A stretch of 64,000 nucleotides of DNA. Source: Selaginella moellendorffii. Lineage: Eukaryota; Plantae; Lycopodiophyta. Of the stretch, positions 1 to 64,000 are shown piece after piece. The position numbers and the translations under genes are program-made. The notes below the pieces were generated by a model. It had not been told where the DNA came from. It did no database searches and saw nothing but the letters and a program-made list of their open reading frames with translations. Each line of letters begins with the position of its first letter. Position 1 is the stretch's first letter. The DNA lies in assembly GCF_000143415.4 (NCBI RefSeq), contig NW_003314268.1, forward strand, positions 1,348,672 through 1,412,671, in the 5' to 3' direction.

Positions 1-54
1 CCATCTATGAAAGAACTCTGTTGGTTTTCCATTATTTCAAGAAGAGGTTCAAAT

Positions 55-250
55 ATATGGCTATGATACTATATACTAATAATAGTATAGTAGGATTTTA
101 ATAACTGTCGGATTGGTTTCAATCTAGACCATTCATTTTTTATATAAGTTAAGGTTTTTAGGCTAATTGATATGCACATTTTCCATATTCCCTTTCTATA
201 TCATAAATATTATAATATACATATAGCTTAATAAGGTTATGTTAAAATTT
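55..250 (+). repeat. Degenerate LTR-like fragment, similar to 17785-17900
   Basis: tatggctat...tactaat(a/t)agtatagt..ggatttt..taa..ttggtttcaatc(t/c)agacca...gatatgca..ttttccatattc is shared with the segment that follows a polypurine tract and TG at 17760-17772. Boundaries approximate. Confidence 0.5.
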
Positions 251-525
251 CTTAACCCCCATTGACTTTGCTACTGCCTTTTGATGCAACGCTAGTGCAA
301 AAGCTTTAAGCATTGCAAAAGCTCATTTTCCTTGTTATTGGCCTTATACCTAGCAAGTGTCATGCTCAGAATCAAGGAACTAATTACTTTGATACTATGT
401 TAATAGTGGAGAGATGTGCACAAGGAGGAAAAATTCTTTGTGTATTTCAACTATATATGGACGAATACATATACATAGAAATTTCTACCACATGGGCATA
501 ATTACATGCCACATCATCTATACCT

Positions 526-1193
526 CTAACACACTGCACCTTTGCAAATGGCAACATCTGGTGATGGAGGAGAGATCACCTCTCTCATCACGTCAGCATT
601 ACTCTGGTACTTCTCCATGATCTTTATCACGAGGTAAGGACGACTCTCTGAAAATCCGCCACCCAAAAAGACATGCTTGATCATCGTGTCATGAGAGGCA
701 ACCTTCTCCACCTCGGTGTCAAGGGTGGATCTCCTCATAATACTTCTCACCATGACCCTCTACGCATCCCAGCTGCCCATCAAATAGCTTCCATGGAAGC
801 TCAAACAGTTTGACACCAGTTCCATTGAAACTACTCTTTCCAAGCTCTGATGATGTTCTCTAGACACCCAATCTTTCTGATCAGTAAGTCGAGAAATTTC
901 TTGTCAACGTAAGTTCCTCCTCCCAGTCCCCCAGAACTGGCACCTTCATGTTTGGCACCTTCTCATTCGTGCATCACTCTCATCCGGATGGTGTGCGACG
1001 CTTCCACAACTGGCCAGATGGGAGTAGAAAACGTAGTCCCAAAATCCAAGCCCACTATCACCTTTGCTTGAAGAACGAGAGCTGGAAACCATAGCTGTGC
1101 CGCTACCACCACCCAAGACCGCCTAGAGCTTGTTTGACACCAATACGAGCCGAATCTCATTAATAAGCGAAATAACAGTCTGAAGGTCTTCAT
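526..1193 (-). pseudogene. Fragmented Hsp70-superfamily (HSPA12-like) pseudogene
   Basis: Collinear motifs VIVGLDFGTTFS (phosphate-1), SSGGLGGGTYVDKKFLDLL (~880-940), IKHVFLGGGFSESRPYL and PDVAICKGAV. Broken by stops and large internal deletions. Confidence 0.7.
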
Positions 1194-1554
1194 GATCTTC
1201 TTTTGTTGATAGAGAAAACCCTGGCAATATTTTCTTTGTGTTCAGCCATCATGTTTATTGCTACCATCTCTGAGATCAACGCAGTCGAGATTCTAGGGCT
1301 GGAAATATCAAAAGTACCAACAAAGATCTTTGTCAAGAGGTAAGCAAATCGGCTTGACGTTGGGAGCTACACAGCTTTTCCCAACTCCGTCTCAAAGATG
1401 TTCTTCACTAAGCTTGATCTTGTAATAGTCCTCGTCGTCCTGCGATTCTTCCACAGCTTCAAACACCTTGAAATCATCTTAGGAACAAATTACCGTGGTT
1501 TGGAAATTATAAAAGAGGAAAAACAGGACTTTCGAGTTTACCTCCACGTAAAAA

Positions 1555-2222
1555 TCACGTTATTTTGAGGAAGGGAGTCCATCTCCCTTGAATGCTCTTT
1601 CTTGTGGAGATCTCTCTCGTTCTCCTCTTGATCGGTCTCCGCCCAACCAGGTTGCGCAGCCTCTTGGCTTGAACCAGGCAATCTTCGGCGCTTAAGTTCC
1701 TGAGACCAATCGTCCTCTCCCTTTTGTTCACTGCTCGAAACAGAGAAAACCGAAATGAGAAACGCAGAGATGCAAAGAAAGCAATGTAGGCAAAGATGAA
1801 ACAGGAGATGAGAACACATGAGAAACACAAAGAAAAATATAAGAGAACAGAAAAAGAAAAGCCAAAAGAGTGGATGCACGTAAACACAGACAAGCTGAGA
1901 ACACACCCGGAAGAACATGAAGAACACAACAAGAATATAAAAGAGGAGTAAAAACCACTTGTAGAGCTCTAAAACACTCACGAAAGAATGCCTCGAGATA
2001 AGGATCCTGGTGAGGGCGCCACTTCGCCTCGATTTCGATCTGTGGATTCGCCTTGGCGAAGCGCGGCAGGAGCGTCTCCACGAAATCCCTAGAGAAAACG
2101 AATGTAGGCGCTTGCAACCGCGGTCATCGTCATCGTCAGTACCTCGCGCCTCGCGAGCCGCCGGATCGCTTGCAGTAGTGGACCAGGAGCTTCTTGAGCT
2201 GCCAGACGCCGCGCAGCGCCAT
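1555..2222 (-). CDS. MRPL43: Mitochondrial ribosomal protein L43 (L51/S25/CI-B8 domain); exons 2222-2143, 2088-1982, 1730-1555
   Basis: Spliced product MALRGVWQLKKLLVHYCKRSGGSRGARDFVETLLPRFAKANPQIEI...LRNLVGRR..KSIQGRWT. GT-AG introns keep the frame. Confidence 0.93.
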
Positions 2223-2331
2223 TGCCCCTCGCTTAAACCCTAGAAAATCTTCCAACTAGGGCTTATGCATTCTCTCAATAACTATATGAATGCTTCATGA
2301 TTTTATTGGTGCTTTGAGACTCCTACATTGT

Positions 2332-2751
2332 CTATGGAAAAGACTTTTTCTTGTCTTGATCCATGGACTTCTTGTCCTCCTCCCCCTTGTGATCACCATC
2401 CATAGTTTTATCATCCTGCTCCTTCTGTTCATGATCCATGGATTTCTTGTCATCCTCCTCCTCCTTGTGATCACCATCCATAGACTTGTTCTTGCAGAAA
2501 ATATTGATATTAATGTTGATGTTGTTGTTGTTGTTGTTGTTGCTCCTCCTCTTGTGCTTGATTTGGCCATCACCACTTTGCTCCCAATCATCCATCTCTG
2601 AAGGATTCACAAGTGAAGAATTGGACGCTGGCTCCACAGCTGCTGAAACCCCATAGACCTCAACTTCATCTAAACTACTTGAAGAAGAAGAAGAAAATGC
2701 AATCTGGAAAGTAACCACTGCAAACACTACGAACACTAAAGCAGCCTTCAT
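2332..2751 (-). CDS. Orphan secreted protein (139 aa) with signal peptide, poly-Asn and four acidic K(S/T)MD repeats
   Basis: ATG at 2751 gives MKAALVFVVFAVVTFQIAFS (signal-like). TATA-like gtatatatag ~75 bp upstream. Single exon. Repeats KSMDGDHKEEEDD / KSMDHEQKEQDD / KTMDGDHKGEED / KSMDQD. Confidence 0.65.
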   Translation of the reverse strand: MKAALVFVVFAVVTFQIAFSSSSSSSLDEVEVYGVSAAVEPASNSSLVNPSEMDDWEQSGDGQIKHKRRSNNNNNNNINININIFCKNKSMDGDHKEEEDDKKSMDHEQKEQDDKTMDGDHKGEEDKKSMDQDKKKSFP

Positions 2752-3125
2752 GGTGAGAGTAATCACAGCGAGCTTGATTGAGCCTATTGGATTGGTGATT
2801 AATTGCTGGAGGCTTGAGACCCTATATATACCTAAACTATGCATGCTAGCAATTGCCAAGTGGTCCTTTTCTCCATGCAATGCATATTATGTTTCTACCA
2901 TGGCAAAACTTTGTCTATAATCTTGCTGTGATGGCCATTGTTTTTTTTTTTTTTATCAAATCCAACTGCTATCAACATGGAGTCTCAGTGGCGGGTACCC
3001 CTGAAGCACCGCAGCAAAGCTGAGAGTTTGGAAGACTCTTTCCGCGTGAGAAAAGTTCGAGCAGCGCTCCCACAACTAAGAAAAGTCCTCGCTTATTCTT
3101 CGTTTGTTCTGCAAGGCTCTTCGCT

Positions 3126-4037
3126 TTAGCTGAATTGCCGGCCCGAGTAGGACTGTCCAAACTGCCAGTTGCGAGGAAAAACATCGTACGAGATGAGAGA
3201 TCCTCCCATGCTGGGTGTGAGCAGAAAGGAGAGGGACTGGCCGACTAGAACTCCATGGTATTCCCAATTCGATCCCCAGTTCCTCTTCATTGGGAGCCAG
3301 CCGGTGTTGGAGCCTTTGATCGACACGGCTCTCAAATCCCCCCATCCGGCAACGTTTTTTATGAGAACCAAGTTGAAGTTTGGGTTGCCGTTCATGGTGA
3401 AGATGATCCCACCTTGCTTGTAGCACTTGACCCTGATAGACCATCACCACATCATCAATTCCGTCATCAAAATCAAAGTCCTGGAGAAAAAACAAACAGG
3501 AAAAAGGAAGCTTTTGCGTCTACCTTCTGTACTGAACTGGGACGATCCCTCCTTGGTAAATGGCCATTTGCTCCCAGACTGGCTGGGAGAGATCGAAGTG
3601 CTCCCTGGGTGTGTTGCACCAGCCCCCATTGTCGCTTGGGAGGGCGTTGTTCGGGGGGCAAAAGTTCGTGGCGGTGACGGTGACCGACTTTCCGGGACGA
3701 CACCATCTCGAGTTGACGCACTGCATCTGGAAGCAAGCTCCGCAGGTAGCTCCCCCATTGAACAAGGCGGTGCTCAACGCCGCGGTGTTGACTCCATAGC
3801 CAGCACTAAGCACGTTTCCATAGCCGCAAGCACCACCTTCAAGAAACAAAAGACCACTTTTGTCAGCAAAAACTAATCGCAAGAGGAACTTCACTTCGCC
3901 ATACCCATTGTTCCCGAGGCATCGCTGCCCCCGTAGAATGTAGCATGAGCGTTGCTCCATTGTTGCGCAGCTGCGAGATTGAGAGCCACGAACAATAGCA
4001 GCGCAGCCGGAAGAAAAACTGCCGAAAAGAAGTCCAT
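3126..4037 (-). CDS. EXPA: Alpha-expansin; exons 4037-3905, 3836-3524, 3432-3126
   Basis: [48 protein letters not shown] motifs. Two introns at the usual EXPA positions. Confidence 0.97.
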
Positions 4038-4891
4038 CTTCCTTCCTTTGCTGCTACTGCTGCCACTGCCTCCGGATAAGAGGAGAACGAGGAGGGATAT
4101 CTTGCCTCTCTGAGAGCTGCGAGCTTCCACCCTCCTTAAATACTCCGATTCTTCCAGAAGCCATTTTCGTGACTTCCATCTCAGCTCTTGGCGCCGCCGC
4201 CGCCGCCCCGGCACGTTCCGTACTATTTATCTATCTGATATCGTCACAACGACCATCCACCTCCATTACCGGCTTCAACTTCTCAACTTCTCGTGGGATC
4301 GTGCGCATCGAGCACGCAAAATCTCCTTTTTTCTTCGTCCATTTTTCCCATCCCCTGGAGCTCTGACTGTGAGATGATTTCCCAGCTCTTCGAGTCTTGC
4401 GACTGGAGAGAAAACTAATATCCACTTGCCACATGAGTGCAGTTGACGCGCGAGCTGCGACTGTGACATGTTTTGCACCTCCTCTTTCCTGTCGTAATTA
4501 AATCCCGGATAACTTGTCGTGCACAGGCCTCAGCCCCCACCACTCGGTACGTACTCGATTGTCTCTTTGGATACGAATCGGTGCTCACCGCTTAAAGAAA
4601 GCGAATTCCCCGACTTAAGAAAATCGCCACCTCGAGACTTTTACGCACGATCCCAAAGACCAATCATAAGTCCTCACTCATTGAAGCCTGCAGCAGCCTG
4701 GAAGCACCTCCTGGATTCTCTTCCAACTTGAAGAGAATCCCCTGTGAAAAGGATGGCGAATCTCCTCAAGCTCTACAGACCAGATCCGTAAAACTTTCTG
4801 ACTGGAGATGAAAGCTGTTCCCTGGACTTTTGCTGCCTGTCGAGTGACGCTCAAACCACCTAGTAAACTGAACTGAAACTTGCATGCCAAA

Positions 4892-6247
4892 CTACTCCAG
4901 CTCCGCTACGATCCTCTTCTTTCTCGCTGCCTCACGAGGCATGCTCCCGGGAGCACTGTGTGCTCTCTTCCTGCTCTCCTTCTTTCTGGCCGCCTCGGTC
5001 ATTTCCTGCCTCAACTTCTTCGCCTTGAAAACCGCCTTGGGAAGCTGCCTGTGCCTGTCAATCCTCTTGACTTCGTCCAAATGTTTGTACCGCTGCTTCA
5101 CGGCGTCAAGGTATTCGTGCTTGGCCCTTTCTCTCGGAAGTAGCACGCCGAGCTGCTCCGATGCTTTGGCCTTCCACAGACGGATGTTGGTGTCATCGCT
5201 GCCGGACATCACGTACGTCGCGTCCCCACTGAACCTGACGCTGAAAACACGTTGCATGCGCTTCGTGTGGTAAATCTCCCTGCTGTGGCCACCATTGTAG
5301 GAGAAAATCCTCACCGTCCTGTCGTAAGACCCCGTCACAAACTCCCTCCCAGTCGGGGAGAAATCCACGTCCATCACCGCCGAGACGTGATCCTTGTGGA
5401 TACACTTCGCAAACTTGAGCTTCCTCATGTCGTAAGTGTAGCAGTTGCAGTCCTCGTTGGCGGCCGTGAAGTTGAAAGGCTCGCGAGGATTCCAAGCAAC
5501 CGCGTTCGTTCTAGTCTGCATGACAAGCTTCCGCAGTGGAGTGTTCATCCTCAAGTCGTAGAGGCAGATGCTTCGATCACTCCCCGTGGTGACGAACACG
5601 TCCGGCTCGGCCGGATCAAACTTCACCGATACCACTGTCTCGGATCCCCAGGAAAAGCTCGTCATTGCTTCGGACCTGTTATAGTCCCACACCGAAACGT
5701 TGGCTCCAGCAGTAGCAAAGACTTTCTTCTCCCACTGGTGATCCACTGCTCGGAAAGAGTTCTTGTCCTGGAAAACCATCACAGGTTCGCAGTGCTTCAC
5801 GCCACCCGAGACCTCTCCAATCTCCGCCGCTGGAAGCTCCCAGAGCCGAGCAGTGCAATCGTCTCCACAGGTAACCAGGAAATCTCCATCGCTGGAAATG
5901 GAGACCCCTCTCACGGCCCCATTGTGGCCTGGAAACTCTGCCACGGTCTTGCGATAGGCGAGATCCCAGAGGCGGACATCTCCATCCATGGCGCCCGAGA
6001 CGAGGCAATTGAGGCGGCTGGGATTCTTGGCCATGCACGAGACGCCGTCCCTGTGATCCGACAGCGCGCCGATGAAGGGCTTGGCGAAGATCTTGTCGAG
6101 CTTGACGGCATTGAGCGCGCGCGTGTACTCCTGGGCGCGCTCCATCGGGTGGAGGCGGGGATCGAGGTTGCGGAATACCTTGGTGACATCCTGGGATCGC
6201 TCGCGAGTGAACGCCTCCTCCGATCGAGAGATCACTCTCACCTTCAT
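4892..6247 (-). CDS. DCAF13: DCAF13/Sof1 WD40 SSU-processome protein, intronless
   Basis: 451 aa. RNLDPRLHPMERAQEYTRALNAVKLDKIFAKPF, WD40 repeats, SREIYHTKRMQRVF and the C-terminal Sof1 domain. Confidence 0.96.
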   Translation of the reverse strand: MKVRVISRSEEAFTRERSQDVTKVFRNLDPRLHPMERAQEYTRALNAVKLDKIFAKPFIGALSDHRDGVSCMAKNPSRLNCLVSGAMDGDVRLWDLAYRKTVAEFPGHNGAVRGVSISSDGDFLVTCGDDCTARLWELPAAEIGEVSGGVKHCEPVMVFQDKNSFRAVDHQWEKKVFATAGANVSVWDYNRSEAMTSFSWGSETVVSVKFDPAEPDVFVTTGSDRSICLYDLRMNTPLRKLVMQTRTNAVAWNPREPFNFTAANEDCNCYTYDMRKLKFAKCIHKDHVSAVMDVDFSPTGREFVTGSYDRTVRIFSYNGGHSREIYHTKRMQRVFSVRFSGDATYVMSGSDDTNIRLWKAKASEQLGVLLPRERAKHEYLDAVKQRYKHLDEVKRIDRHRQLPKAVFKAKKLRQEMTEAARKKESRKRAHSAPGSMPREAARKKRIVAELE

Positions 6248-6385
6248 CGTCGCCCAAACCCTGGAAAAACCCTAAGGCGCTAGACCTAAAAGGAATATTT
6301 CTTTTGCCCCCTTTCTCCCTTTCAAAGTTTAGGGCTCTTGTTCCTTTTTACCCCTTTTCAAACTTTTAGGGTTCTTGGGTATTCT
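6248..6385. promoter_or_regulatory. Short bidirectional promoter with telo-boxes
   Basis: 138 bp between divergent ATGs. AAACCCTAA at 6267-6275 and TTTAGGG(C/T)T near 6330 and 6365. Confidence 0.55.
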
Positions 6386-8074
6386 ATGATCGAGGGGAGA
6401 AATCAAACACTCCGGGCGATTCAATCGTGCACCAAGCTCTCCGCGGCGTCGACGCTCCACTCCCGCATTCGCGACCTCGTCCGCGACGACGATGTCTTCC
6501 TTCTCAACAAGCTGATCGAGATGTATGGGCGATGCGGCAGCTCCAGCGACGCGCGCCGGGTCTTCGACGCCCTCCACGGCTCCAGAAATCTCGATCTCTT
6601 CTCATGGAATCTCATGATCGTGGCCTACATCCGCAATGGCGGGATCAATCGAGCGAGGGAGCTCTGGGACGCGATGCCGGTGAGGAGCTCGGTGGCTTGC
6701 ACGGCGATGATCGTTTCGTATGGGCAGAGTGGAGATCTTCACAAGGCGGAGGAGATTTTCACTCTCGCGATCGAGAAGGATGTTCTTTGCTGGACTGCGA
6801 TGCTGGAAGCATATGCCCAGAATGGGCATCTGGAGGAATCGACAAGGGTGTTTGATTCTATGCCTTTTTGGGACACTGTTTCGTGCACCGCTATGCTGGT
6901 TGCATACTCGGAGCTTGCTAGTCTTGGAGAATCGAAAAGGATATTTTCTATGATCAAAGAGAAGAACATTGTCTCGTGGACAGCGATGATCACAGCATTT
7001 GCCCGGAATGGGGAGTTTGCGTCATCAAAAGAGGTATTTGATCGAATGCCTTTGCACAACTTGGTTTCTTGGAACTCACTCTTGACTTCTTTTGCACAAA
7101 ACAGGAACTGCGAGGAGGTGGAAAACTTCTTCTCTTCGATTCCCGAGTGGGACATGGTGTCTTGGAACGTCCTCGCTGCTGCGTTTGCGAAGGAAGGGCG
7201 ATTGGACGAAGCTATGGAGGTTTTCCATCGCATGCCCGAGCAGGACTTGGCTTCCTGGAGCTTGATGATCACTTGCAGCATCGAAAAGGGCCGGTTTGAT
7301 CAAGCGAGAGCGCTCTACTGGTCGATGCCCGAGCAAGATCTGGTGCTCGTCACCACGCTCATCAGTGCTTTCTCTCAGCAAGGCCACCTCGAGGAAGCAA
7401 AGTTTATGTTTGATACGCTTCCACAGAAGAACCTCGTGGCCTGGAACTCCATCCTGGGAGCTTACGTTCGTCACGGCCTGGTGGAAGAATCAAAGGAGCT
7501 CTTTGATGCCATGCCGGAGCGAGACTCCTTCTCCTGGACTTCGATCCTCGCGGCTTACTTCCAAGCAGGAGATCTCGTCACTGCCAGAAGAATGTTCGAG
7601 GCAATGCTGGATCGAAACTCGGTGTCCTGGACGGCGATGCTTGCGGCCTACGCTCAAAACGGACTTCCCGACGAGGCATTCGAGATATTCCACTCGATGA
7701 AGCTCGCTCACGCCTTGGACGATGTTTGTTTCGTCTCGGTGCTCGTTGCGAGCAGCCACGCAGGGAAAGTCTACGATGCGAGGCAGTGGTTTCTCTCGAT
7801 GATCATGGACTATGGGATCGAGCCTTCCAAGCACCATTTTTCGTGCATGGTGGACATACTTGCTCGAGCCGGGCACTTGGTGGAGGCGAGAGAGCTCATC
7901 GCGGACATGCCGTTTGTGCCGGATGGTGTCGAGTGGAAGTCCTTGCTGGGAGCTTGTAGAGGCCGGAACGATGTCAGGCACGGGAAGAAAGCCGTGACGA
8001 GCGTTTTGAGCTCCGGAGACATGGGAGACTCGGCTGTGTACGTGCTTCTGTCAAACATGCAAGCTTTCGCGTGA
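6386..8074 (+). CDS. PLS-class PPR protein (short 31-aa repeat array plus E domain, no DYW)
   Basis: Repeated F..MP.(R/K)(D/N)(L/V)VSW motifs. HFSCMVDILARAGHL and PFVPDGVEWKSLLGAC..YVLLSN (E domain). First ATG at 6386. Confidence 0.93.
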   Translation: MIEGRNQTLRAIQSCTKLSAASTLHSRIRDLVRDDDVFLLNKLIEMYGRCGSSSDARRVFDALHGSRNLDLFSWNLMIVAYIRNGGINRARELWDAMPVRSSVACTAMIVSYGQSGDLHKAEEIFTLAIEKDVLCWTAMLEAYAQNGHLEESTRVFDSMPFWDTVSCTAMLVAYSELASLGESKRIFSMIKEKNIVSWTAMITAFARNGEFASSKEVFDRMPLHNLVSWNSLLTSFAQNRNCEEVENFFSSIPEWDMVSWNVLAAAFAKEGRLDEAMEVFHRMPEQDLASWSLMITCSIEKGRFDQARALYWSMPEQDLVLVTTLISAFSQQGHLEEAKFMFDTLPQKNLVAWNSILGAYVRHGLVEESKELFDAMPERDSFSWTSILAAYFQAGDLVTARRMFEAMLDRNSVSWTAMLAAYAQNGLPDEAFEIFHSMKLAHALDDVCFVSVLVASSHAGKVYDARQWFLSMIMDYGIEPSKHHFSCMVDILARAGHLVEARELIADMPFVPDGVEWKSLLGACRGRNDVRHGKKAVTSVLSSGDMGDSAVYVLLSNMQAFA

Positions 8075-9526
8075 TTGAGAACGATTAATATCGACTCAGA
8101 GGTAAGGTTTGGATTTTGTTTTGTTGAAAATCGTTTTGACCGTAATGTTGAGCAGCAGCAAGATGGAAGACACTCTGCAAAAGACAAAACTACACGAGTT
8201 AGAGGTAACCTTTCTTTCCTAGAGAGAAGCGAGTAACACGATTGAGAGCAGTGCAAGGCGGAGCCAAAGCCGCAATCGCGGCTATGTCCAAGCAAGCAAG
8301 AATCCGGTGAGGCCACCAGAACTCGTCCAGACTAGGCGATCCTCCACTTCGAGCTGCAAGCTCAGAAGGCTTGGATGTGGCAAACAAGGTGGTGGAATTT
8401 TGTTTTATCCAAAGACGCATTGCGGTTTGAGATACACTGGGAATTGGAATCGCTTATGGTTTTCCAATTTAGGTAGCTTCTTATCCCCTCTTCTCACACT
8501 GCAAGTGTGGATAAAAAGAGGCAGTATGGTCCTTTGACCTATAGTGCATTCGTTTGGTTTTGAGAGGTGGGTGCTCAATGTCTACGTTTCTTATGGTTAT
8601 GTGCCTTATGTGCCATAACCACTCTTTTAGTTGGCAGTGATTAAGTTCTCTTACCCTCCATAAACCAACAACTCATGGATGATGGAGAAAGTTGTTAACA
8701 TTTGCAAGGAGTTAAACTGTTCTTTTGCCAGATTGTAAGTTTAACAATTTAGAAAGTATGAAGATTCTATGTAACCAAACTCTTTCCATGACAAGGTGAA
8801 TTGTTTTTTTTTTTTTAGCATTATGTTCATTTCAAATTTAAATAATTTTTTAGGCTCTTACACTCAAAATATAGAGTAACATCTTGTCTCCAAAGGCTAT
8901 GTAGAAGCAATCATGAGAAGCACTACTGATGGCAAGGCAAAATGAAAAATTAGTGATTTAGATGTTTTCAATCTTGCTACTATTAATGCATGACAGCCAA
9001 ATATTGCTAAATTTTTTCTAACAATAGATGATTGATTGGTTCTTCAAAACATTTTAAAAAGAATATAGTAAGACAGAATGCATTCTTAATGTTGTGATAT
9101 AAATAGTTTTTATGTGTGTATTTCTAGGGATTGAAATAATGTCATGATTATGTTGGGGATATCATTTTCTAACATATAAGTATCACAAAATGCTTGTGAG
9201 CTTAAAGCCATTTCTACAAGATAAGTTAGAAGTGAATTGGAAACTTAACAAATTGTGATCTATCTTGGGAAGGAAGTTAAGATTAAAAGTATTTTTTATC
9301 ATAAATCATGTGTTTGAGTTAACCATGAAGGCTTTGGAAATCTAATATACTTGAAGTGTGCTTCAATTCCTATGGAAAATGATTTTATAATACAAGTTAC
9401 TTACTAAGTGAAGTTTGATAATAAAGGTGGTGTTATTAGAAGTTTAAGAGTGTTTGCATCTACTAGTCATCAACTGAATACTTGTAGCATATGTGATTAT
9501 AAGATAAAATTTGTATATACTATCAT

Positions 9527-9945
9527 TTGGAACCTTGGGGGATAAATAAGGATAAAATAATTATTAAGGGTTTTCTCATTAAGCAATTACCTTTTTTTCA
9601 ATTGGTTTAAGGGGAGAAATATAAAGCATGTTACATGGCTCAATTCTCAATTCTCATGGCTATTTAAAAAATAAATCTAGTCAATAATCAATAAGGATAT
9701 AAGTGTAGCATATATGTGGATGAAGGTATAAATGAGGATATAATAGCCATTAAGAAGTCTCTCATCAAGAAATTGCCCCTTTTCTAGTTGGCTTAAGAAA
9801 AAAAAGATAGGGTGCACTATAATACTTTATCATTGCTTATTTTCTAGTTGATTTAAGGGGAGAGAGATAGAGTGCACTACAATACTTTATTATTGAATTA
9901 CCCACTTTCCAATTGGTTTAAAGGGAGAGAAATAGGGTGCATTAC
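9527..9945 (+). repeat. Degenerate LTR-end fragments, including three ~60-bp tandem units ending g(g/a)gtgca(c/t)ta(c/t)a
   Basis: Units tttctagttg..ttaagggga.aga.atag.gtgcactac repeated across 9770-9945. 9527-9638 is an inverted copy of 11672-11783. Confidence 0.6.
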
Positions 9946-11659
9946 AAAAAAAACAACAAAAACACTAAAAGTTATGAATATAATAAGTGACGAAGTAGAT
10001 GTTTTAGAAGAGGTGGAAAGTAATATCATTTCTAATGATGAAAAACTAGTAGCATCATTGGAACTATGACATATTTTTGATAGTATGGTTGATAAAGAAA
10101 AAGCATTGCCTCAACCTTAAATGCCATAGTAAAAAAACATTTAAGCCATTTATGGAAGTTGATTCCAAAAAAATTGTTAAAAACACTCTTGTTATGCATT
10201 TGAATAAGAATTCCTTTTTTATTCAAAAATAGATTGGCATAATGAGTTTATGATACATAATCACAATTGCAAGCTAAAACAATAGTAAGTCTTGGATATG
10301 GAGTTCTTTAAAACAACATGGTATATTGGCTAAGTGCTATCATCATTAACTTAGATGACACATATCTTCATTGGTAAAAAAGGAAGCAACTAGTGTGGAT
10401 ACATAATTGGGAATATCATAAAAGAGTCACTTTGGAATCAATTATTAACTTGGTCAATATGACCTTTCAACCATTAATCAAGACTTATTTGTTAAATCAA
10501 AGTGATGAAGAAAAAGTAAAAGAATTTATCTTGAACTCTGGTAATAAGCATACACCACAACTAGTCCATGAAAATGGTAAATATATTTTGTGTAGAGGAG
10601 ACATCAATACTTACCATCACAAACAATAAAAAGATAAGAAAGATAAAAAAAGTTTACCCTTTATGGAATGTTGTATAGAATATTGTTAAAAGCGTTTATG
10701 AGTCATTATAATCCTCTTTTCTAAGCTATTAGAGGAAAGAGTTAACTATTGTGACAAACCATTAAAAGGTATAACCTAAACAACTAGATTCTCTCTTCTC
10801 TTAGACTATCTAGTTCTATAATTAACACTATAGCTTCCTTCATTCCACTTATTGCTTCACTATTTCCCATCATTCCACCATAATTAAATCTAGAATTACC
10901 AATCATTGTCTCCACCACCACTATTAATCCTACCATTACTATTGTATCTATCTATACTCCTAGTTCTCCAAATACTATTTGGCTAACTAGAGTATGAATT
11001 AATATAACTTGAGCTATAACTATTTATATTACCACCATTGCTGTCAATATATCCTTTATTACTAGATAAAGTTTATGTATAATCCCAATATGAAGTTATT
11101 GGAATGTGGTTATGGATTTGATGAACTTTAAATGCATAAGACATTATAATGAGATCAATATCTATTCTATCACTTATGAAATGACAATGATGAGTGCTTA
11201 AATTTTGTAGCACATGTGGTTTTCACTTTTGTCCCTATAGTGATGTACCATAGGATTATAATAAAATAGAACTTAAACCTTTGCAATGGTAATAGAGTGG
11301 AATTTAAATTTTAGGGCCTTAGGCCACTAAAGGAAGGGACAAAGCCAAACTCTTAAACATAGAGCTAAGGAATGGAACTAAAGCATACCTAAATATTATA
11401 GTAGATTACATTGATATTTTTTTACCACAGTCCCATGGTGAATAACTTTGTTCGTGGATGCTCCACAAGAGGAAGGATAATTTCAAATTTAGGAGTAGGA
11501 ACATCCACTCGTACCACAATCTCATAGTAGATACCTTTATCCCTAGATGTTCCACAAAAGGAAAGACAATTTAAAATTTAGGGGTAGGAATATACTTTAT
11601 TCAAAGGTATTTATATTTTAAGTAATCACTAATTAATGGGAATTGAGTAAGTGCCATTT

Positions 11660-11783
11660 GCTCTAATACCACATATAACGCATTCTATTTCTCTCCCCTT
11701 AATCTAATTTGAAAAAGGGCAATTGCTTGATAAAAGAGTTTTTTAGTAGCTATTTTATCCCCATTTATCCCCTAAGATTCTAA
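11660..11783 (-). mobile_element. LTR 3' end followed by tRNA-iMet PBS (relic retrotransposon, minus strand)
   Basis: Minus strand reads ...agaatgcgttata tg TGGTATTAGAGC, one mismatch to TGGTATCAGAGC. Homologous to 9527-9638. Confidence 0.55.
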
Positions 11784-11929
11784 GAAAATACGGTGATATT
11801 GAAAGAGCTTTTGCTAATGCATGATTAAGGCATCAACTTATATAATAATTTAAGACTCAAATTATGAAGCAATAATAAAGAATCATTATGAAAGTTTAAG
11901 GTCTTAGTGAGCAGTATTCAAAGGATTTA

Positions 11930-13100
11930 GATCACATGGATAGTAGAAAATTTTACAAGGAAATTTGTGATATAGCACGAGATAGCAAATTTGAAAAGAA
12001 GATAGGGTTTTGGAATTTTCTTGTGGATATATCCAAGAACTTGTTTTGCCCAGCTGGTGGATAGCCATGAAATACAAGCTAAGAGCAAATTTTTGAGGTT
12101 ATTCAAATCCATGAAGAAGCACAAATTGATGATTTTATATCCTTAAAATTTTGTTAGGCCAAGTACTTCTATAACCAGACGAGCTATAAGAACAACACTT
12201 CACTACAATATTAGAGTGTAGGTATTTTTCTATAGATTTCAAGTTTTCTATATATAAACTAAGTATTGAGTTATAGGTTGATATATTCCAGCAAGTTCAA
12301 GCATCTACAATACTTATATAAATCAAAATGCTGAGAGAATTCTTATACTAGGGCTAAAGATGAGACATACATCAAAACAACATTACATTTGGATGTAAAG
12401 GTAGATATACTTGTTGGATTTTGTGGTCTAAATGCAAATCACATGTGAGATGACATGTTTTTTGTTAAAGTAGGGGCAGGAGAGGAAGGCTACAATAACA
12501 TTATAGCAATTTTTGACAATTTCTAACAAACTCATTATAGTCATGTGCTTAAAGTGAACTTACTATACTATTACAATCTACCAAAGTTATTTCTTGTTAT
12601 CCAACTTACTTACAATAGATATTTAGATATTTCATTTGTAGTTATAGTAACTTTAATCTTAGAAGTCTTATAACTTGGATATTCAACAGCAATGGGAGTG
12701 AGTTCATGACACTTGGGATAATAGTTTGCAATAAGTTTTTAGCCTGAAAATTACCCATGCATTTGATGGTAATTCAAGATATCAAAAACTAATGCGAAAA
12801 AATTATATACATTTTAAAATATACTAGGCCAGTTGGGTGTTTACAATATTACAAAAAGAGGATGGTTTTATTTATAGACTGCATGATCAAAAATTCATCT
12901 TTAATGGCAAAAAATTTGTAAATCCACTAGATTCTTTAAGAAATTTTATCCTTGGGAAGTTCTTAGCAACATTGAATCATATTAGAAAAGTATTTATTGC
13001 TCTTCCAAGACATGAACATAGCTTAAATTAAAGTGATATGGATAGGAAGGACCATCAAAATTGAGCTACTACATAAAGACTAGATTTTAGGAATGCATAT
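11930..13100 (+). pseudogene. Degenerate P-element/THAP9-like DDE transposase relic
   Basis: Collinear motifs FEVIQIH..F..L/NFVRPSTSITRR, AKDETYIK.TLHLD.KVDILVGFCG, HAFDGNSRYQKLM, LHDQKFIFNGKKFVNPLDS, HSLN*SDMDRKDHQN*A. Many stops and frameshifts. Confidence 0.6.
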
Positions 13101-15418
13101 ATATATTACAAGGTGATTGAATTACAACTAAGTGAACTTAGTGAAGAAGAATTAATAAAATCTTTGTCAACTCTTTTATCAAAAGATTTATTCTTGATTA
13201 CATCATTGCTCTGAAATTCCCTCTAAAGCACACCTAATAGAGTACGATGTATAAGTTATAGAAAAGATCATCTAAAGCTTTGCATTAGAAAAGTGAAATT
13301 TAAAGTTTTTTTTCCTCCCTTAGCAATGATCATGCCCATATTTTCATTTTTGTCCTTGAACACAAGTAGCAACAATCATCAAAATTCTATAATGTCTCAT
13401 GAAAAGTAAATATATATAGTTACAAATAGAAGAGATATGTTTTATAGTATTGTGCTACTTGAAAAGTATCATCAAAGTGGTTAGTGCAATTACATGTATA
13501 AATCTCATAAGATCTTGATAAAGTCTCAAATAACCCTTAATAAGACAATGCAATTACGCAATCTTAAATGCATGCTTGAAGATATTCAAGAAAAAACTTT
13601 AATCAACATGAGTGGTTATATTTAAAACATTATACCATTGTAACTGCATATTTGAAAATATGTGGGAAACTTATGTAAACACTAAACATTGGCATAAGAT
13701 AAGTGGCAATCATTATAAAGTGATTAAATGAATGATACACATCATCTATAGAATTCCTAAGGAAAAAATTTAGTTTATGCAAGGATTAGCAATAAGAGCA
13801 AGAGAAGTTACATCATGCACTATGAATGCCACCATCATCTAAGTGCATAATATCATATTTATTAGATACCTAGTTTAAATTAAATATAAATTAAGATAAG
13901 TAATTGATAATTGATTAAAAAATAAAAAATTGCTACACATTGCATGTAGAAATGCTTGGTGTGCTTAATAGTAGTGTTATTCTTACTTATTAATTCAATT
14001 GATTAAATAAAGTTTATAATTATAATTTATAAACACAAAATTAATCTTATTGCATATCAACCATTAGATGATAGAATAAAAAATAATATACTAGAAAGGT
14101 TTTAAGAAAGTTTTTAAATTATAAACATGTTTATAAATTATAAATACAAGATTAATCTAAATTAATAACAACCATTAGATGGTAGAATATCCTAGGATAT
14201 CCAAGTATTTTTATGTATATCTGCTACCATCCTAGCCCCTCTACAAGTTTGTTTAAGCAAACCAAAAAATTCAAAGAGAGAATATTGAAGATTATATTTT
14301 CTATTTTATTAGTTTCATTAAGCATCAAAACATTATTTATAAAAAATAATAAGACCATACAGGCCTTTTTTATTTGCAAATTTTCTAGTAAATTTATTCT
14401 CCCTTTATATTTTGTGTCAGAACTCATAATAATTTTAGTGTTGTGATAACTGCAAATGATGTGTTCAAATCAGACACTCAAAATAAATTTTTTTGTACAA
14501 ACACATAAGTAGCCTAATGCAATTTTTCAGAATACTTGAACAAAAGTCTTTGGAAAGTTTAAGAAATATTTTAAATATCCTCAACTCAATATTTGTGGAT
14601 TTTTTGGTGTTAGCAAATGAACTTTACCAGATATTGGAGAAAAATCCATAATGAAGATAGGCATAGATCTAGAAATGCAATTTAATTTACACCATAATGA
14701 TAAATGAAAGGTATACTGCCATTTCTAAGTACATCTATAGTAGAAAAAAGCACTCCTAAATTATTTCACAAATATAAAGAATGAGCTAGATAATTTCAAG
14801 AACTTTATCTCTGTATGGTGACCTTAAGTAAATAATAAATCGAGGTTAATTTTTGTATCCAATAAATCAAGTGGCTATAATAAAATTAACTAAAGACCAC
14901 GATATAAAAATGAAAAAAATAGAAAAAAAGATATTGTTTCCATTTTTATTTTGGTACCAGGGATTACAATCGACTTCTTCAAGAAGTTCCTCCTTTGAAT
15001 TTGCGACTTGCAGACTTGCAAATAGAAATTGCCTAAAGCTGAGATGTTGGAGCCTATAGAACAAACTCCCATTGAAAGGGTTCATACTCAATTTCCTCAC
15101 CAGCTTGAAAGTGAGCTCAAATGCACTTGCTATCACCACTTTTGACATTGTCCCAGCCAAGCCTATACCCCATTTTGTTACGTTTCACCTTATTTGACTA
15201 AATCACAATTTGACTCAGGAAAATGCCCGCGCAATCTCGGCCGCCAATCAAGAACAACGAAAAACACAAACCAGTCTCCTTTGATGGTCTGACAAAAGAG
15301 TCCTATCAAAACTCTCCACATCGCTCTCATATATAAGCTTCTCATGGAAACATAACGCTTTTATTCAAAGCATTGCTCAGTCGATCCACAATCATAGAGA
15401 AAACTTCATTGAAGGACG

Positions 15419-16012
15419 ATGGAAAAGCTCATATTGTTCTCGCTGCTCTTGTCCATTGTCTCACGCTGCTTCGCTCAACTCGGCCAGACGAATGGTAGTG
15501 ATTTTTCTGCAATCTTAAGCTTCATTGGTCCTCCATCACCAGAAACTTCATTCTCAGTCACTTGGTTGAAGTCTCCAAGAAACTCCTCCACTGCTGTTCT
15601 CGCCAGCACTTCCGCTTCTTTTGGCTGCCAGATCCAGATTCAAGCCACCAACACGCCGGTGCTGATCGGCCAGCCAACGCCAATCTTCTGGGGCTCGCCT
15701 TGCGCATTCTCACCCCCCTCTCTCGGGGGCCTAAACTGTTCCTCTCGATTCCAAGTCAACGGGAGCTTGGAGCTCGTCGTGATGGAGGAGGTGGTGTGGA
15801 GCACAAGCACAGATGGGAGAAATGCGAGCTTTGCGAGGCTCAGCGATGGTGGAGAGCTCTCACTTGTGACGTCCTCTAACCAGGTTGTATGGACGAGTAA
15901 CGATGGGCCACTGGCGGGGCTTTGTTTGATCAGACAAAGCAGTGCCGGATCATCCCTTGCAGTTCCTTGGGGCTTCTTGATTCTGCTCGGGTCACTCCTT
16001 CTAGCGCTATGA
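15419..16012 (+). CDS. Secreted, probably GPI-anchored protein with partial bulb-type (B/G) lectin domain, copy 1
   Basis: Signal peptide MEKLILFSLLLSIVSRCFA. VVWSTST..ARLSDGGELSLVTSSNQVVWTS lectin-like strands. SSAGSS plus hydrophobic C-terminus. TATA (atatataag) ~90 bp upstream. Confidence 0.75.
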   Translation: MEKLILFSLLLSIVSRCFAQLGQTNGSDFSAILSFIGPPSPETSFSVTWLKSPRNSSTAVLASTSASFGCQIQIQATNTPVLIGQPTPIFWGSPCAFSPPSLGGLNCSSRFQVNGSLELVVMEEVVWSTSTDGRNASFARLSDGGELSLVTSSNQVVWTSNDGPLAGLCLIRQSSAGSSLAVPWGFLILLGSLLLAL

Positions 16013-16307
16013 AAGAGTGTGTAGATCTTCTATCACAATAAAATTCTTCCACCATTCCTTAAAAGATATCTCAGTGATCCACTAAGTCGATTCTTTGTCA
16101 GCTCTATAGATATATGTGAAGAACTAACTACAAGCACAAAGTGGGCGGTAGAGATTTGCCCGGGTGGAAAAATCATATCGGCTCACAATGTGCCAAGTTG
16201 ATGCTTATCGGCTGTCCATGTGTCTTCCTTCTATCGTTAGACCCTAATCACTTGGCACTTGCCATGGAAGCTCTTTAGCTAGGTTTCTCGGATCGATCCA
16301 TCCCTCC

Positions 16308-16677
16308 ATGGCGTCGCTCGATCACAGGGAAGCACGGCGAGCACAGGTGCGCTGGGCTAGAATCGAGGGGCTGAGCCCGGTGGTGCCGATTCCACGCGAT
16401 AATCTGGGCCTCGGCGGTGCTGGATTGGGATTCGCGAGCATCAGCTTGTTTGGCCGCCGCAAGCAAGAGAATGCGGGCCGGGAGGAGGCTGCTCCGGCTC
16501 AAGCGGTGCCAAGCGCGGGACGTATGCGCATGACGCTCTCCAGCGGAGGTTTAAGGTGGAATTTTAGCTGGTTTTGTTTATTCCCATGTAGTGACGAAGG
16601 AAGATCTTTGTCTTTGGCTCTTTCAGGAGCTGGACAAGCAAAACGCTGGGCACATAAGCGAGAATGATCTGAAAGCG
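16308..16677 (+). pseudogene. Truncated pseudogene of the EF-hand mitochondrial carrier
   Basis: Copy of 35602-35980 with a 10-bp frameshifting deletion (tactcgccga missing) and loss of everything after ELDKQNAGHISENDLKA. Confidence 0.9.
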
Positions 16678-17059
16678 ACAGGATCAATCAGGGAAAAGCT
16701 AGCTAGCAGCAAAGCGAGCTGTGGTACTGTCGAAATGAGAAGTTGGCGAAATGTGACGAAGAAGGGTCGTCCAAAAGAAGGGACGTATCAAAGTCCGGGA
16801 AAATGGAAAGGCCCAAGGAAAAGGAAGCCACGCGTTGGACGCAGACTGGAAATTCCAATGAATGCGCGTGTTGGGCGTCTCTAGATAACGATGAGGACTT
16901 TGATAAGTTAAATCAATATGAATTACCAGGTAGCAAGCAAGCCAAGCAGAAGAGGCATAGGGCGAGCAAAATCACAAGAGAAATGATAAGCTCCGCAATT
17001 ACTTGTTCAATTAACTTTTTCAAACTTTTTGACAAATGAAGCTTTATTAAATTGTATTT

Positions 17060-18250
17060 GGATTAATTTTAAAGTAGTTCTTCCACCACAAAGAAGTATG
17101 ACCCATAAGCTTCATTGCAAGAAAATTGGGTTGTGAGATAAATAGTTTCTTATGACTTTTGTTATAACTAACAATCAGCCCCTTAATTGTCACAAACATC
17201 TAGTAACAACTTCCCATCTTACGATACCATAATCTTTTGTATGATCGATGTAACAATGGTAATTATAGACATGAGATTGATTTATTCATCTTGAGGGTCC
17301 ATATGAAGCAAGAAAATCCTTAATGAAATTGATATAATCTTTAACCTCCTTAAAGCATTCCAACATTAAAAGGATATTCTTAGAATATTTCTATAGTTTT
17401 TGTCAAACACTAGGATTATTTAGAAAACTATAAATGAAAATGAGGTCTATAATGAAAATTTTAAAGTTGAAGAACTTTGATAATAAGAAACTTACCTCTA
17501 GATTGATCCTCAGTTTTCCCAAATAAGACCATATGTAGGACTCTTACAATTGAATAGTTTGATGCTATACCAAATAGGCTTTAGAATAATGAGGACATCG
17601 TCAACTAACTCTCATAAAGAATTATCATTGAGAGTAGTTCAAATAGTAGTAGTTTTTACTTTCTTCTTGACACAATTGTTTTTATTAAGGATTATAAATT
17701 TGAGGCTATTAAATATTGCTCTCAAAACTATAAAAATTTAATTTTTTTCCATTTTTTCAAGAGGAGGGGATGATGTAAGGTTTAGGTGTATGGCTATACT
17801 AATATTAGTATAGTGGGATTTTGATAATCATTGAATTAGTTTCAATCCAGACCACTATGGTCTAGGTTTATTGAATATGCATCTTTCCATATTCTCCATA
17901 CACTTATAAATTTCATATTAGTTTTTTAATTTGAAAGGTTATTTAGCATTTAAATTTTTTATTGAGTATCATAATTTCTAAAGTGTGCTTCAAAGTTTCT
18001 GGGTTTTATGGAAGTGAAACTTCACCTAAAAGCCTTTTGTGTGTGCTCTTAGTGTCATAAGAGGAATTAAGTAGATAGATGGATTAATAGGCAATTACAA
18101 AGGGCTTTTACCCAAAAGTTGAAGTAACAAATAATTGTCATCCCAATAACAAAGGGATAAGTTATGTATTTGTCCATCTTGTTTGTTAGTGAATCCAAAT
18201 GGATGTGAACTAGTATAGAACTCATGTGCTAAAATCTTGAGGAAAAGCAT
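17060..18250 (+). mobile_element. Degenerate Gypsy 3' end (integrase C-terminus/chromodomain-like), PPT and LTR start
   Basis: HKLHCKKIG and YLIHL-G remnants. Purine tract aagaggagggga followed by TG at ~17771. Right boundary uncertain. Confidence 0.5.
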
Positions 18251-19264
18251 GCACAAGTAGAATTCCAAAGATCCAATCTAGATTTTTTTACTCTTGAGGT
18301 TACATCAATAGTTTAGCATGAACAACAAGAACCTATGGCAAATAGTCTATTATAGCAATTTTATTCCAACATAGGAGTAAAGGATATATTTCCCCTCTAC
18401 TATGTTGGTTGACAACTTCAAGGACTTGAGCTTGGTTATCCACTTTTAGAGAAGCAAGATGCATGTATCATATATGCAATAGAGAAATTAAAGCATTACT
18501 TGTGAGGAAGGCATTTTTGTATTCCTTATAAATAATATTGCTTTGAGGTACATTGCAAACAAGCTAATACTTCTAACAAATTTTTCTAAGTGGATGACAA
18601 ATTATAACAAAGTATAACTTTGAGTTTTAATATAAGATAAAATCACTTAAGCAAAATTGGCTATAATTTTGGATTATAAAATACCTCTAGAGCAAGAAGA
18701 GATCCATGCTAGGAAGAGGATCATGACGTTTAAATAATGAGTGTTGAAAGAATATCAAGATTTTACAATTTTGAAAATAAGGAGTTTTTCAAAAGGGTGT
18801 AAAGGCATTGAGAAGTAGAAAATTATATGCAAGTCAAAACCATTCATATTAATAATTAATCAACTTTACCAAATTGGATGAGACAATATGTTTTAGGGAG
18901 CAGTTGAATAGAACAAAGGAAAGGAGATCAAAAGTTTAGATTTATGAAATATGTTGTAGTGGATAGTATCTATCATAATAAGGAGGAGTTGCCAAACTTT
19001 CTAGGCCGCCGAATCCAGCCAATCGCAACTGTTTGATAGGGGTGTAACTGTAAAGGGGTTATTTTTTTAACCACATGTTAGTGAATAATTGCGCTGATGT
19101 TTGCTCCTGGTTAATGGGAGCAGCCAAACCATGTATGGCAAGAGAAGAAGGCCTGGCAACACATGTCACATGCTAATGTGTTGACCATGGCTGCGCCTAT
19201 CGTTTAGACATCGAGATCCCTCGAGCACCAAAGCTGTAAGGAAGATTTGGCAACTTGAGAACCA

Positions 19265-19400
19265 CATGCTTGTTCCAAGAGATCACATTAGCATTTGTGT
19301 TGTGGACTTTCACCACTGTTTTGAAAGTACCAATGGAAACTCCCATAGACTGACCATTCCATCGGAGGAGCAAGCCACAAGCTCAAAGGAATCCACCCTT
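19265..19400 (-). pseudogene. Helitron-captured WD40 exon-like fragment
   Basis: Reads FELVACSSDGMVSLWEFP..KTVVKVHNTNANVISWNK, resembling the WD40 pattern S.DG...W..AH..DVNVISWN of GRWD1/Rrb1-type proteins. Confidence 0.5.
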
Positions 19401-22040
19401 TTACATAAACTTAATATAAAAGATAAAGAAAGATGATTCAGTTGCCTGGATGAAAGAAAAGCAAGGCTTAACTAAAAAAAAAAGTTCAATCAATTAGTTC
19501 AAAGCATGATGTGAGCTTTCTATGGTGCACTGAACTCCAATCTAGAGCAAATCCTTCCACCCCAAACAACTTGGAGGGGTGCCTGGTTTGTAACCTGAGA
19601 AAAAGCACAGCTGCTTTCACCAAAGTCCCAAACCCGGTGAAAGTACGAGATCCCTCATTTCTTCGTCATCACAAAGAAATCAACTTAAGAAATCCATTCC
19701 TTTCAGCTCCTCAAATTTTTCTTTCGCCTATGTGCCTAGCTCGATCCTGTGCTGCTGCTGCTAGAGCTCTTGATCCTCTCAAAAATCTAGAACAGACTGC
19801 AAGGAAACCTTTGTTGCTAGAGATCTCTTGGCGACCAGAGGGGGATTGAGATCCATTGCCGCTGATCACGATTTCCATGCCTTGGATCAGCTCCATTGTG
19901 ACTGTCACTCTGTGGTGGCACTGGAGATGCTTGAGCTATGGCGATGACCAATCTAACACCACTACCATTGTAGCTAAGGCGGCAACAAACTTTGATGCCT
20001 TGCGATGCCATGAAAATTCCAATCACCCAAATGGGCTAGATCCAATCTGTATTTGGCACGACACACTTTTTTAGCTCTTGCTTCACATAAGCCTAAATCT
20101 CACGATTAAATTTTGGGCTTAAGGGCACCATCAAAAATTACAACAACTTGCAGCAAAAGGTCAGTCTTTCTTCTCAATCCATGACACATCCTTTTCCGGC
20201 AAACAATTGAAAAACCCTAGATGGGCACACAGAACTAAACACACAGCAGGTTCATGTTTGTTTATATCCTTGCCTCCACCACATATTAAACACTGTTTCA
20301 TATTTCTCTTACTAATTTGAGTTTGTTTACAAACATGAACCTATATAAGCTATAGTTTTCTAGCTTTGTACTTGAAAATTTTAAATTATGCCTCCCCTTT
20401 GTCATCTTCTTAGAACTATAAGAAATACCAATCATTTTGATAAGAATTTTGATACTAACAATTTTGATAAACACCTTGAGCCACTTCAAATTATTTCAGA
20501 TCAAAATGAAATATATATACATCAAGCAATATCCACTACATCATCTCTACCTTCACAAACCACACTAGCAAGTCATACTATTCACAAAGATTCACAAATT
20601 TCAACTTTTGAAATTGGTTTTTTATTTGTTTTTTGTAATGCATCACATTTTAAAGATGAGAACATTGTTATGTGTTGTCAACATGGTCAAGTGATATTGC
20701 CACTTATATTACCTTTGCCAAATACTTTACTTACACTTTACAAGCAAAACAAAAACTCTAATTTCAAAATTAATATTAGACACTATAATAGTGCCCTTTG
20801 CATTTGCATCAATGGGTGTTAACATTGACACTTTTAGGGGTAATAGTCCTTATTGCTTTAGAATTCATGGGTAGATTTACCATAGTGTCATGTCATCACA
20901 TTCTTTTGGTGATTAAAGTCCATATTACGGGCAACTTTATATGCTAGATACACAAGAAGCCACAGATATAAGTCATCAAAACCCATTTAATACAAATTGC
21001 GAGCAAGATTTACTATTACATTTTGATACACTCTTTTGTCATATTAATCCATATGCACAGACTTATAGAATGATATATGAAATGGAACAAAAAGAACTTC
21101 ATGAAGTAGAAATTACAAGCTGTCCTTTATGTGGTGTTTATATATTACTAAGGAATGAAGGAACCAATAATTGACATTATAATATATCATAAACAAATGA
21201 TGTTGTTTTTGTTTTTGTTAGTGAGAATGGAGAACCCCCACATGGACGTAAAATTTGTATATATTCTATGGTCATTCTAAAAAGATTTTAATACTTGATG
21301 TTAATTGTGATCCTATGGTTTATCCTTTGATATTTTTCCTTTTAGTGATAAAGGATGGCATGCAAATATTTTGAATACATGACAACATCAAACTACATTA
21401 CTTTTATATTATGCATATCGCTCATCTAAAAGAGACACACTATAATCAAGTTTGGACCAAATCTTACATGCTAGCAAGCTTACTCAACTATACATTGTTG
21501 ATGCATATGTCAAAGTTGAGAGTAATAACCTATATTACTATTGTACCCACGAAATGTAATTATGAGTAGAAATGGATATTGGTCTTATGAATTATGTTGC
21601 AAATCATGTTTCAAATGAAAATATGAACCTTGGTAAAATTGTTATACTACCTTTAACTTTTGGTGGTGGACCTAGAGCAATGCAACAAAATTATTCAGAT
21701 GCAATGGCAATTATTGCTCATTACTCAAAATTAGATATTTTCATTACTTTCACTTACAACCCTAAATAGCCAGAAATTATAAAAAACTTATATCCAAATG
21801 AAGGTCCTAAAGACTGTCCTGATTTGGTCTCTAGAGTTTTCTATATTAAACTTAAAGAATTTTTGAAAGACATAACAAAAAGACATGTATTTGGAAAATA
21901 TGTAGCATATATATATGTAATTGAGTTCTATAAAAAAGGTCTCCCACATTGTCATTTTCTAGAAATTCTAGCCCATGAAAATAAAATTAGAGACCATGAT
22001 GCAATTAATCAATATATCATGGTTGAATTACCAGATCCTT

Positions 22041-23680
22041 TGTGAGACACAAAATCCCTAGGCCCCAAAGTGGAGCCGGAAAGGGTGCCACGTGGTAGTG
22101 GCCGAAGCGAAAGCCCAAACGAGTGTAACACGTTTGGACTAAAAGCTCTGACTTGGAAGGTCGAGAGTGGGAGTGGAACTCCCAACAAAGTGCTCAAGGA
22201 GCGAGCACGAAGCGAGCAATAAGCAAGGCTCCAAAAAGGGATCCAAAAAGGACCAACACATGACACGTGGAAGTGTTCGAGATGGAGTCCGATATGGAGT
22301 CCAAGATGGACCCGAAGTGGAGTCCGAGATGAAGTCCGATATGGAGTCCGAGATGGACCTGAAGTGGAGTCCGAGGTGGACCGAGACGGAGTCTGAGATG
22401 GACCCGAGATGGAGTCCGAGGTGGACCAAGATGGAGCCCGAGATGGAGTCCGAGATGGACCGAGACGGAGTCCGAGATGGAGTCCGAGAAGGACCCGAGA
22501 TGGAGTTCGAGGTCGAGACCGAGACCGGGACCGAGACCGAGACCGAGACCGAGACCGGGACCGAGACCGAGACCGGGACCGGGACCGGGACCGAGACCAA
22601 GACCGAGGCCAAGACCGAGCCCGAGCCCGAGCCCGAGTCTGAGTCCGAGTCCGAGTCCGAGTCCGAGTCCGAGTTCGAGTCTGAGGGGGTGAAAGCCCAA
22701 AGCGTTCGTCTCCCAGACCCTGGGGGGTTTGGTGAGCTCCAAAAGTATAGTAAGGGGGAGGACTGCAGTGGAGCCAGTTTGGCCAGGAAAGGCCAGTTTG
22801 GCCCAGGAAGGCCAGACCCAGTGTTGGGTGATGAGCTGACCACTGGGAAGTCCAAGACTAGAGTGAACATGGACCGACAAGTGGGGTAGCTTGGTGAAGT
22901 GTTCAAGAGCCAACTCTAGTTCCCCTGGGAGATCGACTGGCCGATACTCCTAGTCCAAGTGTGGGTGGCACTACCTACTTGGATACCAGGCGTGGCTCAA
23001 CGGAACCCCACTCTAAGCCCATGGCTAGAGCACCCAAGGGCGGAAGGCAGGGAAAGTACCTAGGTGGCTCGCGTAAGGCCATGGTGTTCCGAAATGTCAT
23101 CCCAAAGGCCCAGACTGTGGAAAGGAAGAAGAGCAGTCATCTGGGGTGTGACCAAGGACACAGTCGTGTGGTGATAAAGTCCTAGAGGACTGTGGGACTT
23201 AGTGGTCGGGCCTGTAGGCTTCGATCCAGTGGCAGTGTTGGCAAACACGGCCAAAGGCAAAAAGGGACTTAGTGGGGACTGACAGAGGGATATTGGGGAA
23301 GGCTGTTCCCTTTGTCAGTGGGCATCCTAAGGATGCTAAGGAGTGGATCTGGGGTGACCACTCATGGATGGTTGGCCCAGTCTTGGAGAGACAAGACTGT
23401 GTTGCAAGTGGTATTGGACTACCAGTGCAGCAAAGGTGATTGGGCATAGCCTTAGCGTAACAGGCTGCTATGTCGGTGGTACCTTTGAGTGTCAGTCATG
23501 GGATTGGACACATAGAGCACTTAGACCAGGTGCAAGGGTTGAGTGGCATGGATGCCATTCTTGGGGCTAGCAAGTCCCAAGTCCTGAATTGGACTTATGG
23601 AGGTTGTGAATGAGACTCCTCCAAATGGTCGGAGGTGTGGTTAAGTGATTAAAGTAGAATGGAAAAATTAGTTGCTTACA
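22041..23680 (+). repeat. 5' LTR (1640 bp)
   Basis: tgtgagacac...gttgcttaca. About 25 substitutions per kb versus the 3' LTR in the non-repeat part (counted by eye). Confidence 0.95.
22277..22685 (+). repeat. CpG-rich minisatellite in LTR: CCGAGATGGAGT 12-mers grading into GAGACC, GAGCCC and GAGTCC hexamers
   Basis: Directly visible. Second copy at ~28006-28440 with different unit counts. Confidence 0.95.
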
Positions 23681-23683
23681 ACT

Positions 23684-23695
23684 TGGTATCGGAGC
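23684..23695 (+). other. Primer binding site (tRNA-iMet)
   Basis: TGGTATCGGAGC 3 nt after the LTR end, one mismatch to canonical TGGTATCAGAGC. Confidence 0.9.
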
Positions 23696-26600
23696 TGTTC
23701 CTTAGTCCGACTTTTATTGGTGCTCAAGTATATCACCATTGATATTGGCATCGGAAGGTCCTAGGAGTGGGCTTATCCTTGAGGAGTAGCATGTCGAGAG
23801 GACATGGCTCTCCACTCAAGTTCATGCGTGAACTTCGGCTTAATGTGGTGGATAGAAAAGTGGTCAATAATAGAACGACTTTGGGATCTTGGGAATAGTA
23901 TATGGTTTTCCTTAGAGAGTTGAGGATGTGATCCAGATGAGCATTTAACTTAGCAAACTGGCTAATGTAGTTGTGGTAAACAACTATAGCTGGGATCACG
24001 GTAAAGATAAAGACTCTAAAACAATAAAGGAGTCACAAGATTATCCTCATATAGTTGAGGTTGGTGCTCATGAATGTGAGACCAGAAGTAATGACTGTGG
24101 GAGGTCAAATACGGAAGAGGGCTCAAGTCCTTGAAATGGTAGCCGGGGCTACTTTTAATAAATGTTGGAACAACCCAAGGAGTTGGGGGGTGTACTTAGA
24201 GATGAGTTGGTATTCTCATCACATGGACAAGTAGTCTTAAGGGGCAAAGGTTGCCCCAGAGAACAAAATCAAGTGTCAGAGCAACACTTGTGAAAATAGT
24301 CCTTGTGAGTGAAGACATGAATGCAAGAAGTGTATTCCAATGAGTTAGTGCCCGACAAGTAGGACCTTACGGGTCTGCGGATTAACCAAGTCCAAAACTG
24401 CTGGATGACTCAAGTAGAGTCAAGGAATGGTCCTAAAGGACTGATGGAAGCATTTGGACTGAAGTGTGTGGTACCCCACGAAGGATGGGGGGGATCATAG
24501 GATCCAAGGATAAGAACAGAGGGTATCTCATCGATGGCAAAATATGCCATGCTAAAGTCGTGGGAAGGGTGTTCCCAAAAAGAAAACAATTTTGAAACAA
24601 AGTTGTGTGTGACCTCTATGGTGCAGTGCTAACGGATGGTTGGCATGAGAAAGAGTGGTATTGGTCTTGGCAAAGACTTAGACACAAAGAAGAAGTGTCA
24701 TAGAGGTAGGCTCGTGGAGCCGATGGTGTGGAGACACCAAATGTGCCAAGGTGTGATACCTTGAGGCTATGTTGGTGGGCTCATGAGAACCCCTTGCCAA
24801 AGGAATCCCAATGGAAATGGGAATGGCATAGCCTAAACTGCAGAGCATGCAGTTGGAGTGTGGTGACCTAGATAATGATGAAGGTGTGGAAGCACCAGCA
24901 ATGAGTTGTAGGACTTGACAACTATGAGGCAACTAAGCAAGAGGTGCAAAATAATTGGTTAAACGGGTAGAAGGTAGCTACCCAAGCCTTCTTAATGGCA
25001 TAAGGAAATTGGATATACCCTTACAGGGGATAAGTTGCTTATGTTGCGATATAGTAAGTCAATGTCATGAAAAGAAATACTCATTGTCAAGGAAGTTGTC
25101 ATTGGGACACCTGAACACTCTAGAACACCAGGAGGTGGTGTTTGATGTCGCGAGGGCAATAGATAAGGCCCAAGGGACTAAGTCCTTAGCGAATGATGGA
25201 TAGAAGGTGCTATCCAAATGTCCAAGGTGGCGGAGACAGGAGAAGACTGTCTACTCAAATTGGACAAAGCCAAAAATGAAATTTTGGCAAGGCTAGCGAT
25301 GGGCATGTAAAGGCCCATAAGCAACAACATAATCTCGGTGTGTGGGATTATAGGGTGAGCATACCTAGATTGAGGAACCACTCCCTAGGCTACCAGGTAG
25401 GTTCATCCCCAAGAATACTTGCTAATGCATGATAGAAAGTGCAAAGCTATCCTCTTGATCTGGAGGAGAATGACCGAAGGAAAGGTGTGAAGCCAAAAGC
25501 AAGAAGTATGGGGGTAGAACCAAACCATAGGAATCGAAGGGCATAACCAAGGTTGGTTATGCCAGTTGGGAGTGGAGAATCAAGTGGGGGCTCGAGGGTG
25601 TTGCCGTTAGCAACCGTGATGCCATGGAGAGTCTAAAATATAGAATTATCCATGTTAGACTATATGGTAATTGGAAAGCTTGCAAAAAGGGAGGCCTTAG
25701 CCAGCTAAGGGACAGAGTTCCTTCAAAGTTCCCAAAGATGATTCTAGGTAGCTTAGTACCTAGAAAGGCCAAGCATAAATGGTTCAAAGAACGCACGAAA
25801 TCAGAGTGGCACAGCAGAAGTGTGGTCTTGAAGCTTGCCATGAGGCAAGGCTATCAAGGTTAGGGAAGTAGTTCCCGAGTGTTCAAAGAGAGGGTTTTGA
25901 ACAAAAGTCGATGATCAAGGGCTTTTACGCTTGTGCAGGAACCATGTTACAGTGGTCGGAGGACTTGCCAAAGCAAGATTGGCAAGTCAGGGGAACAAAT
26001 ACCCTAGTTGAAGGTGATAACTTCAAAAAGGGTGGGCCATGGGGCCAAGCATGGAGGAGTCCATGCATGATCACAGACTTGTCAAGTAAGAGGACTTGGC
26101 AGTGTGGAGGAACTAGGTTCCTAAGCTGTGATCTATAGCGTGCTTTGAGTATAAGTTGGTGCACTGGCGTGGGGAGTCACGCCAGGCATCCTTGGTGATG
26201 CCGTCTGTAGATGCATATACGGAGGTTGGGTTCGAGTCCCGACCCTCTAGTGCTTGGGTTCGAGTCCCAACTCACTAGGGCGTGGTGATGGTTTGGAATA
26301 TGAGGACACTCATATTTCGGTGGTCATGGACTCTCAGTGAGGAGACTGGTTTGGGCACACCGCCAAGCGAGGGATGCTTCGGAGTCGTGATGCACGGTTA
26401 GATTGCTTAGAGTGAAAGCTCGGCATATCTAACTTGAATACTTTGGTGCAAAGGGCACCAAAGATGTGTTGGATGAGATGGGGACACCCAAGTCTCAGTT
26501 GCTATGGACCCTTGGCCGGAAGGGCTGGCTTGGGCGCACCGCCAAGTGTGGGGGATGCCCCCGGGGTTGTAGTTAACAAGTTAAAGGTCTGGAAGACCTA

Positions 26601-27781
26601 ATACCTATTGGCAAACCTGTTAAGGTGCCGAGGTGAGATCACTAGGTGATCTTGTGGCTAAATAAGGACAAGGTCCTTGTTTGGGCTAAGGAATAAGGTT
26701 CTTAGTTCAAAGTGTTGATTTGAACTATTAATAAAGGTGTGGCTTGGTCAAGGTGACTAAGTGGGAAGGACACCTAAGGGAAATGAACTACTACAATACA
26801 ATGGTATTATGAGTTCAAGAAAATAGTCTCCAGAGACAGGCCCATGGGTGGGTCACAAGGTTGGGCTAGGAAGAGAGCCTAGAACAGTGGGGAGACTTAC
26901 TAGGGGTGAACACCCTAGTCTGGGCAAAGCAGATCCTTTGCTATGGAACCAAAAGAATACCTCAAGGAGGGAGGTAATGATCCTATGTTACTTGGTGCAA
27001 CAATCCAAGGATAGGAGCAAAAGACGAGTGCCCAAGATAGGGCCGTGGAATCCATTAGAAAGAATCCAAGTGGCAAAGTTAGCCAAGGAACACTAATGTG
27101 TTTGATGCTAACGGATTGCGAAAAAAGAAGTGAACTTCCAAGGATGGATTCCCAAGTGCTCCAATTTGGCAAAGGAAAGGTTCCAAGTGAGGGAGCAACT
27201 AAGTAGCCAAAAGATAGGGCCGTGGACAGCCCTAGCACAAATAATGATAAATGGAACGTAATGCCAATGGTGGCACAAAAATAGAAAAGAGGATGAAGGT
27301 GCCCTCGAGTAGAGAACTTCCTAGGAGGGGAAGTGGAGTTGCACAAAATGTGCAAGGCAAGGTGTCGGAGACACCTAGGAAATTGACTTCAAGAAGTCAA
27401 AAGTAAACGTTCCAAAGTGCAAAGGTAGATCAATGGAATCTGTGACTACTCAAGAATGAGTAGTGGAATTGAGTTAGAGAGGGTGTCTCTAACAGGTTTA
27501 GTGAGAACTGAACCAATAAAAAGGAGCAACCCACCCCAGGTGGTCAAGTGAGTCTCTAAGTTAGAGAGACTATCCTCCTTAGAGGATGGGCAAGGCATGG
27601 TGAGCCTTTGGTGTCAAACTATTGACGAATATGAAGAAGGCATGGTGAGCCTTCAATGTCAAACCATTGACAAATATTGGCTAGGTGCCAAGGATGGAAA
27701 TGGTAACACATGCGGGTGTTACTTTATAAAATGGTTTACCGTTCGATGAGGACATCGAACTTCATCTATGGGTGGTGGAGT
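23696..27781 (+). ncRNA. Putative highly structured non-coding internal RNA (tandem stem-loop array)
   Basis: Back-to-back inverted repeats, e.g. 24241-24257, 25540-25563, 25962-25988, 26441-26463, 27383-27400, 27445-27464, 27741-27760. Transcription is not shown. Confidence 0.6.
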
Positions 27782-29434
27782 TGTGAGACACAAAATCCCT
27801 AGGCCCCAAAGTGGAGCCGGAAAAGGTGCCACGTGGTAGTGGCCGAAGCGAAAGCCCAAACGAGTGTAACACGTTTGGACTAAAAGCTCTGACTTGGAAG
27901 GTCGAGAGTGGGAGTGGAACTCCCAACAAAGTGCTCAAGGAGCGAGCAATAAGCAAGGCTCCAAAAAGGGATCCAAAAAGGACCAACACATGACACGTGG
28001 AAGTGTCCGAGATGGAGTCCGATATGGAGTCCGAGATGGACCCGAAGTGGAGTCCGAGATGGAGTCCGATATGGAGTCCGAGATGGACCCGAAGTGGAGT
28101 CCGAGGTGGACCGAGACGGAGTCCGAGATGGACCTGAGATGGAGTCCAAGATGGACCGAGATGGAGCCCGAGATGGAGTCCGAGATGGAGTCCGAGATGT
28201 ACCGAGACGGAGTCTGAGATGGAGTCCGAGATGGAGTCCGAGAAGGACCCGAGATGGAGTCCGAGGTCGAGACCGAGACCGGGACCGAGACCGAGACCGA
28301 GACCGAGATCGGGACCGAGACCGAGACCAGGACCGGGACCGAGACCGAGACCGAGGCCAAGGCTGAGACCGAGCCCGAGCCCAAGTCCGAGTCTGAGTCC
28401 AAGTCCGAGTCCGAGTCCGAGTCCGAGTTCGAGTCTGAGAGGGTGAAAGCCCAAAGTGTTCGTCTCCCAGACCCTGGGGGGTTTGGTGAGCTCCAAAAGT
28501 ATAGTAAGGGGGAGGACTGCAATGGAGCCAGTTTGGCCAGGAAAGGCCAGTTTGGCCCAGGAAGGCCAGACCCAGTGTTGGGTGATGAGCTGACCACTGG
28601 GAAGTCCAAGACTAGAGTGAACATGGACCGACAAGTGGGGTAGCTTGGTGAAGTGTTCAAGAGCGGACTCTAGTTCCCCTGGGAGATCGACTGGCCGATG
28701 CTCCTAGTCCAAGTGTGGGTGGCACTACCTACTTGGATACCAGGCGTGGCTCAACAGAACCCCACTCTAAGCCCATGGCTAGAGCACCCAAGGGCGGAAG
28801 GCGGGGAAAGTACCTAGGTGGCTCGCGTAAGGCCATGGTGTTCCGAAATGTCATCCCAAAGGCCCAGACTGTGGAAAGGAAGAGGAGCAGTCATCTGGGG
28901 TGTGACCAAGGACACAGTCGTGTGGTGATGAAGTCCCAGAGGACTGTGGGACTTAGTGGTCGGGCCTGTGGGCCTCGATCCAGTGGCAGTGTTGGCAAAC
29001 ACAGCCAAAGGCAAAAAGGGACTTAGTGGGGACTGACAGAGGGATATTGGGGAAGGCTGTTCCCTTTGTCGGTGGGCATCCTAAGGATGCTAAGGAGTGG
29101 ATCTGGGGTGACCACTCATGGATGGTTGGCCCAGTCTTGGAGAGACAAGACTGTGTTGCAAGTGGTATTGGACTACCAGTGTAGCAAAGGTGATTGGGCA
29201 TAGCCTTAACGTAACATGTTGTTATGTCGGTGGTACCTTTGAGTGTCGGTCATGGGATTGGACACATGGAGCACTTAGACCAGGTGCAAGGGTTGAGTGG
29301 CATGGATGCCATTCTTGGGGTTAGCAAGTCCCAAGTCCTGAATTGGACTTATGGAGGTTGTGAATGAGACTCCTCCAAATGGTCGGAGGTGTGGTTAAGT
29401 GACTAAAGTAGAATGGAAAAATTAGTCGCTTACA
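27782..29434 (+). repeat. 3' LTR (1653 bp)
   Basis: tgtgagacac...gtcgcttaca, preceded by the purine-rich tract gggtggtggag. Confidence 0.95.
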
Positions 29435-32400
29435 TCCTTGTGACGAGTTTGAACTCTTTAAAATAATTACATCACATATGATGCATGGACTATGTGGACT
29501 TTTTTATCCTAATAGAAAATGGTTCTTGCTCAAAAGGTTTTCCAAAAAAATTTAATTATGAAACAACATTTTTAGTTAATGGATATCCAAATTATTATAG
29601 ACTAGAAAATGGATGTACAGTTTTTAAAAATTGTCAGACATCATATATAACTTTTAAACTTCCTGTTCCATTAAATGAAACTTTTATTTCTACTATTATA
29701 GCTAATAGTGAAGCATGCCAGAAAATAAAAAAATGCACATATGTTAATATGGGATGAAATTAGTATGGTTTACACACATGCATTTTTTGCCATTAATTTA
29801 GCATTACAAGATATAAAAAAAATGAATTACCTTTTGGAGGAATTATTCTTATTACAAGTGGCGACTTTAGACAAACACTACCAATTATTCCACATGGTCA
29901 TCGAGTATAAATTGTTTCAAATTCAGTAAAAATGAATAGGTTATAGAAATTTTTAAAACACTTTCCTAAAAAGGAATATGAGACTAATTGAATACTTTTT
30001 ATGGGCTGATTGGCTTCTTCAAATTGGAAATGGTAATAATTACATGAATTTACCCAATTTACTTTTAGAATCTATTACATTACCTTACACACAGGTAATA
30101 ATATCCTCTATTGTTGATTTTGTTTTCCCATCTTTACAAGATATTTCAAACCCCTACATTGCATCTAATAGAGTCATACTTACCCCACTTAATGATGATG
30201 CTTTTCCAAAAAGATGAACATCCCTTGGACTTAGCAAAGCAAGAGCTTTTCATCCTTGAGGTATGTTTTCGATTCCATAGCTGATATACATATTTATAAA
30301 AATGTTGACTTTTTTGATATTGAACACCTAGAAGATTTTCCAATTGAATTCCTAAATTTCATTACTCCTTCTGGTCTTCCACCACATAAAATCTCGCTTA
30401 AAGAAGGTATTATCTTTATTTTATTGAGGAATATATGTCCATCAACTAGACTATATAATGGTACACACCTCATACTTAAACATGCCTTACCAACAATTCT
30501 AGACTATGAAATTATATTAAGCCAATTCAAAGGTACATGAGCTTTCATCCCTCAAATCACACTCACACCTTTAGACATAGAAATTTTAATTAAAATGTCT
30601 AGAAGACAATTTCTAGTGCGTTTATGGTATTGCCTTATAATCTCTAAATGTCAAGGCCAAACATTTGACCGAGTCACAATACACTTGTCATATCTAGTTT
30701 TCACCCATGACCAACTTTATATGGCTTTATCAAGATGCACATCACCAGCAGAATTAAGCATTAAAGTACAGAACACATCACTCTAAGGATAGTTATTCCC
30801 TTTGAGTCCTTTTACTTTCACTATCAACACAGTATATAAGAACGTTTTATCCTCCATGTATTGTTTATAGCACTAAAACAAATTCTTAATATAAATTAAT
30901 GAACAAATAAAACAGCCTACTAATAGGACAGCATATGCTAGGCAAGTGCTAGTAATTATAAAACTAAGAAGATTGTAAATATAAAATATTTCTAGCCAAC
31001 ATTATTCCAAGATATAAAAGAATGGTGTAGGTCATGTCATATTTATCAAGTCTTTCAGAAGAATCCTTCAAACAAGAAGTCTTTATTCAATTTTGTCAAC
31101 ATGATCATTTGAGCAATAGGGTATAAATATTGTAGGACCAATTGTAGTGACATCAAGTTATAAAAATCTATCCTGGTGGCAATAAACTACCTTACTAAGT
31201 GGGCTAAAGCAATAAAAATTAAAACCAACATCAAGGAAGTTGTGATAAACTTTCTTGTTTAAAATATATGCATAAGGTTTGGTTGCCCATTAGAAATTGT
31301 TATTAACTAGGGTTCATATATATCTACTATCCAAAAGCTAATGGGTTGGTGGAGCTAATGTGTATTGTGCAACATTTTAGGAAAGTTGACTGCTGAGAAA
31401 AATAAAGTTTGGGATAAATAGAAAATAACAACATTATAGGTTTACACAACCACACATAAGGTAGTAATAAATTTCACTTCTTTTCAACAAGTTTATAAAA
31501 TAGTAGCTATACTTCCAATTGAGTTGGAAATCTTAAGTCTATAATTAGTGTTTAAGCATGGAATAAGTGATAAGAAGGACTTGTAATTGAGGCTCATTCA
31601 ACTTGAGAATCAATGTTAGCTCTTCAATATACAAAAACAGTTCAATAAAATAGAAAGCATAGATGTGATAAGAAATTTATAAAAGCTTTATAAATGGAAA
31701 TCTAATGAATTATATTTGCTTGTAGATTTTAATGAAGAACAACAGAACACCTTAGTGCATGGATATAAATGTTCTAACTTCAACTATAAAACAACATTAT
31801 CATTAGGATGTAAATAACCTACATGACTTATAGCCATGTGGCTTGTTTGGGTGGGATTATACAACCAAAAATGGCATGTTTAAAGTCAAGATGTCTGGAT
31901 ACAAGGTATGTATATACAAAACCATCCTCCTTATACCTCTACCATCAATTTTTCCTTATAATTTTAAAGTTGAAGTCAAAGTATAACTACTCTTTCCTTT
32001 CTATATCTTATATTTGTTCTATTACTTATCCACTTTACTTTATCACAAACCTTATATTCCACCATCTTTATAAAATAAAACTCTTATATTCAAGTATACC
32101 CTCCAACTTTGTAAAAGTTTCTACCACCATTCAAAAAATATTTCCTTGTGTAATATATGTATTCACTAATAGTCATCTAAATTTGCCACCTTTTCTACAC
32201 CAATATTTTATGATACTAACAACAAAACATAAAATATATTCTAAGGACTATATAATGAAGAGCATTGAGTATGAAGTGATTTTAGTTTTGTAATATTCTT
32301 TTTTGATCCTTACTTCCTTAAAAAATGTAAAAATTACAATTTAGTAGAAATCCCTCTCCTCTCTCTTTCTCTCAAAGCACAAAGTATATAAAAATAGTGT

Positions 32401-34733
32401 GCCACTAACCACTAAATTCAAACATAATGATTTCATAATTGTGTAAAGAGAAGCTGAAAAATTAATGAAATATTTGTCAACTCTTTTATTAAAAGATTTA
32501 TTCTTGATTACATCATTGCTCTGAAATTCCCTCTAAAGCACACCTAATGGAGTATGATGCATAAGTTATAGAAAAGATCATCTAAAGTCTTGCATTAGAG
32601 AAGTGAAATTTATCCTTCCTTGGCAATGATCATGGCCATATCTTCATTTTTGTCCTTGAACACAAGTAGCAACAATCATCAAAATTCTATCATGTCTCAT
32701 GAAAAGTAAACATATATAGTTACAAATAGGAGAGATATGTTTCATAGCATTGTGCTACTTGAAAAGTATCATCAAAGTGGTTAGTGCAATTGCATGTATA
32801 AATCACATAAGATCTTGATAAAGTCTTAAATAACCCTTAATGAAGACAATGCAATTGCACAATCTCAAATGCATGCTTGAAGATATTCAAGAAAAAAGCT
32901 TTAATTACCATACCATTGTAATGCCATCTTTTGAAAATATGTAAACATTAAACATTGGCATAAGATAAGTGGCAATCATTATAAAGTGATTAAATGAATG
33001 ATACACATCATCTATAGAATTCCAAAGGAAAAAATATAGTTTATGCAAGGATTAGCAATAAGAGCAAGAGAAGTTACATCATACACTATGAATGCCACCA
33101 TCATCTAAGTGCATAATATCATATTTATTAGATACCAATTTTAAATAAAATATAAATTAAGATAAGTAATTGATAATTGATTAAAAAATAAAAAATTGCT
33201 ACACATTGCATGTAGAAATATTTGATGTGCTTAATAGTAGTGTTATTCTTACTTATTAATCCAATTGATCAAATAAAGTTTATAATTATAAGCACGTTTG
33301 TAATTTATAAACACAAGATTAATCTTATTGCATATCAACCATTAGATGATAAAATAAAAAAGAATATACTAGAAAGGTTTTAAGAAATTTTATAAATTAT
33401 AAAAATATTTATAAATTATAAATATAAGATTAATCTAAATGCATAACAACCATTAGATGGTAGAATATCCTAGGATATCCAAGTATATTTTATATATATC
33501 CACTACCATCCTAGCCCCCCTACAAGTTTGTTTAAGCAAACAAAAAATTCAAAGAGAGAATATTGAAGATTATATCATTTTTCAACCATCATTCAGTTTC
33601 TATTTCATTAGTTTCAATAAGCATCAAAACATTATTTATAAAAGATAATAAGACCATACAGCCCTTTTTTATTTGCAATTTTTCCTGAATTTCAAGTAAA
33701 TTTATTCTCCCTTTGTATTTTGTGTCAGAACTTATAATAATTTTAGTGTTGTGATAACTGCAAATGATGTGTTTAAATCAGACATTCAAAATAATTCTTT
33801 TGTACAAACACATAAGTAGCCTAATGCAATTTTTCAGAATATTTGAACAAAAGCCTTTGGAAAGTTTAAGAAATATTTTAAATATCCTCGACTCAATATT
33901 TGTGGATTTTTTGGTGTTAGCAAATGAACTTTACCAGATATTGGAGAAAAATCCATAATGAAGATAGGCTTAGATCTAGAAATGCAATTTAATTTACACC
34001 ATAATGATAAATGAAAGGTATACTGCCATTTCTAAGTACATCTATAGTAGAAGAAAGCACTCCTAAATTATTTCACAAATATAAAGAATGAGCTAGATAA
34101 TTTCAAGAACTTTATCTCTGTATGGTGACCTTAAGTAAATAATAAATCGAGGTTAATTTCAAGTATATGTTGTATCCAATAAATCAAGTGGCTATAATAA
34201 AAATAACTAAAGACCACGATATAAAAATGAAAAAATAGAAAAAAATATATTGTTTCCATTTTTATTTTGGTACCAGGGATTACAATCAACTTCTTCAAGA
34301 AGTTCCTCCTTTGAATTTGCGACTTGCAGACTTGCAAATAGAAATTGCCTAAAGCTGAGATGTTGGAGCCTATAGAACAAACTCCCATTGAAAGGTTCAT
34401 ACTCAATTTCCTCACCAGCTTGAAAGTGAGCTCAAATGCACTTGCTATCACCACTTTTGACATTGTCCCAGCCAAGCCTATACCCCATTTTGTTACGTTT
34501 CACCTTATTTGACTAAATCACAATTTGACTCAGGAAAATGCCCGCGCAATCTCGGCCGCCAATCAAGAACAACGAAAAACACAAACCAGTCTCCTTTGAT
34601 GGTCTGACAAAAGAGTCCTATCAAAACTCTCCACATCGCTCTCATATATAAGCTTCTCATGGAAACATAACGCTTTTATTCAAAGCATTGCTCAGTCGAT
34701 CCACAATCATAGAGAAAACTTCATTGAAGGACG

Positions 34734-35318
34734 ATGGAAAAGCTCATATTGTTCTCGCTGTTCTTGTCCATTGTCTCACGCTGCTTCGCTCAACTCGGCC
34801 AGACGAATGGTAGTGATTTTTCTGTAAACTTAAGCTTCACTGGTCCTCCATCACCAGGAACTTCATTGTCAGTCACTTGGTTGAACTCTCCAAGAAACTC
34901 CTCCACTGCTGTTCTCGCCAGCACTTCCGCTTCTTTTTGCCAGATCCAGATTCAAGCCACCAACACGCCGGTGCTGATCGGCCAGCCAACGCCAATCTTC
35001 TGGAGCTCGCCTTGCGCCCCGGGCCTAAACTGTTCCTCTCGATTCCAAGTCAACGGGAGCTTGGAGCTCGTCGTGATGGAGGAGGTGGTGTGGAGCACAA
35101 GCACAGATGGGAGAAATGCGAGCTTTGCGAGGCTCAGCGATGGTGGAGAGCTCTCACTTGTGACGTCCTCTAACCAGGTTGTATGGACGAGTAAGGATGG
35201 GCCACTGGCGGGGCTTTGTTTGATCAGACAAAGCAGTGCCGGATCATCCCTTGCAGTTCCTTGCGGCTTATTGATTCTGCTCGGGTCACTCCTTCTAGCG
35301 CTATGGAAGAGTGTGTAG
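34734..35318 (+). CDS. B-lectin-like secreted/GPI-type protein, copy 2
   Basis: Paralog of 15419-16012 with only in-frame indels and TGG in place of TGA (adds WKSV). Confidence 0.75.
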   Translation: MEKLILFSLFLSIVSRCFAQLGQTNGSDFSVNLSFTGPPSPGTSLSVTWLNSPRNSSTAVLASTSASFCQIQIQATNTPVLIGQPTPIFWSSPCAPGLNCSSRFQVNGSLELVVMEEVVWSTSTDGRNASFARLSDGGELSLVTSSNQVVWTSKDGPLAGLCLIRQSSAGSSLAVPCGLLILLGSLLLALWKSV

Positions 35319-35601
35319 ATCTTCTATCACAATAAAATTCTTCCACCATTCCTTAAAAGATATCTCAGTGATCCACTAAGTCGATTCTTTGTCAGCTCTA
35401 TAGATATATGTGAAGAACTAACTACAAGCACAAAGTGGGCGGTAGAGATTTGCCCGGGTGGAAAAATCATATCGGCTCACAATGTGCCAAGTTGATGCTT
35501 ATCGGCTGTCCATGTGTCTTCCTTCTATCGTTAGACCCTAATCACTTGGCACTTGCCATGGAAGGTCTTTAGCTAGGTTTCTCGGATCGATCCATTCCTC
35601 C

Positions 35602-37952
35602 ATGGCGTCGCTCGATCACAGGGAAGCACGGCGAGCACAGGTGCGCTGGGCTAGAATCGAGGGGCTGAGCCCGGTGTTGCCGATTCCACGCGATAATCTG
35701 GGCCTCGGCGGTGCTGGATTGGGATTCGCGAGCATCAGCTTGTTTGGACGCCGCAAGCCAGAGAATGCGGGCCGGGAGGAGGCTGCTCCGGCTCAAGCGG
35801 TGCCATACTCGCCGAAGCGCGGGACGTATGCGCATGACGCTCTACAGCGGAGGTTTAAGGTGGGATTTTAGATTGTTTTGTTTATTCCCATGCCGTGACG
35901 AAGGAAGATCTTTGTCTTTGGCTCTTTCAGGAGCTGGACAAGCAAAACGCTGGGCACATAAGCGAGAATGATCTGAAAGCGGTGCTCAAGAGCCTCAATC
36001 TCCCATCGTCGGAAGAGGTACTAAAATTCGGTGCTGTTAAGTGTTTGTTTTCTATTATCTCTTTGGTGTTGTGACGTTTTCTATGCACAGAATGTTCAAG
36101 AGTTTCTCGATTCGCTTGGTGGCAATACTGTGCCATTTGATCAGTTCGCGGAGTACGCTGTTAGCCGAGAAAACCTCCTGTTTGATACCTTCAGAGAGCT
36201 CGACAAGAATAACGTACGAATCATATCATGTCCGTCTAGTTCTTATTGTTCTCTGTTGTCTGTTTGGCTTGCAACAGACAGGATACCTTACTACGAACGA
36301 AATAAAAGCCGCGTTGGTGAAATACAAGTTCCGGTAGGCTGTGCAAAGTATGTGAATTGCGAAGTCTCTCTCTCGGTTTTCTTTTTTTTTTTTGCGTTTC
36401 AGGTTTTCGGACAGTGATCTGCAAGCACTTGCTCGGACCTACAGCAAAGTTGGTGCTGGTCCTTTTGATGAAAACCAGCTCTTTGATTTTGCTGATTACA
36501 GGTAATTCATATGCATTCTCGGTACTGGTGGTTGCGACTAAGAACTGAATTTTTACTGCAGGAATTGCTTGATGGCGTACAGTCAAAAGGATCTGATAGA
36601 CGCGGATCAAGTTTGGGCTCGAGCTGCGATAGATGTAGGGGACGTGGATACATCTTTCCCTCTTATATCTGCGAAGAAAGGAAAAGCTGGCGACCTCCTC
36701 CTGTCGAAGGACAAGATATTGAAGCATTTGTCTCTTGGTGTGCTTGCCTCCGCAGTAACGAGGACGCTCGTGGCACCTCTGGAACGTGTGAAGGTACTAC
36801 TCTTTTCACACCTTCCGAACATGACAAGAATTTGTTTGGCTGAAATTGCAGCTTCTCTCAACGGTGGATTCCAATATTGCTTTTGGGAAGGCTTTCGAAG
36901 AAATCCGGAAGTAAGCGGTTCTACTTACCTGGTTGCAGTTGCTGACATCACTTAGTGCTTGACTGCAGGGACGAGGGGTTTCAAGGACTTTTTAGAGGCA
37001 ACTTACTGAATGTGGCCCGCGTGATTCCAACCAGGGTGCGACTTGCAAAACTCAAATTTGTTTCGCTTTGTTGACTGTTTGCATGTGTAGGTCGTGGAGT
37101 TCCTTGTTTATGACAAACTTAAAGAAACGCTGCTGAGTAAAAGAAAGCAGTCAGAGATTTCTAATTTCGATCGCTTACTTTTGGGGACGTTTGCGTCTAT
37201 GGCTGGTGTTATTGCGGGGTATCCTCTGGATACCATGAGAACGGTTCTAGCGTCACAATTACCAAACAGGCATGTGGACGACTTGATGGTAAAATCTGCT
37301 TTGGACAATGGCGGATTTCTAAACTTGTACAGAGGCCTTATACCCAACTTGGTACGTAGTTTTACGAGCTGCGCTGTTTGCAATCTCTGATCCCTGAGTG
37401 TTTATTTGGCAGGCGAGGGCAGTACCATATACTCTGATAACTTTCACTGTATTTAATCATTTGCAAGAACGTCATAGACAAAAGACTGGTCCTGGTGGCG
37501 AGATTAAAACTTCCGTGGATGCTTTATTCGGGTAAGCGTTGTCTTACATTTTTGTGAAACCTGGTTTGACACGCGCTTGGCCATTTTCCACTTTAGGATA
37601 GTGGCGGCTACGGCGGCACAGACCCTGGTGCATCCTCTCGAAGTGGTTCAACGGAGGTTGCAGGTATCGTTGAGAGAACTTTGACCTGGATTAATTACTT
37701 GTACAGGCTGAGACTGCAAAGCAAGGAGTACTGGTATACAATAACATGATAAATGCTTTCCAAGTTATCCTTGAAAAGGAGGGTGTAAATGGCCTTTATT
37801 CAGGTATGTCGTGAATACTTTCGTTCTGTTTTGACTTGAGAAATGTTACAGGGTTGGCCGCAAGCTATGTCAAAATTGTTCCTGCGACTGCGATCTCCTT
37901 ACTCCTGTATAAAGCGCTCAAAGAAAAGCTCGACGATAGGCAGAGGCGATAA
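35602..37952 (+). CDS. Ca2+-binding (EF-hand) mitochondrial carrier, SCaMC/ATP-Mg:Pi carrier-like; multi-exon
   Basis: EF-hand-like ELDKQNAGHISENDL and FRELDKNN.GYLT. Three carrier signatures PLERVK, PLDTMR, PLEVVQR. GLFRGN, LYRGL, KIVPA. Short GT-AG introns, stop at 37950-37952. Confidence 0.88.
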
Positions 37953-39907
37953 GGTACTGCACGGTTTGTTTTCTGAGTGCCTCAAAATGGTTCATCTGCA
38001 GGTTTGGCGAGTCACGTGTTCACTGTTTTAGCTGCTTCCATTGTGGAAACTACTTATTGAACCACAGCTTCCGAAAACAGTTTGAACGACTTGATTAGTC
38101 ACACGACTTGGGAGCCTGAAAAGGAAGGCCTTCAGGTATGCCTTCGGCAATATACGCTGAAAACCTTGTTTCTTTGGAATTACTAGATTTGCTCCTGCAA
38201 CTAGCAAAGTCACCTGGTTCTATATCCACAAGACCATTAGAAGTAAAGTTCACGTACTCAATGAGCTTATCTCTCCGGTATGCGCCTGTACTTCTTTTGG
38301 TTTTTGCACGCGATCTTTGTGTCTTGTGCAACGTTTGTACATTGTTTAAGACGGTTCTCTGACGAAAAGTTGCACAAGGCATGACGATTGCGAGATGTTT
38401 CGAAGGCTAGAGCATAGGCTTGCTGGTAGTGGTCGGCAATGGTGATCTGGAGGAGAGTATTCTAAGATGATCGCGGCTGGCTGGTGACAATAGTTCCCGC
38501 GGCTAGATAGGCAGGAAGTTGAAGCGTCACGCTTGAGAGTTCCGGGTAGCAGAAGGAACACAGGGACATTGTTGGGGCTGCATATGGACAGGATCAATCA
38601 GGGAAAAGCTAGCTAGCAGCAAAGCGAGCTGTGGTACCGTCGAAATGAGAAGTTGGCGAAATGTGACGAAGAAGGGTCGTCCAACAGAAGGGACGTATCA
38701 AAGTCCGGGAAAATGGAAAGACCCAAGGAAAAGGAAGGCGGAGGCAGCCACGCGTTGGACGCAGACTGGAAATTCCAATGAATGCGCGTGTTGGGCGTCT
38801 CCAGACAACGACGAGGACGTTGATAAGTTAAATCAATATGAAGTACCAGGTAGCAAGCAAGCCAAGCAGAAGAGGCAGGGGGAGAGGAAAATCACAAGAG
38901 AAATGATAAGCTCCGCGATTAGAAGGCTGATGGTGGTGCATTTGGTGACGAGGAAAGGAGGCAGCAGAGTAGCAGCAGTAGCAGTGGCAGAAACAGCAGT
39001 AGCAGAGGAGCAACTCATCAGGCACAGACCACCTCTTTAGTGTTTTTCTTTTATGCTGTTCTTGCTGGCTATGGTGGGGAGAGGTGGGAAGCTTGGGGAA
39101 GTGTCACATACACAGGGAAGAGAAAGAACAGATGAAGGATTGAAGAAGAGGAGGCTGCTGTTGTACTAGACACACTCTAGTACAGAGGTTTGGACAGAAG
39201 GTCATAATTGGCATCATATGAATTCTCATCTCATGCAAGGAAAAACAGCAGCATTTAATAGCTGTCATGTGGCACACAAAGCTCACACACACACTCCCAC
39301 ACACTAAGTTTGGGAGCTGGCATTGGTGGGGAGAAGAGGCAGGCATTGTTTGCATGCTCAGTAAATGAATGCCCAGGATATTCTCTTAGCTTGTAAGAGC
39401 ATCATTGCATGGTTCCCAAGTGGAAAGGTGGTGGAGTTTTGGGGGTTAGAGACCTCTAGAGAGAGATTAGAACACATGTTTGCTATCTGATCGTTGGGGG
39501 CCATGAATTGATGAACTTCTTCACCCTCTGTGAAAAGGATTGTCTGTGTACACAGCCAGCAAGCAAGCAACCAGGGGTTTCAACTTTACAGTATTTATTT
39601 GCATAGATTAGGAGGAGCAGAGAGGCAAGGACAAATTTGTTCCAGGCTAGTGACAATGGCAAGGCTCTCAACCAAGAACAAGAACAATTTCTCTTTGCAG
39701 CAGCAACAGTCAAATAGTGGAGGGGAGACTGCTGTTGCTGGTGCCACCCAATGTTAGGCTGGCCGCCTTCACTACCCTTGCTCTCAACTCTTTCTCTCTC
39801 ATTTTATAAGACAACTGTTGGAATCCTGCACCAAGTATATATAATATTATTATATATTTCCTAGTTTTCTGTTCTGGTTGCAGTTTAAAATTCCAAATTC
39901 AGGACTC

Positions 39908-39968
39908 TTTGTATGATATGTGGAGTGTTTTCTCTTTCTTGTATGATATGTGGAGTGTTTTCTCTCTG
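39908..39968 (+). repeat. Two-copy ~30-bp tandem repeat
   Basis: ttgtatgatatgtggagtgttttctct repeated twice. Confidence 0.85.
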
Positions 39969-41678
39969 CTGTGCATGGCTGCCAACGTTTTTAAAGCGCC
40001 CCCCTCCTCCCACCTGTGGAAAGGAAGTTAGGGATGTGGCTGAAATTGGCCTGTTATTGTTGTTTGTTTGTTTGCTTGCTTCTAGCCTAGTGGTCCACCT
40101 TTGACCGCACCCCTCCACCCTTTTGTTTTGCTTGGCATTATTCTTACCTTTTATCACCACAACTGCTAGCCATGCAACCAAAGATCTCAGGAGAAAAAGA
40201 GGTGTGTGTTTTGTGGGTGGTAAAAGATTGAGATGAAATGAGAGAGAGAGGCCCCAGCCAGCCAAGCAATAGCTACATTCATTCAATTCAAATCTTTTGG
40301 GCATTCTTTACCACCTTTTTGCAACATCTGACCGGGCGCGTCCGTACCGTGGATCTGGGCCCGGGATTTAGCACGCCCATCGAAAGTGAGATGGTTGACG
40401 ACGAGGGGAAGAATACTGAGCATCTGGATTGCCCTGAAATTTTGGGAGTGATGCGATCTTGGTGGTGGTGTATTTCCACGAGCCTTTCCTTTAGGTGGAG
40501 GCGGGTGAAAAAGTCTCTCGCCCAAAATTCAACAGGCTGGAAAGGCAACGAGTTCTCAGCCTTTCAAGAACTTGAGATGACAAGAGTATACGGAAGAGGA
40601 AGAATTTCCAGCTCCATGCTCGTTTACGTTTCGTTCGTTCTATCCATCAATCAATCAATCAAGCCATCCAAGGTAGAGATTTGGGCACAAATGTGGTAAG
40701 AAAAAGGTGGTGCGGCTGGCTTTTCATTGCATTCTAGGCAGCTACTAGCTGCTAGCCAGCTACAAGAATTCATGTAAAGCGCAAAAAAAAAAAAAACAAA
40801 AAAAAAAGAGAGAGTGGTCACTTCATTTGTTTTGTCCTTGCCTCTTTTTTCTTCGATTTCGTCCCCAACGGGCAGCGAAAATTCGTCCCCTAGCTAACCT
40901 AAAATCTACGCATCAGTCAAATCTAGAAGCCCTCTCGCACCAGGAATATCCCTCCACGTTTTGAAATTCAAAGGCTTTGGCGCGCGCGCGAAGTGCGGAG
41001 ATTGGACGATCGACCGAATCGAATTCTTCCCGGCGAGTGAGGCGAGTGGAGGAGAGGAGAGTGGAGTGGAGCGAGTGAAATCGACCCACACGACTTTGGA
41101 GTGGGCGCGGCAATGATTAATCATTGAATACAGGGAGATTTTCCCAGCCGGAGGTACAAGGCATGGCGGCCAGAAGTGCCCAGAAAGAGCAACAAGCAAC
41201 GACGAACAAGGAACAAAGGAACGGAAAAAGCAACACGGCAGATAGCAGCACAGCTAGTGCTAGAAGAGCCAAAAAAGATAGAGAAAGCAAAAGCAAAACA
41301 AAACACCCCCTCAAGATCTGGACAGACAAAGCCTGCGCAGGGAGGAAAGCAAAGAAAAGGAGAAATTTCATCATCGCTCACTACGTCTCTCAGATCCCCT
41401 CCTTGTCTCTCGCGAGAAAAAGCTACTCCATGCGTGCTCAAAGGAGGGAGGAAAAGAATTTCAAAGGAAAAAGGAACAAAGAAGAAGAAAAGGAGAGACA
41501 AGAAAAAAAATCACCACCTTCGCTGCAATCTACAAACAATGTTAGCCGCTACTCTTCTCCGGAACCAATTCGCGCATCCATCGTCCAATCCTCTCTCGCC
41601 CAATTCCCAGCTCTCGATGGAGAAAATCTCCACGACCCAAGACCCAAAATCCTCCCAGGACCCAGGGCGCTCGCTCTC

Positions 41679-44327
41679 CTAGATGCTCGAATTGGACGTG
41701 CCCACCGCGGCGCCGCGCACCCACCGCCAAAAGTACTCCCCGCCGCGCAGCCCAATGACGCTGGGCGGGCGGTCGCTCCTCGCGCTCGCCATCACCGTAC
41801 GGTAGACGTACAGCATATCCACCGTATATTCGTCCTCCGTGCTCTCCTTGACGAGCTCCACGTTGAGCCATGGCAGCTTCTTGGACAGCTCGTCGCAGCC
41901 GGCGATGCTCACCCGGCAGCCCGAGAGCCAGAGGAAGCGCATCGTCTCGTAGCGCTCCAGCCCCGCCAGGAGCGCGCGATCGCCAAACGGGCAGTCGCGG
42001 ATCTCCAGCTTGCGGATCTTGGTGCATCCCCGGAACACCGCCTCCAGTCCCACATCGCTGTCCGCCGCGAACGCCACCGAGAGCGTCTCCACGTTCTTGC
42101 CGAATTCGCCGATGTACTGGAAGGCGCGATCGGTGAGCAGGCCCGAGACCGCGAGGCGCTTGAGCTCCTTGCAGTTCTTGACGATGGCGCCGAATCCCTC
42201 GTCCAGCGGCTCGCCTGTGACGTGATCCGGCTGCCGGGTGGTGATGATGCACAGGCGGAAGCGGCGCATCTTGGAGCAGGCGCGCGACATGGCAGTGATG
42301 GCCGAGTTCGTCATCCGGCGGCAGAAGTAGAGGATCGAGGAGAGGTTGGCGCAGCCCTCGGAGATGGCGAGCAGGCCTTGCTCGGTCACCACGCCAACGC
42401 CCTCGTGATCCGCCGGGAACACCCGCAGCTCGCGAAGATCCTTGCAGGTGTTGGCCACGATGCGCAGCCCCGCGTCCTCGACATTGTCCTGGAGCTGCGA
42501 CCAGGGGAGAAAAGCAAAAGTGAGATGGATGGATCACGGATCGATCGATCGAGAGAATGCATGGGCTTTTTGACTAGATCGATCGAGAGCGAGCGAGAGG
42601 CTGCTTGCCTCCATTCATGAGCGAATGAATCGCAAGCAATCATGATGCAAGAGAAGGGATGCCAATGGCCACACCAGCAAAAACCGAAAAAGCAAAAAGG
42701 AGCAAAAGTCAGAGAGGCTCGCATGTTCATTGTTCAGAATCAAACCATCACGCAGAAGGGGAAAAAAAAAAAAAAAAACGAGAAAAGAAAAGAGAGAACA
42801 CCAGAGAAGGGGACAGCCACAAATCGACCTGGAGACGACCCAAGAGGCAAAACTCAGCGCAACCCAGCTCGTGATTCCCGCGGCCGGGTATAACCCATCA
42901 AGGAAATCGCGAATGCACGCCCGTAACAAGGAGCCCACGATTGAGATCACACCCAACCAAAAAGAAACGCAAAAAAAAAAACAAACAAAAACACCGCACA
43001 AAAGCAGGGGATCACATACCATCAATGCACGCACACGAACACTACTACTACTACTAAAAGCTCGCCTCGATCGATCAATCACCATGGAGCAACAAGACGC
43101 CATAGAACCATGAGAAATCCAAGAGCGAGAGCGAGAGCGAGAGAGACTTACCCACAACCTCTGGAGCTTGTGGCAGTGGCTGAGCAGCTGGAGGAGATCC
43201 GCGTTGCGGAGGTTGGCGTAGCTGAGGTTGAGCGAGAGGAGGTTGAGGCAAACCGGGTAGAGCGCGATGAGACACGGCGGCTCCGCCTCCCAGATCCCGG
43301 ACAAGCTCTGCAGCTTGGTGCAACTCGAGAGGCACGCACCCAGGTCCTGAATCCGCTCCCACTGAATCATCTCCTGCTGCTCCGGAGCCGGCTGCGGCGG
43401 CTGCACCTGCACCTGCACCTGCATCTGCGCCTGAAGCTGCTGCGGAAGCGGAAGCGGAAGCCCGCCTACGCCAACTGCTCCGCCGCCGTTAAGGTTCCCG
43501 ATGCCGCTCATCGAGCCCGTGCCCAGATCCGTGAGCTGCGGCCCGCAGCGGTGGAGCAGCTTCTGCAATTGCCACAGCGCCACCTTTTTGTTGAGGCCCA
43601 GGCTCCGGAGCTGCGGGTTGCGGGCGACCAGCGCGTCCAGGGCGTCGAAGTCCACCGCCGCGTCCAGGCAGGAGAAGTGGAGCGCGAGGAGCGAGGTTGT
43701 GCTGTCCGGGAAGGCGCTGATCCAGTCCACGCTGCTGTGATCCTCCACCAGGCTCTCCTGGAGGTTGAGCTCCTGCAAGTTCCTGGAGAGATCATCACGG
43801 CGATGGCGATGAGCATTCAATCAATCCGTCCAGAGGAGAGGAGATGCTTACCGGCAGTTCCTGGCGATGGAGGCGAGGCCCTTGGTGCTGAAGCCGTCGC
43901 AATTGTTGAGCACGATGACGCGGAAGCCTGGGAAGGAGGTGGCGAGGAGATCGAGCGCCTCGTCGCTCACGCACATCCGCTTGAGGCGGAGCTCCTCAAG
44001 CGGGAGTGACGCGTGCGCGAAGGTGACGATCCATGGCAGGAGGTAGGCTCCCCAATGCGGGGGCAAGAGATTGAAATCCGCGAAGCGCGGCTTGCCCTTG
44101 AGCGTGAGGGAGCGCACCTTGGGGAAGCGTCGCGCGACGAGCTCCGGCGAGACCGAGTAGCAGTTGCCGATGAAGAGGTTGGCGCGGCTGGCGGCCTCGG
44201 CCTTGTACCACGACTTGCAGACGAGCGACACCGAGTTGCGATCGCGGTGGGAGGAGAGGAAGACGAGGACGTGCTCGAGGATGTCGTCCGGGAACTCGTA
44301 CACCATGTCTCGGGCGAAGCCTCTCAT
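41679..44327 (-). CDS. TIR1: TIR1/AFB auxin receptor F-box LRR protein; exons 44327-43852, 43782-43152, 42494-41679
   Basis: [75 protein letters not shown]. Conserved two-intron structure. Confidence 0.96.
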
Positions 44328-47300
44328 CAAAGCCCGGCGATTGGAAGCGATCTAGCTTGAAGAGTGGGGGTGGAGAAACAGGGGAGCGGTGGATCAATCG
44401 GCGGGATTTGGCGCGTGGGTTCGCGAGTGGAGGGCTGCTCCTGGCGATTGGGAGGATTCTAGAGCGACCCAAGTCCCTATCTCCAGCTGTTCTTGTCTCC
44501 TGGCAGGACCCATCAAGACCAAATCCCTCTCGCTCTCTCGCTCTTCCAAGTTGCGTTTGAATCCACCAGCATCTGTGTCTCTCCCCGGCCGCGATCTAGC
44601 TAAGCACAGCTATGGCCGCGTGGGATCCCTTGGAACCCCCGACCACCAGCACAAGCCACAGCGCGCTTGTTCTTTTGCTTGTTCTTCCGTCTCTCCTTTA
44701 TCCCCTCCCCCCCCTGTTCTTGCGCTCGCTCGTCGGTGCCACCCACTGTATCAGACACCTATTCGCTGCTGGTGGTCCGTCCTCCTCATCCATTCTCGCC
44801 ATTCCCGCCGGGTCAAAGCGCCCAGATCGCCGAATCCATCTCCTCCATCGCCGCAAGAACGACCACCCGATCAAAATCAATCAATCAACCTATCACCGCT
44901 TTCCTTGTCTTCCCTCTCCAGGATCGAGAAGAGGAACTCTCTAGCTAGCACCAATTTCTTGGCTCTCGCTCGCATCGCTCGCTCTCTCGCGACTCGCGAG
45001 CGACAAAAAAAAAAAACATAAGAAAAAAACACACACACTCACACCCTTGATTTCGAGCACACTAAACTGGATTTGCGTCAAATCTTGGGGTACGCTTGGC
45101 TGTCGGATTTGAGAGCGCGACTGACGTCCGCCGGCCACCCGCCTCGTATAAAGCGGGAAAACGGACCGTATCTCGCATTAACCACGCCGTAGCGTACTGC
45201 TCTACATACAGCCCTAAGCACCCGGCGAATATTCGGGCTTGCGCTGGTCAAGCCTTTGACCGCATATTCCGCCAAAGATGCGCCCCTCTAAATGGCCCAT
45301 CATAAATTTTTGTGCCACGTTGGTACTTGGAAAAGTAGCCGTAGCATTGTGCATGATCATCATCAGCCAACGTACTTACTATCATTCGGGCGAGAAAATA
45401 AAAGGAAAATTCTCCAAGGTGTTTTGCCTGCTATGGTTAAGATTTGGTAGAGATTTTTTATTTTTTTTAGAAGTTTGCTTCGCGGATCCCCCATTCAGGC
45501 TCGATCAGGCATGTCGGCGTCTCATTTAAATCGCTGTTCTAGCCTGCTTTTGTTCGTGTCTCGAGTTTTATGATCCGATCGGTGTAAGTAGCTGCTAACT
45601 TTGAGATGAAATGTCCACTCTCGGCTCAACTCAACTCGATGCGATGCGAAGACAATGCTGCGCTAAACTCGCTGGTTCGTCCTAGTAATCCAAAATGGGT
45701 ACTTTTACCTCGTAAGTTTTTCCGTGTAGCGAAGCTCGCGCTCGCAGTCCTTTCAATCGATTTAACAATCGATCCTGTTGCAGAGGCAGCAGCGGCGGAG
45801 ATATCTGCATGAGAGCCAAGCAAAAAACTCGTGAATGCAGTGAGACTCGACGAAATCATGCTTACCAGTGCCACAACTCCATAGTTTAGCTTTAAAAAAC
45901 CTACCTCGATCGATGGCTGATAGATGGGCAGAACGTTTTTCTCGCCCAGCCATGGCGGACCAGAAGCTAGCCCCTCTCCTTTGCCTCTCTGCCAAAGCCG
46001 TGCCTTGTGTGAGTGAGACGAAGAACGAAGAAGATGGAAGCAAAAGGAGTGATAGCTTACTTATTTACTCGCTCCTCCTTTCAAGGCACGATGAAAAATG
46101 ATATCTTATGATCGCTGCTGCTACCTCTGATTCCTGGAGTCTCTGCTCGCTCGCTGCTCGCATTTCTGTGCATGGCGATCAATGCAATGCCTCTTTCCAG
46201 TCTGGACTGATCCAACTCCGATCTGATTGATCGTTTGATTCTTCCGAAATCCCTCCAGGAAATAAAAACTCTCCCCTCGCCATAGGTGGTGGGGAGGAGC
46301 TTGTGTATTCCTTCACTTTCTCCAGTTGCTATATATACATACCTCTTCCTTTTGCGCTGGTCAGTGGTGGTGGATGATTGATATAAAAACCTTGCATGGT
46401 TTTTCTTTGCGCTCGCCTCGTTTTCTGAGACAAAATCGACAAAAGTAAGTGAGGAATCCAACAGCAGCAGCGACTCTAAACGCAAATCCCTCTAGCTAAG
46501 CTAAAGAATGCTTGTTTATTTTTGTGATCTTCTCGGAGCACGAGGATCATGACGAGTAACTCTCATGATCTCCTCTCGCTGGTTTGATCCCAAGCACTAG
46601 ATGGGTCGTGAGAGAATCGAGCAGTGACGCTACATACCTTGGATCCGAGGACGAGCGTCATGACCCAGCAGCGTCGTCATCGCGAGGGACCAGCGATTAT
46701 AGCCGAAAACCCTGCCAACATTTTAACACGCTCTCAAGTTTTTGCATAAACAAAACCTCTTACGGAAAAGCGCGAGCAAACAAGAAGAAGAAGCGTCGAT
46801 TACTTTATTCCCTGCGGCTTTTGCTTCTCAGGAATGATTGAAGCGAAGCTTCTTTCCTTCGCAGAGAGAAAAAGATATAAAAAAACGAAAGGAAAAACAA
46901 ATTTTTAGACGAAGATGAGGAAGAAAGAAGAAGAACCTCGCATTGAAACAATGATTGTGTTCGTAGGAGAACTTGCATCGTCTCGTCGCCAAGGAGAAAT
47001 AATTTAATCTTCTTTCTCCCAGCGAATAAACTCCGCTTTTCTCTTTCGTTTAGCGGCTGTTCATGATGGTCCAGATTTAATTCCGGTGCTCCATTTGTGG
47101 TAGCTGCTTTTTTGACTTGGATAAACAAATACTTCCACCCCAAAGTTGCTGCGTTCATCTGGGAGATTTTCGTGCAAGACCAATGGGAGGAAAAAGCGAA
47201 AGCTCTCTGTGAAATGCAGCAGCAAAAATATACGAATCAATCAAGCAATCAATGCCGAATTGAAAAAGTCGCTCGCGTACCTCTGAGAAGTTTGTTTCTT

Positions 47301-47339
47301 TTTTCTTTCTATTGCCTGTTCCTTTTTCTCCATTGGCAA

Positions 47340-49389
47340 CTAACCGGCCAGAGCGACGAGGCTTTGCTGGACAACGGGAACTGCGGCCACCACCGACGAG
47401 ATTATTCCCGTGAGAGCATAAGCTATCGCACAAAACGGTAGTGCCTCGGGTTCTTTTGCGGATAGCGCTGCAGTGCCTAATCCATGAGCACTGGCAAGAA
47501 GAAAAAGAAGAAGAAGGATCAGGACGATGATGAGACATTAAAGTTCACGCATTTTAAAATGCAAACCTGGAAGCTGTAGCCATCCCTCTAGCAATCGGGT
47601 CGTCCAGTTCGAGCTTATCCATTAATGTCTGCGCGAAGTTTGCTCCGACAAGACCGGTCAACACCACAACTGCTGCTGTCAACGATTGATTTTGAGCTGT
47701 AGAAAATACCTGGGAGCTTACAAAACGATTCAATAGCAGGATAAAGTGAAAAGCAAACCTTCGAGTAGAGACGAGATTGGCAGCGCTAAAGCAACAGTAA
47801 CACATCTCGGTACTATAGCTCGAGTGAATTGTCCGTCCAGGCCGAGGACTCGTCCAGCTGCTGCGGTGGAATACAGAGAAAAAAGCGACGATGCAATAAC
47901 TGCTGAAAAAATCTCCGCGGCGTGCCTCTTGACAAGCTGAGTTTGGAAGAAACAAATTACTCTAAGTGAATGAACGAACGAGTCATATAAGATCTTACAG
48001 AAACGTCACCTTTCTTTGACGAAACATCGAGAACGAGAAAGAGAGAATCACCGAACCAAGAAATCCCATGAGCAAGTCACCGGCACCAGGATCCCTAGGA
48101 TTCTTTGTCAAATAAGCTCCTGACAAAGAGGAATTTGACAAAACACGAATAAGTTGCAAAACAGGTTGCACAGGAAGTGTACCTAGTATTGATTCGAATC
48201 CTCTTTGCGTGAAAAGGCCGAGCAAGAACGCGGCCAGGTCTGCAGCTATAGCACAGCACACAATCGGATGGAGCACCTTCTTAAGATCCGCTGGGAAGCT
48301 ACAGCAGACAATGAAACAAAAAGTCGGTTAGAACTAAAGTTGGACGAGCAAACCTTGAGCCCAGCATATATCCGAGAACAGTTGCTGCAAGTAGAAAAGG
48401 CAGCGCTGTTGCTGGAAATGATCCAAGAGCCCCGGGAGACAAAACCGCTAGACCAAACGACAATACAAACACGATGGACCAGGCTGTTATCTCTTTCGTT
48501 GTGAATGGAGCAGGCTTTGGAGTCGGCTCCGTGGGCTCTAGCTTGGTTCGAACGATTCCCCTGACAGCCACCGCAGTGTATCCCGCCACAGCCAAAGTTG
48601 CAGCCCATCCAAAAACTGCCAAGGAACAAACTATATCAGTAATGCCAAAACTTGAAACAGTTCTTTTATCTTACCGAGAATGGCACCAATCTTTGCACCA
48701 GCGGACGCAGGAATACCTTTGGTTGCAAGTGGAATGACGACCAAGGAAGGCACATAAAAAAGTGGCAGCCATCTTTGTATGAACGTGATCGCTGGAGAAA
48801 AAAAGGAGACCACCGACGCAGCCGAGTCGGGTGATGCCGCGTCCAAAACGTTGAGGATGACGAAGATGCAAAACATCCCAAACAACGCACTTGGAAACTT
48901 TATCGACGCTGAAACGAAGAGTTTCTTGAGTAGCTTATCCAGTCCCAGGAAAATTCCCAGTGACACTCCCAGATGAGCCACCTACATTTGCAAGAAAACT
49001 TCAGTACTTCGAGAACTTGGCCGATAGAAAAAAAGAAAACGAAAACGAAAACCTGGATCTACCTAGGACAAAAACTCAAAAGAACTTACTCAGATCTCTC
49101 AACATAGAAGAAACATTACCTGCGTGAGTGCCAGAGAAGAAGCTCTCCCTTCTCCACTGTTGTGTCCTTCGGTGCTCGAGGATCTTCGCACGAGAACGAG
49201 ACGACGATTTCTTCCCGAGAGCGCAAGTAAGTTACTCTGGATGTCCAGTCCTCCACCACCACCAAGTCTCGAGAGAAGAACACGACCAGTTCCACTTCGA
49301 TTTCCAGGCTCGCAGGTATTTCTCTTCCATTTCTCTGGAGGATGGCAGCTCGGGCGAGGAGATCTGAGACTTAAACTCAGCAATGCCAT
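47340..49389 (-). CDS. PLGG1: Plastid glycolate/glycerate translocator (LrgA/LrgB-like); multi-exon
   Basis: Transit peptide, IKFPSALFGMFC, FIQRWLPLFYVPSLVV, GAGDLLMGFLGSVILSF, LTGLVGANF, PIARGMATASSAHGLGTAALSAKEPEALPFCAIAY. Confidence 0.95.
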
Positions 49390-49622
49390 CGAATCTACGT
49401 ACCAATCGGCTACCAGGGATCCACTGTTCTTCCCGTCTCTTATCTCGTGAAGCCCAGACCTGTGGAAGAAAAAAATTCTTCTATCTTAAAAAACCACCCA
49501 ATAAAACCATGCCACTTCTTTTGTCGGGACCACGACACATACCTTTAAGTGTAACCGAAGGAAAAAAAGAGAAACCCTTGCTCCTCCTCTCCGTCGATTG
49601 ATCGCTCCAGCTCCATCGATTG

Positions 49623-50769
49623 ATGCGAATGGCGCTGGCGGGGATCGCCGCGGCGGGAGCTATGGCAGCCGGGGGAGTGGCGCTGTGGAAATTCCGGCCC
49701 AAGGATCCCATCTTCGAGGTAACCTCGATCGAATTCAAGGGATTCCAGATGCGCTTCTGCACGGATTCGCCGATGCTCATGGCGGTGATCGATGTGGAGC
49801 TGGTGCTGAGCATCAGCGTCACCAATCCCAACGTCGCGCCGATCGCGTACACGAGCACTACCATGGACATCTTCTACCATGACACACTTCTAGGGCAAGC
49901 CAAGGTGAGTTCTACTATACTTTCTATAGTTTTCTTCGTTCTTCCAAGAGAATGTCAAGGCGTGCTAGATCTTTTTTTTTTTCTCTTTGTCTTGATCAAA
50001 TCAATGCTTTGAGATGGCAGCCAGCATTTTTTCGTTAGATCATCCATCACTCCTGTCAAGAATTGTTCTAGATTGGGAACACGTAGAAACAAGTTATTCA
50101 CAAGGAAAACTATGAAAAACAATTGTGACCAATCAAGATCTCGATTGTTCACGATTGCTCATAGTTTATCCTCGTGAATATCTTGTTTCTTCGATTAAGG
50201 AATTGCTACATTGTTTTCCTCGTGAATTGCCTGTTTCTTTGATCAAGGAATTGCTACATTGTCTTGGTTCGCATGAATAGCACTCCAATCTCTTCTTCTT
50301 CAAATTTGAGCTAGAAATCTAAACTTCCGTAGAAATCGAGAGCTTGGAAGTTCTTCCAGAGCTCGAGAGCGTGCATTCACGTCTAAACAACAACAACAAA
50401 AAAATTTCCTTTTTTTTTTTCTTCCAGGTTGACGAAGGCACCCAGGAGGCCGATTCCACCAAAATCCTGCGCGTCCCCGCCAAGCTCGATGGCCTCCAAG
50501 TCACGAACCACGTCAAGGATCTCATCAAAGACGTGTATAAGCGCGAGATGCTGCTCCACTCCACCGTCACGATCTGCGGCGCCGCCAGAGTCTGGAAATG
50601 GCGCCACAAATTCGAGGTTTGTCGTCTCAATTCATCGCGCTCAAATCTCTCAATCGCGCTGGTCTTCCAGGTTCACGTCGACAGCGACATCAAGGTCGAT
50701 CCAATCTACCTCGACGTGATCGAGCAGGAGAATCGCGTCCATATGGAAATGCCGCTGGTGGCGGGATGA
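49623..50769 (+). CDS. LEA_2-domain protein; exons 49623-49904, 50428-50616, 50671-50769
   Basis: RPKDPIF, VTNPNVAPIAY, LRVPAKLDG, VHVDSDIKVDPIYLDVIEQEN. GT-AG introns in frame. Confidence 0.9.
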
Positions 50770-51551
50770 GAAGCTCTGTTTTTAGGGTTCTTGAATAAAT
50801 GTCACTCTGTTTTTAGGGAATTTTGTCCCCTGTTTCTAGGGCTATTGCGAGTTTCGCCGATCCAAGCGTGATTTCCACGAATTATTTTAGTGGGCTCGCA
50901 GCTGCCGGACAGCTGCGCGGACCCAATTGCCTGATTCCGCGCGCAACAGAGCAAAACAGGGCGGAATCTCGCAAGCCCAGGTGAGTGCAACGAAATGATT
51001 CATGGACGAACAACAACAGCAACCATAAGAACAAGGAAAAAGATGATGGAATTGTCGACGATCCATTCCATCGATGAGAGGATCGAGGCATTAAAAAAGC
51101 CTCTGGGGAATTTCGAGAGGCTGGTTTCTCGTTCGCGCTCTTGCCTGCCTCATATCTCATCTCGTTTGATCTGTCTTGCGTGTACTTTGGCCAAAGAACA
51201 TGTCCAAAAGAAACAAAGGTATTTATATATATTGTGTTGGTTGACCACTCTCCCCCTGTGTAGTCATGGTCCATGTCTCTCACTCAACACACTCAAAGAA
51301 TATCTCTCTATCTCACATATCACACACACAACACTCAAATCCTCACTCTGGGATTCAAATCTCGGCTTTTCAATCGCTTGGGCAGCCGCAGCGCGCGATT
51401 TCCTTGGATGGGCAGCCGCGAATCGGGAGAATTCATCCCGAATTGCAGTAGAATCGCAGCATCGGACCAGCGATGAACCAGAGCACTGGGGATTGTGCTT
51501 GATTCGTCCATCCATTCCCGTCGATCGATCGATTGGAGCTGGCGAGAGGTC

Positions 51552-52997
51552 TCACATCACAGCGACGGTGCGATCTGGCTTGCCCGGCCCGTGCGAATGC
51601 GAGGGAGGCGGATTGGAAGAGGACGAGGACGAGAAGAGCTTCCGCAAGCCATGAACCCTAACGCTCCGGAGCGACGGCCCAATGCACGCCGGGACGTGAA
51701 GAACGGGCGTCACTCGCACGCTCGAGGAGGAAGGCTTGTGATCCGATGGCCGCCTCCAGTTGCTCTCGCTGTGCGGGCGCGAATTCCCGATCAGGACGTG
51801 GTCCTGGAGCTGCATCTTGGCCGATAGCGTGGAAGAATTCGCCTTGCGATTGCTCCCACTTCTCTGGAGATTGCTGCCACTGTTCTTCCCTGCCGACGAG
51901 TTCTGGAGCTGCCCATGGAGCCTGGCGTTAGAGATTCCAGCCGATGATCGCCGCCCCCTGCTGCTAGCCCGGCCTCTGTTCGAATCGGGCTTGCTCCTGC
52001 TCGAATTTCTGCCCGGGGCGATGGCGATCTCGTCTGGGAAATCCGCGGAGGAGGAGGAAGAGGAATTAGCCGACGACGCTGTCCAATTTGAGGAGGAATT
52101 GGAGGAAGTAGACGAGACCGACGAGGAGTGGAGCGCCAGGATCTCGGGATCGCAGGAATTAGAGGAGGAATCCTTGAGCAGCGGCACCAGAGAGCTGTCA
52201 TGGACAATCTCCGCCGGATCATCCGGAGGAGAGATCTCTGGCGCATTGGAGCTGCTGGAATTGGAGCTGCTACTCCGGTTAAAGATCATCTTGAGAAGCT
52301 TGGCTGGAACACCTTGCTTGGAAGAACTCGATGCTTTTGGGGAAGAAATGGATTTTCTTTGAAACCCGAAGAGATCTCTCCAGCGGCTGGAAGAAGAACA
52401 TTTGCCAGATTTTGGGGGCGAGGAGGGGCGCGAGGTGTAGCCCGGCGGGGGATAGGAAGAGGATTTGAGCGTGGACGCCACCACCAATGGGCGAGCGGGA
52501 GATCTCAGCGAGCGCTCGCGGCGCATTAGGGCAACCGGTGGCGATCTTGCCACGATCGATCCTTGCTGCTGCTTCATCTGGGCGGTGGGCTGGTTCTTCC
52601 CAGGCGGCGCTGGATCCATCCGGAGCTCGGACAAGTCCTGGACCATTTGGATTCGCGGAGGGAGATGGAGTGGCAGGAGCTTGCCCTTGTAGAAGAGCTC
52701 GTCGGCGGAGAGCATTGGGGGGTTCTTGGGCGGCGCCGCGCGATCGCTAGCGGCGGTGGCGCTGGCCGTGAATTCAAACTCGCCAGACGAGGAGGAGGGG
52801 CGGTGGCGCGGCGATAGCGAAGCGCCCACATTGCTGCCGGGATGATCTAGATCGCCCAGTTGGGCGAAATCGTTGGAGAACGAGATCCGTGGGCTGTGCC
52901 AAGATCTACCGCTGCTGCTCCTGCTGCTACTGCCGCCGCCGCCGCTGCCCAGATCATCCGAGAGCTCCACCGATTCCAAGAAGCTCTTGCCCGCCAT
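51552..52997 (-). CDS. Ser-rich plant protein of unknown function with SPRISFS / ADELF..GKLLP motifs
   Basis: 481-aa single exon. Conserved islands SPRISFSNDF, EFEF, MLSADELFYKGKLLP, RWRDLFG, VRVTPVLHVPAC in disordered sequence. Confidence 0.85.
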   Translation of the reverse strand: MAGKSFLESVELSDDLGSGGGGSSSRSSSGRSWHSPRISFSNDFAQLGDLDHPGSNVGASLSPRHRPSSSSGEFEFTASATAASDRAAPPKNPPMLSADELFYKGKLLPLHLPPRIQMVQDLSELRMDPAPPGKNQPTAQMKQQQGSIVARSPPVALMRRERSLRSPARPLVVASTLKSSSYPPPGYTSRPSSPPKSGKCSSSSRWRDLFGFQRKSISSPKASSSSKQGVPAKLLKMIFNRSSSSNSSSSNAPEISPPDDPAEIVHDSSLVPLLKDSSSNSCDPEILALHSSSVSSTSSNSSSNWTASSANSSSSSSADFPDEIAIAPGRNSSRSKPDSNRGRASSRGRRSSAGISNARLHGQLQNSSAGKNSGSNLQRSGSNRKANSSTLSAKMQLQDHVLIGNSRPHSESNWRRPSDHKPSSSSVRVTPVLHVPACIGPSLRSVRVHGLRKLFSSSSSSNPPPSHSHGPGKPDRTVAVM

Positions 52998-53295
52998 AGC
53001 TATGGCCTTCCTCTTCCCGGCCTGTGATCGAGGCAGCGCGGCCTCTGGAAACCATGAGTCGTCCGCGGCGATTCCACTCCACTTCCTCTCGCCACTAGCA
53101 TTTCTCGCGATCAGCGATGGATCGATCGATCCAGGAGGGGGAGAGCTACGAAAGATCCAATTGCTGGCCGGAAAGGAATCGCCAGGCGATGCCCTGTACT
53201 TTCTGGGCTAAATAGCAAGGAAAAGAGGATGGGTCATGGCTTTGCTTGTAGCAAGCACAACAGTGCAGCCATAGACAGGCGGGCAAAACTCCCCC

Positions 53296-53468
53296 ACACG
53301 TGCCACGTGGACACGTCGTGCGAATCGGACGGACGCGATCGTCCTATACACCGAGACCGGATTAGTTATGATACGACGGCATAAACCCCCGTGGTTTAGA
53401 CCATGATTAGTACGGACATACTGCCAGGGTGGGCCACATGGGGTTTAAATCCAGTACGGCCCACGTGG
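53296..53468. promoter_or_regulatory. G-box/ABRE cluster upstream of the Ser-rich gene
   Basis: CACGTG at 53297, 53304 and 53462; CACGTC at 53312. Confidence 0.5.
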
Positions 53469-53774
53469 CCAGAACAATATTTGTCTTTCCCGGTTATGTT
53501 AATCGTAGCCCCTAAAGTAGAAGCGTATGGAATCTCGCAGGAATCTTCCGTTCCATGGTAGCTGGATAGAGAGGAATTTTTACCTAAGTGACAAGCGCTT
53601 GTACTTTACCTTGCAGCGGAATAAAGCTGCGCAGCAAAAAGAAGATCTCTACCAAATACGAGCCGTCCATTCCAGGATCTATCCAACGGCTGCAATTTAA
53701 CATTTTAAAATCTGGCGCGGGCAAGAAAAGAATATCCCCATAAAAGCGAAGGAATAAAAAAATTCACGAACTAG

Positions 53775-56318
53775 CTAGAGCTGGCCGCTAGACGAAGAAT
53801 TGCTCGAGCTTCTCAGCTCCTGCTTCTTCTTCCTCCTCCTCTCGCTGCGATTCAACACCGCGACAGCGCTCTCCAATCGGCTCACAATCTCGCCCATGCT
53901 CGGCCGCTCCTTCCCCTCGAGCCGGACGCACTCCTCCGCGAGCTCCGCCACGATCAACACCGCCTCCATCTCGTCCGCCTCCTCAGGAAGTCCAATCCTC
54001 GGATCCAGGATCGAGATCACTTGCCCCGCCAGGATGAATGGCACCGCGAAATCCACCACATTGACAGGCAGCTGTGGATTCTGGCGGAGCTTGAGCCGGT
54101 TCTCCACGATGATCGCGCGCTTGCCGGTGAGGATCTCGAGCAGCACCACGCCGAAGCTGTAGACGTCGCTCTTGGTGGTGAGCTGCTGGAGCCTGTAGTA
54201 CTCGGGATCCATGTAGCCCACGGTGCCGGCGGCGGTGAGCGAGAGATGGGACTCGCCATCGCTCGGACCCATGAGCGAGAGACCAAAGTCCGAGACCCTG
54301 GCCGAGCACTCGGCGTCGATGAGGATGTTGCTCGACTTGATGTCCCTGTGGATGATCGGAGGAACCGCGTACGTGTGGAGGTACTCGATCCCCCTGGCGG
54401 CCTGGAGGGCGATCCCGATTCGCATTTGCCACGAGTTTAGATTGATCGCGAAGATCCTCTCTTGCTGCTGTGGGACGATCTCTCCACCCTCTTGCCGTTC
54501 CTGGTGTTCTTCCTCCTTTCGCCCGTGGAGGTGATCGTGGACGGTTCCATTCGGCATGAAATCGTAGACGAGCAATCGCTCGTCGTCCTCGGCACAGAAT
54601 CCCACCAGCGTCACCAGGTGCCGGTGGTGGAGCCTGGTGAGGAACTCGAGCTCGCTCTGGAAAGCCGATTCCTTGTCCTGGAACTTCTTCTTGGCGATGG
54701 CGTCCATGCCCGACGATCCAACCCCGCCGCGCTTGATCGCCACCTCGCGCCCGTCCGGAAGAACACCCCGGTAGACGGTGCCAAAGCTGCCAGTGCCGAT
54801 GCGATTGTCATCGCTGAAGTTGTCGGTGGCGGCCGCGAGCTCTTCCAGCGTGAATGTTTCGGCTCGGCCCAGGCTCCTCCGGCTCCCGGTCACGTACGAT
54901 GCTCCACTGCGCTGCCGTCGCAATTGCTGCTGCTGGGAGATCGTCACCGATCCATTGTTGGCATTCACGGAGTGATGGATCCTTCCGGACTCTGAGCGCT
55001 TGCGGAGCCTCGACCAAGAACAGAACGCGATCGCGACGAGGCCGAGTAGCATCCCTGTCGATCCCAGCACCACGCTCACGATCTCCACGTTCGATAGCCG
55101 CCGCCGCCGAGATCTTCCAGGAGGAGGAGGTGGAGGAGCTAGCGCTGGAGGTGGCGGTGATGAGCTGCATTGCCTGTCCCCGCCAGTGATCCCGCAAGGG
55201 ACCTCCTCGATTGCCCCTTCCGGGCATCTGGTGCACGACACGCAGACGTGATTGAATCCACCGCAGACGCTGGAATTCCCTGTGGCATTCACCAGCGCGT
55301 ACGATTCCGCCGCGCATTGCCCACTGCTACACGATCCTGGCAGCGATTGGCTCAACCCGATCGAGACGCTGCCCCAGCAAGTTACCCCAAGATCGCCGCT
55401 CCTCACGCCGCAAGTGTAGAAATCCCCCGCGGCGATGGAATCAAACCTCACTCCTGCTGGCGCCGCGAGCTGCGAGGTGGAATTGTCGCCCCAGCAGAGC
55501 GCCTGGCGCGTCGATCGATCCAACCCGCAAGAATGCCTCTGCCCTAACGCAAACGCGAAGAACTCCACGCTGGGAGGGAAATCCAGCTGCCCGTACGTGT
55601 TATCGCCCCAGCAGTACGACACGGTCCCAAAGGACGAGTAAAGACCACAGACGTGTTGGCCGCCCGCCTGTACGGACGAGAATGAGCCCTGCGATGGCTG
55701 GAAGCGCCGTTGGATCGATTCGTCGCCCCAACACACGACGCTCCCGTTTGACGCGACGATGCCACAGCTGAAATTCGAGCCGCTGGTGATGCTGGTGAGA
55801 TTTGCTAGATTAGTCGGTGCCGCGATGCCGATCCCTCGCCAGCAATCCACGCCGCCATCGATCGATCGAATGCCGCAGACGTGGGAATCGCCCACCGCGA
55901 TCTGGGAGTAGCTCGCGCTCGAGAGGCGGCTGCGCGAGCTGAAATTCATGGCATCCCAGCAAAAGGGCTGGCGCGTCCACTCCCTGAGCGCGCAGAAGAA
56001 TCCATTCCCGCCCGAGATGCCAACGAAGGAAGCGTCGCCATAGCTGAGTGGGGGGCTGGCGCTGTTATTGCTGCCCGCGCAGCTGATGATCGATCCAGCC
56101 AATCCGGGGACAATCCCGCAAATCCGAGCTTCTGGGTACGTGGGAGCGATCCCCGACATTGAACCCAATGAGCGCGCGGCAGGGATTAGCAGCGAGACGA
56201 CGAGAAATCGACATACCAGACCCCATTTCTTCGCTAAAGCTCTGTTCTTGCGACCCGAATTCCTACCCAAGGAGATCGAATTCTCAAGAATTGCCTGAAA
56301 CCCACTACACCTGTCCAT
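53775..56318 (-). CDS. CRINKLY4-related receptor kinase (CCR3/CCR4-like), intronless
   Basis: Crinkly repeats (G..H.CG....CWG), Cys-rich TNFR-like segment, TM helix, kinase GTGSFG, AIKR, HRDIKSSN, DFG, GYMDPEY, KFQDKESAF.SELEFL.RLHH. Confidence 0.94.
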   Translation of the reverse strand: MDRCSGFQAILENSISLGRNSGRKNRALAKKWGLVCRFLVVSLLIPAARSLGSMSGIAPTYPEARICGIVPGLAGSIISCAGSNNSASPPLSYGDASFVGISGGNGFFCALREWTRQPFCWDAMNFSSRSRLSSASYSQIAVGDSHVCGIRSIDGGVDCWRGIGIAAPTNLANLTSITSGSNFSCGIVASNGSVVCWGDESIQRRFQPSQGSFSSVQAGGQHVCGLYSSFGTVSYCWGDNTYGQLDFPPSVEFFAFALGQRHSCGLDRSTRQALCWGDNSTSQLAAPAGVRFDSIAAGDFYTCGVRSGDLGVTCWGSVSIGLSQSLPGSCSSGQCAAESYALVNATGNSSVCGGFNHVCVSCTRCPEGAIEEVPCGITGGDRQCSSSPPPPALAPPPPPPGRSRRRRLSNVEIVSVVLGSTGMLLGLVAIAFCSWSRLRKRSESGRIHHSVNANNGSVTISQQQQLRRQRSGASYVTGSRRSLGRAETFTLEELAAATDNFSDDNRIGTGSFGTVYRGVLPDGREVAIKRGGVGSSGMDAIAKKKFQDKESAFQSELEFLTRLHHRHLVTLVGFCAEDDERLLVYDFMPNGTVHDHLHGRKEEEHQERQEGGEIVPQQQERIFAINLNSWQMRIGIALQAARGIEYLHTYAVPPIIHRDIKSSNILIDAECSARVSDFGLSLMGPSDGESHLSLTAAGTVGYMDPEYYRLQQLTTKSDVYSFGVVLLEILTGKRAIIVENRLKLRQNPQLPVNVVDFAVPFILAGQVISILDPRIGLPEEADEMEAVLIVAELAEECVRLEGKERPSMGEIVSRLESAVAVLNRSERRRKKKQELRSSSNSSSSGQL

Positions 56319-58068
56319 GAAGCAAGCTGATCAAGCTTGGATCGTCCCCAATTGCAGCACATTTTTCGTTCCCGGGTCGTGCAATTCCGGCCGGTCTCGG
56401 GTTTCGATCGGTAAGGAGGAAGCGAACGCCTATTGATGAACGACCGCGATTTTCTGCCGCGCTGCTGGTACCTAGAGTCGTCGTCCAAAGTCCTCCACGG
56501 AGCGCGAGCTATAAATCCCAAAGCGGGCTTTTCTCGCAGCTCTCGATCGTTTCAAACCGGCGGCTCATTGACCATTCCAGCACAGTGGAAATTAGCACCA
56601 AATTTTTGTGCGTGCGCGGTCTAGCAAATCTAATCGTTGTTTTCTTCTTCTACGTGGTCTTGAGGGAGCTTCCGCGTTTTGTCAATTCAGCGCGCAGCGT
56701 GTGAAAAGTGCCATGTCTGATTAACCAAGAGCCGTAGGATCCCGGTCAAGCCCAGCTCTGACGTTGATTTGACAAGAATATTCCACCGATTTGAATTTAA
56801 AACCTTTGCCGCGTGGCACCGCCCACCCAGCTAACCTGTGGACGAAGTGTCGAACTCCGTTGAAAACTTGCGCTGGGGCGGAGGGGGGGTTCGTTCTCGA
56901 CATTTTCTGCATCTGGGCGAGTTATTTCTCGTCAATCAGGAGCTCTGGAATGCTACAAGGACGCACAGAAAGCAAACGAAAAGAAAAAAAAAAGATGGAG
57001 GTGATCCGTGGACGTCCTTGTCGGATCCACAAACACCCAAAAACCTTTGCTCTAATCTTTTCAATAAATTCGCGAACCTTGACGCTGCTGACATTTGGCT
57101 GGTTTCTAGAATCATTTAAGCTGTCCTGGCCTTAAACCTGCGAAAAATAATCACAGTAAGTTCACGACGAGAAAGTTGCAGAGTGTTTCTTCTACCTGTA
57201 CTTCGGTTTGACGTTTACCAGGAAAGCAGCGCCAAGAAAACAAAGGTTTTGAGGCATTCAAAGCAATTTTTACAGAGATTGGTACCTCTGAATTGAGTCC
57301 ATGGTTTGTGTACAAGACCCTGGCCAAGTCCAGCCATGGAGATCCCTCTCAAAATACAGCGATGACTCCGCTGCTCTGAGAAGTCTTGACGGAATCTCGC
57401 GCCCTGAGACAAAAAAGAGAATAAAAAGTATGTAATAAGAGAAACTGAAGTTAACAACTTACCTCTCCAAACCTTTGATGCGATGCCGACTCGGTCAGCA
57501 AAAGCCCCAGTTGCCACCTCAAAAGATCGCTCGCTGTCGATGACTCTTGACTCTCCTCGGTCTCCTCCTTTAATTTGATTTTCGTTTGCTTCACACCTTA
57601 ATCGTGGAAAGCGCGTTTCCCCATCGAAAGCCCCATTTCGCACGACTAAAGTGTTGTGTAAGACGAGGAAGAAGCACGGGGAGCGATGAATGCGAGCACC
57701 GGAGCTGGCCATCTCTGTCTTCTCTGCCTGTAAAAACTATGAGAAACTCCAAAGCATTGTTTCTAGTGCTGCCAGTAAGTAATCCCACTGTGACTTAAAA
57801 AATCTCGTAGCTTACTTGGTTCGAGGAGGAAGGGGAACCGACGAAGTTTTCTAGTGCTTTCAACACCTCCAAAACTTGTGAGGGACAGGTAGATCGATCA
57901 GTGTATGCGCTGCATGATCCACACTCGTTTTGCTTTGCTGTCTAGATCAAATTCAATCACCAAGTACTTAGACAACGAAGTAGGAAGAAAAAAAAATTCG
58001 TTTCCTTTAAAGCATTGAAAAGGTTATACCAAAGTTTCCGGACTGTTAGAACACATGTCGCTCCACTA

Positions 58069-58456
58069 CTAAAAAACGATCCCCTTCTTCTCAAGAAAAT
58101 CTTTTGCCTCGATGATATCCTGACAGACAATGAAGCGAAAAAGATCAATCTCTTTTTTCCCGAGAGAATTTGGTCGAGAAAAGTAAACCTGTTGTAGTAG
58201 AATCGCCTCCTTGGGACACGATGGAAAAACCAGGAGTCCATAAGCAACCATTACGACGCCATAGCAACCCAAAGCAAAAATCGCGAGAATTGGAAGCTAC
58301 AAAGTTAAATATTTAGCGAAGAAAAGATAGAACTGCAATACTCACGTAAGGAACGAATTTTGCTACGCGATCCGGTAGATCAGATCGAAGGAGTAGACTG
58401 AGCCACAGCGCGGTGACGAGAACAGCGATGGCGCCTAGCTTGATCACCTGCTTCAT
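58069..58456 (-). CDS. DPM3: Dolichol-phosphate mannosyltransferase subunit 3; exons 58456-58346, 58296-58189, 58119-58069
   Basis: 89-aa product MKQVIKL...LPILAIFALGCYGVVMVAYGLLVFPSCPKEAILLQQDIIEAKDFLEKKG. Confidence 0.94.
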
Positions 58457-58542
58457 GGCGCTCGTCGCGCGAGCCCAAGAACCCTAGATCGAATTTTGGC
58501 GCTCACATTTTTAGGGCTCTTAGTGGGTTTGGGGTTTGCGAA

Positions 58543-60442
58543 ATGGGGGGAGAAGACGAGTCGCTGCGCGCGGAGATCTCTCGTCTCCAGCAGCGCGTGG
58601 AGATGCTAGAGCAGAAGCTGGCTGATCGAGATCGCGTGCCTGTGAGGAGTGCGGCGGCGGAGGATTTGCGGTCGGCTTACACGACTCATGGATTGAATTC
58701 GTATCAGGTCTGTCGATATAGCAGGCAGCTCCTCGTTCCGGCCTTTGGCATCGCAGGTGTGTATTACGAATAGTTTCTCTTCTGGAACTTCCTTTTTCTT
58801 CTTCGAGGCTAACGAGCTAGTATCAGGCCAAGAGAAGTTGCTAAGTTCTTCCATTTTGGTTATTGGCTGTGGAGGGTTAGGCTCTTCTGCCGCATTATAT
58901 CTTGCTGCCGCTGGTGTTGGTATACTTCCTCGAATTCTAGTTCGTGAGTAATTTTTTCTGTGGCAGGTGTTCTTGGGCTTGTGGACCGTGATACTGTGGA
59001 GCTAAACAATCTCCATCGCCAGGTACTTCGTTTCGTTCTTCGCACTTCAGACATTTTTTTTCTTCGTTCTTTTCAGATCATCCACTCCGAGGAAGCCATC
59101 GGTACGTCAAAAGTGAGGTCCGCTGCTACGTCTTGCAGGAGGTATGGTGTTTCTATGCGTCAGCAATGGTTTCTAGTTCTTTCTTCCTGTCGTTCCTCAG
59201 GATTAATAGCTCTCTATCCATTTTGGAGTTTCCAAATGGATTTTCCGCTGACAATGCATTGGAGATTGTGAGAAAGTATGCCATTCAATCGTCCTTTCGC
59301 CTGAATTCTGCGCATTCTTCAACAGGTTCGATGTGGTCGTCGATGCTACGGACAATCTCCCGAGTCGCTACCTCATTAGTGACGCCTGCGTTGTTGCAAG
59401 GAAGGTACATATCCATCAATTCGGACTTATAGAACGGATAAAAGAACACTCGTAATTCGCGTTTCCAGCCATTGGTATCCGGCGCAGCACTCGGTCTAGA
59501 TGGCCAGGTAAGACTTTCATCAGCTTGATGTGATTTAATCCAACATTCTTTTATGCAGCTAACTGTTTACAATCACAAGAATGGACCATGCTATCGTTGC
59601 TTATTTCCTGTCCCACCTCCTCAAAGCGCTTGCCAAAGATGTTCTGATAGCGGAGTACTTGGTGTTGGTACGTGAAGCTTTACAGCCTCGAAGATCTGAA
59701 TCCTTTATTCTTGTTCTTGCAGTGCCAGGAATAATTGGCTCCCTTGAAGCTCTAGAGGCAATCAAGCTTGCAAGTGGTACCGGGGAGCCACTTAGCAGCA
59801 GAATGCTAATCTTCGATGCGAGCTTGGGAAGGTTCCAAAATGTAAGGCACGCTGTTTCTTTTGAGCTGAGCAAGTCATCTAGACTTTTTTGTCTTTTATC
59901 AGATCAAACTGAGAGCAAAGAATCCAAGCTGTGTGGCGTGTGGAGACAATCCGGAAATCACTGAAGCGAATTTTCACAACATGAACTACGAGGCGTTTAC
60001 CGGGGTTGCCATGACAGATGAGGTAAGTAGGACCAACACGCTTTCAAATCTTCGATAATCTTTCTCTATCATTTCGTAGGCTCCAGTTCGAAAGCAAGTG
60101 GTCTCTCTTTCCAATTCCCTGAGCTGCTTAGAGCTGAGAAAACGCATCGAAGAAAAAGTCCCTCACGTCCTGTTAGACGTCCGTGACGAGCACCAGTACG
60201 CCATCAGCGCGCTGCCACAGTCGACAAACATTCCTCTCTCGCAACTCCAGAAGAACAGCCAAGAGCTCCGCGATATCATACTCGACGACGAGAAGATGCC
60301 AGTCTTTGTCATCTGCCGGAGGGGGAATAGCTCTCAGGAAGCTGTGGAGCTGCTCAGAAACTCTGGAGTTAACGCCTTGGATGTCACGGGAGGACTTGAG
60401 GCGTGGTCCAGAGAGGTAGACTCCAAGTTTCCTTTGTACTAA
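58543..60442 (+). CDS. CNX5: Molybdopterin synthase sulfurase / adenylyltransferase-sulfurtransferase (MOCS3/UBA4); multi-exon
   Basis: [62 protein letters not shown]-terminal rhodanese [17 protein letters not shown]. Confidence 0.96.
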
Positions 60443-60734
60443 ATCGTTTTTTCTCTACAGGAAAGCTCAAAGGTCTTGGTTTTATTAGAAACAACTTTTT
60501 CTTTCGAGAATCATCAAAAGTTTCGCGGAATAATCTCGTTTCGAAGCAAAGGTAAAGAGTTTTGCTTGAGAAAGACTACAATGGAAGAAAAGTTCAAGCC
60601 AACCGAAGTTTTGGTTCTAGCCAATCAAAATATTGGAAGCTACAACCTTTCCCACAGAGTTTGATCTATCAAAAACACCATGGCAGGTTTGTATATAAAT
60701 CTAGAACTTGGGAGCTACATCGTCGTCTTGGGCG

Positions 60735-61195
60735 CTAGAAGCAAGCGTCTAGCAAACAACAGCAACACAAGGCCGCCAAACTGGAAGAAAAAAAAAGGAT
60801 CAAACAAAGAAAAAATGCAAAAAAAAAAAAGGGAAGAGCTTCGAGCGAAGCGAGGCTCCAGAAACTATAAATTTACCATCCCTCGATGAACGATGGGCCT
60901 TTGTTGTTTTGATGATACTGCTCCTGGTTATATCCCGGCTGTTGGACTGGATAGCCCGCTGGAGGATAGCCTTGCGGAGGATATCCCTGGGGAGGATAGC
61001 CTTGCGGAGGATAGCCCTGGGCGGGATACGCTTCATACCCTGCCAAAACACCCCAGATCTCTCAGATATCCAGGATTTCTCCGCGATCAGGGTAAAATCG
61101 TCGCAAAGATCTCGCGATTTCTCGCGGCGCTTACCTTGAGCATAGCCTTGCGGCGGCGGCGCTTGCACTGGCGGCTTCTGATCGTAGTAGCTCAT
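60735..61195 (-). CDS. CYSTM Cys-rich transmembrane module protein; 3 exons
   Basis: MSYYDQKPPVQAPPPQGY, GYPPQ repeats, FIEGCLAALCCCCLLDACF*. Confidence 0.93.
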
Positions 61196-61518
61196 CCTCT
61201 CCTCCGCCAAGAAATCGAATCGATCGAAAGCAAAACGAACGAGTAAGTGGTGCGTGTACCCGTTATAAAAGGGGCCAAAAACGCGGAATGGCTATTCCTA
61301 GGCTTGACGGACGGTCGAGATTCGCGGAGGCCACTAATCGACGGCTTCCCGGAAGCTGGCCTTAAGACTGGGGTTTATGGGGTTTAGGGCTGACGATGCC
61401 CCTGTTTTTTAGGGTTCTTGAGGATGAGGAAGCTCTGGCGATGGCGACGCGCCGGCTTGCGCCAGGTTCGTGCTCGATTTGTCGCGGATTTTGATTGATT
61501 CTCGTGGTTTCAGGGAGA

Positions 61519-62574
61519 ATGCCGTGGCGCGGGTTGTTTGTTTCGAGCATATCGACGCAATGCGGGTCTTCCAGTGATTTGTTCGATGTCTCGGCATTGC
61601 TGCGGCTAGGAGGAGCAAAGGCGGCGCTGGATTATCTCGATTCCAGGCAAGGTCGAGATGGTTTCTTGGATTCTTCCACGCTCGCGAGGTTGCTGCTGGA
61701 TTGTGGAAGATCCAGCGCTCTCGCGGAGGGCCGGCGCGTCCACGAGTACGTTGTGAGATCCAGGTTTGTCCGCGACGCGTTCCTTGGCAATCACCTCGTC
61801 CATATGTATCTCAAGTGCCAGAGCTTCGACGAGGCCGAGAGGGTTTTCCAGAGCGCTGCTTGTGAGAGCTTTGATGTTGCAACGTGGACAGCAGTGATCG
61901 TCGCTAGAGCGGGGCTCGGGAAATGGAAGTTGGTGTTTGGTCAGCTGGATGAGATGGATCGGAGAGGGATTCCACCGGACAGGGTCATGATCAAGACGTT
62001 GCTCACTGCTTGTACCAAGCTCGGTGCTCTGGAAGAAGGGAAACTTATCCAGGATCGTCTAGCAGGAACCCAGCTCGAGCTCGATATTGGTGTGCGCAAC
62101 CTCACGATCAACATGTACGTGAAGTGTGGTTGCCTAGATGGAGCAGTGCAAACTTTCGCGAGGATGAAGCGACGGGATGTGGTCTCCTGGACTGTGATGA
62201 TCGGAGCTTACTCACAGGATGGGAAGTTCAGCCTCTCGCTCCAGCTCTTCCGGGAAATGCTGCTCGAAGGGACTGCTCCAAACAGTGTCACCTTTGTCAG
62301 TATCTTGAGCGGCTGCGAAGCACCATCTTTACTCGAGCAAGGGAGGCAGATTCACGCTCTAGTGGTGGAGAGCAGTCTCGAGTCACACGTCGTTGTAGCG
62401 AATTCTCTGCTGGGGATGTATAGCAGATGCCGCAGCTGGGAGGATTCGAGAAGTTTGTTCGACAGAATGAGCGTCCGAGACTCGGTTTCATGGTCGACGA
62501 TCATCATGGCCTACGAGGAGTTTACCGGAGTTACACGAACTACGGGAATATTCCGAGAATATTCCATGGCCTAG
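61519..62574 (+). pseudogene. PLS-class PPR gene truncated by adjacent retroelement sequence
   Basis: P-L-S repeats (GRRVH, FLGNHLVHMYLKC, RDVVSWT, GRQIH) stop mid-repeat after SWSTIIMA, with no E/DYW domain. Gypsy-like DNA follows. Confidence 0.75.
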
Positions 62575-64000
62575 CTCTCCTGTTCGCTTCATCGGTGATG
62601 GCGGGTGAGTAAGATATTGATCTTCATGAGGAGTATGGTGTTAGTGATAATGGCCATGATGATGTGGAAGAGACTCTTAATGATGTCATTGTGTGTTAGA
62701 TTTCTGAGGTTCAGAGCGACGTAACAAGTTCGTGATTACCATTGGTATGTCAAGTATGCCAAGGATTATAGTATCGTGGAATGGAAATCATCACCGGATG
62801 TTTGTAATAGTCAATAGGTTGATTCTTGGTTAGAATTGTGAGAAAGTTGTTAGTCTCACAATCCTTGTGAGGATAAGGTGAAGATAGATTTCTTTGTGAT
62901 GAAGTTTACGGGCTATGCTTATTCGTGGTGAAAGAACTACATTAAAGTTAATTCGAAGCCGACTTCTTAGACTGATTTGACAAAGGTTTTCTACACTTCG
63001 TTTGTCAAAAAGTTTGAAGAAGTTAATCTCGTGAACTAGCTATTAAAAATTTAACAAAGGACTTTGTCTTTGAATGCATATGCCCGCAAGTTCTATGATC
63101 TTTGCCTTAATCTCATGGGCACCTATAATGAGCTGTTAAAAGTGCAATGTTTCATCAAAAAATTGAGCTTAGTGGATATGTAGCAAAAGGTCAAAAAGGA
63201 TTTTCCTACAACATTGACTGATGCAATCACTAGGGCTCAGATCTTTTCACCCAAACTGTCAGTCAACTTAGTCAACTCTAGTCAACAGGATGGTCTATGG
63301 GGAGGTCAACGTGATAACCAAACCACCAATACTTCATCTTTAGAGAAGAAATTCCTATTATTCTATCATAGCTTGAAGAGTGGAGATGGTAATGAGGCCA
63401 AAAGACATTGTTTGGACTAATGAGAGAAGGATAAAGCAGAGGGCAATTATTTTCATTGCCATAGGGCTGAACATTAGAGCAAAAATTGTTCTGAAAGGGT
63501 CAATGAATGAATGAATGGCAACATTATCTATATGGATCAGACTTCCATGTGGATTTAGATCATCAATCTCTCTAATATTTCAGTCGACAAAAGGATCTTC
63601 GAGACCGCCTTGCTCATTGGCAAGAGTTCCTATAGGAAATGTTTGTTAAAATCCAGTACAAGTATAGAGGTGACAATAAGGTGGCTGATGTATTATCCAG
63701 GATGGTAAATTCTATCTTGTTCATAAAGTTATCCAGCGATCTCTTAGATGAGCTTAAGGAGTTTGCTGACTTCGACTCCTTTATCACTAATATTTGCGCG
63801 AAGGTTTTGTTGAGGGACGCCTCTACAAATTTGAAGGGTAACAAGTTTGCATCATTCGAAATACGAGATGGAATTCTAGTGAAGAAGGGACATGTAGTGG
63901 TTTCTCGTGTTAACAAACTCATCAAACAAATTTTGGTTGAGTGTTATGATGTGCCAAGTGTTGGGCATTCGGGGGTATTGAGAAAGTATATTTTGGTGAA
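62520..64000 (+). mobile_element. Degenerate, internally deleted Gypsy element running off the window
   Basis: Gag-like AYSW*..*TDL..F..Q...L.AY..KF, Zn-knuckle remnant FHCHRAEH*SKNC, IQYKYRGDNKVADVLSR (RNase H end), ECYDVPSVGHSG (integrase H-H). Left boundary approximate. Confidence 0.8.

Follow-up and report, generated by a model that had tools for sequence, protein, structure and literature searches.

The analyzed window, a 64,000-nt stretch of the Selaginella moellendorffii genome (contig NW_003314268.1), harbours an LTR retrotransposon of 7394 bp (~7.4 kb), all features of which lie on the plus strand. It is bounded by a duplicated target site of 5 bp (TSD; 22036–22040, with the same letters at 29435–29439) and comprises (i) a 5′ LTR (22041–23680; TG...CA) with a tract of 6/12-nt tandem repeats near 22290–22680, (ii) a primer binding site (PBS; 23684–23695), which we take to be of the tRNA-Met type and which differs at a single position from that of the gypsy loci retrieved for comparison, (iii) a non-coding interior of 4101 bp (23681–27781; sense strand 60 % A+G) densely filled with short stem-loops, (iv) a PPT (27770–27780), and (v) a 3′ LTR (27782–29434). 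LTRs, TSD, PBS and PPT, which had been described as intact, could each be placed exactly. The two LTRs share 95.1 % identity over 1665 columns and differ by only ~3 % substitutions; a simple pattern scan of the LTR revealed no TATA box. A Pfam scan of the immediate flanks identified a Helitron Rep region to the left (21470–22035; PF14214, E 3.5e-45) and a decayed PIF1 helicase region to the right (29440–30400; PF05970, E 9.4e-10), in agreement with the flanking Helitron assumed beforehand. With its defined ends, lack of coding capacity, length of >4 kb and an interior covered over its whole length by many contigs (80–99 % alike), it belongs to the LARD type of non-coding LTR retrotransposons, being intact, present in high copy and inserted in a Helitron. 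The family may already bear a Repbase-type library name.

In sequencing run X1, 213,530 contigs were matched to the window, and the summed depth across the interior, which is not equivalent to copy number, exceeded that of the flanks more than 50-fold. Sixteen runs of 3–5 Mb contain about 30 % of the sequence words, and no RNA run is listed among the main ones containing it. In two raw RNA runs (X22 and X23, ~12 % of reads used) the mean depth of the interior was <1, so that the element seems largely silent there; the read peak at 22352–22919 stems from reads running on into unrelated sequence.

The absence of a gag/pol-like ORF from the interior is borne out by the lack of Pfam domains in six frames and of any sense-strand ATG ORF of >79 codons. 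Decay of an ordinary gag-pol region, as rich in hairpins as the coding element it came from, would agree with the purine-rich sense strand and the length of 4.1 kb, which resemble a pol region, and with a few RT-like peptide fragments recognized by eye near 24950–25360. The latter did not rise above null, however, and no alignment to decayed gag-pol was obtained: the best tblastn match to the interior reached 24.6 bits, and a frameshift-aware profile scored 14–18 compared to 15.6–16.6 ± 1.6 for the null. As a control, a real locus was still recognized after 35 % of its positions had been substituted and 3 % indels introduced (46–76), with detection fading at 40 % (20–32), i.e., the test reaches ~40 % divergence with profiles of which none is copia-specific. 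Considering also the low divergence of the LTRs, this origin is largely refuted and highly improbable.

The search for family copies and for an autonomous helper yielded no matches to the LTR-end/PBS junction in metagenomes, no RT motif in viral contigs, and no fused helper protein among 412 candidates with the LTR ORF as bait; likewise, the DNA profile of clade L024 did not match the element. By description only, the SM1- and SM2-Galahad chromoviruses are candidate helpers (~7.4–7.5 kb, LTRs near 1 kb, TG...CA, tRNA-Met PBS, 5-bp TSD, hundreds of copies; PMC3350952), which unlike the element encode Gag-Pol. Other tRNA-Met families (SM-Fogey, SM-Diluvium, SM-Cranky) match its ends equally well, and a tRNA-Met PBS is common to many clades. 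The tRNA-Met reading of the PBS itself leans on descriptions in PMC3350952 and PMC6317226.

All 15 hairpins quoted in the original prediction were found exactly where they had been placed. The interior contains 55 perfect stems of ≥6 bp with loops of 3–10 nt, an approximately nine-fold excess over the 5.9 found in shuffles; across dinucleotide, 4-mer, 5-mer and 50/100-nt block shuffles the counts were 5.9–7.9 (maximum 16), confirming the expected difference from shuffled controls. For loops of 2–12 nt, 58 such stems compare to 8.3 ± 2.6 in dinucleotide and 9.8 ± 2.8 in trinucleotide shuffles, with z-scores for the same stem class of −0.8 to 2.5 in the two flanks and six other blocks of the window, and a mild excess in the LTRs (z 2.8–4.5). 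The excess is evident in every 500-nt block of the interior and is far weaker for loops of 0–2 nt (6 versus 2.8 expected) and 11–20 nt (14 versus 7.3 expected); this concentration at the loop sizes of RNA hairpins supports structure at the RNA level. The predicted number of about 100 stems holds at a threshold of ≥5 bp (100 in the interior), but about one third of these would arise by chance (108 versus 34–39 in shuffles with loops of 2–12 nt). Similarly, perfect hairpins occupy only 39 % of the interior (gaps ≤125 nt, highest density in the 3′ 0.6 kb), and the array becomes “near-continuous” only once G-U pairs and multi-branch helices are counted (57 % predicted pairing versus 46–49 % in four shuffles).

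The longest predicted helix has 13 bp, and there is no long inverted repeat; loopless palindromes are hardly enriched. Among 89 short hairpins, 81 loops are distinct and the commonest (GGAG) occurs only four times, leaving no consensus motif, while in the predicted fold 73 % of unpaired residues are purines and 80 % of C is paired. The interior is not wholly unique, as it contains tandem duplications of ~176, 180, 45 and 28 nt. A satellite is nevertheless ruled out, since these duplications are merely short and local. A comparison to Rfam gave six weak matches, none at the gathering score.

Folding energy likewise sets the interior apart. On the sense strand the MFED amounts to 23 %, with positive values in all 20 windows, compared to −0.6 to 7.5 % in the Helitron flanks and 1–3 % in two genes; with 31 % on the antisense strand, folding energy gives no strand polarity. 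The side-2 mismatch test was flat. Among otherwise perfect stems with a single internal mismatch, G-T occurs six times (1.0 expected) and A-C once (0.9 expected).

Variation among copies was analyzed in a stretch of 296 of the 4101 nt (27305–27600; 40 of 46 rows), for which nine perfect hairpins had been listed beforehand from the window copy. Only 4 of 33 variants present at ≥10 % in run X1 fall into these stems (13.2 expected, p 0.0006), three of which make G-U on the sense strand. At sites whose major allele is the one present in the window, this applies to 1 of 15 variants (6.1 expected, p 0.004). With thermodynamically predicted stems, the deficit of pair-breaking variants at major-allele sites was not significant (sense strand, p 0.13–0.83).

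Two old duplications provide a view on longer time scales. The copies of the ~176-nt duplication (26290–26400 and 26468–26583), which are ~65 % alike, comprise a hairpin and a predicted multi-branch domain, and five compensatory double changes (one double transversion, four double transitions) retain pairing versus 1.7–1.9 expected, with three broken pairs versus 7.3–8.0 expected (p 0.03–0.04). The arms of the compensating helix lie 55–75 nt apart; with a MAFFT alignment, p weakens to 0.05–0.15. In the second duplication (~180 nt twice, 27004–27368) both copies fold, but the pairs common to both are not in excess (p 0.4–0.9). Conservation of the structure is supported in the 296-nt stretch and, through covariation, in one duplication, but not in the second duplication. 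Taken together, the avoidance of stems by variants in this one stretch, the favoured G-U pairs and the compensatory changes argue for selection at the RNA level, and it is likely that the sense-strand RNA structure is maintained by selection.

Pervasive folding is not confined to this family. Most gypsy loci show little excess (median hairpin ratio 1.35 in 49 of 110 loci; median MFED 2.3 % in the 55 non-clade loci of 63), yet a minority of coding gypsy elements reaches virus-like MFED values, and coding loci may equal the element in strength of folding (L055, with 28 of 28 positive windows). The original prediction of a non-autonomous retro-RNA selected for structure agrees with the excess over shuffles, with the stem avoidance and the covariation in one duplication, and with the lack of an alignment to gag-pol, but the structure is not peculiar to a parasite. 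From the similar folding of some coding gypsy elements and the lack of a loop motif, pairing looks like a bulk property, selected overall and not in particular fixed motifs, akin to the GORS of persistent RNA viruses. As described in PMC7642675, the latter also exhibit pervasive short-range stem-loops, less variable paired sites and partly non-homologous pairings between relatives, with an MFED of typically 7–15 % (versus 23 % here, at different window sizes). GORS are, however, known from persistent positive-strand RNA viruses, in contrast to an integrated non-coding LTR element in a plant nucleus, and a search for literature linking them with retrotransposons returned no relevant paper. Retrozymes, which are non-autonomous Ty3/gypsy parasites, resemble the element in being non-coding, with a tRNA-Met PBS, a G-rich interior of branched hairpins and structure retained without sequence homology, as outlined in PMC4918200 and PMC5680766. 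They differ by hammerheads in the LTRs and small circular RNAs of 600–1000 nt (versus 7.4 kb here, a size that speaks against such circles); the present element forms no long rod, and neither the Rfam scan nor a core-motif scan detected a hammerhead ribozyme in it. Set beside LARDs such as Sukkula of barley, by description only, the present interior carries dozens of unrelated short hairpins across its whole 4.1 kb, scored against shuffles.

Tentatively, and with somewhat less than even confidence in the whole chain including packaging, the element may be viewed as a gene-less LTR retrotransposon whose sense RNA folds into compact cargo for a helper Gag. By analogy to established retrotransposon biology, transcription would start in the 5′ LTR and tRNA-Met would serve as primer, while an autonomous helper of the Ty3/gypsy or copia type would carry out copying and integration in trans. 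Numerous short hairpins of local range, their loops rich in purines, would form in the sense RNA, and the helper Gag would collectively bind this untranslated, compact RNA. The modules may have grown in part by tandem duplication, after which stems would either have been preserved through paired substitutions or have arisen anew in another register. For MS2, numerous scattered stem-loops were demonstrated to be recognized collectively (10.1101/2025.04.14.648219). Counting against packaging are the dispensability of Ty1 and Ty3 interiors when proteins are supplied in trans (as reported in PMC4974528), the spread of TRIMs with <1 kb (according to PMC10886601), the equally strong folding of coding loci and the missing loop consensus; sequence-specific packaging signals are unsupported.

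The evidence for selection at the RNA level applies equally to a shielding role, in which short local pairing would prevent a long RNA free of ribosomes from forming long or intermolecular duplexes and put it out of reach of decay enzymes, RNA-dependent RNA polymerases and the small RNAs that act as guides. Such a role was proposed for GORS (PMC7642675), where stems re-formed in different registers are likewise described, as in one of the duplications here. The short longest helix, the absence of long inverted repeats and of a loop motif, and the folding of coding loci, where no device peculiar to parasites is called for, would also fit. However, structured TE regions of maize attract more small RNAs, albeit with longer miRNA-like hairpins (as described in PMC10760457), and the element's apparent silence in the two RNA runs speaks against it as well; shielding may be regarded as rather unlikely, though well worth considering. 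Alternatively, when reverse transcription or repair involves template switching, quasi-palindromes could be made perfect and stem changes overwritten with no benefit to the element. Short stems free of mismatches, a shortage of variants within them and double changes would then be expected even if selection played no part; the four double transitions could also result from methylation-driven decay. Neither the tolerance of G-U on one strand nor matched changes in a helix with distant arms is predicted by such a process, and most gypsy loci replicate alike, yet show little excess, rendering a mutational by-product improbable. The structure might also be a relic of a structured founder or captured RNA that is merely copied, or act in DNA (palindromic sites, cruciforms). 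A young burst from one founder would retain hairpins without selection, the choice of stems from the window copy biases the tests, and LTR palindromes of Sireviruses are thought to be cis-regulatory (PMC10760457). On the other hand, the depletion persists at major-allele sites, compensation between the diverged duplicates indicates long maintenance, captured RNA is not evident from Rfam, and the near-absence of loopless enrichment disfavours a role in DNA; overall, such a relic or DNA role appears quite improbable.

More broadly, it is possible, though we would not call it probable, that LTR retrotransposons possess their own genome-scale ordered RNA structure, with pervasive folding in several gypsy lineages that extends even to pol, this family being the extreme case in which the fold is the only content, kept stem by stem for helper particles or for evasion of silencing. 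If so, it would represent a natural many-copy experiment on how Gag or plant RNA surveillance reads bulk RNA structure. Large non-coding LTR elements pose the puzzle of retaining kilobases of interior while mini-elements transpose without them; in the present interior, a property that can be measured is apparently under selection, and the copies of the family suffice for a full covariation map. The virus-like MFED values in a minority of coding gypsy elements suggest a general and easily screened trait of retrotransposon RNA.

The interior also contains two tandem hairpins (26226–26270) with loops that exactly match the tRNA T-loop/Pol III B-box motif; a motif scan found no match in the LTRs. 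Neither ARAGORN nor Rfam revealed a tRNA, and reading 26185–26246 as a tRNA was rejected, as the likeness beyond the T-loop is gone in family variants at 26191–26206. TRIM, Cassandra and Helenus/Ajax are also non-autonomous LTR elements (PMC10886601), Helenus with tRNA-derived A/B boxes, and one family is described there from S. moellendorffii; they differ by a size of <~1.3 kb and a small-RNA motif in the LTR, as opposed to internal B-box-like hairpins and 1.6-kb LTRs. Finally, one contig only (record 10 of run X20, whose assignment as RNA is a guess) represents a short form of the family, whose LTR runs straight into ~25980 with ~2.3 kb of the interior missing, the 3′ core common to both forms spanning 25980–27426.

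The hairpin-rich interior (23681-27781) belongs to an LTR element of 7394 bp at 22041-29434, whose 5' LTR (22041-23680) and 3' LTR (27782-29434), both with TG...CA ends, are 95.1% alike (47 mismatches and 35 gap positions over 1665 columns). As originally predicted, intact LTRs, a TSD (5 bp), a PBS (tRNA-Met type) and a PPT could all be located. The element is inserted in a Helitron, with the Rep region on one side and the helicase region on the other. A direct 22034-29434 junction in two contigs of sequencing run X1 confirms the element boundaries, yet another Helitron copy may be the source of these contigs. The family is abundant: 213,530 X1 contigs align, their summed depth, which is no copy number, amounts to 0.5-1.6 million in the interior, the flanks reaching 8-10 thousand, and 16 runs of just 3-5 Mb contain ~30% of the words of the interior. 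One contig of run X20 (record 10; 2580 nt), covering 25980-27426 and 28402-29434, joins the LTR straight to ~25980, implying a shorter family variant without ~2.3 kb of the 5' interior. In each LTR, tandem repeats with units of 6 and 12 nt form a tract (22290-22680 and 28010-28440) that keeps the frames of both strands open (up to 313 codons from stop to stop); RNA reads at these tracts continue into unrelated sequence.

All 15 hairpins quoted in the original prediction are exact, and hairpin density in the interior is far above that of shuffled sequence and flanks. Perfect stems of at least 6 bp with loops of 2-12 nt number 58, compared with 8.3±2.6 in dinucleotide and 9.8±2.8 in trinucleotide shuffles; for the same class, z ranges from -0.8 to 2.5 in eight other blocks of the window and from 2.8 to 4.5 in the LTRs. 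With loops of 3-10 nt, 55 stems compare with 5.9-6.0 in shuffles and with 6.4-7.9 expected under 4-mer, 5-mer and local shuffles. The excess is limited to hairpin geometry (other loop sizes, interior vs shuffle: 0-2, 6 vs 2.8; 11-20, 14 vs 7.3; 21-40, 19 vs 14.9). The folding-energy measure MFED is 23% in the interior (positive in 20/20 windows) vs 7.5% and -0.6% in the flanks, and predicted pairing reaches 57% (46-49% in four shuffles), the longest predicted helix being 13 bp. Purines account for 73% of the unpaired bases, and 81 of the 89 short-hairpin loops differ from one another. The term 'near-continuous' array goes too far: perfect hairpins occupy 39% of the interior, and gaps extend to 125 nt. 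Two exact tRNA T-loop/B-box motifs (26229-26239 and 26257-26267), each in a hairpin loop, originate from a 28-nt tandem duplication; a Pol III promoter remnant or a structural T-loop is possible.

No Pfam family was found in the interior when all six frames were translated, with stops written as X, and the ORFs of 110 gypsy loci, taken from metagenome contigs as comparison set, reached at best 24.6 bits against the element in tblastn. Frameshift-aware alignment to two profiles, one of 26 gypsy-locus ORFs and one of 42 Gag-Pol proteins picked from 120 listed, yielded scores at null level; in the sensitivity control, a randomly degraded real locus was still detected at 35% substitutions plus 3% indels and faded at 40%. 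At divergences up to about 40%, decayed gag-pol of the types profiled is rejected as origin of the interior, and the predicted lack of a gag/pol-like ORF is borne out.

In the 49 gypsy loci of sufficient length, the hairpin ratio has a median of 1.35 and a maximum of 3.9, compared with 9.2 in the element. The clade of locus L024, which we tentatively take to be Galadriel/Galahad-like (partly on excerpts of PMC6317226), has a tRNA-Met PBS and is sister to L003/L070 in an unsupported FastTree phylogeny of 70 of the 110 loci. Seven of the 46 loci scored against synonymous shuffles belong to it and have 1.7-3.3 times as many hairpins as the shuffles, and ratios of 2.2-2.8 also occur in six scored loci outside the clade. 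MFED is 3-18% in the clade (mean 11.7%, eight loci), the median of 55 others being 2.3% (63 of the 110 loci scored); L055, an outside locus with intact ORF, is positive in 28/28 windows and reaches 31% around RT. Some coding gypsy elements, a minority, therefore fold pervasively. What is extreme in the element is its content of perfect short hairpins; its folding energy is not unique, and no kinship with the gypsy loci compared was demonstrated. Pervasive folding of the RNA within pol was noted for the coding Ty3/gypsy loci L055, L051, L001, L007, L018, L024, L032 and L074; L001 consists of tandem gypsy units with common LTRs (period ~5.36 kb).

Family variants were analyzed for 27305-27600 (40 of 46 variant-table rows used), where nine perfect stems listed before the test cover 122 of 296 positions. 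Only 4 of 33 X1 variants at ≥10% are located in stems (13.2 expected, p 0.0006), as is 1 of 15 at 10-50% (6.1 expected, p 0.004), sites at which the major allele is the window's and ascertainment is smallest. Three of the four in-stem variants yield G-U on the sense strand; three other stem variants, of the A-C type, occur at 2-4% in X1, though one of these three (27389, innermost pair) is common in runs X4, X8 and X20. With stems from partition-function folding of this region, the sense-strand in-stem deficit remains (p 0.0002-0.05), the antisense strand gives similar values, and major-allele sites display no significant pair-breaking deficit (p 0.13-0.83). For 26088-26489 (24 rows shown), the sense strand yields p 0.02-0.12. 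Single mismatches within otherwise perfect stems comprise six G-T (1.0 expected) and one A-C (0.9 expected); a looser version of this test was flat. At 27427-27443, read by eye, the window copy is unlike many family contigs at several sites, and the two versions seem to fold into small hairpins that differ in register.

The interior also harbours two old tandem duplications, 26290-26400/26468-26583 and one within 27004-27368. For the former, the structure predicted from either copy reveals five pairing-keeping double changes (1.7-1.9 expected) and three broken pairs (7.3-8.0 expected), with p 0.03-0.04, or 0.05-0.15 with a MAFFT alignment and slightly wider bounds; both copies of the latter fold, but without excess of shared pairs. 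Four of the five compensatory changes are double transitions, also obtainable from methylation decay, and one is a double transversion. The joint fold of the 26290/26468 copies contains a helix of ~14 bp around three hairpins (four matched changes), indicating that the interior is partly multi-branch rather than a simple chain throughout. Selection on pairing in the sense RNA, with partly replaceable stems, is quite likely. The hairpin field is real and probably selected, its role in the element being putative.

According to established knowledge, the element RNA would be transcribed from the LTR, its reverse transcription would be primed by tRNA-Met, and Gag, RT and integrase would be supplied in trans; candidate helpers, provided that the host is a spikemoss, are SM1/SM2-Galahad and three smaller tRNA-Met families (excerpts of PMC3350952). 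One may tentatively regard encapsidation as the main pay-off of the folding: a never-translated RNA would face competition for Gag, and hairpins with purine loops, present in large number, could generate a compact cargo bound collectively by Gag, such collective binding of RNA hairpins having been demonstrated for MS2 coat (excerpts of 10.1101/2025.04.14.648219). Against this reading, no motif is common to the interior loops, and donor-helper assays show that Ty1 and Ty3 can do without their interiors (excerpts of PMC4974528). Shielding of the element RNA from surveillance, a somewhat less likely alternative, would agree with the absence of long helices and has a parallel in GORS, the genome-scale ordered RNA structure of RNA viruses (excerpts of PMC7642675). 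Generation of the hairpins by template-switch mutation and a relic or DNA-level role are both improbable and fit less well than encapsidation or shielding.

In the points that could be tested the element agrees with LARDs, to which conserved RNA structure has already been ascribed (excerpts of PMC7215508); retrozymes have branched, structured interiors of their own (excerpts of PMC4918200 and PMC5680766). Assignment as retrozyme, TRIM or Helenus was rejected. The literature, covered mostly at search-result level with few subscription papers, yielded neither an LTR element with unrelated short hairpins spread over several kilobases nor GORS in retrotransposons (further related, in excerpts: 10.64898/2026.03.01.708851, PMC2864245, PMC10886601, PMC10760457, PMC11381356).

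Ordinary host genes are located at 4892-8074, 41679-43820, 53775-56330 and 61495-62574, among them a DCAF13/SOF1 gene (4892-6271) with best relatives, among the matches listed, in moss and clubmoss (73%), which places the window in a non-seed land plant; gene style suggests a spikemoss. The others, to judge from their translations, are presumably PPR genes, a TIR1-like F-box gene and a CRINKLY4-like kinase gene. The AT-rich flanks at ~12700-16200 and 31400-35500 seem to be mutual repeats several kb long that contain a GC-rich, gene-like fragment, and probably represent nested or duplicated Helitron pieces.
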